From: Phoronis australis
Taxonomy: Eukaryota; Animalia; Phoronida
Assembly: GCA_002633005.1 (NCBI GenBank)
Contig: NMRA01000073.1
Span: forward strand, 890,911-954,910
Direction: 5' to 3'
Length of the DNA: 64,000 bases
Shown here: positions 1 through 64,000 of the stretch, piece after piece
Numbering within the stretch: position 1 is the first letter of the stretch
Layout of the letters: every line of letters begins with the position of its first letter
Notes under the pieces: generated by a model
What the model saw: only the letters and a program-made list of their open reading frames with translations
What the model was told of the DNA's origin: nothing
Databases searched by the model: none
Position numbers and translations under genes: made by a program

Positions 1-447
1 GGATGATTGGTGCACGCAATTTCTGTAGGAATTTTTCCGATTAAAAACGAGCTATTCTTAAATTTCTATGAATAAGCTCAGATGACCGTGTACAAATTAA
101 ATAGACAATTAGCATTCAATGGTTTAAGATAATACACCAGGCGACTAATTTACTTTCAAAACAGCACGCATAAAAATAGTGTACTTTGACATTTAATTGT
201 AATCTATACATTGCTCATAGCATTTAGCAATACATACAACGCAAAGAGGATAGATGACTGTTAGAATAACTTGAATATTTTGGCAACACGGATGAAACAG
301 CACAATGACGACACTGTCATTGTGCTGACATGCGCATTTGTTTATAGGCGGACATCGTTGTCGTTTCAGATTTCCTTCCTCGACTACATATGTTATATTC
401 CGTTGTTCCTGTCTTTCCACGACAACATATGTGACAACCCCTTGGAT

Positions 448-1234
448 ATGTCCAACAGCAAATACACTCCCCAGACTCGTCGAGTTGGCTCCGCCAAGAG
501 AGACATGAACCCTCTTGGGAATCACTTGAAGAAAAACAGTCCGTTTCAGATGAGGTTAAAGGCCAATGAGTTATTGGATGGAAAGAAGCCGGATGTTGAG
601 GCGGTGAAACAGGAAAACTTAGCGCTTCTTGAAATGTCGAAAAACCAAAAGTAGGTGACTTAAGAGTTTACTAAAAGGGCGGCGTTCCGTGCTCGCAAGA
701 AACTCGCAAAAACGGAAGATCACGCCGGTCTGCGAGATATCGTTATGCATTACATGCCGAGCAAGCGACCACACTAGCTTTTTTCGCCAGTGTCTTGCGC
801 CTACGGAACGCAGCCTAGACATCGCGGGACTTTGTACGCGGAAATTATGTTGTCACGATGTGTACAGGTATTTGTATCGGCACAGACCGCGTTCAGTTAT
901 TAGAATCATAGTGTGTATTGCTACTGTTTCGTCCTTTCTTTGGCCATTTTGCTGTTGGTGGTTAAGCAAGTTATCGATGTTTTTTGGCTTTCAGAATACC
1001 AGCCATGATAAATATTTGTTTATCATATTCATTTCTTGAAACGATCGAGTCTCTTTTGAAGGTCGTTTATTAAAGTCCAATAATGGAGATTGAAATTCTT
1101 TGTGAGTACCCGACTTTAACGGTCCCTTGTAATTTGAAACAAACGTAACATTAATTTATTTCAGATTACCAGATATCATAGATTCGAAAATGACAAAGCA
1201 GGATAAGAAGACAACTAAGAAGAACAAGAGATAG
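448..1234 (+). CDS. Small basic orphan protein, 2 exons (448-650, 1165-1234), about 90 aa
   Basis: ATG at 448. The donor AA|GTAGGT at 651 (phase 2) and acceptor TTTCAG|A at 1165 join in frame to ...MSKNQKLPDIIDSKMTKQDKKTTKKNKR*. No family recognised. Confidence 0.4.
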
Positions 1235-1823
1235 TGCCTGTGTCCACTAGGTAACTTCTTGGATGGGTGCAGTCAGTCAGTGCTGGTCCTCGCGAGCAAA
1301 GGGTAGACAGATCATGCATATATTGTGATATCTTGTGTTGACTTGCGTGCTGTCGCTTAAGTCGCAAAAATCTAGACTCACTGAACACATTCCTGTGTTT
1401 AGGAAACGAACCAAACTTTACTCAAGACTCGACTCGAAAAAGAACCAACCACATAGTTAGCTTTTCAGGCTTTACTGGACGCGTTAGTTCAAACGTTAGT
1501 GGTGTCTCGAGTGATGTTTGGCGACAAAGCTTGAGAAATGTAATCATTAATCTTAAGGCGAAAGAACCAAAATCCATACTGTTCAAAATACGTCTTTAAT
1601 ATTAAAATGTTTTGGTTGAAGCTTTAAGGAAACTGGTCGTTAATTATTTATTAATTTTAATTCCAAAAGGTAAGCAAGTAGCTGTGATAGAAATTGTATA
1701 TAAACTAGTTTCTGTGGTCGTTTTAAGCAGAGCACGATTGTGTAGTTCTCTCACACCTATGGCCTATATCAATTGTAAATGTGTTGCCATAACGTCCTAC
1801 TGTTGTAACGTGACGTCATTGTT

Positions 1824-2069
1824 CATGCGCGCACCCAGCCTTTAATATGGGGACTCGAATTTCTGGCGATGAGGACTTTTTACTGACAAAAAAGGACTAA
1901 AAAACGGGGTACCACTTTCAAAACTGTGACCTGTGCGTCTACACCTTTTTAGTGGACTTTTGTATCGTTTTCTAGGACTTTTTGTTTCTCTGAGGCGGAC
2001 ATTGTTTTGCCCAACTCTCCAAATAGGGGCTCATTGGAGCCGCCCGAGTACCCCCTGGGTTCGCGCATG
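1824..2069. mobile_element. MITE with 15-bp TIR CATGCGCGCACCCAG and 5-bp TSD TTGTT
   Basis: TTGTT|CATGCGCGCACCCAG ... CTGGGTTCGCGCATG|TTGTT. Same family as 39270-39523, in the opposite orientation. Confidence 0.8.
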
Positions 2070-4420
2070 TTGTTTTATCAAGACTCTGACTTTCATGTAA
2101 CGGGCGTAACTTCAACTCTTCCAAATTTCGCGGTATCTCGTGTCATGAATAACCAGAATCTCGTCATTCAAATGACTATGTTAATTAAACATTTTATTTT
2201 TCAGTTAAATTAAGCGTTTTTCATGGTTAAACCTATTTGTTAGTCATTTTCTCATACACCTTATAATTGTGGTAGATTCCAGCAGAGTGACATAATTTTA
2301 TTTACCAGAGGTCTTGGATATAGTAAATTGTTGTACATACGAAAGTTAACTATTTTATATTTTGTTCATTTTTGAAACAAATAAGTTTATTTCAAGTGTG
2401 CCAAATTTTTATTTGTTTTGCACTGCGGGATTGTGGTATGTTAAGGTGGGTTTAATTTAGCGATTCCTTCGTCGTACATACGTGTACTGTGTTCATTGCA
2501 ACTGAAATGTGGTGCTACTTCTGAGGAAATAAAACACGATAACATTTCATTAAACGGTGTATTTTTTCACTCTTTGCTATTGAAGGCTTCATAAATACGC
2601 GCCTGAACTCTAGAGAGCGATCTTTATATCACCTGTATCCACCATGTATGTTGAACTCATTAATCTTTGGTTTTGAGCTCCGATATAGTTCCACAGTGTG
2701 TATACAAAACCTGGTGTGCACAGTATAGAGAGTCGGAGACTTCAAAAACCTTGCACGAACCGGTTTCTAGAAATTTTTTTCCACCTCATTACTCACGACC
2801 ATCGCAAGTTGCTTAAAAAGAACACCAAATCATGAGTCACTCCAAATCCACGAACCATTGCTATGTGATTACTATGAACTGACAAAGGAATCTGTACATC
2901 GGATTCAATGGTTTGCTCCTCTTGGAACCATTCTACCCAGATATCTTCGATGTTTGTTCTCAACACTTGCACTTCGCTAAGATCCAATTTCAAGTGTCAA
3001 ATTCGGAACACGGCGCAATCGTAACGAAACTCTGGCAAAGTATAGGCTCTCCCGCGATAACCCAGGCGACCGGCAGTGGCGCTGCACACTACGACTCCCG
3101 GTTTCCGTCGTCTGCTTCACTGTGCAATGAAGAAAATTACTTCATTATTTAAAGAAAATGGAATCTGCGTGGCGATAAAAAAACAGAAGCTAGTGGTAAG
3201 ATGTGAATTTTAATTGAAGCCTTAGTGAAACTCTCTTTGTCAAACCTTACTTAAGACGATTTCCAAAGCAATCGCGTCATTAATGCCAACACAAAAAAGA
3301 CTATTTTAAATACAACAAATTTGTTACGAACTGATTGCACAAAATATAAAAAGTATAATAAGCATTACAAAAAGAAGTAGGTTTCGCGCGCAAACGCTGT
3401 GGACCATAAACAAGTAGGTCTCTTATTACCAAAAAAATGAGTGAAATCGTGGTGGAGTAGTGGTGAACCACGTGCGCTCTATCAGCCAGGTCGTGAGTTT
3501 GAGTCTGTGATCATTGCACTTTTTTATGTTTGACACGTTCTCCATTTTTTTCTTTTTATTTGCCTTTTTTCTTGGATAATACTTCAGGAATCAAGGAAAA
3601 TGCTTGATTGTTAGAGGAAAAAAACAAAAAAAAAAACATTCCTGGGCGGGAGGGGGGTCGCCCCCTCCCGACCTCCCCCCATTCGGTGCTATGCGCATCT
3701 AATCGTGCTTTGCACAAATGTTTTCAGACAAAATTTTGCCCCCCCCCTTATGATATCCTAGATCCGCCACTGTGTCTGGCCTGTTGGATGTCGCACAATT
3801 AAAATACTGCTGGTGTGCGGGCCAGTCACGTTACCCATTTTGATTATACGATAATTTAATTTTGAATATCTACCTCTACGAAAATCGACAGATTCATAGA
3901 TGATAACTAGTAGTTGTTATATCTGCAACTGTACCGCGTTAAGAAAAACTGAATTAGAACTTGAGTGAAACAAATATTATTATCTGCCTCTAAAAGGTAG
4001 CGCTACGATGGAGGACTCATTGCAGCCTCAAGATGGCGCTGATAGGTTTAGCCATTTCAGGCTTGGTTGTGGGAAATACATGTACTTTGTGCGCAATGAT
4101 TGGCGTCATTAAAACAAAGGCAGGTTTCAATTACTTTCACAGGCGTTGTGCTAGTCATGAAGCTGAGAAGGCATTGTTTTGGTTCGCGGTTATTTTAAAT
4201 TCCTTTTTATTAATAGTATAATAGAAATCAATATGTTTTCGAATCAAAACACATCATTTTGCAATAGTTGACACCTTAATTTCCTGCATCATACCGTTAT
4301 TTTTCATTTTTATTTTATAGGCCCTACTGCAGATATTTTCAAGCGTCAAATAGCTAACCCCCCGGCCGATCAGAGCCATCTTGAGGCTGAGGGACGAGGC
4401 TGGACTGTTCAATGAACGAT

Positions 4421-4696
4421 CACGTGACTGGGAATTTCCCTGCCCAGATCATGAACAGAATATCCCGTGGGATGGCTTTTAAACTACATTACAGGCGCGA
4501 ATAATGCTGCTAGATTCCAATTGTAATTTTTTTATGATAGACAGCCTTCAGTTTGTCGATCACTTACTAGTCATTTTGCCTCCCACGTGACCTATTTCCA
4601 GGAAATTGGTCAGGGCTACCGACTATCAGTCTCATGGAAGACCACATCAAGCAGGTACTCTAGTTCAACAGAAAGCACGTAACCTGTCTATAAATA
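4421..4696 (+). promoter_or_regulatory. Putative promoter of the ANK-caspase gene: E-boxes, NF-kB site, STAT/GAS site, TATA box
   Basis: CACGTG 4421-4426 and 4584-4589; GGGAATTTCCC 4430-4440; TTCCAGGAA 4596-4604; TATAAATA 4689-4696, about 370 bp upstream of the ATG at 5068. Confidence 0.5.
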
Positions 4697-5067
4697 GCTA
4701 TTTGTATGGAGCCAGAGATCAATAGTGTACAAACACTCCTACCTGAGGGATTCCATATATCACGAACCTCTTCCGTGGCGTTCAGCTAGGATTCCCGAAT
4801 CACTGAATTGCGGTCGTCCATTGTACGTAGACTGCCTGCGGTTACCGGAATGCCTTCGTAACGCAGAAACAGCAGTTCAATTCAATGGCAAGACTGCTGT
4901 GTACCGCTGGCAGCCTTGATTCAACCGTCGTTATCATAAATACTACAGGGTGGGAAATGAGCCAATATGAATTCCGCCGACCGCCGAACGAATCATGGAC
5001 CTGGAAGCACTCAGGGTGACGCACAGTACGTGTTGCGTCTTTTTCGTCCAAGAAGTGATTTAAGAAG

Positions 5068-7072
5068 ATGAGTAAAATGAGTAATACAAAGGATCAGTCG
5101 TACACTGAAGGCCATCCTGAGGACCATTACGTCGTGGCGTTGACGGATTTAGCTCAAAACATGAATGAAATGAGAAACACGTCTCTCATCGTTGCTTGTA
5201 AAAGAAATCACGAGGATCATGTAAAAATTTTGCTTTCTTCGAATCTCGACGACGTCAACCACGTCAATATCCATGGTGAAAGCGCTCTGTTCGCCGCGAT
5301 CAGGAATGAAAATGAATGTATCGTCATAGCGCTGGTTGAAGCCGGGAGTGCCGTGAACATTCAGAATAATTCTGGTGACTCTCCGCTAATGGTCGCCTGT
5401 GGCGTAAAGAACCTCAACATTGTTAAAATCTTGCTGCACCAAGGTGCCGATGTCGGTTTGATTAACGATCGAAACGAAACAGCCCTTCTTATAGCGATTA
5501 CGCGCTGCAGTGTTCCTATTTTGGAACTTCTCGCTTCCCGTGCTGGAAGCTCAGTGGTGAACTTTCAGCTTGAAAACGGCAATACACCTCTGATGGAGGC
5601 CTGTAGGGAGAACGCGGGATTACAAATTGTTCAAGTTCTTCTTGACAACCACGCACGTGTAGACATGACAAACAATTGCGACGAAAATTCTCTCTACATG
5701 GCTATTAGATCTGGGAATACGGAGGTTGTGAAGATCTTGCTTGATGCCGGATGTGCGGTAAACATTGAGAATCGGGATGGAACGACGCCACTAATAGAGG
5801 CGTGTAAGCAAAACCTTGACGTAAGAACTATTACCGACATAATAAGCAAATGTCACGTCGACTACATCAACAAAACTTCCATGAAAAGTGAAAATGCTTT
5901 GATGAAAGTCGTTCGCCATGGAAACACAGAAATTGTGCGACGCCTCATTGACGCAGGCCACAATGTTGATATACTTAATAATGTTGGCTACACCCCATTG
6001 CTGGTTGCATGTGAGAAGAATTTCACAGAGATAGCCATTGTACTGATAGATAAATGTCACAAGGGTTACATCAACATAACATGTCTAGAAAATGAAAATG
6101 CTTTGATGAAAGCTGTTCGCAATGGAAATTCAGACCTTGTTAGACGTCTTATTGCTGCTGGATGTTCAATGGACATGCGCAATGATAGTGGCTACACCCC
6201 ATTGCTGGTTGCCTGTGGAAATGACTCCACTGAAATAGCAATTATGTTGATTGAAAATCATGTAGATGTTAACACATTAGGCCCGGAAAATGAAAATGCC
6301 CTTTTCTCAGCTGTCTCCAACAACAATGCGTTTGTAGTTAAAAGTCTCATTGAAGCTGGAATTGACGTTGATGCTATCTGCGATGTGGGGATAACGCCAC
6401 TTACGCTGTCTGTTTTGTATTCTAATCATGACATCGCCAAAATTCTTATCGATGCCAACTGTGACGTAAATGGTGAGGCCACCGTTCTGTCACCGTTAAT
6501 GGCTGCTGTGCTGGGAAAAGGTGATGCTTTGCTCAAAAGTCTCATTGGTACCCAGTGTGATGATAGCAATGGACATCCTTCAGACACATTGAATTCTAAA
6601 CAAAGAATGGTGAGTTCTTTAGTTGAGGCTGGTGCCGATGTTTCCAGGATCGGTTACCATGGCCTCACCCCCCTTATCGCAGCTGTTGATGCGCAAGCTG
6701 TTAATGAACCCGTCGTTACATCACTTCTTAATTCCAAAGGCATCAACGTTAACTATGTTTACGACAATGGAACTTCTAAGATGTCTGCAATACATTTTGC
6801 CGCTGCAAGGGGCCATGTCCAATGCATCAAAAGCCTCATTGCGCGCGGTGCGTGTGCTGCAGGTACAGCTGAATACTGTGGTGAAGACAGCTGGACTTTG
6901 GCTCATTTCGCTGCCGCGTTTGGGCACACAGAATTGCTTCTTTATGTTAAGAATGAGCTGACGGACATCATTGACATTAAAGCAGTGAATAGCGCAGGAA
7001 AGTCACCGCTGGATTTGGCACGTGAGAAATGCAACAGGGGGGCTGTTGAAATTTTGTCGACGGAATTGCCTG
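5068..7072 (+). CDS. Ankyrin-repeat exon (exon 1 of the ANK-caspase gene)
   Basis: 668 codons of tandem ~33-aa ANK repeats (GDSPLMVAC, GNTPLMEAC, GYTPLLVAC, GKSPLDLA). Donor G|GTAAGT at 7073. Confidence 0.95.
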
Positions 7073-10000
7073 GTAAGTGGACCGCGTTCATTTTGACATC
7101 TGATCATATGAGTCATTGACTAGCCCACGCTCACTTTAATGGTAAAGTTAATTTTTTTCTACTGTGAGAAGACATTCTCCCAGTGGCCATCACTGTTCAC
7201 CACCTCGACGCTTCCGGTCCTATTTGGTCTACTATGCAGAGCTGGTAATCCGCACGCGACGTAACTTGCCAACCAACATAATAACCAGCTGTCCTTTACT
7301 CTTGCACTTTAGCTTAATTCAACCTTATAATTAATGCAGTTGACGTCGCCAACTTTTCGTGCTGTCACAAATGCACAGCATTCTTGGTCAGGTGACCTGC
7401 ATTTTGCATATTTCTGACAAAAACAAAACGGGCAGTTTTGGCAGTGTATTTATATGTCTCGTGTTATCCACATGTAATTGTTTAATAGACTTTGTTTTAC
7501 CAATCAAAAGATTAAACAGTTAAGCAGCTCCATTCCAGCCAGGACCGTCATTTAATTGTATACCTGCCTGATATTAGCTGACCCATTCTCTTCCCCCAAG
7601 TGGTTTCAGGTGGTCCACCAATCAGTTTAGCGTTTTATTGTTTGTGTTTCATCATAGGTAATCAACCCTGTGTTTCTCATAAACTTCTCTGCATCCTGTT
7701 AACTACGGAATAGGTATCATAGAAACTCTCTGAATTTTACAGAAATAGATCTACTGTTGTCGACTGTTACAGTTGTACAGTCGAGTCAGTGGAAACTGAT
7801 TCTAACCCAGTCGTTAATATTTGATCGTGAGACGGGAATTTCGTGCATATTCATGAACTAAGTTGACAAGGGGAAAGCCGCCCAAAGTGGGACCTCAAAA
7901 TCTAGACTTCGATGAACTTTTTTAGACGCGAAAACATCGCAAAAATACATACCGAGACATCGACATTCATCGCGAGTGAAGTTCTAGGCTACACCAGCTT
8001 TACTCGCGATACGTTCTTGCATCTATGGAACACGGGTCAGATTAATTCTGGCGTTATGTTTATGAGTTAAGTAGGTGAACAGAATGAACCGAAAATTGTC
8101 ATTTTTTACATACACTCATATCGAGCAATAATACTATATTATTTTTACTTTAGAAACTGCATCTGGGCCGACTCTATGGCACGACGACGAGAAAAAGTCA
8201 GACAATGCATGTAAGTTAGAGGCATTTCTCTCTATAGACCTTCGGCGGCCTTTCTTTACGGTTCTCCGTGTAAGTACCACTTCTTCATCGATGATTTTGG
8301 CACCAGTCTTCAGATCACTCAGTTTACAGCTGAGTCGATCAGAGCTACGTGGTGTGCCCACGCACCTCTGAGCTTATAATGCCAGCCCGCACTTGGGACA
8401 CTTATTCTTTCACAGCGGTGCTGTCACCTGTAGAGTATTGTAGCACTGAGATAGATCGAGCGATCCATCTTGATTAGGCACTATTGGTCTTATTAGCAAC
8501 TTGCCGCCTATTGTTCTTTCAGGTGAGAGCAACAGAACAGAGTCAGATAGCGAGAAGTCTGGACAGCAATATTCCCAGTCAATCGATATTCCTTACAGAA
8601 TGAAACATCCATGCGGTTTGATCATTGTTGTCAACAACAAAACGTTTCACCATTTGGGCAGACGAGTCGGCAGTGACAAGGATGTTGGTAAATATTTAAG
8701 TGGCTACAAACTGACATTCTGTGAAAGAAGTGAATTTTATTTAAGATCACTTCCGGCCATTAAACTGTAGAATTGGTCTCAACTTGTTCCTAGCCAATAC
8801 ACAGTCCGGCCCTATTTTGTGACTGTTTCATACTACTGGACACTGGAATCTGCGAGTGTGCGATGGGATTTTAGTCGGGTTACAAATGACGACCTAGCGG
8901 TTTTCATAGCCGTGTGGCACAGGCTGGATAAAGTTGACGTGTTGCCCTGACGGTAGCCGCGTTTCCTCGTCCACGCAAAACAACAACGTAAAAGATTTTC
9001 CGAAAATGCTGTCTTGTTTCCGAAAGCTAGGTCTTCCATTTGCAGCCATTCACAACTAATACAAGATCAACCATCCCGGGTGCACACACACAAGGTACGA
9101 TACAACAATAACTAAGATTGTAATACTCCAAGTCGAAGTTCCAACAGATGTACAGACTACCTCATCGCGGTTATTGTTGTTACGTACGTCGAATTACATT
9201 CTGTGTGCACATGGTGGAAGATCGAAATGTATGTATGCCTAGAATTGAAACCAAGGGCTTTAAACGATGACACGCAACATGATATATGCCGACAAATATT
9301 GATAGGCTTCAAAATTACAAACACGTTAGAATGTCATTTTCTGCATTTTAGAACGAGTGGTAACCATGTTTTCAAAGCTGGACTTTCAAGTGAAGGTGCA
9401 CACAGATTTGACGGCTACAAAAATCGAGGACTGCTTTGAACACTACCGTCGCCAACGTCTCAAACAGTTCAGCTGTATTTTCGTCTTCGTGATGAGCCAC
9501 GGTCTGCAGAATCACATTTGTGGAGTTGACGGGAACAGTGTTCCTATCATAGACATCACAAGCAAATTCAAAGCAGAACGATGCACCAACTTGCGAGGGA
9601 AACCCAAGTGTTTCTTTTTTGTTGCCTGTCAGACCACAACCCATAAGATGGTGGATGGTCGTTCGTAAGTATATGTCATTTTATAAGTTTTAGGATGCTT
9701 GTCAGCTACCTGGAAGCTTTATTGAACTGCCCAACATAGCAAACGTTCTAAATTGTATAGTAACCTGAGGACGCTGAGAAGTACTTTGGTAGACAAGTCG
9801 ATAGTACCAATGAGCACGCAACTGACATTTCAACTTTGAACGTTCAAAATGACGGGATGTTATCAAGTGTATGTTAAATGACATTGATGCGAGTTAGAGT
9901 GAGATGTGCACGTAACGGAATTTGTCTTCACATCAAACCATTTCAGTTTTAGTTTGAATGGTTTCCTACACTGTAAATCGAAATTTCTGAATTGAAATGA

Positions 10001-12123
10001 CATACAAAATTGATTAAATACACACTTGTTGTTATTAACAATCTTTATTCGTATCCTTGGAACAAAGTTCGACACTCATCAGAACATTGGTGAAGCAACT
10101 GACCAAGAGCTTAAAGACACACGATATTTTGAAACAAATTGTCATTCTTTGCAGTATTTCACACCTGCCGTGTCCCACTCTGTATATGTCTCCAGCTTTT
10201 GGTCTGTGGTGGTATTACTGCGTCATTTTATTTCCACTTGAGAATGAAACAAATGTTTTGGTACATCGTGAGTCTTTTAATCATGTCTCTTGGTCAGTTG
10301 CTATAGTACAGTATTGCACGTATTTGGCCAAATACCATCACAGACTTGTAGATAAGGTCCTACCATAACCTTAAGATGATTTTTATACAGGCAAGTACTA
10401 AGCTGGTTCTATTTCATGCTTAGGAATGTTGGTGCGAACACTCCTGGAAATCAAACGGAAGACATTCTATCCAGAGACGCCTCGTCTGGCTTTCCTGTCC
10501 AATCAAAAAGTAAATATTTTTTTTTCTCGAATGGTTATGCACAACCTGTTTAAAATGTTTCGTTTTGTGTTATCAAAATGATATCAGTTTCAGCGCACAG
10601 ATGATCTAAAATGGTTTGTATTTAAAGTAATGTTGCTCTCCATCAAAAATGACATGCAATAACGAACTTCCGGGTCTTTGCAAGACCAAAAGTTAATCAA
10701 CAAGGAAAAGTCCGAAATTAGTTTTATTACGGCAAGTGGTCTAAACACAGAAAACAAACTTTGATGGATAGCGTCTTTGTAGCAGCTTCAAATGGAATAT
10801 CGGATAGTTTTATAGTTAAATAAAATAGAAATTAATAAAAAGTCAAGACACATTTATGGCCCTCAGAAAATTCGTTAATTAGTACCATTCCGTTGTATAC
10901 TACATTACTTTTTTATTTTATTGCTCTAAACTGTTTTTTCCTGATAAGTAACTGTTGGATACAATGGTGTCGCGTGATTTCTTCAAAGCAGTTCATTACC
11001 ATCTTAAAGTAAATTTCAGTGATGAAACGGAATTGGCGATGAAATTTTTTATCCGGTTTAATGTTTACAGCAGGTGAAATCCAGGTTAATTATATTCCTG
11101 CCGATGAGAAGGATTTCTATGTGGTTTATTCGACAACACCAGGCCAGAGCTCTTGTCGAACGGTAAACGGAACGCCCTTTGTACAACTTCTCATAGAAAA
11201 GATAGACAAATATATACCGAAGGGAAGATGCATCACCGAAATTGTCAAGTCCCTGAACAAACATATGACGAAGAAACACAGTCAGTCATCCTTGGCATTT
11301 GAATCACTGAGGAAGAAAGTTGTACTACAGAACGATGTTACCGGATCTCGTCGAAGGGAAGAGGTTCCTGAATTTGACACCAACCATGTTACTTCGTCTT
11401 TGCCAAATGTAAGTTTTTTTATAAAAAAGTTATCATGATTTCACTGTCAACCACACAGATGACAATCAGCTCTTATTATTCTCAAAGTAACGTGAAATTG
11501 AAGATCACTCGCAAAATTTCAGTTACTGAGAAGTACGAGTAATCATTCGGAATCTGTTGAAAATGGCCATGTGTCCACTTGCATAGTCCTGTCAGATTTG
11601 TAGAAAGCTGTTGAGAAAATGTGGAGGAATTCGAAATGAACGTACGTTTTATTAAGTATTCGTATGCTCAACTGATTTTCTCATGTTTGCCGCGGTCTGT
11701 AAATGGTTGACGCATCGTAGGTCCAATTTGGACAGACGTGTCCAGCAAACAGGTTTATCATTGTTTGCAAGATTTCTCTTTAAGGAGTGTCCTGATACTG
11801 GAGCTACTGCAGCCACTGCGTCACAACTGGGAACCATTACCGAATACTTGGAAGTGGAAGACGACGAGCTGGTGACGACCAGCGATGCTCTGGAACAGCG
11901 CGTGCAAGAAGACATGAACCTACAAGAACCGGCAGCAAAAGCTCCTGATAGTGATTACACGGACGACAGCGAACCCGATAGCGACGATTTCAAAAAGTTA
12001 GAGTCCTTCGCTCAGCAAAAGACGAAGAGAAAAATTAAACGGAAACGCCCAGTGTTTGCTAGAGCACGCGGTCGTCCGGAATACTCTGCAACACGCGGTA
12101 GGGGCAGGATCAACCGCTGGTAG
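5068..12123 (+). CDS. Ankyrin-repeat/caspase (peptidase C14A) fusion protein, about 1100 aa. Exons 5068-7072, 8154-8210, 8523-8687, 9352-9664, 10424-10509, 11071-11408, 11785-12123
   Basis: All six introns are GT-AG with matching phases (1,1,1,2,1,0); total 3303 nt. Exon 1 holds about 17 ankyrin repeats (G.TPL..A). p20 motifs: YRMKHPCGLIIVVNN, RVGSDKD, VMSHG, LRGKPKCFFFVACQ. p10 motifs: DFYVVYSTTPGQSSCR, GTPFVQ, SLRKKV. AATAAA at 12335. Confidence 0.85.
9352..9664 (+). CDS. Caspase p20 catalytic exon (His-Cys dyad)
   Basis: FSKLDFQV..HTDLT, FVFVMSHG, ICGVDG, LRGKPKCFFFVACQ. Confidence 0.9.
11071..11408 (+). CDS. Caspase p10 exon
   Basis: IPADEKDFYVVYSTTPGQSSCRTVNGTPFVQLL...SLRKKVVL. NAGNAG acceptor CAGCAG at 11068-11073; donor GTAAGT at 11409. 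Confidence 0.85.
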
Positions 12124-15023
12124 CCGTTGAAACGCCTTCTATCACTGAGTTATGGAAACTGGCACATGTGTCACACTCCATACGGCATTTTAGAACGAGT
12201 GTTCATTGCAGACGCTCATTTGGACGATGGATTTTGTGAATTAAAAAAGACTTATACAGTCAGCGCTGTTTTTGGTAGACCCGCGAATATTAAGCCGACT
12301 GATAGTTCAGTGAACAACATCGGTGAGAGAAAACAATAAAGGTTTCGCGAAAATCGCTTTTACTTAAGTAACGGTTTAGTTCCTAACTCGAGAAAACTTA
12401 GCACGAGTTGGCTGAGACATGCTGCCAACTTGCAGATTTTTTTCTCAGTTATCTTCTCAGCTGGTTATTTTACCTTGCCAGTTACTGCGCTTGGCGTCGA
12501 AAAACTTGACACTGCACTTCCTAAAGTAACACTCCGAAAAAGTGACTGCAGGTTGAATAAACAAATAAGGGCCTGTGAAATGATACCACGCATTACCGAG
12601 GCAACACGCACACTCACACTATATGATCGCAGCACCAACACACAAGTGAAATACCAATTGTTTTCTCTGAATAGAAGTATTTCTTCAATGACAGATGGGT
12701 GCGCCCATGGATATGTGACAAAATGCTGCCGAAAACAAATATTTCACCATTTAAAAACAGAATGACCTACAGCTGATTGGGCAAATACATTGTCTTGGGG
12801 ATGTCAGGTCAAGACCATCGAGCTCGAAAAACACGAGGTGACTAAAACCAACGAAACGAGGGTCCTGAAGAGCAGCACGTTTAAATTGGGATGAGTAAAC
12901 AAAAAGGGGGCGCTTCATATAGATGGACCAAAATCAACTTGAACTCGCATCACAAAAATGACCTGAAACATAGATTTCTTAAACAGTTTCTCATGAGCAA
13001 GACTTAGGGGACCCCTTCAAACGTAACCAGTTAGGGGCTCCGTGAACACTTCCCTTTCGAAAGTCGTTTGCCCCCTCCCCCCAATACAACATTGTTAATC
13101 GGCCAGTTTGGTCACCTTGGTTACCTCAAGTTTACAGGAATTGTATATGGAATATGATGAGGATTACATCACTGAATTTCAATTTACACCAAAATTCATT
13201 GAAATCAAAATTTCTTTTTAAAAGGTTCATTTAGGCCTATAATTTACAAAAATCGTTTATGTACATGTATCAGGACTTATAGTTCGTACACTTGTAAATC
13301 AGACAGTAAAGAAAATTTGTTATCTTTAGTCATGTTCAACGTACCATGCGCGCTCCCAGCCTGCAAAAATGGGGGGGGGGGGGCGGAATGTGGATCATTT
13401 ACTAAGATTCACGGGCACGTTCAGAGCTATGAATGGTGTATTCGCCGAATTTTGGTAGTTCTTGCTCCTTAGTAGACTTTTCTCTGTTTTCTACTTTTTT
13501 TCCGCGTTTTTGTTTCTCTTAGGCGAACTTTTTTTCCCATTTCGCCGAATGGGGGGAGGTTAATATGACTTTCCTGTACGTTGAGTTGATACGTTTTTTT
13601 TAAATCCTTGTTTTTGATGAGAAATCTTTTTGTGGGCTCCAGAAGGCATGAGCACAAATACCCTAGAGTTTACATCATGCTCAAGAAGACTATGAGTAGA
13701 GTTCATCCCGCCACGTGGGTTGTGGGGGGCTCTCCCAGCAGATCATGAGACACAAACATGACTTTAGGAGGAACACACTTTAATTACGTTAACGTGTGTA
13801 CGACTGACAATCTGAAACATGCTTGTCATAAGCATGGCAAAATGTATCCAATTTAGGGCGCCCTCTGGCGGACACCTGAAATTTTGTTTCACCATTATTC
13901 CACGCGACATATGCATAACCACATTAAATGAATTTATGTGTTCAAGTTTTGTATCACCGTTACCAACAGATAAAGTTTTGAAAAATTGCGCACATTCACA
14001 ACAATGTTTGGAGCTGTTGCCGGAAAAATGCAAAAAGTCAAATTTGGAATTCATTTTTGTTTGACATTGGCATGATTTGACCATGATGGTCTCTGATTAG
14101 ATTAACTGTTTGATTGATAGCTTCACATCACTGATAATTACTACACATTTATTTTGAAACACACAGGAAATGATGAAATGGAAACAAGAGAACACATTTC
14201 TATTCTTAATTTCGCCTACTACATTGAAATGCAACTAACAATGTATAGAAAGAAAAATATTCAGTTTTGTTCACTATTTAGCACGAAAAAGGCTAACTCC
14301 TGGGTCCCTACCACAGTAGACTATAAAACCTCGGCGTTTTAGACAACAGTCTTTTCTCTACACCTAAAGTCTAACGAGACACTTCCAAATAACTTATTAA
14401 GTGCCAGTCGAAGCTGTATGTTGTCTACTCTATGGTGCTGCCACTCTCTGGCCACTTCCAATTTATAAACACAAAAGGACAATACTGACTTAGCCCATGG
14501 TGGTTATTTAAAGTGAACAGTGAATGAGTGAAGTATAAGCTAGGACTTGAAGAAAACAACAAGTCACAATTTAGTTGGCCATGCACCCTATATACCTTCA
14601 TATCACACTACCATCTCCACAAGTCATGACAGCTGATTTCCTCTAAGCGCTGCCAAATGCATTTCAGCCTTAGCACCAACTACAGTAAATCTTGCCTCGC
14701 GCTTCCATCACCTCCTCTGCCTAACACAATTGTATCAGCAATTTCTAGAGGGAAAAACGAGACCTCAAAGAAACGCGTAGCCCTGACAGAATTTTTGATT
14801 TTTTACCATTTGTGAACAGCCCTGTGAAACCTGAAGCTGGTCCAAAAACATTTCAAATCAAAACCGCATATAGTGCTGATACAATCAGAAACTTGTGATT
14901 TTTGAACAGAACCGCTCCAGATTTTGCATTAGCTTTGGCTAAGAAGCTGGCTAATGTCTACACACATTTCAGAGGTTATTTCACCAAAATGGCCTCTCAG
15001 TTAAGATTACTCCGAAATAGTGG

Positions 15024-17495
15024 TCACGTGAACAGTGTTCTCAATGTCATGGCTTCCTGGTGCATGTCTTCAGCGGATCTGAACTGGGGTGAGTTCTCTG
15101 GAAGCTCTTGCCCTTTGTCATCTTTATCGTGAGTGGCGAGCTGCAACAAAGCGGAAACACTTAATGAGCCAGCCAATCAAAAGGGTTCCATGTTAATTCT
15201 GATGACCTCGGACTAATTCTGATCATCAAACGCTTGGCCAGACTTGACCTCAAAATTTCCCAATGGACAACCACAGCTAACAATTTCCTTCAGGAAATTC
15301 TTTTAGACCTTTCGACCTCCCGCTCAAACCATTCTTTTAGGGGTGGTTCGCTTGAACTCCCCCCCCAAGCTATGAGTGAGCACCATCAGAAGTGATGTTT
15401 AAACAGGCTCACAATATAGTTCAGACTTTTCTAAGCACATACGGTGCTACCAATGCAATACAATTGACAGATCAAGTCATTCATTGACATGTTCAACACC
15501 GTTTAGTAGTCATCTACAGACACAGCTGGATAACTCACACACTAACATTGCAGTGTTTACATCAATTTGTAGTCTCAGAATGAAGTCCCCGGGTAAGTAA
15601 GAGGTTCTACCGTACGGGACATTAGTAATTAGACAAAACAAGTAATGTCTCACCAATTTCAGACATAAGATTGCGGACAAGTGAATTTTTTCATAAAGGA
15701 CATGTTGCACCAAGATAATAATCCATCAAGTTCAACTTCTGTAACCATAGCCACCAACAATGTTTTGAGAAAATATTATATTGTATTGTATTGTATTGTA
15801 TTGTATTACTTTATGATCAATCGATGCTAAGCTGACATAGTATGTCAATCAAACAAAAAGGTGTAAACTTCCCAACTCAGATTCTTTAAATGATAACCAT
15901 AGAAAGCACGGCACCTTTAAGAACAACCACGGTAGTATTACACCACGGTAGTATTACATCATCAATGATTGTACTCACTTCTTGATACACCGTATCGTTT
16001 TCATCAAAATCTCCAGGTTTCCTTGGCAACACATGTACATGAACATGCTACAAAATGTTAAGAAACACTAGGTTAAGGTAACTCACTACACTCCTTTACA
16101 GTACTATGAAAGGCAGCACTGGGAAAGGATCATGAAACGTGTGTTCGCGTTGGTTTACAGAACTAAGTAACAGACATTCCGATTGGTTGATGCTGGGAAA
16201 TGCTTAAGCATACTGCTCATCTGTTTAGAAATGCTATGTGACTTGTGACTCTTGAAACAAGGAGAAAAGACTATATCGGCAAATTCCATCCAGGGTTGTG
16301 TTTAAAGACACATTTGAGACACAAGTTGACAAGACATCAAATAAAACAACAAAACAATTCACTATACTTTCCCGGCACATTCCCAGAACACACATTTATG
16401 ACAACTTCAAAACCAAGGCATTCCCACTCATGCCAATACACAGTTCTGCTTGTTGGGCCATCATTCTTTCACAGGGTAACTCTCCTCCACAGATGGTGCT
16501 GTGACTGAGAAAAGCTAACTGACCACCTCCGTTACGAAGGATCAGATTTCAAGCAGATTGATAAATTCCGATCCTTGATAACAAAGGTAGTCTGCTAAAC
16601 CTTCCCCTCGCGGAGTTCATAAAAGCTTTCTGCAGTCCAAGGTTAAATATGATTGACTAAATAAAGCCTGTAAGGACCTATAGGACTGACAAATGCGAGG
16701 TCTTTAATGTTGAAATCTTCTATCACAAGGAATTGAAAACCTGTAGTTGGTTGACAAAAGCTTGCTATTCTAATTACAATAACAGAAAACATAAAACGCA
16801 GAGTGAATACTATTGTTAAATTTTACCTCTACGGTTTGACCAGCGTCAGCACCATCTTGTATTGCAATCGTCAGGGCTGTGGCTTTGTAATGGCGTTCCA
16901 GGACTTTGGAGACAGTCTGAGAGGTCACAAACATATCTGACACTTCATCGGGAGTAAGGTCAGCGAACTTCTTAGCTAAACGGAATGGTGAAATCAGCAC
17001 ATCTGACAAAGAGTTAAGGTCAAAACAACAATTCAAGGCCCGAGGCACAGTTACATCTCCACTGAAACTGTTTATCTGTGAATGGATTTGCAATGCAAGT
17101 TGTGATTTTGACAAAGAATGTGCACGAACACCTGTAGAGATATAGTCAGAATTGAAACAAGATTTAGTCAAAAAGAATGGTTATTTAATTGTGGTTACAT
17201 AATTTGGTGAATTTTGATGCAGCTGTTCACTATTTAAGTTTGAAAACTAATGTTGCATTTGTGTATGTTCTAACAGAAACAAGACCAGCAGTATTTCATA
17301 CTGATGAAAGTAGAAACCTAACATGGTTAATGACATAGGAGACCACGCAACAGTATGCTAAAAAGATACGTCCTGCCACCACTGGTTTCCTGTTGACAAA
17401 TGCATAGGACAGTGCCGACTTGTAGAACACGTTGTCAGATGAGATCCAGTGTTGGCCAAACTGATAGGATTCTGAGAATCTGTCTTCACAGGGAG
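15024..17495 (-). CDS. FHIT: Fhit (HIT family) half of NitFhit, last four exons
   Basis: HVHVH histidine triad in exon 16047-15979; terminal exon ends ...[10 protein letters not shown] at 15024. Confidence 0.92.
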
Positions 17496-20400
17496 CTGCA
17501 ATAAAATTACTTCACATTTCAGGAACTGAAAATTAGAGCTCGAAGGAATGCAATTACTTTTCATCAGACTTTCGTTAAAAAATTGAATATACGACTGGAC
17601 TGAAATTATCTTTAATTCGTGTATTAATGAATACCAGGAAGGAATAATTTTGCAATCTGATAGTGCTGGAGCCAATATTTTGCCCCTCAGAATGTTATTT
17701 GTTGCACAGTGACAAAATTTTAATGCTAAATCTCATACAATGGTATTACTTAGCCACCTTTTGTTAGTGGCGTAATTCGTCCATAGAGGTCGTGCCGGCG
17801 ATGCAATTGAAGCGGCATCTGTTGGCGAACTTTCCCAACATAGTCCAGATCAATGTGGGCGAAGCATACATCTGTCCCTTCATGGCACTGGGCTACCACT
17901 GCGCCCCATGGATCAACCACCTACACAGGTAGGTAAAGGTATTTACCACCTACACAAGCAGGTATTTTAAGGTATTTACATCTCATGGATCTGTTTATGA
18001 AGTAAAATATGAATAAACTCAGTTGACTATGACGCTCCCACTCTGACACATCACTGCTAAAAAATAATTTATGAAAACTATCTGCACAACCAGCAGTTAT
18101 GTACATGATTATATTTTTAGAGACCCTGTACTTTTGTTGAGGTAAGATACAGTTATTTTTCAGAAACACTTGTGAGGAGCGCAAGACAAAGTTTCTGACT
18201 TGAGCCTAAAGTAAACCCCTCTACTTATATTCGGCTGACGTTAAGCTGCTGGCTCGCAAACGCAACCTCGAGCAGACTGCATCCCAGCTGGCTGAGTTCA
18301 ATGATGGCAGCCGCCTGCTCGAAGCCGGTATTATTTATGGCCATGCTACGAAGAGTCACAAGAAGAGCCGTACCCGAGTGCTGTCTAATCAAATGCTTAC
18401 AGGCAACATCAGCCCTGGGGTTCTGCACCTTCTGCTGTCACGGGGATGGTCTGGGGAGGGGATTAATGCACCACCATATCCCCAATGATCCTGTCCGTGA
18501 CAGGTATTACAGGTATTACAGCCTAAAGTAAATTTTGCTGAAAATGGTCCCCGAGTTGCACGGTGACCTATCCCTAATAGAAATATCTGACAACATCAAC
18601 GTGAATGTTATCCAAAACACAAGTGTATGATGTGTTCAAGCTGTAATAACAATGACTTGGGGGGGACTACAGCACGTGCATGGACTGTAGGTGCCACATT
18701 TAAACCTTGATTGAGATCACGCGACTCTTATGCAATATCTCTACGCTTGCCAAAAGAACTGTCATTATCATCACTATTGTAAGTGTAATTAATACTATGT
18801 ACTATTGTTATAATTATTATTATGAGCCAGTTGTAATTATTATTAAAGAGGTAAGTGCTACCCCAGCCACTGCTATTACCAGTATGCCCTTCTCACCATA
18901 GCATGTCCGTATGAAAGTCTCTTGTCATTGTTCTTGCCAGTCTGTGCAGCGGCAATAACGTAGCACTGGTTCTCTATAGCTCGACTCCGTAATAGCACCT
19001 GTATCCGGTAATGGAAAGAAACACGTTACCACAACTTTAACTACGGGGAGTAATCGTTTCTTATGACACATGACACTATAGACTGAAGTTCACTGAATAG
19101 AGCTTCAACAAAAGACGAACCATACACTTTCTTGAACTTGTAGCAATTTTGCAATTTCAGCTTGAAGATGTAATTGCATGCTCCAAACTATGCTAATATA
19201 TAGCAGGAACTAAACAAAGTGCAATTGTATTTATTGAGCTTGCCAATGTGAAAGCAAAAATTTCTGCATATAGGTGACCTTTGAACTAATGACACTCCTC
19301 AAGGGCTCACATAGCCCGCATCATGCAGTGGAATTCCCCAGCACCACATCACCATACTTATTGGACATGGTTGTGATTTGCAGCGGAACATTTTCGTCAC
19401 GAAACTCGTTCTTAAAAACATTTCACAATTTTCAACCTACTTCATATTCACACCATCACTACATATTGCGTTTCCAACTAATTTGGCCAAGCAATCACAG
19501 AGACAAGGAATTAGCGTGCAAGTTCCACTTTAACCTAATTAGTACTGAGTGGGACTTAACCATGATGCAGACATTGATTGGCCTCTTTTAGAAGGTGTAG
19601 CATTTTAAAGGCATCACAAATGGCAGATCAATGTACTTAGGAGTCAACTTGGTAGTTGGTCATCTTGGTGACCATTGTTACTGAACACACTATAACTGTT
19701 CATAGAACAGGAAATTGGGAGTATACCGGCCACCACAAATGCTTTCACAACAATCCATTTATTTGGAAGGGTATGCGCAGAAGAGCTATCAGCTGACCTG
19801 TCTGCCTTAAGTGAATGGTAACTGAGCTGACAACTCACATGAATGATCAAAGGTGTGAAAATACAATTGAACTAACTAGCTGCTTCTTAATTTTTGTCAC
19901 ATTTCCACAACAATGAACTAGCGGCAAGATCATTTAATTGTCATCAAATTTTTACGTCTTGGCTTGAGCTGTCAGTTCCGTTACCCGTCACTAGAGGCAG
20001 ACAGGTCAACTCATATCCCTAAAATAGATGGGGTTTCAATACTATTCACATTTTATTTATCATCAGTACATACAATGTTTTTCAAAATCATGCGAATACA
20101 TTATTCCTAATAACAGATGACTCACTGTGCCACACTGGAAACGGGTCAGAATGTTGCATTGTGGAAATATTAATATCAATTTGCAAACAAATCTATCAGT
20201 AAGAGAAGGAGGTTAAAATTTGTTTTTTTCTGTTAGCCAAACTTTAGAACAGCACAGAAAGTCAGAATCACTACCAACGGGATATTTTCAAGTAGCAACG
20301 TGCTGACTGATNAAGTAAATTTTCCTGAAAATGGTCCCCGGGTTGCACGGTGACCTATCCACAATAGAAATATCTGACAACATGAACGTGAATGTTATCC

Positions 20401-23400
20401 AAAACACAAGTGTATGACATTTGTGTTCAAACTGTAATAACAATGACTTGGGTGGGGGGGGGACTACAGCACGTGCATGGACTGTAGGTGCCACATTTAA
20501 ACCTTGATTGAGATCATGCGAATCTTATGCAATATCTCTACGCTTGCCAAAAGAACTGTCATTATCATCTTTGTTGTCACCACTATTGTAAGTGTAATTA
20601 ATACTATGTACTATTGTTATAATCCTCATTATGTACTATTGTTATAATTATTATTATAGAGGTAAGTGCTACCCCAGCCACTGCTATTAAGTATGCCCTT
20701 CTCACCATAGCATGTCCGTATGAAAGTCTCTTGTCATTGTTCTTGCCAGTCTGTGCAGCGGCAATAACGTAACACTGGTTCTCTATAGCTCGACTCCGTA
20801 ATAGCACCTGTACACGGTAAGCGAGAGAAATGCGTTAGCACAACTTTAACTATGGGGAGTAATCGTTTCTTACGACACATGACACTATAGACTGAAGTTC
20901 ACTGAATAGAGTTTCAACAAAAGACGAACCATACACTTTCTTGAACTTGTAGCAATTTTGCAATTTCAGCTTGAAGATGTAATTGCATGCTCCAAACTAT
21001 GCTAATGTCTAGCAGGAACTAAACACAAAGTGCAGTTGTATTTATTGAGCTTGTCAATGTGAAAGCAAAAATTTCTGCAAATAGGTGACCTTTGAACTAA
21101 TGACACACTTCAAGGGCTCACATAGCTCGCATCATGCAGTGGTATTACCCAGCACCACATCACCATACTTATTGGACATGGTTGTGATTTGCAGCGGGAC
21201 ATTTTCGTCACGAAACTCGTTCTTAAAAACATTTCACAATTTTCAACCTACTTCATATCCACATCGTCACTGCATATTGCATTTCTAACTAATTTGGCCA
21301 AGCAATCACAGAGATAGGAAATTAGCCTGCAAGTTCCACTTTATACTAATTAGTACTGAGTGGGACTTAACCATGATGCAGACTTTGATTGCCTTCTTTT
21401 AGAAGGTGCAGCATTTTAAAGGCATCACAAATGGCAGATCAATGTACTTAGGAGTAAACTTGGTAGTTGGTCATCTTGGTGACCATTGTTATTGAACACA
21501 GTATAACTGTTCATAGAACAGGAAATTGGGAGTATACCGGCCACCACAAATGCTTTCACAACAATCCATTTATTTGGAAGGGTATGCGCAGAAGAGCTAT
21601 CAGCTGACCTGTCTGCCTTAAGTGAATGGTAACTGAGCTGACAACTCACATGAATGATCAAAGGTGTGAAAATACAATTGAACTAACTAGCTGCTTCTTA
21701 ATTTTTGTCACATTTCCACAACAATGAACTAGCGGCAAGATCATTCAATTGTCATCAAATTTTTACGTCTTGGCTTGAGCTGTCAGTTCCGTTACCCGTC
21801 ACTAGAGGCAGACAGGTCAACTCGTATCCCTAAAATAGATGGGGTTTCAATACTATTCATATTTTATTTATCATCAGTACATACAATGTTTTTCAAAATC
21901 ATGCGAATACATTATTCCTAATAACAGATGACTCACTGTGCCACACTGGAAACGGGTCAGAATGTTGCATTGTGGAAATATTAATATCAATTTGCAAACA
22001 AATCTATCAGTAAGAGAAGGAGGTTAAAATTTGTTTTTTTCTGTTAGCCAAACTTTAGAACAGCACAGAAAGTCAGAATCACTACCAACGGGATATTTTC
22101 AAGTAGCAACGTGCTGACTGATCACATGGGACCGGATACCACTGCCTGCTTGAGGATGATGGGAGTAATTTAACTTTCAGGGAAACATTTGGCGTCTTAT
22201 CACATACACCGTGAAAGGGCATTTTCACAAAGTCACACACACCACCTGCTGTGTAGAAAAGCCGGTGGTAGTACGAATCACGTAATTCCACATGATCAAT
22301 CACCCTCTGTTACTTTCTGAAAGTTTCCCATTGCTGGTAAACCTGAGAAAACATGGGCATGACACAGAGCTGGCAACAAACGGTGATTCAGGTAATTCAT
22401 CATCCACCGGGCCATCGCCACCGCTGCCACACCCTCAACACATACCTCCCAATGAGCCAGTCCCGTTGGCACAGTGAAATTCGACGGGTAGGTGAGAATC
22501 TCAGCTCCCAGCTGTGTCAGGGCCGTAGAAAATTCTGGAAACCTTAGATCATAGCACTGTAAACAAGGCTAAGGAGTTGCGAGTGGAACACACACATTTT
22601 TACGATGAACACAAGAGGGCGCTGGGTCGGCAAGATTTTTAGATTTGATGGTTCTTGCAATTTAAAAAAATATCGAAGACTAATTATCAACAACGTAAAC
22701 TGCCGGGGTGGTAAAACTTTAAATATCGTCCGCGACCAAAATTTGTTAGAGAACAGGGCTTGGAATGACCAATGACAGAAAACGCGGAAACTTTGAAACT
22801 TTTACGGCCCAAATCATGCCCGATAACCAGCCTTGAAATGGTCACTGTGACAAAAATCGGAAGGACTAAAAAAAAAAAATAATAAAACCGTTACCGTTAC
22901 CACCATCAGTACATCAGTAGCATTAATCTGCGTCCTTTTAGCTCGCCCGTCAGCTCCCAACCCACACCTTTTTGACTGCAGAGCGGTAGTATTTGTCACC
23001 GCGCTTAACAATAACACGGGACGCCATTGAAAATCCCACCACGCTGTCCCAGATGCCCCGGCAATGTTGACAACTTACGTTCCTCCGAAACATAAAGAGC
23101 AACTTCCGCTTTACGAGGTGAACGTCGTCTCCAACGCCGCGGAAAGGAATTTGCCGCGCAAATTTTATATCAAATCCGATTTTTTTACGCGGAAAGCACA
23201 TTTGAAATAAGCGGAAATCCGCGTTTCCGCAGAAAATTCCAAGCCCTGAGAGAAGCGAGGCTAAAGATAGTGCCCACAAAGGTGACTGGGATGGTATGAT
23301 CCAAGATACCACCCAATACAGCAGCTTACCTAATACAAGAACTAGAAAGCAAAGGTCGGAGTTCAAAAGAAGTCAAGAAAACCACACGTCCTCACAAAGC

Positions 23401-26400
23401 CAACAACAGCACCATATGCAAATATTTCAAAATCAATGTGTACTCTTGTGCAGTGGACCTGTCCCATTGGTGCAAAAATACATTTGAATTCATGAATTCT
23501 CAGTGTCTGTACAACATATTACTTGTACGCTCAACATGGTGGTGGTGGTGGTGGTGGTGTTTTCTGCATCCAGACAGAACTGAAAATTTAAAAGGAGTAG
23601 CTCAACTTTAGTAAGAGACCTCACACAATTATCACCATTTCCAATTAAACACTTTCCTTTTTCTGCTCCCAAACATGTGCCAAAGTTTAGAGTAAGGTAT
23701 CTGTTGCCAAGCATTACCCAACTGCCCGAATGATTACATCAAAGGATTATCGCGACTGTATTGTACCCTGTTGGTGGTTTCGTCCACTTTTCAACAACGC
23801 CCAAATTGCATAAACAAAGAGTTAAATTTTGGTGTTTTTCTATCACCATTTTTATGAGCAGACCAAAAGCATGTTTTAATAGCAAGCCTCAGTGACGTGA
23901 CAATACTTGGGAATGGTCCCATACAAAACAAATATACATTTCATAGTCATTACATAGATGATTGGTAGGAAAATAATAATTTGTGGAGAGCAGTTTGCCT
24001 TGTCTTGTTTTGGTGCAATGCCAATCCCAGAAGTAAGGATACAACACCGAGCCCAACGCGACCAACAGGTGTCGCCACTGGAGGTACGATGCAGGTTCCT
24101 GGCTTTACAACTTTAGATTCCTGCAACAAGAAATAACAAAACAGGTAATTAAGACCTAGTAATAACATGTATTGACATCAAAACTATTGAAAATTGATAT
24201 TAAGCATTTGATCATTTGTTGTGGATGTCAGTAGTTTAACAATACAAACCAAAGTAGGACCAGAAACATGTCATGAAGGCTAATTACCCGTGACCAGTAA
24301 TGACCAGGTAACTCAAATGACCGTTGGTCATTCCAGGTGCTTCGACAGTTTTTCGCAAGTATACCTGTTCTTCATGATAAAGCTTGACTAGTCTTTGGCT
24401 GTCCTGGGTAATTACTCATCCTTGTATTGGTGATTACGTATCTCACCTAAGGCATGCTGGGATATGTGTCCTCTACACACTTGTACCACTAAGCTTACAT
24501 CCTTTTTGTTCTTTTATCAGTAATTTTGAAGTCTTTACAAAATAAAATGTCACAAAAATATTGCATTGTCGGACACCATAAATAATAACACCCCTGCTGA
24601 CTTAGATTACTTAGATTGATCATAGAAGTAGTCTCAATTTGTATATTTCTTGGATTAGAATGTCAATTATACGGTAATGCAACCAGGAGCATGTGATAAC
24701 TGCAAATAAGTACAAGACTCTATACATCTTATACACGTAGTCGCCATTTTAAAGTGAGCCTCATTTTAGGTTTAAAAAACAGTGCATTCTACGCTCAATC
24801 ACAGCACTAAGGGTAATTTTCTTTTTTATCCATGCCTCGTTATATTTACCTATCAAATGCATTGTTTTTAAACCTAAAAAGAGGCTCACTACTAAAATGG
24901 CAACTGCGTGAATATGGTTTATCAGGGACCTGCAGGTCACTATTAATGAAACTTCGGATTTTGTATGAAAACCTGGCTAGTAATAATTACAGCTTGTCAC
25001 GAAGTCACCACACACATCCGAGCACACAATCAAAATACTACAGGAAGTAAACAGACGGAAGTTGCAATCTTTCACAGAAAATTGGAAAGGCCTGTTTGTG
25101 AAACATGCACACATAATGTCCTGTTTATAGGCCCTTGCCTTAGGAGGTGAGCCTGAGTGGGATATTGGGTCCCGAGGAGGGGAACTGGTAGTTTCAAAAA
25201 GAAAACACAGTTTGGACTGACATTTGCTAAGTTTGCCAGTTTTTCACTCCAGGTACATATATCTCATTTACGGCTCCTGTCAACAGTGCGTCGTTTGTAG
25301 TGCTTTGATCTAAGCAACCTCAGTTTCTGTGTTGGCGACCTGGGAATTTTACCAAGTTGCATTTACCGAGTTGACATTATGCTAAGCATCGAGCCCTGAG
25401 GTACAAAATGCACGAAAAAATACATCGAGACGAACTGTCAAGTAAAGAATAAATTGATGCTTACACACAATGACACATTGATACCATTGTCATAGTCATA
25501 GAGATGAGTCTTACAATAGGTGGCGCTGATGTCACCCTGGTTGTTCACTACAACATGAGTATTGCTCAATCTTGGATCTTCGTCATGTCTCTGAAATAGT
25601 AAAACAGATCACAATAGCGAGATTTTCACAGAATTTCCCAAAATCATGTTAGTGATCTAGGAAATGACACTTCAAATGATTTCATCGAATTTGTAAAAGA
25701 AAATTAGCTTTTGCTGTTATGAAGCTGCCTTCAGCCAAAAAGACTACCTTTTTACTTCAAAAATCTCTAATACGAAACAAATCTCAACTTGCGTTTTATT
25801 CCAAGAAGTGACTCGCCATAGCTTAGGAAGAACAGGCAGTCTGTCATGGGACAAGCCTCAGCTCAGAACATGTACTGTGAAAACTGTTTTCAATCTTACA
25901 CAGGTTCAGAAAATTGACAATTTCTACTGATTGAAAATTGGTAAATTTAGTTAGCAAATGATTTAAGTTCCCTCTGGGTTTTCCCACAATTTTGACAAAA
26001 CTTCAAGGGAACGCAACTTTTGAGACCCACTAGACTAAGAAAGTGACACCATTAACAGTATAAAGTGCCTTTTCATGAAAGCCTCCAAGTGACAGCCAAA
26101 CGTTTAGTTGCTTTGCAAGTTGCCTATACTTCGTAATCAGCTCCCCATCCACTGGTTCAGCTAGACACTTGCTTTCTACAGCATCACTGCCAACGTAATC
26201 AAAGCACTCGGGCAGGAAAACCATCTGAAATATATTTCAAAAACTACATTTGAACATACACTTATTGCAACATTGAAACAAGCACAGAATGAGAAATAAG
26301 AACTGCAAAAAGAAGTTAAAGCAAAAGTAAAGATAAGAAACTATGTGAATTTTGATGAGTTTGAACACTTTACTACTAGGCGAGGAGAGACTTTCCACTT

Positions 26401-29400
26401 GTATTGCTACAAAACGCTGGTGAGAATGAACTCCTGTTACCCCTGGTCTTTACAAGACATTTATCATCAAAGATCACTATAAACAGTTTTGCTAATAAAA
26501 TCAAGACTTGCTGAAATATGCTTTTAAAAAATGAAATACTAGCATATCTTAGTCAGGGGCACCGGCCATTAAAAATCACACAACCAATTTGATTGTATGA
26601 GGAATAAACACTTGTGAAGGTGGTCAAGCCAGTGAAGATGGAACGACAGATGCCTCAAATGGAAATAACTCGGCTCAGCTCATAGCTCCATCTGCAGCAA
26701 AAATGAAACGCGGTTGTTTTATCTCGTGAGGCAAATGTACCTCTTGTTGGATGTCTTTAACCCTGTGAGAGTGAATCCTCACACAATGCAAATGAGAACA
26801 GCTAAAGCTATAGTTACTTTTAGTATACGGTGAAAATTTTCACATCAATGAGAACAAGTTGAGACCAATCATTATAGTGGTAAGTTGTCGAAATCTACCG
26901 TGAGTTTCTTCAAAGGAACACAGGTTTATAGCCCTTCTGAGATATTTTTGTCCCTCCAGGGCTCGACATAACGAGCTGCAGGTCGCATTTGCGACCTGAA
27001 ATTTGGAAGTGCGAGCTGAGATTTTTGTCAGCTCGTATCAGTTCGCAAAATGAGACCTGGAATTTCCAACGAATGCGAGCTGAGTTTTTACACTTCTCAA
27101 CAGATACCTGGCAAATACAAAGCAGCTCTTGTAAATCCGACCGTTATTTGGTTGTCGCCAAATCCAAGTTCAAAACAACACTAACCGAGAACAGCCCTCC
27201 CGATGACTTGTAAGCAAGTCCCGTGAACATGAGATATGCAGAATCAATCTTTGGCGCGTTTCATTGTCTAACACTTTCGGCCTCTTTTGTAAATTCCCGG
27301 ATTCGCCGAAGAAAGTTTCGGGCCACTGCTTAACACGTGATAAAACTTCACAAAACAACGGTGTTTCTACTAATTCTTAAGCGATCAACTTACCAAACTC
27401 TGTGGTGGACAAAAATGTTTATTTTTCACATAAGATGTCCTTATTACATGTACCAAACATCCACGACAATATCCCTAATATCGCACTGCGGCACCGTTAC
27501 CGCAAGCGGTCCCGGCAGACAATCGTGACTTAGAGACAGAGATGTGCTTCTCCTTTTTATCGTATTAAGACAGCCAAAATGAAAAGGACAACCTTATTAA
27601 TCGCCAAACGACGGTCACGTCTTTACTTTCAGTTGCCAAGAAATTCTCAAACCCTTTACTTGTTTCTGGGGCTTCGTGCGTGAAATATGATACGTCTTTC
27701 ACACGTTGTTGCCAACGTAAAGTGTAGGCCTACTCCAGCGATTCAAGTGCTTGAACTCACACGTGCGCACCACTTCAAAGAACAGCCACATTCCTAAATG
27801 AAAGAGTATACCGGCTTGGCTCTGGTTTATTTGAAAATAAACTCAGATTCCCAGCGGTTATAAAAGACCCGATATCCCGGGATCGATACAACCCAGAACT
27901 GACGTTTTCCTGTTCCGATGTTTCCCGAGGTCGATGTTCTGTAAACCCTGTATTCTATGCCCGTAGCCAGCTATTGCAACTAAACTGGCACTTATAGATG
28001 CGAAATTGTGGTTCAAGTTAGCGAGTTAGCGAACTTCTCTTTATGCACCCCTCCCCCGGCAACTTTTCGCTCCCCGAACCACCGTCGTCGTAAAATGTTC
28101 AGACTCCTATAGAAACAACCTTGTTCCGGCTGAAGCGGGCAGTTAAAAACAAAATCATTCCGGGTGGCTAAAAAGGGTACAATGTAGGTGGTAACGATAT
28201 CCAGAAAGTCACCCCTACTAGATGGAGTTTTCCTCGCAAAATCGTATTATTATAACGTTTCTTACCATNGAAAGTTAAAACTAGTGACATGCGTGTCGTT
28301 TTGTGACTGACCTATTTTTCCCGTACGACTTTGATGACAGCCAGTAGCAGGCCAGATCTAACAAAATCCCGGATACTTTTTCAACGGGCATTTTCTCCCT
28401 TTTCACATCGCAAATTTAGCTACTCAAATGCACAAGTCAGTTAGAGAGCACTGACAGCTTTCACATCGGCAACTTGCCTTGTGCTCTAGAGTCTTTCAAT
28501 GGCAGTCGTGAAGAACAGTAAGGCCGTACCTGCATGAATGAAGTCAATTTTGAGATCCGAAATTTGTGAGTATTTAACACTGCAGGTAAGAGCATAATCT
28601 AAACATTTTCTTGATGATCTAAAAATCTATTTTGGCGCGTAAAAATGTCGGGAAAATTTTGCGACCTGGCATTTACGAATGCGAGCTGGATTTTGAAAAT
28701 GCGACCTGGGATTTTGGCTAGGTCGCAAAATGCGACCTGGCGATTTTAATAGCGTCGAGCCCTGCCCTCCCAAATCTGTTTTCCATATTGAAAGTAAAAA
28801 AGCAAGCATTTTTGTGTTACGAGCTACCTTGAAAATTTAATTTGGACAAAATGTTCCTTGAGAAAAGTCTCCAAACACTCTACTTGAATTGTGAAACTTA
28901 GTGCCTATAACTAGTGGACCTCTGGACAATCCATGAAAAGAATCCTATGTTAACACCCTAATCAGTCCAGATTGGTCAACCAGTCTGAGAATCTACCGGT
29001 TTAGATCAAAGACACCATGTTGTAGAGGTTACTTAAATTGTCTCAGCGTGGTGTTGTTATCATTCTCTAGATAATGAGACTCATCATAAACACATTAGGG
29101 GAAACAGCAGTACTCTTAAATTTTCCCTTGGAAAGTTGTAAACAGCATATTTGAATAGTTCATGAAAATCACACATGATTAGGTATTTGAATTTTGAAAA
29201 GTGGACAAGAAATGTGAATTCTACTGGCTAAAACATTTGTTCAATTATATGTTCCTCATTAATTCTATTGGGTGTGCAACATAATTGGGCCAATTACCAA
29301 ATCACCAGGCAGCAGCTGAATTTTATGTCATGAGGTAAGCCAAGAGTTATAATACAATTCTAATGGCATGTGCGGAACTGTAGTTCCTGAACTTGTAAAC

Positions 29401-29881
29401 CACCGCAATAATTAACACCTGTGGCTTCTCACCAGAGGACAATTGGGCCTTCGTGCTAAGGTCAGCTAAGGAGCTAAGGTCTATGGCTTGAAGCAAGACG
29501 GGTGTTTTGCCTTGAACTCTTGATTACCTGAGCGCCAAAGCGGACGGCCTTTTCGATCAACTGTCGACAAGTCGCAAAATTGTTATCTTTGTTCGAGGTG
29601 GAGGTCATCTGGCAAACCGCAACAGCACCATTCCGCTTTTCTGACGAAGTCAAGTCGGAATCTGAGTAGCTGGACGACATTTTCCTCCGTCTCAGCACCC
29701 GTGAAGCCCAGAGCCCGAGAGCAAGGCAACGAGATGGCGAGTTTTCAAGTTTTCCAACCTTTGAATTGATTACTTTGTCGCCAATTAAGCTCCCTTGGAA
29801 ATTGGCATTCGTTTGGACCGTGTGGTAATAGCAATGCACCGGAAATTGTTTTAACAAACAGGCTGAAAGCCGAAAAAACAT
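15024..29881 (-). CDS. NitFhit: NitFhit: Nit1 (deaminated glutathione amidase) fused to Fhit (diadenosine triphosphate hydrolase), about 525 aa. Exons 29881-29528, 26224-~26069, 25590-25465, 24120-24043, 22556-22446, 20807-20706 (duplicate copy 18998-18897), 17920-17758, 17495-17370, 17002-16827, 16047-15979, 15140-15024
   Basis: Nitrilase triad motifs VFLPECFD (E), YCKTHL (K) and [10 protein letters not shown] (C), plus [17 protein letters not shown] and SYGHAMVVDPWG. Fhit motifs [39 protein letters not shown] and RSAEDM. Exon phases join in frame. Confidence 0.93.
17003..17369 (-). other. U12-type (minor spliceosome) GT-AG intron in the Fhit half
   Basis: 5' splice site GTATCTTTT; branch point ACCTTAAC about 10 nt before the 3' AG; no long polypyrimidine tract. 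Confidence 0.85.
18526..22122. repeat. About 1.8-kb tandem duplication (18526-20311 and 20313-22122) containing NitFhit exon 6, split by a single N
   Basis: Near-identical copies with scattered SNPs and indels; N at 20312 lies exactly at the junction. Confidence 0.9.
22557..24042 (-). other. U12-type GT-AG intron in the Nit1 half
   Basis: 5' splice site GTATCCTTAC; branch-like CTCCTTAGC close to the 3' CAG. It separates GLGV from CYDLRFPE. Confidence 0.8.
26957..28764. mobile_element. Non-autonomous hAT-like TIR element in NitFhit intron 1, 5-bp TSD CCCTC
   Basis: CCCTC|CAGGGCTCGAC ... GTCGAGCCCTG|CCCTC, with subterminal GCGACCTG/GCGAGCTG repeats at both ends. One N at 28269. Confidence 0.7.
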
Positions 29882-30491
29882 ACCATACTGATACTCTCGC
29901 CCCTTAGCTCAAGCACTGGGCTCAATGCTCTTGAAGCTTCTGCCACCTGGCGATGACGTGAGATATACAGCTTCGCCATCTATTGGGATGAGCTAATCAC
30001 TAGAAGGGGCAACTCAACGGTTTCTCGAAGAGTTTATTATTGTCTTTAAGCTAAAAATCAGTCTACGGACTTAAACTTGTTCACGAAATCAGGCTAAGGC
30101 TAACACCCACAATTTTGTCTACAGATCGAAGCCAAAATAAAGAAATCGGTTGCCAGCTTAGAAGGCAGGCTAAAGCCAAAATATCAACTATCTCCGGCGT
30201 AACCCTACTATGCTCTGCACTCGAGAGTTGGTTAGTTACCAACAACTATCTCCGTCACTGATCAGATTCTTCGAAAAGACCCTGGACTTGATACATATGT
30301 CCTCACTTTCCGCATCCCAGTGTAGCTAACCCACTCCCAAGGTCAACACACAACGCACTGCCAAGACTACTCCGCCAAGGGCAGTTAATAGGCCTACTCC
30401 AAAATACGAACTTGTCTCTGAAAATGTTGAAAAATCAAAAAAGACCAATCACAGCTATCGGGAATTTAATCTTAAGGTTACTATACTTTCA

Positions 30492-30590
<99 letters not shown>
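30492..30590. repeat. (AAT)n microsatellite
   Basis: About 33 AAT units; source of the poly-Ile ORF. Confidence 0.97.
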
Positions 30591-31103
30591 TCTTATTATT
30601 GATGCAACATGAATGAAATAAATGTTGCTGCCAACTTATTCAATCTTAGCACGCGGTGTCAAATTTGTTTAAAACTCGTGAGGGTTGACACAGGTCATAT
30701 GGTATCAGATTGTTTCCAAGACGCAGTTATGGTTAAATAAAACAAGATTAATGAAAATAAACTTCACCATACACACCCGGTGGGAGTCCATCATAACACA
30801 CAACTCTGATAAAATGTAAAATCTTTCACTTGTTTAATTCAATTGATTATTAACTCATGAAATATTTGAATCTTTCTACATAAAGACAAAAATGAAACTG
30901 ATGTCGTTTAACTAGCTTTTTTCAAAGTAATATATTTTCTTAATTGAAAGCACTTATCTGTACACAGCTAAAAGTTTTGAACATAACTTGTGTTTAATTC
31001 TGTTTGAGTTCTTAGAGTGTCTGAGAAACACAACAAAGCATTTCGGAATTTTGTAATTGCATGTATTCGTTACTCTTTAGTATAGTGCAAAATTTTTTAT
31101 TCT

Positions 31104-34100
31104 TCAGTGTTCTACGCTTTCACAATTTTCGTTATCTGGTGTGTGTGCTTCGGTTGCGTCTTCTATTTTCTGATTAACAGAAGGATTGGTGTCACCGTGG
31201 AAACTGGCAAGCAATTCTTTTGTCCCGATGTCGCAACCTACATCAAAATCTTCCTTCTGACTTCTGGCATTATCAAAGTGAAAACTCATATAATTGCGGA
31301 GCTCTTCGTACTTTTTCCGTTGTATATCTTCCACCCCGTAACCTCGGTCTGCGCCCTGTTGCTCGAACAATTTTCTGATACAAGTTTTACCGTAGTTTTC
31401 ACCGTCCACGAGGCGCTGGCTAAGAACAGCTGACGAGAAATTGGGCACACCTAATATGTCAACGGATAATGTACTCACGTTGGCTATGTTAGTCTGTTGT
31501 TCATTCATTGCCGCCTGTTCAGACATAAGCTGCGACATTAAGTCCTGAAAATGACAACACGTCTTGTTTTCTCCAGTTGATTCAGTGAAGCAACCACACA
31601 CAAATTTTGCATCCTGCGCTACGTGATCGTTCTTTAATTCAACCAATACATTTTCTTTTCCATCGGCGTTATTCTTCAAATACTCTAAAATTGTGTCGCT
31701 TCTCTGAAACAGACCACTTAGATTGCCATTTTCGCTTTCTTCAAACCCTAACACAGACGTTTTTGCTGCGCCGTTTCCTCCATTGGCTGTACGACCCAAT
31801 CGCAACACATGGCCAACGTCCTCGTCCTCGGCGTTCATCAATATCTCAAGCTGGTCTTGTTTGCTTTCAGAGGTTTGGACATTAGGCTGCAATTCATGCG
31901 GATCAACATTACATACGGCTTTGGAATCATCTCCACCTTCAACAGTTTCTACATGATCTTGATCAGTTACGCATTCGTTTTCATTCCTAACGAGATTCAG
32001 TGGTGATCTAGTACTTGTTAAGTCTCCTTCTTCATTGGCTCTGTCTTCATGTTTGTCGTCCAATAATACTTGTTGACTATGTTGACTGCTGACCGTGGCT
32101 TGAAAACTTGGCAGTTCCAGCGGTTCGACGTTATAAGCGTCCTCGGAATCAACTACACGGTCTTCCCTTATGCTGTCAAAGTGATAGCTCATAAACTGAC
32201 GGAGCTCTTCGTCTTTTTGTTTCTGTACATCATCAGGCACTTCTTTGGCATGCTCGAACACTTTTCGAATACAACTTTTACTGGACCCTTCCCCCTCAAT
32301 GCTCTGTTGACTAAGTATAGCTGAGGCATGACTAGGCACACCTAAAATGTTCAGCGACAGCTTACTAACGTTGGCTGTGTCAATGCGCTTTGTCTCATCG
32401 CAGGTTTTATCACAGGTGAGTTGTGATAAAATGTTTTGAAAATGACAGCATGACTTATTCTCCCCAGATGATTCTGGGTAACAAGTACAAGTGTACATTG
32501 GATGACAATACAAATGATCTCTCTCCAATTCTGACAAAGTCTGATATTCACTATCAATTGTGTCTTTCAAAGTTTCCAACATTGAGTCACCTCTCTTAAG
32601 AAGACATCTGATGTTTTCATTTTCGCCGTTCATTATGTATCTACATTCGTCGTCAGATTGACCGTCATTCTGAACAACAGGTGCACCTTCATCTCTTGAC
32701 GTTATCTCATTCGGAACATCGTATCCATCTTTTGGACCGCTCTCATCAACACCTTGAAGATCGACCTTTGAAATTTCTTCATGCACAGCAGTCTCATTCT
32801 GGCGTGCGCTTTCAAACGTCCCATTCTCTTGCATTCCTGAATGTTCCCTCAAGACACCCAAATCATCCATTGGTTTTATCGTTTCTTCACCTATCCAAAT
32901 TCCTGTTTTATGGCTGTATTCTTCACTACTTCGTACCACAGATTCTTGTTCATCTTTTGNAGAAGACATCTGATGTTTTCATTTTCGCCGTTCATTATGT
33001 ATCTACATTCGTCGTCAGATTGACCGTCATTCTGAACAACAGGTGCACCTTCATCTCTTGACGTTATCTCATTCGGAACATCGTATCCATCTTTTGGACC
33101 GCTCTCATCAACACCTTGAAAATCGACCTTTGAAATTTCTTCATGCACAGCAGTCTCATTCTGGCGTGCGCTTTCAAACGTACCATTCTCTTGCATTCCT
33201 GAATGTTCCCTTAAGACACCCAAATCATCCATTGGTTTTATCGTTTCTTCACCTATCCAAATTTCTGTTTTATGGCTGTATTCTTCACTACTTCGTACCA
33301 CAGATTCTTGTTCATCTTTTGGCATTATTTTACTCGCAACGTCGTGTACATCCTTTGGTTCGTTTTCGCCAACATCATGGAAATGAACCTTTGGCATCTC
33401 TTCATGCACAACAAGCTCTTTATCGCCTATACATCCTGGCGTCCCATTCTCCTCAATTCCTGATAGATCCTCCAAGTCATCCAAACCACTTATTACCTTT
33501 GTCGCTTCTCCACTTAATACAGGTACTGTATCATCTACCGCTTGATGTTTGCATTCGTGATCAGATTGGCCGCTAATCTGTACCACGGACTCATCTCCGT
33601 CTGGTGATGTCATTTCATTCGCAACGTCGTATCCATCCATTGCTATAGTTTCACCGACAGTGTGAAAGTCAACCGTTGACATCCCTTCATGCACGTCAAG
33701 CTCTTTATTACCTGTACTTTCGAGCGCCACATTCTCCTCAATTCCTGGTTGATCCTCCAAGTCCTTCAAACCACTAACTACTTTTGTCATCTCTCCAATT
33801 GGTGCATTTCCTGAATAATCTGCCGTTTTATGACTACTGTCGCGATCAGATAGGCCGCTAATTTGTGCCACGGACTCATATCCATCTGTTGATGTTATCT
33901 CATCCGCAACACCGTATCGATCCTTTGCAACAGTTTCACCAACATCTTGACGATCGACATTGGGCATTTCTTCAAGCGCAGAAAGCTCATTTTCGCCAGT
34001 GCTTTCGAGCGTCCCATCCTCCTGTATCTCTGATTGATCCTGCAACCCATCCAAATCTGTCTTTGCTGTTATCTTCACTTCACTTCGTGTCTCATTCTCT

Positions 34101-35653
34101 GTTTTGTGGCTGCATTCATGGCAAGGTTGGGCGCCATCTTTTACTGCACGCTTATGTTCATCTAAGCCAGTATTTGTGGAACTTGTCGGATCCACATTCC
34201 ACACAACAGGTGTTGAGGTAGATGATGCATAATCTTCGGAAAAAAATTCTGTTTCATTACTCTCAAATCCATTTCCCTTCCTCACAGAACTTACATTGCT
34301 CTCACCGCTCGTATCTTCTGAAGAGTTTGTGAAAAGAGCCCCGTAATTGCCGCCGTGTTTAGAAGTATCATGCGTAACAGTCGCCATTTTCCCTTGTCGA
34401 TCAGTGACTTCAGAATCCGTTTCACTTTCACCGTTTTCAAACGTAAGTGCCACGTGCACTTCAAGCTTAGAGCTTTTCAGTGTGACACAACTTTTATATG
34501 TCTTACCGTGTTTATTTTTTTCGTCTACTTCTGGTATCTTACTTGTGCTCACATTTATGTCACCATCGTCATTTCCAGTTTCCTTAGCGACATCCTGACC
34601 AATTATCTCCCCATCAATTTTTAAGTCTTCAATACTAATTTTGCCGTCTTTCGTGGTGTCTTCATTTAGCGCATCAATCTGTTGGATATCGACTTCTACA
34701 GGTTCTTGATAGCTTCCACTCAGCAGTACTTCAATGTCGTTATTGCTCTCTTCACCATTATGCGTGTATTTGATGTCTACGATAGCATCCGAAAACCCTT
34801 CATCTGTAAGCTGAAGATAATGACTATCGTTTCTGGGACAGGTCGGAACTTTTTCGGCGTCGGAACTTGTTTTAGACAACAAGATTTCGTCCATCATGTT
34901 ACTTTGTGTTTTTTCAGACGCTTGTACGCCAGCTGTGATTGGGTCCAGCGGAAGATCTTGGGAGTTGCATTGCAGATCTTGAATTTCCAAGGCGACGATC
35001 AGATTGGCTTGTGTATCATCTTCAGTAACTTGGGAAACAGATGTCGCCGAATTCTGCATTTCTGATTCATTGTCGAGCATTGATTCTGCCATGCCACTAT
35101 CTACTTGCAGCTCACATTCTTGTGTTGTCTTCAGATTCAAGTGCTCCGCACCAGGCTCGCGTTCAAACACAGCACCTGTAACTTCCCCAAATGCATGCCC
35201 AGCATCAAGCGAAACAACTGCAGAGTTCGTATCCCGGTTTTCTGAAGTTGGAATGGAAGGTTCAGTTACGAGTTCAAGGTTAGACGAGACAGTGCCTGTT
35301 GTTGCAGTAACCAATACTTCTTCTTTGTCAGTGTGAGCAACTGCTTCAGAAGAATGCATGTCTTGGGTAGTAACATCACCTCTCTCCTTCACAAAATCTG
35401 AAGCGAATTTTTCAATTTCTGAAAGCATGTCCACTTCTTTAAAGCTCCCCAGTTTCGCCTCATCCGGTTGTGTTGGATGTACCACTGACTCGACTAATGC
35501 CTGTATATGCTCTACTGAAGGACGTCTTTCCACAACGTTGGCGTTATCTTCTGACTTCGAGAAAATGCCGCCAATCCTCAAGAGGTAGTAACCTACAGCT
35601 GCGCCAACAAGTGTCAACGGCACGATAATCATTCCAGCAGATGTCAAATTCAC
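31104..35653 (-). CDS. Giant terminal exon of an unrecognised acidic membrane-anchored protein (about 1395 aa once the 362-nt artefact duplication is collapsed): N-terminal TM, ~87-95-aa acidic repeats, two Cys/His SWIM-like domains
   Basis: Acceptor CTTTCAG|GTG at 35653; TM segment IIVPLTLVGAAVGYYLL. The 920-aa and 621-aa ORFs merge in frame if 362 nt around the N at 32960 are removed (4550-362=4188 nt). Confidence 0.75.
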
Positions 35654-35783
35654 CTGAAAGTAATTGTTTAGTGGGATGAAACGACGTGAACCAACACCTC
35701 AACTGTTGCACAGATACATAAGTGTATCTGATACCAGACAACAAGTATCAGACAACAATTGGGAGTAAAAAGCCATAACTCAC

Positions 35784-36047
35784 CCCATAGATACCTCCTT
35801 CCGCAATCAAATCAGGTGACATAGCTGGTGACTCCGAGACTGAAAGCTGCTCAGGGGGAAGAAATTCAAGAGCTCTCCATATTTCTTCTGAGTGTTTCAA
35901 AGGATAGCTAAGAAAACGAATAGGTAATAGCGAAGAAAATGTTGGAGTTCCGGTTTCTATCCCTTGGCCTTTTTCTTGAATGTCTGATGCGGTAAAAAGT
36001 AACCCGTTTATTGCACATACGAACTGCTGAAATGCTCTGGAATACAA
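35784..36047 (-). CDS. Probable upstream exon of the 31104-35653 gene
   Basis: Open frame ending ...MSPDLIAEGGIYG|GTGAGT (phase 0); a 130-nt intron joins it in frame to VNLTSAG. The 5' boundary is uncertain. Confidence 0.5.
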
Positions 36048-36603
36048 CGAAAGAAAAATTCAACGCACAAATGTCGCAGGACTGCACAGAATCCTTAACA
36101 CATGTATACTACAAAAGATCAGCTTCATTAAAACCAGTAGGAACAATGATTTTTCTACGGTTCATTTCCAAAAACAACTTCCTTTAGAGGCATAAGTGCT
36201 CTACCAAAGCAACGTCATAGAATTTTCGTCCTTTGAATTGAACTGAAATCGATACGGTCGCAATTCCCTGACCATCACTATGCCGTAGTCTATGACTTGC
36301 CGTGACAGACAACTTAATGGGCACGATCTGTAGCAAAAAAAACAATCAACCAGTTGTTGGAATAAAGACCAATTAAATCAATGGCGTAAATAAAAAATGT
36401 TTTCTGATAGAAGGCACGGCTTCACTTTTAATGGAAATTGCACATTACAATTTCCATAGTGCCACCACTCGTTTTCTGCACCTTCTCTATAATTTCACAG
36501 AACGGTCACTAAATTATGAATGCATGTGACGAATATTGTTGAAAAAATAATCTGCCGATGAAAAAATAATCGTCAAAAACTCAGTAAGTTTGAATAAATG
36601 TAC

Positions 36604-36701
36604 ATCATATCATGTGCATGAAACTCACCTGTCTAATTTATCCTCATTTAAAATCATATCATGTGTATGAAACTCACCTGTCTAATTTGTCCTCATTTAA
36701 A
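36604..36701. repeat. Tandem direct repeat, 2 x 49 bp
   Basis: ATCATATCATGTG(C/T)ATGAAACTCACCTGTCTAATTT(A/G)TCCTCATTTAAA occurs twice. Confidence 0.9.
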
Positions 36702-37899
36702 ACGTCATGTGTACAAGAATCCAATTTACGTAAAACATAATCCATGATGACGGTACAGATTCGTGTAAAGAATAGCTGAAACAAAACCATACGTTATCCT
36801 GTTTTAGCCTATAAAGCAAGAATTAACCAAGACTAGATTACATTAATCTTTCACTTCCGACTCTCTATCAATGTCAAAAGCCTGCAACTCTTTTAAAATC
36901 AGCTGACGTCTTTTCAAGGGGAAGCCTGCCTACTTCAAATCATAACATCTGCGCTGAAACACAAGTATTTTAGCCAAGCATACTTTAACTGCACTGGTCA
37001 GAGTAGACAACTTTCCTCACGCGCACACCGCAAGGGCGTAATTCTCACTAGCAGCATCCCGAATGTAATTTTTCTTGTGAACTGTTGCCCTTTCGGTCCG
37101 TGAGGTACGAAGATTGTCTCCCCTGCTGGAATGGAAACATTCTAACCTCGCCACCAATTCAGTAGTCCACGTTTTTCAAATGTACGCGGGATTGACTGAA
37201 TCAGCAGTTCGCCCTGTTAAGCTGGCTATGAAACGAAATCGAATTAGAGCTTTTACTCTCAAAATCGGTCTCATATTATTCCTCACCGTGATGATACTCT
37301 GCTTCCAATATCAACTAGAACATCGAAACCATCAGGTAACCTAAAACGCTTTGTAGTTTAAATTACAGATTCGAAAATGGAACATGTGCGCAATGTATGT
37401 GACTTGAGTTGTAGACGGAGAATTTGAAAACTCTATCGGGATGAAAGATTTTTTATTTCGCCTGTGTTCCAAAAATAGCGAAACCCAACGATTTATTCTA
37501 GAAATTCTTGTAACATTCAAAAGGAATAAATCCCACGTTAGCATCCCCAAGACGTGGAAGGTATTTTTCATGAGCTTCGCGTTCCATACAAATGTTTACT
37601 GCCTTCGAGATTTAAAGAGACCTGATAACGTTGTTTCTAACGTGGTAACGTGGTATGAACCTATCTCTTAAATCTACCAGTAGTTGGCAACATAACATGA
37701 AATGCGCTTCTGTCTCAATCTCTCCTGTATTACAAATATTACAATTTGTTTCACTTCGAGGAATACCATTTCTTCTGCCGCTGAGAGTTGAAATCTAATG
37801 ATCGCCATGTAAAATATCTGCTGATGTGTCATCAGCACACATAAATACTTTTCGCAAGACAATTCTGACTTAATTCCTCTGTAAAATTGTCATTTATTT

Positions 37900-38600
37900 G
37901 TATTTTCTACTACCGACAACCAACTTTGAAAGTTAACATCGCTCAGCTTTTGTTTGAATTCCGAAAAAATATGGTTGACCACTGACTCCCCGTTTCAACC
38001 ATGCACGACGGAAACCAGTTGTTTTTAAACGGGCACACCAACTATTTCGACCGTGAAATTACATTTCATATAACACCAAAAACATTGTTTAGAAGTCTCA
38101 TCATTTTGCATTTTCAATATTTTGAAAAAATACTATATAGGCCCAGAGACCAATGACCAACTTATTCTCCAGTATATAGGCCTACATACATGTATGTACA
38201 TGTAAGACACAGATAAATCATCACTGCCGCATTTTCCCTTCGCTTTGGCGTTGGTCGTCTAATACCAGTAGGCAGTAACCATTTACAAAATTTCGTTTGA
38301 TGATCTTTTTCAATTACTTTTCTGTTGCTAGTACCCCATATCTGTGGCCCATGGAATAAAATAGATGCTGTCATTGTGCCAAACAATTTAACAATGGGTT
38401 TCTTCTAGGCTCCGTTTTACACAGTGTTTATGCTTTCTGCTTTACATCTCTCCTGCAGCGAGTTGTCAAAATTAATCTACCAGAAAATACAATCCCTAAA
38501 TATTCATTGCACTATAACTGTAAGTGCTCAATTCAAAACTTCTATAATGTTATTTTTCTGTTCTTTTCAGTTGCTCAAGTTGTTGAAACCGACTATTTTT
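37900..38600 (-). mobile_element. Decayed non-LTR retrotransposon (LINE) ORF2 3' fragment
   Basis: LFGTMTASILFHGPQIWG...VIEKDHQTKFCKWLL resembles the post-RT segment (LF..MV.PIL.YG.EIWG...IE..H.KFCK.LL) of invertebrate LINEs. Stops and frameshifts present; boundaries approximate. Confidence 0.55.
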
Positions 38601-39269
38601 GACCCGTAAATGTTTACATACATACTTACTTTTGTTTTAATTCTAATACACCCAATCGCCTCTGTAACTCAGCAACAGAGTCGCCAACTATGGTATCATC
38701 GTCGGCATATAGTAATGAAGCATGTTTTCCGGTGTTTTAAAAGCGGTTCTAAAACTTTTCCAGTCTCGATCTCTGCTCTTCATATGCAGTGTAGTTCAAA
38801 AGCCATTATATGGCGAGTCAAAGTGTAACAATAATTTGAGTGCATTTTTCATGAAAATTCATAAAATACAGCACTATTCAAAGATTAACATTGATGTAAT
38901 ATCCATAAAAAATACGATGTGAATTTGTATTATTGTGTACTCAGATTTCGTTGGATGAACTTGCATATATCATATGTTGATATTATGAAGGCAAGGTCGT
39001 CTGAAGAGTCTGTGCACGTAATAGAATATTCAAGAGTGATATACCTTAACATGCGCCTATGACCAATTCAATTTCTCATATCTTTGTTACCATATGTCAT
39101 CACTCATATTCCGCGAAGTTGTTAAATAGTGTAATCTGTCGTGGAATATAATATTTGATAATGCCCCTGCCCCTGTGCCCTTGCTGAGTTTACTGGGTGA
39201 CGTTACATTCTTATGACGTCACGATGCATTAAGTAAATCATGAATATTATGGATTGCTACTCAAAAGAA

Positions 39270-39523
39270 CATGCGCGCACCCAGGGGGGCTCGGGGGTCT
39301 CGAAGGAGCCCCCCCATTTAGCGAAGTGGGCAAAAAGGTCCGCCCCTGAGAGACAAAAAGTCCGAGAAAATGGGACAAAAGTCCACTACATAATTGCACA
39401 CGCGCACTTCACAGTGGTGCTCCCGTTTTTTTTTTCTTTTTAGTCTGCCCGCTCTTTTGTTAGAAAAAGGTCCACAACGTCAGGAATTCGAGCCCCCCAT
39501 ATTGAAGGCTGGGTGCGCGCATG
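39270..39523. mobile_element. MITE with perfect 15-bp TIR and 5-bp TSD AAGAA
   Basis: AAGAA|CATGCGCGCACCCAG ... CTGGGTGCGCGCATG|AAGAA. Confidence 0.85.
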
Positions 39524-39646
39524 AAGAATGCCTATTTTTTCTAAAAATTACTTTGTTTCAAATTGAAAGGAAAATATATGTTCAATTGGTATCTTGCTTC
39601 ATTTTTACAAAATCGCGGTTTCCAATGAATTTCTTCAAATTCATGT

Positions 39647-42600
39647 TTAAATTTTCCAGTCCGCTTTATGTCCCATTTTCATTTTCAATTCTCTCTTATT
39701 TTTTAAGCGTCTTTTGTAAATAGCTATCCATTCGCGTTCTTGATCTCGTCCGAACTTGATTGGCGTTCGTTGTCCCTCGGATGCTGGTTTGACAATCACG
39801 TCACCTCCCGGGGTAGCGTTAGTGTTCACGTTTACATTCAATTCTTCACTCGTTCCCTTGCGCACAACCTGTATAAATAAAACAAATCACACTGCGAGGG
39901 ACTAGGTCGTACTTTTGCCCATTACCATGTTGTGAGAAACAAAAATCGTTTAAGTTTCTATTGCCTTTCTCTGCATTTCAACGTAACACATTAAAATTTT
40001 TCCAAATTGTGACATGCATAATTAGACCACATGGAGTTGCATGCGTGGTTTTAAGGTCTAGGAACCTTGTACAGGTATAGACCACATTGAGTTGTCTCGA
40101 GGACAGTGTAAGGTTATAAGGACCCAGAGAGAGAGAGCAATGTTGCCCGAAATATACATGTTTACCACTGTATGGTAAGAAATGCCAAGGGCACACCTTC
40201 AGATGGGAAAGACTAACCTAAAACTACGAAGGATGGACGAGAAATTGAAAGGGTGGGGTTTTGATGGGGAAGATAAGCATTTTTTTAGTTTATCCTTCTC
40301 AGATCGCGTGTCTGGATGTTCGTGTTGTTTGTCAAACGTAAATTTCTATTCACTTGGTCGCACCCGACATTATTGTGAACACGTAGGCACGCGCAGAAAT
40401 CTAGACAGTAATATTTCGTGTGAAAATAAGTTCAGGTCCAGAAAATGCTTGGTTCGACACATGGTCAACACCTTGCTGAAGTTTTCTTTACAATGTCCGT
40501 TTCTAAAACGGTTATCAAATGCCTGAGTTGCAATGGCGTGCTAATAAATTACTCAAACAATGGAATTACTTTCACAACACAACTCCGACCTTACCACTTT
40601 GGGCCCTTCTGATTGGTCAAATCTCACAGGATGTTCCCTCCTTCCCATTGGCAGTTCGAGCTTCATATTAAATGATAAAATCAACCTATGTTTTGATTAT
40701 AATTATCTCTGAGACCTAAGGACATTCAGCAATCTGTCTCATAACTTCCCAATCAGTAATAGTCATCTTGTTCCACCAGTTCATTTTGAAAACACTTCGC
40801 TGACAATTCTTACTTACTTGTGCCCGTACGCTGTTCATAGAGACCATTGACCCCTTAACAGCCATCTCCTCTCTTGAATGATTTCCCCTCCTCGACTTCG
40901 GACGCGTGGACGATGGTGACCCCTGTCGGTCTTCACCCATTATTCTTCTTGTAACTGACGGGACAGGTGTTACATTAATCTCCGCATCAATCTCGTCGTC
41001 ACTGTCAGAATCCTTCTGTAGCAGCGTAGGCACAGACACTGCGTGGCCTTGCGACTCGAGTTCAATTTCTTTGGCAACTTTGTTAGCTTTGACATGCATC
41101 ACTTGCTGCGAATACATTGGAAGAATATCCAAAGAAGAATCTTCAGAATAACTGCTCATAGATCCTTGTTGGCTAAAGCTGGATTTAGAAGCTGACTGTT
41201 TCGTCACCTTGATTTCCGAAAAAGACGTTTTCTTCATTCCTTTTTGTTTCCCGTCTCCCGTTTTCGAAGCCTTCGCCGAATCTTTTTTCAAAATTGACTT
41301 GGATGTTGCTTTCACTGGATTTTTTTTGCCTGAGCTTACTTGTGTGATCTTACTAGATTGAGAGCAGGAATCATGGTTCACGTGCCTGCTAGAAGAGTTG
41401 TCATTTTCGTTTCCGTCGCTTCTAGTGCCTATTAGTTCCGATTTCGACTGTTGAACAGTTGATGATTTCGTTATAGAACTTATTCTTGAACTATTTTTTG
41501 TTTCATGTTTCTCGTTTGATGGTCTCTTATGCTGCGAATGTTTACCGGAAAGCCTCCTTTTTGGCGGCATTGTGCCATCAACGTTGAAGATCAGGGAAAT
41601 GTTCGCTTGCTGGTTCCATTTGCTTTCATGAACTGCTATCATTTCTTGAATAACCAGGTGTTTCAAAACATCCTTTGACTCTTGCTCAGTTTTTGGTAAA
41701 TCACTGTACTTAAGATTAATGGATCCTCCTGACCCGCTTCCTCTCATTATCTGGCTCACACTTTTAAGAGCATTGATAGACGCAACGTCGTGGTGAGAGG
41801 TTACTTTCTTGCCATCCCCACTTAGCAGTGTTGGTAAAACAGCATCTATGACAGTTTGAATAACATGCCGAGCTGCCTCCCTCAAAGAAGCCTCTGCGTG
41901 ACACCATTCGTTTGTTAGAAATTCCATGTCGCTCTTTCCAGGAAATGTATAGCTTTTAATCTCCTCCTCCAGCTGAACAAAATGCGTGACATCTAGCACG
42001 TGAGAATCTGTGCAAAAAGCAAACTGCTCCAGGTCGGACACTTCGCTACTTACAGACACGGAGCCGATATTACCTTTTGCATCCCGGTCGACATTTAAAC
42101 AGAACACAAAGTTCTTGACGTCCTCGCCCGCGGAATTGAGTACAGAGTCCGATTTGGTTACTGTGTGAGAAAGTTCGTGCTTTTGTAGAACAGCTGAACT
42201 GTTTGACGTATTAATGTTTAAATGCTTTTCGGAATTTGAAATGTTTATCTTTTCATTAGAATTAAACTCGGCAGCATTGTCCTCGATGGCAAAGACTAAT
42301 GAAATATTTGTCTTCTGAGTAGCGCCATCTATCACATTTTCCAAGCTGTCGCGAATAATGAGTTCGTTGAACACATTCGGATGCGCTGATTTTGGTGTTT
42401 TCGATTTTTGTGGTAAGCCGTGAATGGAAAGTTCCCCTACATGAAATTTGGAGTCTCCATGTACAATAGTAAGCGTTTCTTTAGACGTAGCGTCAGTTAG
42501 CACTCTATTAATTGTCTCTAGCTTTTGTCCGAAGAGTGATTGTCGCCTAGTTGTTGCCGTCGGTATTTTCGCGTCATTCTGGAGTCGATGGAACGAGGAG

Positions 42601-45063
42601 TGTGGAGTTTCACCCGTAATGTGGACACTCAACAGCACGGCGTCGATGACATGCTGGACAACCTGCCGTGCAGCAGCTCGCAATGCTGCTGGTAGTTCCG
42701 CCAGTGACTCTCTCGTTTGTATCGTGGTGTTTTGCTCTTGTTCTAACAGTTCTTGCAAGTGAAGGATTGATTCCAAGCTTAGAGGATGTCGCCCAACACT
42801 CGCGGATGATATGACGCCGTTAACATCTTTTTGCAGATTCACAGTGAAGACAAAATTGTCTACGTGAGTACCAGAGTCCGTAATTACTTCTTGAGATGAT
42901 GGATTCATGTCGGTGGTGGGTCGCAAGTGGGCAACTTTGGCCTCAGAGTGCGACATCCGCTCTATTTTGACCGACTCATCCGTCAAAAAAGTTACACTGA
43001 TGTTTGTCTTTGCGTTCACTTCACCAAACTTTTCCTGCACCACCTCCTGGATATTCAATGTGTTGAAAAGATCACTTGCATCTCCTACTTTCTGTTCACC
43101 GGCGCTTTCTGGATCTGGTTCCTGGTACGTCACAGCGGTTATGCATTTTACACCTGTCCCTGACGGTTTATTAGTCTTAATCGATCTGTTACTCTCAATG
43201 CTGCTGATTATTTTCTTCAGTGTGTGCGTGTCCTGATGGGATTCCGATACCACATTTGTGGCAGTTTCATCACACAAACTTTTCAGTAAGTCTAAAACCA
43301 CCCCTTCTGCACAAGAATCTAAAGTTTGCGGGCTTGCTAATCCATTTCGTTTTTCCTCAATAAATTCTTGAAGGCGTAAAATCGAGTGCACGTTAACCAA
43401 ATGCCCTTGTATGGTGGCTGACGATATTTTGTTTTCCTCATCTTTGTGGAGACTGACAGCCAAATTAATGTCATTATCTTGAAGTTGATTTTGCTGCGTT
43501 GATGAAGTCACGCTGTCTCGCCTGCCACATTCGTCAAAAACTATCGATACTCTGTTCCGCTTAACGTGCGGTGCATTAGTAAGCGATGATGAGTTCTCGT
43601 GGTGCCCGCTGAGTCGATCTGATTTGGTTTTCTTTATCGGACATTCTCCGTTGTAAGTCAAAACGTATTCACATTTTGTAACATTCTGATGGTCAGTTAC
43701 ATCTTCGTCGTCCTTCTGAGCCCGGAATGTCAAGCCAAATAAACTTTCATTTCCTTCCTCTTGCAACAAGCGCTCTACAAACTCAAGTTTTTCGTTAAAT
43801 TCTGAAAGCTCAATTTTATCACACCACGTTGCCTTCAGCTTCTGTTCCGACTTACTGTGATTCCCTTCCCGCTGTTCGCGGTAGTACTTCAGCACCACGT
43901 CAACAACGTTTTGAATGACAGCGCGAGAAGTGGCACTTAGTTTGTCTGTTGAATCGATGTAACTACCACTGTGTCTTTGATTTTCTTTCGTTTCCTGTTG
44001 TTCATCAATGAACTTCTTCAAGCGTCGGATGCTTTCTACATCAAGAGGATAACCGCCCACGACTGCAGACGATATATTACCGCTAACATCCCTTTCTAAA
44101 TCAATGGTAAGCATCACGTTGTCCTTACTTCGGGAGCTCTTGGGAGTAATTTTTGAAGTTTTGGATGAAAGAGAGCTTCTTTCTAAGGGCATACTTTGAT
44201 GACTTTGACATGAGGGATGGATGTTTTGTTCATTATTCTGTAAAATGTCAGACTTCTGATTACGAACCTCAGTTGGTTTAGAAGTCGCCACATCATGGCA
44301 GGCTCTGTGAACGATTTCAGTTACGTAAGTCTTAACAGTCCTCACCAAAGAGGGCGCAGCGGATAGCGTCATCATGCTACTGACCGTTTTAATCAATGTG
44401 TTGCTTGCACAAACTGCGAGTTCTGAGCACTTCGCTGTAAGAGTGGTCTTTGCACTTAACCAGGAATGCTCGTCACTTCGGGGGGTGGCATTTGCACTTC
44501 GGGGGGTGACATTTGCTGCGGTTGCTGGAAGGACGATAGTATGTGATGTTTTCGCTTTTCTTTTGACCCGTCTGAAAGCGATGACGACTGTGCCCAAAGC
44601 GCAACCAAATAGCATCAAAAACAACAGTAGAATGGCAGTTTGCTGGAAAATAATGCAACGAACACTGCAATCTAAACGAGATTCAATTTCATGCCTCTTT
44701 GGTTAAAATATGGAATTGGGTGCTCAACTTCAAGTCAAATAGTCTTGGCATATTCTCCTAATGTAAGTATTCCTTATTTGAAAGCACGCACGTTTTTGAC
44801 GGCAGCTAAAATCAATTCACTTTATTGAAGAACCTACCACGACTACCATCAAATACGAATAAACAGAATGCACAATACACGCAACTAGCCAGCAGAGTAT
44901 TGTAACAGAAAGTCACTAAAATTTTATCAGAACTTAGGAACATGTTCTCAGAGAGTTTTACCGTAGATTTGAGTTCTCTTGGAGGCGATGGTAAAATGTC
45001 GACGATTTCCATAACAGATGTAGTTGCGGGAGCATACGCTTGTGGTGTTTTAGCTACACTCAT
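39647..45063 (-). CDS. Unrecognised membrane protein, about 1430 aa. Exons 45063-44821, 44642-40818, 39868-39647: N-terminal two-TM hairpin, four internal repeats, Ser/Lys-rich tail
   Basis: Phase-0 junctions FFNK|GTGAAT...TTTTCCAG|QTAILLLFLMLFGCALGTVVIAFRRVKRK and VRAQ|GTAAGT...TACAG|VVRKGT; one 3.8-kb open exon. Confidence 0.75.
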
Positions 45064-46454
45064 GTCGTTAGGAGAAAATAGCAAACCGTTTATCGAGCAA
45101 ACAGCTAGCTTGAAGACTCTGTAAACAACATGTTTAAAAACACTTAATACTTGAAAAGTTAATGTCGTTTTGTGAAGCTTTTAGTTGAGACTGAACTTGC
45201 AACCCGCGCTGTACTGGATGGCCAGAAACTGCCAACTTCAAACTCAACCATGTTTCTAACGGCTAATCTGTCCAAAAGCAATTGATACTTTGTTCGTGTT
45301 ATCCTTGTGTAAAATTACGTCACATAATTATCTTACTGAAACGGAGCTGTACCGAACGCAGAACGTTTTTGAATAACGATTCGAATCTCACCATAAATAA
45401 CGAATTTTTCTGATTAGACATTTGAATTTTCAATGCTCAATTACACAATCATGTTGTCGATGATACTTCCGGTATTTTACTGCCGTAAATTCAGATAGAC
45501 TACAGGGGCCCGGGAGACAATGATGCAAACGTTGTTTTCCTTCTGATTCTTCGTAATGCACATACAGTACATGAATTGCCAGCATGAAAATTACCAATCA
45601 CAATAACCGTGAACCTTATACCTTAAACTTTATCCGTTCTCCTGTTACGAGAAAGAAAATTCACACGTGCAGTATATTGCAGAAAACTGCCTATTTCACA
45701 GGAGAGAGAACTTTCAGTCACCGGATGACAGAAATGAAGAATTTACGTAATTCATTACTCTGGGCATGCTTGAGAGGAACCGTAAGGTCTATGGTCTAGA
45801 CGCCTTTCTACAATTCGACTGAGCTGTGTTTCAGTGGCTGTCTCGCCCTCGGTAATGCACTGTTTTGCGTGTTCGTATCCTACTACTATTTCGAAGGTTG
45901 AATTCTATGTTACTGCACTACTTTGGTATAAATACATGGAGTAGACACCACAATTGCCAGGTAACTTTTACTCGTCCTACTATACAGTGTGAAAGAGTAA
46001 ATTCTTACGCATCCCAACCGTGCGCTTCTTCCGGTTTCTCCAAGCAATTTGTCACGGTACCAGAGATGGTTCCGGTTAGCGATCCGGTAGTATCTGCAGC
46101 ACCATCGAACCCTTGAAGAAGCAAATCACTGCCAGGGAAAGCAAAAGAAAAGTGGTATAGACCATGATCCCAGCATTGTTTCGCACGTGTGGTTGATTTG
46201 AGGATTATGCAAGAATTAAAGTGTAAATTGCAAGGTCTCAACCAGTCTGAACAACAATATGCTCTAAATTCATGTTTATAATTATTATTGCTATATTCTT
46301 AATATTAACTGAATTGTACGTCGCTATAAAAAGTTATTTACATATTTGTTGCCGTGGCGTTGTAACGCCATTGTTGTAACGGAAAATAGAAACGGCGCCA
46401 TTTTCCTTCGTTACACATCTGTGACGTGGTGTTGGGGAACACAAAGAAAACAAT

Positions 46455-48255
46455 ATGGATCCCAGTGAGTACAGCAGCGTAGATGAAGAATATTTTGAAA
46501 GATACAGGGAGGGTCAGGTGGAGTTTTCAGACGATTCTGACGTTTCGGATGTGGAGGAGGAGGCGACAGACCCCATAGGAACCGTTGAATTTGTGCTCAC
46601 ACCTTCTCTCTAGTAGAACCGTTTCCCTTGCTCCGGTTGTCGACGATCCAGCCCCAGCCGGTTCGTGCAGTGAATATCAACGGGCAGAAGGTGCGCAGGA
46701 GTTGCGACAGAATGTTAGTGACTGGTAAGAATATTATAAATATGCATCATACTACCGCGAATTACTACTTGGTCTTTTTTAATTTTAAGTTCAGTAGCTT
46801 TACCGGTCACTCCCAGGCGCTCTCGTCCCCACTGATGAATCATTTTTCAGCCGTGGATAAGTACCAGTTTCAGTGATAAAAAATGGGACTCGTTGCACTT
46901 ACGCAAATCACTCAACAATGTGTGGTCTTTCATTATTTGTAGACAGTGGCGCATTGGTTTGGGCCCCGGACTCTTGTTTGTGAGACTCGGGTTCGAATCC
47001 TGGCTTTCACTGGCAGACAATTGGGCATTGTACGAAGTTGTCTCCTACTCCCCTGAGCTCAGTCTTACTAGTGAGTGAATAAATGTATGCATGGGAAAGA
47101 ATGAGAACCACCTCCCAATACTCAACTGTGTAGTGTAAACAAGAGGAAAAAAGAATTGCAATTTTGCAACTTAGACTTTCTTACCTGGGGGCCGGAGGGA
47201 ATTCCATGGGTTATAAAACAGGTCACTTCATTTTCATACTCTAGGGCCAAGTCAACTTGGACCCAGAGCAATGTACACACGTTTTTCTAACCAGGTTTAG
47301 TTTGTGTAAGTCAATGCTTTCATGCCTATGTACCTAATGTTGCTGTTATTTGTGAAAATTGGTACATGGCTTGGGTGCGAGTTGACTTGGGAAGGAACCG
47401 TCTGGTAAAGTTTCTAAAGAGTATAGAAGGCATCGGATATTGAGAAGTTTTTAAAAATGTTTACTGTAATATTCACGATTATTAACAAAACAGACCCCTC
47501 CATCAATGAATCAGGTGTCAGCAAATCAAACTAAGTATGTCCATTCCTATATATATATCCCCCAGGCATGATCTGCCACTGCCCTGGGTGTAGCAGTATT
47601 CATTTGTATGAAAAGTAAATATCTTTACTATTTATGTGATGTTTCAAAGCTTGTTTTTTGGAATTTAGTTTCATTTTTGTTCTGTTTTAAACAGGTCGCT
47701 GCTCAACAATCAGTCTTCTCGAAAACTGAGGTCATTGCAAACCCTCAATTAATTTGGCCGAGACACTCTTGGTAAATCAGTAATTTTTTCAATTCGACAT
47801 TTTGATGTTTACTAAAGTAATGTATACATATTGTCACATCTTGCAGGTGCACGTGTGACAACTGTCAGACTACTGCAGTCATTGAAGAAAGAGTATGTTG
47901 TCAAGAAGTCGACAAAGTTATTGCTAAACTTGAGGACGAAATGAAGAGGGACAACTTAAACGGAAGAAAAAAATGTATCGTGTACCATGGAAGTTTTCAA
48001 CCTGTGTGCATCAATCGTGATGTTTTGGAGACTGCATGGTTGCAGTATAAAAGCCAATATCCGGATGGCTATGACGGACCCTTTGATAAAAGGATGCGAC
48101 ACATAGCCTACAGACAGTTCCAAAGATGGGTGCATGGTCACCTAGGACGAACTGTCCGTGTTGTAATTCCAGCATGCGCAGTAGCCTGCATCAGAGCTTT
48201 TTACCCTCCACCGGGAAATGAGGAGGACTTTGAGTTTCAAGGGTTTTCTTATTAG
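46455..48255 (+). pseudogene. KolX / P2X7 C-terminal ballast-like Zn-binding protein; exons 46455-46724 (disrupted) and 47847-48255 (open)
   Basis: The spliced join gives QNVSDW|CTCDNC...EERVCCQE...CIVYHGSFQPVC...RHIAYRQFQRWVHGHLGRTVRVVIPACAVACIRAFYP. Exon 1 has an in-frame TAG near 46611 and a net frameshift. Confidence 0.8.
46944..47080 (+). mobile_element. tRNA-derived SINE-like fragment inside the KolX intron
   Basis: A box TGGCGCATTGG and B box GGTTCGAATCC at Pol III spacing; no convincing cloverleaf. Confidence 0.5.
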
Positions 48256-49128
48256 TTTCATTTATGTATATATATATCGAGTTGTCTTATCCCTGGAATG
48301 CCAACTCCAGCTCATTACCTAAGTACTCTATTACTAAAACTTGTGACTCGGGGAGTATCTACTTTGGACGAGTTGAAATAAGTGACAAGTTCCATAGAGA
48401 GAACAAATATCCTAACAAACGAATGCAATCACAGCGCAATCTCAGTGGTACAAAAATGAAGTTGGCATTCCATGATGGATTTCTGTGTTTTCAGAATGGT
48501 AAACAATTGACAAAGAAAGTAGCATATATTGATGTTCAGGAACTTATAGTGACATGGTCATGACAAGTGTAATGTTACTAGAACTACATTATAAACCTCT
48601 AAACTCAACATCAGTTATGGTTTACTTAGGAATTGGTCTCACTGGAGTTGTTAGTGAGTTTCAAGTGAACACATTCAACAATATTGCTGTTACATAAAAA
48701 TCTGGACTATTGTCTGAGGTAGAGACTGAATCTCCTGCCCTCTTCTTATACAGTAGGACTCGTTACATTGGTAGTGCTTCATTGGAAACTAGAAAGGCTA
48801 GCATGCATTAATTCCTGTAACGCCTCCAAGTAACTTTGACTTCGATGAAATATCTGTCTCACTGGCTCCAACTTACCGAGTTCTACTGTAATTCAACAAG
48901 ACATTAACTACCATGACGTGGCAAAGTACTGAATTTCCACCCAAAAGCTACAGTATGCAATAGCTTCAGATGTCTATGACATGGTATAAAACACACAAAA
49001 TTATACACATGTATAGGAAGTGAGAAATCTGGAGAGAGTGCTTGGACCACTCGCAAAAAAACTCGCAAGAAAATGTTAGACAGTAGAGTTGGGATTCTGT
49101 GCAAATGATTATTCTGTCGTACAATTTG

Positions 49129-49495
49129 AATGATATTGGCAGACACGAGAAGACTGACGACCCATGTATATTTTCATCACTACCAATGTTTTAGGGTTTT
49201 TTTTTTAAGCTGTACAGATAGCAATGCTAGAGTATTTATAGTACCAGTATTGGAAATCGTGAAACACTTTTGAGCGTGCCATATGGCTGTCCGCTTTGTA
49301 TAAACCCTGCGACATACTATGTTCTAACATTGAAACATTTCAATGTTACTTCAATATAATGACTATAAATATTGTGGCATAGCTTTTAGGTTTATTTGAT
49401 TAACAGTAAACTGTTGCCGTCCCATATAATGCATCGGTAAGGGGGCGAAAAGGTACCTGTGTGGGTCGTCAGTCTTTTCGTGCCCCAATATCATT
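49129..49495. mobile_element. Small TIR element nested in the Kolobok
   Basis: AATGATATTGGCAGACACGAGAAGACTGACGACCCA is an imperfect inverted match to TGGGTCGTCAGTCTTTTCGTGCCCCAATATCATT. Confidence 0.6.
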
Positions 49496-49554
49496 CATTG
49501 TCATGTATGTGATGGAAAGAAATATCAGTACTGTCCATTGACAAAACAAGCAGT

Positions 49555-50922
49555 CTAATTGAATTTGTCTGGATATCGGCTCCTCATCCGTGCCACGGCC
49601 TCCTCCTTGGACACGTCTGGAGCACCAGCACTCAGCATTGGAGGGGCGTCAATTTCCAAACAAATTTCGAGGTCACTGGCTTCTCTTTTATTTCGCAACA
49701 AGTGTAACGTATTCTTCCTTACTTCGTTCACATACTCTGAAAAGCACAACTGCAATTTAAAGTAAAAATCATTTTGAATCAATGATTTAAGTTAAACACG
49801 ACGTCACCTAAGTGCAAGTTTTCGCCTACTTTTATAACCTTCAAGCAAAGGCCAAAACCAGAGTTAACCCTGTTTTATTTTTGAAGCAGGTTACTTTAAT
49901 AATCAAAACCGTGCAACTTAAGTACCATCGTTAGAACAGTTCAAACTTTTGTCAGCACACCACCATCTATTACTTGGTTGACAAAACCCCACAAAGAACC
50001 TCCTGATGCTCAAATACAGTGGTCTCTGAAGCGCACCATAGCCTCGTAGGGGGCTGGGGGGGGGCGGTAGTAATAGCCGAGATTATCCGACTCAGGAATC
50101 GAACCCACGACCCCCATAAAACCGGCAAGCGTGCTAACCATTCAGCTAATAGGCAATTTCCCATTAGCGAGTAGCTAACAGAGGCTCATATGATTCACCG
50201 GAAGCACATCTACAACAGGGCTATAGTACATGTATGTAGTTACTTCAGAGCTGGGCCGCCCATCGGCATGGGCGGTGTGCACCATAGGGGGCTGATGGTA
50301 TTGTCCCCCCAAGTGCTGCTCTCCCCATAGTACCAGGTGTATATCTCCACTCTAATTTGGCTGAAGACAATGATTCTCAAAAATATGATACCCTAAATGA
50401 TCCTTACTGACTTCGCGTGACTTGACTTTGAGAACCATCAGCAAATGAAATTGCATTGGGTCAACATGATGCTCAACTAGCGCTGCTACACACACAACAC
50501 CAAGAACAGTTGAATCAACAAATAGCCTACTGGGCAACATTCCAAAGAAATACCACCGGCAACACTCAGCAATTGTTGACCGCGAGAACTATGGTGATTG
50601 CGAAAAAAGATCGTTATAGTTCAAGCACTGAGAAAGCGTCATGGATATAAGCCATAAATTATGAAGATAACTTACCTTTTCACAAGACCAGCTTCAAACT
50701 TCATGATATGTTTGTCGTCGAAGCAGCCGTCCTCAAAGTGGTCGGAGCATATTTCGGCTCCGACAGACTGGCCGACTCGACAGTCATTTTACAATGACGA
50801 GCAGTGCACACGAAAACGTGCCATTTTGCAGCCAGATGCTTGTCTTTGGGAAACCTAAATAGGGTCACGCCTTCCACCTGGCTGGTGTTAGCACAGTTGG
50901 CGCACACACACCGATGTACCAT
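49555..50922 (-). pseudogene. Kolobok transposase remnants: frameshifted THAP exon (50922-50676) and terminal exon (49736-49555); no DDE core seen
   Basis: MVHRCVCANC...LFRFPKD...KW then, in a shifted frame, ICSDHFEDGCF (THAP C2CH). The last exon reads YVNEV...PPML...SKEEAVARMRSRY, resembling Kolobok transposase C-termini as I recall them. Confidence 0.75.
50085..50150 (-). mobile_element. tRNA-derived SINE head
   Basis: On the minus strand, A box TAGCTGAATGG and B box GGTTCGATTCC. Confidence 0.45.
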
Positions 50923-51828
50923 GTCTAAATCACGCCAAGATTGAACGCTCCTTGTTCGTCTTCCACTGTTTTGTATGGGCGGTAAACTGCATTGTGGGAT
51001 ATTGATCTAGTTTGTGTTCCCCAACACCATGTCACGGTGTCAAAGGTCAACTTTTCGCGGATTTTTTTTAATTTTCGCTTTTTAACGTAACTACAGACAC
51101 AATAACATGATAATTGGAAGAAGATATATCCAACTAACAATATCTTGAAAATATTATTACAATTTAACATACTTAGACCTTGCAATTTACACTTTAAGTT
51201 ACACGTAAACTTGGAGGATTTTATGGCGCCTGTGGAGTTCTGAGCCAAATCTCGATTGATGAATGATTTTTGCCGTGTGTGCCAAAGGTAGGAAACGTTC
51301 AGAAACGGTTGAGGCCGCAGTAATTGATACCCCTTGAAAATCTGCCTAATTTGTGATGAGCCGCATGAAAGATTGGTGAACGACTGCCGTATTGTCGCGC
51401 CATTAGATCCATGGGCGTCTGTGCAGAAGTGCGCTTATGAGCGACACTTAGGCGCATGCGCCAATATGCAAATCCCTTGGAGAAAAGGCCACGAAAAGGG
51501 TGACAATACTGAAATACAAAACTATTTATCAAATTTTCTAAAAATACGCCAAGTATCTTCAACGAAACAAAGGAAAAAGTAAAAGCATTGCCATTAGGAA
51601 GCAGAGCGGTAATTAAAACGCGTGCTCTTATATGCGAATTAATGTATGGGCTAACGCAGGGTACCTTACCTGGACTTACATGCGAAACTTACGCCGATAT
51701 GCGAAGCACTTGGGTAAAAAAGGCCGCGAAGAATTATCTCATATATAGACCCACCGTAAAATAATGCGCCAAATTTTGGGGTTTTGAGATACTGGGTGCA
51801 GCATTTTCACCATCAGTTTTCACTCCTT

Positions 51829-53969
51829 TCAAAAAGTACGTATACTATTAAAAGAAACACAATGACCATACCACCATCTTTCCACTTCCAACATTTCCAA
51901 CGCTTCCTCTCTCTCTTGCTTGTCCAAACGGCAGGTGTTGTCAAGGAGGGTGCTGCCATGGCTTTTCAAAGACAATGCGGTAACGAGGCGAAATGGAGAA
52001 CTTCCGTAAACATATTTACACAAGGCGCCGCCTATTAACGGCAGCGGAAACCAGTCTGACTGCCACCACATCAGCACGAAGAAGCAAGTGGTGAGTGCTC
52101 TATAAATGTCAGACTGACCTCCGTCTGACTGAAATAACACTACGGTGTACAGGTAACGTGCGTATACGAGCCAGTGTAGGTATAGTATAGTCAGTATAAA
52201 AGCCACCGTTACCACAAAGTATGACATCGCTGTGAATAGATTTTCCCATGTCTGAAAACAGAAGAAGTCGTTTCAAAGTAATTCTGCGATGCTATTTATG
52301 ATTTCTCACTTCACCTAAGGTGCTCTGCAAGGTAAAAGCTTTTAATGAGTGCGGTGACTGTATGGTGCATTTAATTTAAGGCAAAACAACCTCTGCTCAT
52401 GTATAAAACATCACGTCTACTAAATGGCTTAAGTATTTGAAACAAAATAATGTTATACTACCCTCGTCTACTTTAAAGATTTTGGAACGGGTTCGAAAAC
52501 AAAGGCTGTCCAATCGTAAAGCGTTACGGCGATTGGACAGCCTAATAATTGCGGTTGTGAGGAAAACCCGTTTAGCTTGACAATGCAAGAGGCCATTCTT
52601 GGACATAATGAATAAACAGAATAGAATAGCGTCACCAGATCTCAACATTCGATGGTGTGTACTTCAAAGCTATACTGAGAGCTACAATCGGCAGGTCAAA
52701 ATGGCCGAGAAAGTAGGACTGGCCTTGTCGACAACTCTGTTATTTAGCCAAACATCTTCAAAATTTAGATTTTAACTTAGTTTAAATTATCACGAGAAGT
52801 GCTTGTGACTTAGGAATGCTACAAAACCCTTGGTTTTTCAGACTCTTCCATGGGCGCGCAGCACTGAAAAAAGTGGCGGGCTAAATAAAGCCCCCTTACT
52901 GAGCCCCCCTGTGGTGCACCACCTACAGACCATGTGCGGCGTAGCACTGAAAAGGGGAGGGGGGCTATAGCCAGTGGCGGATTTAGGGGGGGGGGGCATG
53001 GGGGCCATGCCCCCCCTAAAATTTTACCAGATACCATTTGGGAGTTCGGGTGCGCGCAAGCAGGGGCTCGTCGGGGGTTAATAAACAACGCAGTAGGCCC
53101 TGAACAAACTGAACAAACCCCGTTTACCGTTTTTTTTAGTCAATGGGTCCGCAACCCCAAACATTCGAGGCCTCTGCGTCCCCACATTTTAGGCTGAGCG
53201 CGCGCATCTGTCGAAATTCTGCTTATTCTCGAGCCTTGACCCCCCTAACTCAAAATCCTGGATCCGCCCCTGATAGCCCCTCCCCCAGCCCCCCAGTATG
53301 GTGCGCTGCCCATGTCTTCATGTCGGGCCTAACCAGAGGACTGCTGTCCTCTCTGACTTGCACCTTGTGCACTATCAGACGCCGTGTCGCGACACGGCCG
53401 ATTGATGGTTAGCCTTCAAATCTGACCAACGTAAGGATAAACCTAACGAGTATGTTGGTGAACGTGAGCAGGTAGTTGAAACCAAATATCTGTCTTGTCA
53501 CGGAGTTTGACATGTATCGTCAGGCTTTTAAGTAGCCATCGTTGTCAATCAAAAATAATTCCTTGTGGAGACATTAAGCTTGTCAAGGAAGCGAATAAGT
53601 TAGCGACAACTTACAGACTTGTGAACGAGCGTCAGCTGCCTGCGGGCAACGACATAGTAATAGTTAGAGACTTGAACCCCAAACCTGGCTCCCCAACCTT
53701 TTCTAGTGCCGTAATAAGGGGCGACTTACCCACATCCAGAAGTTGTCCAAACACGACGTAGAAACTTTAGCGCATGGCTGCCAAATACAAGAATGTTCAG
53801 AAAACCCGTTCACGGCCGCATATATAATAGATGAAAGAAGATACTTTAAACCTATTAAATAGAATGTAATAGCACAACCATAAAAGCACAATCTAGAAAC
53901 AAAATACGCGTAACTGAAACTGCAGTCTGTTGAAGGGGAGGTTGGCCGAGAGATGGAGTTACTGCCCAT
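51829..53969 (-). CDS. Orphan multi-pass membrane protein, 2 exons (53969-53730, 52251-51829), about 220 aa
   Basis: Phase-0 join NFWMW|GTAAGT ... TTTTCAG|TWENLFTAMSYFVVTVAFILTILYLHWLVY; 3-4 hydrophobic segments. No family recognised. Confidence 0.55.
52849..53314. mobile_element. MITE (CATGGGC...GCCCATG, TSD TCTTC) containing a nested MITE
   Basis: TCTTC|CATGGGCGCGCAGCAC ... GTGCGCTGCCCATG|TCTTC. Confidence 0.75.
52972..53272. mobile_element. Nested MITE (CAGTGGCGGAT...ATCCGCCCCTG, TSD ATAGC)
   Basis: ATAGC|CAGTGGCGGATTTAG ... CTGGATCCGCCCCTG|ATAGC. Confidence 0.8.
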
Positions 53970-54208
53970 GGCAAAGACGCGGGAACCCGTGCGACTCGGA
54001 TGAAGAGTTGCTTTTGCTTACTTCCGGCAATAGTGACGTCAGCAAAACGAAAGCTTAACATATTTTTAACATCATAATAACTCATCGATAGTTACTCAAA
54101 CAGTAAATTCATCTTGAAAGTGTATTTGATGCAATAGCAGTCATTTTTATTAAACCTTCTAATTGTTCTTTCGTTTTTAAAGATGAATTTACAAAACACA
54201 GAGATAAC

Positions 54209-54458
54209 GCCTGTTCCAAGAAACTGACTTAAGTTCATTTTTGACTTAAGTTTAAGATTTGTCTTAACTTCCAAACTTTGAAACTTCCACATTCGGTAAG
54301 TTAGTCAAAATTAAGACAAAACTTATGTCAAACACGTAAGCCAAACTTTTAAAGATCTCTTTCTTCAATTTATTTTTAGACAGATTTAACTTTCATTTTA
54401 AAATTTACTAAAATTTAAGATTTGTCTTAGCTGAGTGAGTTTTGTTGGAACGGGCCCT
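54209..54458. mobile_element. Degenerate AT-rich TIR element
   Basis: GCCTGTTCCAAGAAACT is an imperfect inverted match to AGTTTTGTTGGAACGGGC; internal TTTAAGATTTGTCTTA repeats. Confidence 0.45.
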
Positions 54459-55439
54459 AAGTTTTTATTTTAGAGTCCGATCCACGGCGAATCACAGACA
54501 ATGCTGTCCGATGCTTAACTCTAACAATTTATTGCGTTCACTGACGCGAACTGCTTGTTTCTTTTCCCCACTTACCAACACGGACAGTGATGGCAAAATG
54601 AATTCCTTCACAGGCACATACCTGTAAAAGGCGTGATTACAACACTCCGTGGCTATATTTCCAACGTTTCAATATGAATACTGACATTTCTAAATGTCAC
54701 ACAAAGGCTATTTTTACAATACAATTATGTTGTATTTAACAACATATCTTTGTACCTTTCTGAGCTCGTTATGCACTGCTTGAATTCTTATATCTCATAC
54801 CTAATACAAGGTATTAAAGTTTTTATTTCTGTTCGGCAAGAGCACCATACTTGATTGGGCTTAAGGTTATCAGTAACCACAGACAAATGCCAAAGACTGA
54901 TCTACTTCAGATCAGTCATAATATGTTACCACAGAAAAATGTCAAACATTGACCTACTTCGAATTAGTCGGAATATATCTCAGAAATGACCATTAACTGG
55001 AGCTTCCAGAAAATTGCAAATCAGCTGTTGTCCAAAAGGCTACCAGGAATTATTTCACTTTGAGTGAGGCCTGGATGATTTTTGAAAAATTGTAAAATAA
55101 GAACGTAATTAATTTTATTCTCATAAATCAACGCGCTGATGAGGTATGAAGAATGATAGTTCTTTCTCAGTCAGAGAACGAAAATATACTTTAGAAAAGT
55201 GTTGCAGTATTTTGGGGTTTTACTTTAAAGATTTATGTAACCAATTATTAGATATCCGACTTTAGGTTAATAGTTGAAAGGGCTTAGCATGCAGTCTTGC
55301 TCTTCATAATATATTCGAGCTGCGATAAAACTACCTTTTGGCTAACAAACCTCCATTGATTTACACCATTTAGCTGGAAGGAATGCCTTCCTGCATTTAG
55401 TTATATTGGTATCAACTTGTTCATTACAGCTGTTAAATT

Positions 55440-55584
55440 CAGGAGCGGATCCAGGATTTTGAGTTAGAGGGGGCCAGATCAGAGTATTAGCCAGGATTTT
55501 TCCCGTCAGACATTCTCACCCTCTAGTCTGGGAGAATTTTAGGGGGGGCATGGCCCCCCTGGCCCCCTTCTAAATCCGCCACTG
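55440..55584. mobile_element. Short MITE of the CAGTGGCGGAT family, TSD AAATT
   Basis: AAATT|CAGGAGCGGATCCAGG ... TAAATCCGCCACTG|AAATT; an inverted, shorter relative of 52972-53272. Confidence 0.8.
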
Positions 55585-58500
55585 AAATTAGAGGGACTTC
55601 ATGCGTTTGGAATGAACAGTCATTACGACTAAAGGTCTTGGCTTGTCAGTCACGGCTTGTTGATTTCTCAGTCTCACTTACACTGGTTGTAAGCGTTACA
55701 GGCTGACATGTTCGTTTTCTCCTCGCCCTAGCGACAGTCACCTGTGTACATGTTCATGTTGTAAGTGATCTTCGCAAGTTACCAAGTCATAACATAAATA
55801 TTAGCGCTCTTTCATCTTTGTGATGTGCGCATATGTATATCTATATTCGGTGTATGTTAGTATGCAGCCGAAAAGCTATTTCTAATGTAGGCTAGTGGTG
55901 TAGCGAGACTGCGAGATCGGTTCTCCTGAGGCGGCACTGCGCACCGAGAGGGGGCGATGTCGACGGAAGTAGAGCTTAACAAACATAATAAAATTCATGG
56001 CGAATGGGAGGGTGGAGGCATAAAACTGGTGACAATCCCTATGGTGTGGTATCGGTGGCGACCACGGCGCTACTCAAAAATATTCTTTTACTTCCCCGTG
56101 GGCGGCAATACAAGACTGGTTTAGTGTTCGAATTCTAAAGGCGCGCGCATCGAATCTGGTAGTGACAAAATTCGAAGTCCGAGAGTAACTTATTTTTTTG
56201 TTTTGGTGCATATGCACTAGCGCTTTCTAAGTGTATCCCTAGGTGGTATCTGAGAGAGGTGGTCGGTGGTTTTCTCAATTGTCTGACAGTCTCTGATATC
56301 AAATATTTAGTTTTAGCTATACTTCTTGGCATTTGATGCAATGCCTGATTATCCCCTCAGTCGTCACGTGGTGCAGTCTGGCCGCTTGCCAAAACGACTT
56401 AGGTGCCTTGTATCCACGTTGTATAAAATCTTCAACATTTTTTGATTGCATCTCAAAAGCCGATTGTACAGAAGGCTTTCTGAGCAACAATCAAAACGTG
56501 CTAAGATTTGTCAATCGACGCCAATGCGCAGCCGATACTGTTTCTCCACTCCTAAATTTCGGCTTGAGCTCCCAAAATTTATAATGAACGTTCAACAACG
56601 AAGAACTTCTTAGATCAATAGAAAATGACAGTGCTTGAGAACCACAATCATCTGACGGTGTGACAGATAATAAATTTCTTGATTAAAAACACTGAAAACA
56701 ATTCCTTACGTCCAAACTGACTTTGTACAAGACAAGAGTATGAGAGTTTTACTAAACCTCAATGCCAAAACGAGGTTAAATGCTACCATGTATCTTGCAA
56801 GATGACCCTACTTTTGTGAAATCTTTATGAAATTTCTCTTCCTTACTTCGCATCACGCAACAATTACAGATTTCGCCCCTGCTACCTGCTTTGATACAGC
56901 CTATTGACGTACACGTACCTTTAGGGTTTCAAAGAAATAGCCTGCTTTATGGAAATAATTGCATGAAGGCTGACTATGCACAACTCCCTAAAATTGTATT
57001 TTTAAAAGCGATGACAACACAGTGAATAGGTTTAGTGATCAAAACACCGGTTGGGTAACTTTATTGCGTGAAAGTGTGTAGTTATTTAAATCTGTTATTC
57101 AAGAGTGTTGTACTTCTGTTCACAGACCAGGTCGTAACGTTCGGTTAATTCATGGGGCCACTCTAACACATTTCCGTATGTCTGAAATTGCAACACTCCT
57201 CTGACCAGTTGTTCAAGTGAGGTGGCTGCAAAATGTAACATTCCGGGACAATATTCTCCAGAAACCGTAAAGGTGACGTGGGCTGGGCCTGCGTGCAACG
57301 CGTTGTGCAGCCATTTTTTGAACTCTTGACACTCCCACCCTCTCCCTTCGCACACGGCCTGGCCATCGTCAATCAAAACATAAGATTATTTAGGGGACCC
57401 GCCAGTGGACCTGATCCCTCCTGTGGACACGACGAAAATAAAAGCCGCCGACACGCTGAGCTTAGGAACTACGCCAACAATTTCCTTCCGAAATCGTGGT
57501 TGCACCGACTCCTTGTAACATCTTCGGTTCACCGGTGTCCCAAATCTTTCGCCTATTTAGAGAGTTGAGCAGACTTCAGTTGATGGTGTGAAGTGTGTTC
57601 ACATTCGTCGCTCGCCCACACCACTCAACATGCATTTGCATTTGTATAAGTGTCAATCCAGTTTGCTGCTTCTTTTCTTTCTGGTATTTCTTCCAACGAA
57701 TCTGACGGCGAAGAACAGAGTTAGTGATTGATAGGCCCTAATGGACGGATGTAATGTGCCCACATTTTTAAAGCTCGTTTTCTCCACTGAATAATGGGCA
57801 TCAAACTGGTTTGCAAAATGTGGGCACTTTATATCCGACTATTGCTTAGACAACGGGGCAACAGTAACTTTGAGTCAAACAGCTTTCACGAACCCACCTT
57901 TTGTAGCAAAAGGACTTAGTGGGTTGCTTTTAGTAGGCGCAGAGAAGGAATTCGTGAATAGGGAAGATCGCCCAAGTTTTCGCAAGGTGTCGCCATGCAT
58001 TTCAACCGAAGCACGTGATTGCAATAGCCTGCGAGTAACGCTTGCGTCTACGGCAGAATCCAGTCCCGGAGTCGAGTTGCTGCGAGAAAAAAATCTAACC
58101 AAAGTCACGTGCTCTCAGCATTGAAAATACACTGCGATTTCGCGATATGGTGCTTTTCAAGAGAGACACTTGCGTTTTTGAACTCGACTCTGATCTGATT
58201 GCTCGACTCTCAGATTAGAAGTGACGGTTTGCGGGATGGGAAACATATTGACTTCCTGGTCTCAGTCAAGTAGCAGCGACTCGGTGTCCAGGAATCACTT
58301 CCTATATGGGTAAGACCACTTTAAAACAATTTTATAACGGTCAGTGATCTAAAGCAACTGTCAGAATGCTGGTTATTGATAATTTTGATTAGTTTGCTTG
58401 CCATTAAAAAATTCCACTCGCGTGGCTGTCCCTTAGAATGGTGTTACTGCGTTGTATGCAGAATTTATTGACGAGATCATTGATGCTGGAGCATAAAATA

Positions 58501-61500
58501 GCTACGTATTGTAGTAAAAATTGGTTTAAATAGTCTCCGGTTTCATAATAACATGACCGAATAATGTAATGAACACAGGCTACGGTGTATTCGTCTTCAC
58601 AGGTATGAACGAATGTGCCAGCTATGCTTCTTGCCCCCCGGGGCTGTCTGCCTTTGTTCTCATGACGTTCCGTTACCAATACTGCACCATTGCTCGGAGG
58701 CATTGAAGCATTCGCTGATGTAATACAATAATAACCTCTTCGTCTTCATTAGCTCGAATTCAGTACTGAACTGAAGTGCTGTGTGTCGAATAGTGTTTTG
58801 TTTAAGAATTCGTGTATTTATTCTGAAAAACGACGATATTGACTGCTGCTACTTCAGACAAAATAACGTGTTATTTCATGTTCGAAAGGGCAATCTTATA
58901 AGGTAGATTGATCACGATACAGTCAGTTTGGGCTAGGCAGCAAAGAAAAACCGTAAGCCTCACAAATGCATCCATGGGTGAGAGCTACGTGTGCCTTTGG
59001 TACTACCGTTAAAATTGTCCAAGAGCTGAGTGAAACTAAATGTTTGTATCTTTTCTGTCTTGCCAATAAAACACTTTTTACACACACCGTTACATAAGTA
59101 GGCCCAGGTCATGCTTCGGAAAAAGGGATTATTCGTGGAATATTCCGCTCCCGTGGGAATTACAATCGATTGGACCGATATGCTACAGGAACTGAAAAAA
59201 CACCCCATTCTTAGGCCAGATCCAATCACAAACACCCTCGGTATTAGTGTGAAACCTTACCCACTGTATATAGCTTCGCAACGTCACAAAGGCCTAGTAT
59301 TATTCAAGACTGACTGCATATTATGTCACTGAAATATCGCGAAGCTTTTTGTCAAGATTAGTTGCGTGTATAACTCGATCTTGTGGGCACTGTTGAAACA
59401 TTAGAGCCGTAGGGTCAATTGTAAAAGAAAGGCAAGCCTCTTTTTATCGTATTACTCACCTCCAGCAAAGGAAATGCACATTCATCTTCTAGTGGCAATC
59501 AAGTCTACTATTTGACGTCACGCCATGATTTTCCATTTTGGCGGGGAAATGCGTCCTGATTCTGCATTAAGTATTGTGTTCTCCCAACATTTTCTAAAAC
59601 AAAATCTTCTGGGTCAGCATTATGGGTAATGTGATGCCAGGAGTAAATTCAGAAAGAGTTATGACATTCTGATATTTTTGTTGAAAAAGGGAATATTTCC
59701 AGAGGCCAAGTTTCACGTGAAAATTGTCTGAAGTCCTTTTTCAAGAACTTGGGTTTCTTAGATTGAGTGGGTACTACCGATACCACTGTTTTGTCGACGA
59801 CGGGGTCATCAACCCAGACTCGTTTCAAGGGACCGTAGAAGTATACGTACCGCACGTTGTGTAAGGCCTTGCGGTTATTGACCATGGATTATTGAAGAAG
59901 GTGGGATAAAGTGCGTGAGAGATCCACTCTTGCCTGAATACCGCCTCTCTGCAGCCATTCATTCTCGCAAGTGATCGAAGAATTTAATGTGTTTTAAGCG
60001 GCTTCACTTTGGTAGAATATGAGATATTCCCCGGTCGCATTTCAAAAACCAGTTGTTAGGTAACGAACCGACCATAAATGACATGTCGCTCCCATCCCGG
60101 CTATTTACAAGGTCTACTATCCGAGCACGAAATAGCCTACGTCAGTACGCACAAAATCGTCTGAGCAGGTTTTTCTGAAGGAATATTATAAAAAAACACC
60201 GTTGCATATCAAACTTAACGTCTGCATCAATTTAATAAAAACATATAATGTTATTCAGAACTACTTTTGAAGAATCCGGGGTTAATATTACTTCCATATC
60301 TCATCTCTTACTCGCGTCCCTGACTTTTGTGATCTTCATACGTTTTGTTAACTTTCACAAGGCAATATTTAAAAAGAGGATGATGTTACCAACGTGACAC
60401 ACGGCTCCAGAAGTGTTTTGAAGTCGCACTTGAGTCTGATGATTAACGTTAATTACTGTAGATCTTCGTTTTGCTGACATCTCATTTAGTTCATTATAGA
60501 TTATTTTCGCTTTTAGGAATCTCAGTAAATTAAAATTGTGGATTGTTTCACCAAGAAATATCATATAATATAAGTTGTACATCGGCCAAACCCACGCTCA
60601 AATTTTCAAAAGGCGATGCCGGAGACCTTAACGTCAGCTTGACGATTAAACAAAATAATGACTAATGACTAAACAACTATAAATTCGCTCTTTAGAATTT
60701 ATTTGATAATGTAGCTGTTGATAACGAAATGTAAACACGAATCGAAGTCACAAGCTTTGCCGTTGCATAGTAAACCATCCCGGTGTTAGTCACATTTTTA
60801 ATGTGGATCAAGGGCAGTTCTGAGTCAAAACTGGCAAAATTAATCAAAATAAATACTTACCCTGAGTTTACATCGCAAGCGATATGTAATTACCATCAAC
60901 AGAAAGCATGCTATAGCTGTGCGTGGTTCTTGCACATCTTTTTCGTCTGGCTGTGAAGAGACCTACAGTTGAAAGACCGACAGATTGACGCGCGTCGATA
61001 CCTGTGCAGGTAAGGTGTACACCTGTGTTGTACACGTCGACACACCACCGGCAGCAATCAATGTTTTAATGAAACTCATTTATCGGTAGACGTCATTAAT
61101 ATCACCAAATGTCCCTTCCAGCGATCGACGGTATTAAAAAACCTGAATCCGATCCGCCCAGACCGTGTTGACCTGAATGTACATACGCGAAGGAACTTAG
61201 TGAACCGTTCCCGGCTGTTTCCAAGTTTGATTAAGTTTGATTAAGATAAAAGTGTCCCAGACTGGTGATTACACTATACTCTCAATGGCGCTTGAACGTG
61301 TAATGAATATATCACGCGCTGTCACCATGGTGATGTATCCAAGCGCGGCAGCGGGCTTCATATCTTGAATTTTTCGTTTTTGAGCGCATGACTTTCCCTT
61401 CTCGTGACGTGAACGGTGTCGAAAGACACGATTTCGTGTTGGCGAAAATTGTTCGCGACACATTGTTACCGTAAAGTGATATTACGTCATCCGATCTGTC

Positions 61501-64000
61501 GTTTATTGCATCGCATGCCTAATTTACGCTCTCTTTATGCCGTGCATGACCTATCGGGCATCGAAGCCGCAGACGACGCGTCGGCAAGCAATGGTTGTAT
61601 TAAAAATATACACCAGTCGTTTCACCAGACAATGGATCGTTTTGTGATTAAAGAATGATAAATTGGGGTTGTATGACATTTACCCAGTGGAGGACCATCG
61701 TAACATACCTGTTTGATATACGAGTGCTACAGTGACACGGTTATCTTAATGAATAATGCGAATTTTACTATACTGAGTCCAAAGTGTGTGTAACCGTCAC
61801 GGCGCGGTACCGATTGGTGCAACGAAAAAATATTCCAAGCCTGCTTAATAGAAACATTTCAAGTACATCCCATCAAAATTCAGTTAGAATAAAAGTTAAG
61901 TAAAAAAGAACTAAGAAATTGGGATATTCAAAGTTGGAGGACGACAGAGGCTAACCGCTACTCACTGCCGACAGCTACGCATGTAGAAATACAAAATGTA
62001 TTTCACAATTTGTTAGAAATTAAAGTTCAAATCCCCAAATTAAACCGTTCTATCATTGTTCTTTTCAAAGCGTGAACATTGTACAGGGAGTTAAACAACA
62101 GTCTTATGTTCCAATGTTCAAAATCAGTAGGCAAGCGACAGCAAGGGAAGGATCTTTATAAATGCCTGTTTTATATAAGTGACGTCATACTTGATCGCAA
62201 ACTTCGGTTGATCACAAGCGCTTAGAAACGGCTGTTGACTGATTTGATAATGCTGTTGTGGGTATAATCGTTTTCCCGATTTACAAAAATTCAGTTGCCT
62301 ACGTAAAAATCTGAGAATTTTCAGCGAGAAAGTAACGTAGTTTCAGAATTATTTATTATCTGCGTTTTGTTCTGTGTTGTTTTAGAACAAATTACGAGTT
62401 CAGTGTAAGATCCAAGCGTGTCAAACATACGGATGATCTCAAAACATACTCCAGCACCCTCTACACGCTAGAACCGTGGATTCATTCGTATGAACTATGG
62501 CGTCATGAGATCAAAAATAAGACATGCATATTCTACTCGTTACTTTTTCGTACATGAGCGCGTTATGTAGTGGTTTGTACGTGTGATTCAGTGGTTCGAG
62601 TGGCTGATTCGGAAGTTTTGGGTGATGAGTATCTGGTAACCTTGAAATCGCGCTTCCCAGTTTTTGTTATCTCATACATGTACTGTCATCACCGACGTCA
62701 CCGTCAGTATGATCGTCGAGAAGGACATCAGGGTCGATCGTTATCATTCAATTACTCGGGTAGCCATCGTTGTCGTCGTAGTCGTTATGACTGTCGATGT
62801 CACCGGCCAGATATTATTAAAGGTGCAACAAACCGGTGTTCTTTATTGAAAAAGATCAGGTCTCATCTCGTTCCTTCTATTAGAAATTTCTTATAGGCTT
62901 GAGATGAACTGACAGGCCGTCATTAGCTTTTTACCGTCCCTAATTGCTTGTTACCAATGCAGTATGACCGTCGGGCGAAACTTGGGATTTAGTACCATTT
63001 CAAACAAAGGCTCGTAATGAAGTCATAATGTTGACGTTTTGACGTCACAGCATGGTACACAACAACTTTGGAAATGAATGTTAGTAGAACCATTGTCTGT
63101 TTGCGTACGCAAAACACCAATTTTCTCAGCCGTACGATAAGAATATTCTGAAGCACTTTTACGTAAATCCCTGCTTCTGTAAATCTATAAAAGTACTTAC
63201 ACAAATTCTGGTTATTTGAAAAAGCGACGCCGTAGTATTGAGAAAAGAATACATTTCGTGAATTTTTCAACACACTGAAGCAGGCATTTCCTTCATCAGG
63301 AATACCTTGTCTAATACGTATGCCACGGGTAAATGATTGCTTAATAATTTTTAAGTGGTTTCGAGTCTTTTTGTCATTGGGATTTCAGAATATTTATTTG
63401 GTCATCATCAAAGTTTAAAGTAGTGCTCAACAAATATTATCAATGTCGATTTACAGTAGAGTAGACAAATGTGTTTTATCAAAGAACGTATTTAATTGAA
63501 TTTCTTAAAACTCGTAACAATAATTTCAACACAAAACACAGGTTTGTGTCATTTTTGGAAGCAAAAATGTCCCATTGCAGAAAAGGTAAATGTAGGCCTA
63601 CAGGATTAGTTACGGTCGCGTTGCCTGTTTTCAAGAGTTTTCTTGGACTTTGAACTGACTCGTATTCAAGCTACGCCCATTGCGAGTCAGAGAAGCCTCT
63701 TTTAGTCACCACATAATTGCGCTCAGTTTCCATTAGTCACCGCGTGCGATAAAATTACATTTAATTTACTTGCATGAATGCCGATGACTGTGGTTTATGA
63801 CTTCACGACTTATTTTTTTCTTCAGTCCCGTTATCCTTATCAAATCTTTTGTCGTTCAAATTTGTTATTATAAAGCGATACTTTTCACTCCAGCACTGAA
63901 TTAAAATAGCGTGATTGCTATCCATCCTTCAGCTACCACAGCTACGAAACTGCCCGGTGCAGCAAAACAAGAAATGTCATAAAAATAATTTTGGCAATTC

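What the first reader, a model, noticed from the sequence alone, without database searches (positions are those of the whole stretch)
5068..12123. Ankyrin-repeat sensor fused to a caspase: candidate undescribed invertebrate immune or cell-death protease
Seen: the ORF track shows only separate pieces, but six phase-compatible GT-AG introns join about 17 ankyrin repeats to a complete p20/p10 caspase and a charged tail (about 1100 aa). Known: well-studied initiator caspases use CARD or DED prodomains, while ANK arrays serve as ligand scaffolds or autoinhibitory modules (IkB/p105, RNase L, TRPA1). Inference: a one-chain sensor-effector in which ligand binding or cleavage of the ANK array dimerises or unmasks the protease without an adaptor. 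I cannot tell how widespread ANK-caspase architectures already are in invertebrate proteomes.
Basis: partly seen in the sequence, partly recalled or inferred. Interest (0 to 1): 0.88.

Follow-up and report, generated by a model that had tools for sequence, protein, structure and literature searches.

The report
Expressed ankyrin-repeat caspase with altered pocket
This animal gene is spliced so that ankyrin repeats are joined to a cell-death-type protease (caspase), a design already reported in parasitic flatworms and one annelid; here the gene encodes about three times as many repeats and a changed substrate pocket, so it likely works as a ligand-triggered protease with targets of its own.

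Summary
Seven exons give an open 1100-aa frame: 18 ankyrin repeats, caspase p20/p10 and a charged tail. RNA reads support 5 of 6 joints, including ANK-to-caspase, and almost nothing reads on past the TGA at 7119. The last intron looks partly retained (997-aa tail-less form). An unbroken transcript over the whole array is not shown.

The design is not undescribed. Horkan et al. 2024 name 'ANK caspases' in parasitic flatworms and Alitta virens. I also found ANK+caspase in a jellyfish, Macrostomum and a 55-member, mostly arthropod Atlas cluster. This scan noted one before on other DNA (e1-7499377).

What differs: 18 repeats against about 4-6, and VACQT for QACxG with other groove changes, while His, Cys and both S1 arginines are kept. 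No close relative was found (best 36% identity). The best tree placement is beside a DED caspase-8 clade holding an ascidian protein, but kinship with the flatworm clade is not rejected.

Best reading: an initiator-type zymogen, likely clustered and switched on through its ankyrin array. Ligand, activity and adaptor independence are untested.

The parts
5068..7072 (+). Exon 1: ATG plus 18 ankyrin repeats (aa 39-668). Repeats 1-13 alternate between two types, as from repeated duplication of a two-repeat unit; repeat 14 carries an insertion of about 26 aa
   Evidence: (identity 36.5% at even offsets vs 26.3% at odd; 0 of 10000 permutations reached it)
5848..6257 (+). Internal 204-bp tandem duplication (two ankyrin repeats), 73% identical
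7073..8153 (+). Intron 1, the joint that fuses ANK to caspase; holds the in-frame TGA 7117-7119 that ends the raw ORF
   Evidence: 1+3 reads; depth about 0 over 7115-7295
8154..8210 (+). Exon 2: prodomain-to-caspase linker
8523..8687 (+). Exon 3: linker with candidate cut site TESD696|S (inferred), first p20 strand, S1 Arg735 (8663-8665)
9352..9664 (+). Exon 4: p20 core; catalytic His792 (9498-9500) and Cys835 (9627-9629) in VACQT; Val833 replaces the S1 Gln; candidate site MVD844|G (inferred)
10424..10509 (+). Exon 5: p20-p10 linker; candidate sites TED860 and SRD865 (inferred)
11071..11408 (+). Exon 6: p10; S1 Arg905 (11157-11159) kept; groove changes Q901, C904, P911; dimer strand LAFES 950-954
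11409..11784 (+). Intron 6, apparently often retained; in-frame TGA at 11436-11438 gives a 997-aa form
11785..12123 (+). Exon 7: acidic then basic, RG-rich tail (KTKRKIKRKRP, NLS-like by inspection); transcribed, but its splice joint was not listed
   Evidence: 139 of 5000 shuffles give so long an ORF
12124..12340 (+). 3' UTR with AATAAA at 12335; an X1 contig stops fitting at 12332

Best explanation
The gene splices ankyrin repeats onto a caspase that keeps its catalytic His and Cys, and the protein likely works as an initiator-type zymogen whose ankyrin array takes the place of a DED/CARD prodomain: binding a multivalent protein partner would cluster it, let the protease domains dimerise and self-cut, and then cut a narrower or shifted set of targets. 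Shown: splicing of ANK to caspase, the dyad, both S1 arginines, the changed pocket, and no DED or CARD. Inferred: monomeric resting state, activation by clustering, cutting at the linker aspartates (D696, D844/860/865), altered specificity, and a role in immunity or cell death. The partner could be a host scaffold as easily as a microbial protein, so 'no adaptor' is not established.
For: RNA joints and no read-through. Best solved-structure match is caspase-8 (E 1.2e-17, against 1.4e-13 for caspase-7 and 2e-11 for caspase-2). Of 40 long homologues scanned, 23 carry DED and 6 CARD (I chose these 40 of 150 by rank and length, plus the 4 ANK hits). His792, Cys835, Arg735 and Arg905 match 141/152, 142/151, 122/138 and 117/138 aligned domains. 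The dimer strand is LAFES, unlike the executioner-like C-I/V-T-S-T/M pattern. Phe952 lines up, by the five-residue register, with caspase-9 Phe404, which is reported to impede dimerisation (PMC1088972 passages). Dronc lost the same Gln (PFCRG), is active and cuts after Glu as well as Asp (PMC2180229 passage). Repeat-sensor fusions to caspase domains recur: ANK in 4 of 150 hits, LRR in 2 and Ig in 1 of the 40 scanned. Horkan et al. propose the same initiator role for ANK caspases. No stop or frameshift among the listed allele differences (8 synonymous, 10 not, of 18; list truncated by the tool).
Against: No ligand, induction, localisation or activity data. Several groove residues depart at once: V833 (Gln in 123 of 152 rows, Val in 1), T837 (Gly 122/151), C904 (0/142; aromatic 107), P911 (Trp 81/145). 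The end branch is long (1.86 against median 0.61), which also fits relaxed selection. Ankyrin arrays do not self-polymerise like death-fold domains (general knowledge, recalled). Chao et al. found that dimerisation alone did not give full caspase-9 activity. Expression is low (depth 1-7) and repeats 2-14 are thinly covered.
Confidence: 0.45

Rival explanations
1. Targeting protease: the ankyrin array picks or localises a specific substrate for a non-lethal cut rather than sensing a trigger. The spliced basic tail would send one form to the nucleus.
For: The groove is rewired while the dyad is intact. Tailed and tail-less forms are likely. Tails of 100 aa or more are rare: 2 of 68 single-domain homologues. 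Low steady expression in three RNA runs.
Against: No substrate or localisation data. The tail's splice joint was not listed.
Confidence: 0.2
2. Autoinhibition: the array folds back on its own caspase domain (IkB-like), and ligand binding or a cut at TESD696 releases an active protease.
For: A roughly 45-aa polar linker with a candidate cut site allows fold-back. Designed ankyrin proteins can bind and inhibit caspases (cited in PMC11463336; I saw the reference titles only).
Against: The non-executioner dimer strand already implies a resting monomer, with no clamp needed.
Confidence: 0.15
3. Near-dead regulatory caspase (cFLIP-like in function): it heterodimerises with or scaffolds another caspase and has little activity of its own.
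For: Four or more conserved groove residues are changed together, and the branch is long.
Against: His792, Gly793, Cys835, Arg735 and Arg905 are all kept, whereas cFLIP is described as having an inactive caspase domain (passage in PMC8195603). Dronc precedent.
Confidence: 0.12
4. The main product is a short ANK caspase (repeats 15-18, starting near Met514 or Met572) from an internal start or a shorter allele, much like the published 4-6-repeat forms; the 18-repeat form is minor or allele-specific.
For: X2 and X3 show 0 reads over 5305-6571, where about 26-62 would be expected at flanking depth. Coverage in X1, X2 and X3 resumes near 6570-6760. Acceptor-like sites lie at 6682 and 6739.
Against: X4 reads and an X1 contig lie in mid-array. 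The ORF is open for 668 codons. No joint or loose end is listed there. The tool warns that its filter creates such dips.
Confidence: 0.08

Closest known systems
ANK caspases of parasitic flatworms (Lee et al. 2014, not held; Horkan et al. 2024, PMC11463336; e.g. Schistosoma japonicum TNN08539.1 = P0176)
   Same: N-terminal ankyrin prodomain plus p20/p10, no DED or CARD, caspase-8-like domain; shares the MSHG...GVDGNS stretch in p20
   Different: About 4 repeats detected in P0176 against 18. They keep QACRG. The caspase domain is only 30-34% identical (ranks 13, 42 and 64 of 152), and the ANK parts barely align (E 0.22). Placement inside the clade is rejected (AU at most 0.004); placement as its sister is not (AU 0.12).
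Alitta virens ANK caspase c83651_g1_i1 (Horkan et al. supplement)
   Same: Same domain order; called a convergent fusion by the authors
   Different: About 520 aa with about 6 repeats by eye and QSCQG; clearly another sequence (compared by eye only). The authors could not exclude a chimeric prediction, whereas here reads span the joint.
Mostly arthropod ANK + Peptidase_C14 cluster in the ESM Atlas (55 members, 951-aa representative)
   Same: Same Pfam set in 100% of members and a similar length (queried with P0176, not with this protein)
   Different: Its sequences could not be fetched, so kinship to this gene is untested.
DED caspase-8/10, in particular the six-member clade holding Phallusia mammillata caspase-8 (CAB3227935.1 = P0196)
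   Same: Best placement of 87 edges; highest residual similarity (rank 1 of 102 rows, z 2.2); shared FFF-x-ACQ and SHGL
   Different: No DED; Gln and Gly of QACQG lost; 40 of 87 edges are not rejected; only 1 of the 6 clade members is named.
Drosophila Dronc (PFCRG)
   Same: Long-prodomain caspase lacking the S1 glutamine (PMC2180229)
   Different: CARD prodomain and apoptosome activation (recalled); not tested for orthology here.

Membership tests
Caspases (MEROPS C14A, Pfam PF00656) | p20 and p10 subunits in one chain | tested here: met
Caspases (MEROPS C14A, Pfam PF00656) | His-Cys catalytic dyad | tested here: met
   H792, C835
Caspases (MEROPS C14A, Pfam PF00656) | Two S1 arginines for a P1 acid | tested here: met
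   R735, R905
Caspases (MEROPS C14A, Pfam PF00656) | QACxG consensus (typical, not universal: Dronc departs) | tested here: not met
   VACQT
Caspases (MEROPS C14A, Pfam PF00656) | Cleavage after Asp | not testable with these tools
   needs an enzyme assay
ANK caspases as an architecture (Horkan et al. 2024) | Ankyrin prodomain joined to p20/p10, no DED or CARD | tested here: met
Parasitic-flatworm ANK caspase clade | Monophyly with the flatworm sequences | tested here: inconclusive
   Mixture-model AU p 0.56 with lnL 2.6 higher, but an unrelated control union was not rejected either (p 0.52). Fixed-backbone placement: stem rank 34 of 87, 13 lnL worse, AU 0.12; inside the clade rejected.
Parasitic-flatworm ANK caspase clade | Host is a parasitic flatworm | tested here: inconclusive
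   The neighbour-gene search gave 3 uninformative hits; no genome is held.
Parasitic-flatworm ANK caspase clade | QACRG retained, short array | tested here: not met
DED caspases (caspase-8/10) | Tandem DED prodomain | tested here: not met
DED caspases (caspase-8/10) | Caspase domain nested in the DED clade | tested here: inconclusive
   DED side; beside a CARD caspase; no starred branch holds it
DED caspases (caspase-8/10) | Recruitment by FADD | not testable with these tools
   no DED to do it; needs a binding assay
cFLIP-type pseudo-caspases | Loss of catalytic Cys or His | tested here: not met

The most novel reading that the evidence does not exclude
An independent ANK-caspase fusion, born from a DED caspase-8 in a tunicate or other deuterostome (a clade where Horkan et al. 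say none was seen). It would be an adaptor-free immune sensor-protease with an 18-repeat array that varies between individuals, a rewired non-Asp-strict pocket, and a splice switch adding a nuclear tail.
Probability: 0.15. Interest if true: 0.7.

Novelty: new variant of a known kind. Interest (0 to 1): 0.42.

Why it matters
ANK caspases are in print as sequence predictions, and for the annelid set the authors could not exclude chimeric gene models. Here reads span the fusion joint. With the jellyfish, Macrostomum and arthropod cases, the data suggest that swapping a death-fold prodomain for a repeat module has happened many times, beyond the 'parasitic flatworm' picture. None of my 10 literature searches listed a paper whose title or abstract start reports testing how such a caspase is switched on. 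This gene, with a long array and an unusual pocket, is a concrete test case for caspase activation without DED or CARD.

Tried and rejected
Word-index search with p20: 0 of 9 candidates. With the ANK exon: 2916 hits of 7998 candidates; the 120 listed are generic (22-31% identity) and none carries PF00656. Host lineage from the FHIT exon: 3 hits of 53, two of them fungal, uninformative. No RNA holder was listed by index; X2-X4 came by species label, and their reads were then laid. The single-sequence AlphaFold model of exon 1 is low confidence (pLDDT 50, pTM 0.37); it was used only to see helix pairs, and no fold search was run. The complex prediction of ANK with the caspase pieces gave no verdict, so fold-back binding is open. 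The Atlas could not read the window's own sequences; a query with P0263 gave no usable hit. Trees: the careful search did not finish. Placement changed with the row set, and AU tests under the mixture model rejected nothing, including a control. The signature count favoured schistosomes (15) over the Phallusia clade (9), but the three schistosome-type rows are near-copies. Motif search of the Horkan supplement: VACQ 0, NGTPF 0. The aphid caspase paper has no mention of ankyrin (PMC7768685). Rejected: two separate genes (joint reads, no read-through); identity with the Alitta or flatworm sequences; pseudogene (frame open, spliced, no breaks listed).

Full report
1. Observation. The raw ORFs are separate, but seven exons joined at GT-AG introns give an open 1100-aa frame. 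Pfam finds ankyrin repeats in exon 1 and Peptidase_C14 in exons 4 and 6. I count 18 repeats. Repeats 1-13 alternate between two types (36.5% identity at even offsets, 26.3% at odd; 0 of 10000 permutations as high), and a 204-bp duplication is still visible in the DNA, so the array likely grew by two-repeat steps.

2. Transcripts. One contig set and three stranded RNA runs (about a fifth of each read) were laid on the locus. Five of six joints are listed, including 7072/8154 with 1+3 reads, and depth falls to about zero beyond the donor at 7072. Two points stay open. The last joint is not listed, and intron 6 carries sense reads at an estimated 1.9 (X2) and 3.9 (X3) against exon depths of 3.9 and 6.0; a 997-aa tail-less form is likely. 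The tail ORF is longer than 97% of shuffles give, so a spliced form probably exists too. Second, X2 and X3 have no reads over 5305-6571, while X4 and X1 cover parts of it. The tool warns against reading dips, so I treat full-length continuity as unshown, not refuted.

3. The protease. The nearest solved structure is caspase-8. Against 152 homologous domains, the dyad (H792, C835) and both S1 arginines (R735, R905) are kept, but the pentapeptide is VACQT. Val stands where 123 of 152 rows have Gln, Thr where 122 of 151 have Gly, Cys904 where 107 of 142 have an aromatic, and Pro911 where 81 of 145 have Trp (the text labels for rows 834-838 in that output are shifted by one, the residues shown are right). 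A review passage states that this Gln is part of the pocket and that Dronc, lacking it, cuts after Glu as well as Asp (PMC2180229, 2 passages seen). The dimer strand LAFES is unlike executioners and puts Phe at the caspase-9 Phe404 position (PMC1088972, 8 passages seen). I infer an active, normally monomeric enzyme with shifted specificity.

4. Relatives. HMMER over 1.84 billion representatives gave 2697 hits, of which the best 150 were examined. None is close: best 36% over the domain. Four of the 150 carry ankyrin repeats: Schistosoma japonicum, two from Macrostomum lignano, and the jellyfish Sanderia malayensis. An Atlas query with the schistosome protein returned a 55-member eukaryote cluster, commonest Arthropoda, with Ank and Peptidase_C14 in all members (score 0.95). 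An earlier AI note of this scan reports an ANK caspase in another, probably arthropod genome (not checked).

5. Literature. Horkan et al. 2024 (PMC11463336; I saw the abstract, sections 5 part 1, 6, 12 and 15, passages, and supplement rows and sequences by search; no figures) describe ANK caspases as a clade of parasitic flatworms, sister to DED caspases, first seen in Schistosoma (Lee et al. 2014, not held). They add one convergent case in Alitta virens and state that none had been seen in deuterostomes or ecdysozoans. Ten searches listed no other paper on ANK caspases apart from its preprint, and none reporting a functional test. Subscription journals are largely missing from the library, and bioRxiv supplements were not seen. 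PMC8195603, PMC7768685 and bioRxiv 2021.12.21.473695 were seen as passages only and added nothing decisive.

6. Origin. The trees do not settle it. The row is long and moves between row sets (153, 46 and 35 rows; the smaller sets were hand-picked, with most long branches left out). Under the mixture model, union with the flatworm clade is not rejected (p 0.56, likelihood slightly higher), nor is union with the jellyfish pair (p 0.20) or an unrelated control (p 0.52). On a fixed 45-row backbone the best of 87 edges is the stem of a DED clade containing Phallusia caspase-8. The flatworm stem is 13 lnL worse (AU 0.12); the jellyfish and Macrostomum edges and those inside the flatworm clade are rejected. 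40 edges are not rejected, and 0 of 9 divergent controls run (I listed 9) land on the Phallusia clade. A residual-similarity test agrees (rank 1 of 102, with 10 clades tried). A signature count points the other way but is biased. An independent origin from a caspase-8-like gene is my preferred reading, at about 60%; the host phylum is unknown.

7. Mechanism. Most likely (0.45) the ankyrin solenoid replaces DED as the docking module: a multivalent partner clusters zymogens, which dimerise, self-cut in the linkers and cleave a restricted substrate set. Rivals are substrate targeting (0.2), autoinhibition (0.15), a near-dead regulator (0.12) and a mainly short product (0.08). All steps after splicing are inferred.

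8. Verdict. A real, expressed gene of a known but untested design, and a distinct variant in array length and pocket. Interest 0.42.

Noticed in passing
window 15889-29760, minus strand: Nitrilase exons (PF00795 at 26033, 22299, 20607) followed by HIT exons (PF01230 at 16773), read as a NitFhit-type fusion gene lying tail to tail with the caspase.
   Followed up: partly
window 18526-20311 / 20313-22122 and 32599-32959 / 32961-33321: Two tandem duplications (95% and 99% identical), each split by a single N; one repeats a nitrilase exon. They may be uncollapsed haplotypes in the assembly.
   Followed up: no
window 10060-10302 (intron 4): Small element with 16-bp inverted ends and reads on both strands at 20-80x depth with loose ends: a high-copy MITE-like repeat.
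   Followed up: no
window 4400-5067: Sense-strand reads upstream of the ATG, 12 upstream ATGs, and a pyrimidine tract with AG ending at 5052: possibly an upstream exon, a trans-splice acceptor or a separate transcript.
   Followed up: partly
window 31107-35698 and 40719-44702, minus strand: Very long single-exon ORFs (935+624 aa across an N, and 1328 aa). The 935-aa and 1328-aa ORFs have no Pfam match; the 624-aa ORF was not scanned.
   Followed up: no
window 47821-48252 (+) and 50704-51006 (-): P2RX7_C-like and THAP ORFs, probably transposon-related (the link to transposons is recalled).
   Followed up: no
P0155 (Sanderia malayensis, EukProt): Jellyfish protein with ANK-caspase-ANK-caspase (DACRE/NACRE); outside the clades where Horkan et al. 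list ANK caspases. A predicted gene model, unchecked.
   Followed up: partly
P0207, P0263 (Macrostomum lignano): Kinase-caspase-ANK-caspase records from a free-living flatworm species in which Horkan et al. report a kinase-prodomain caspase. They may be merged tandem genes, since shorter members exist in the cluster.
   Followed up: partly
P0186 (Ptychodera flava), P0254 (Saccoglossus kowalevskii), P0192 (Umbra pygmaea): LRR-caspase-8-like proteins in two hemichordates, and an Ig V-set-caspase in a fish: other repeat or receptor modules fused to caspases.
   Followed up: no
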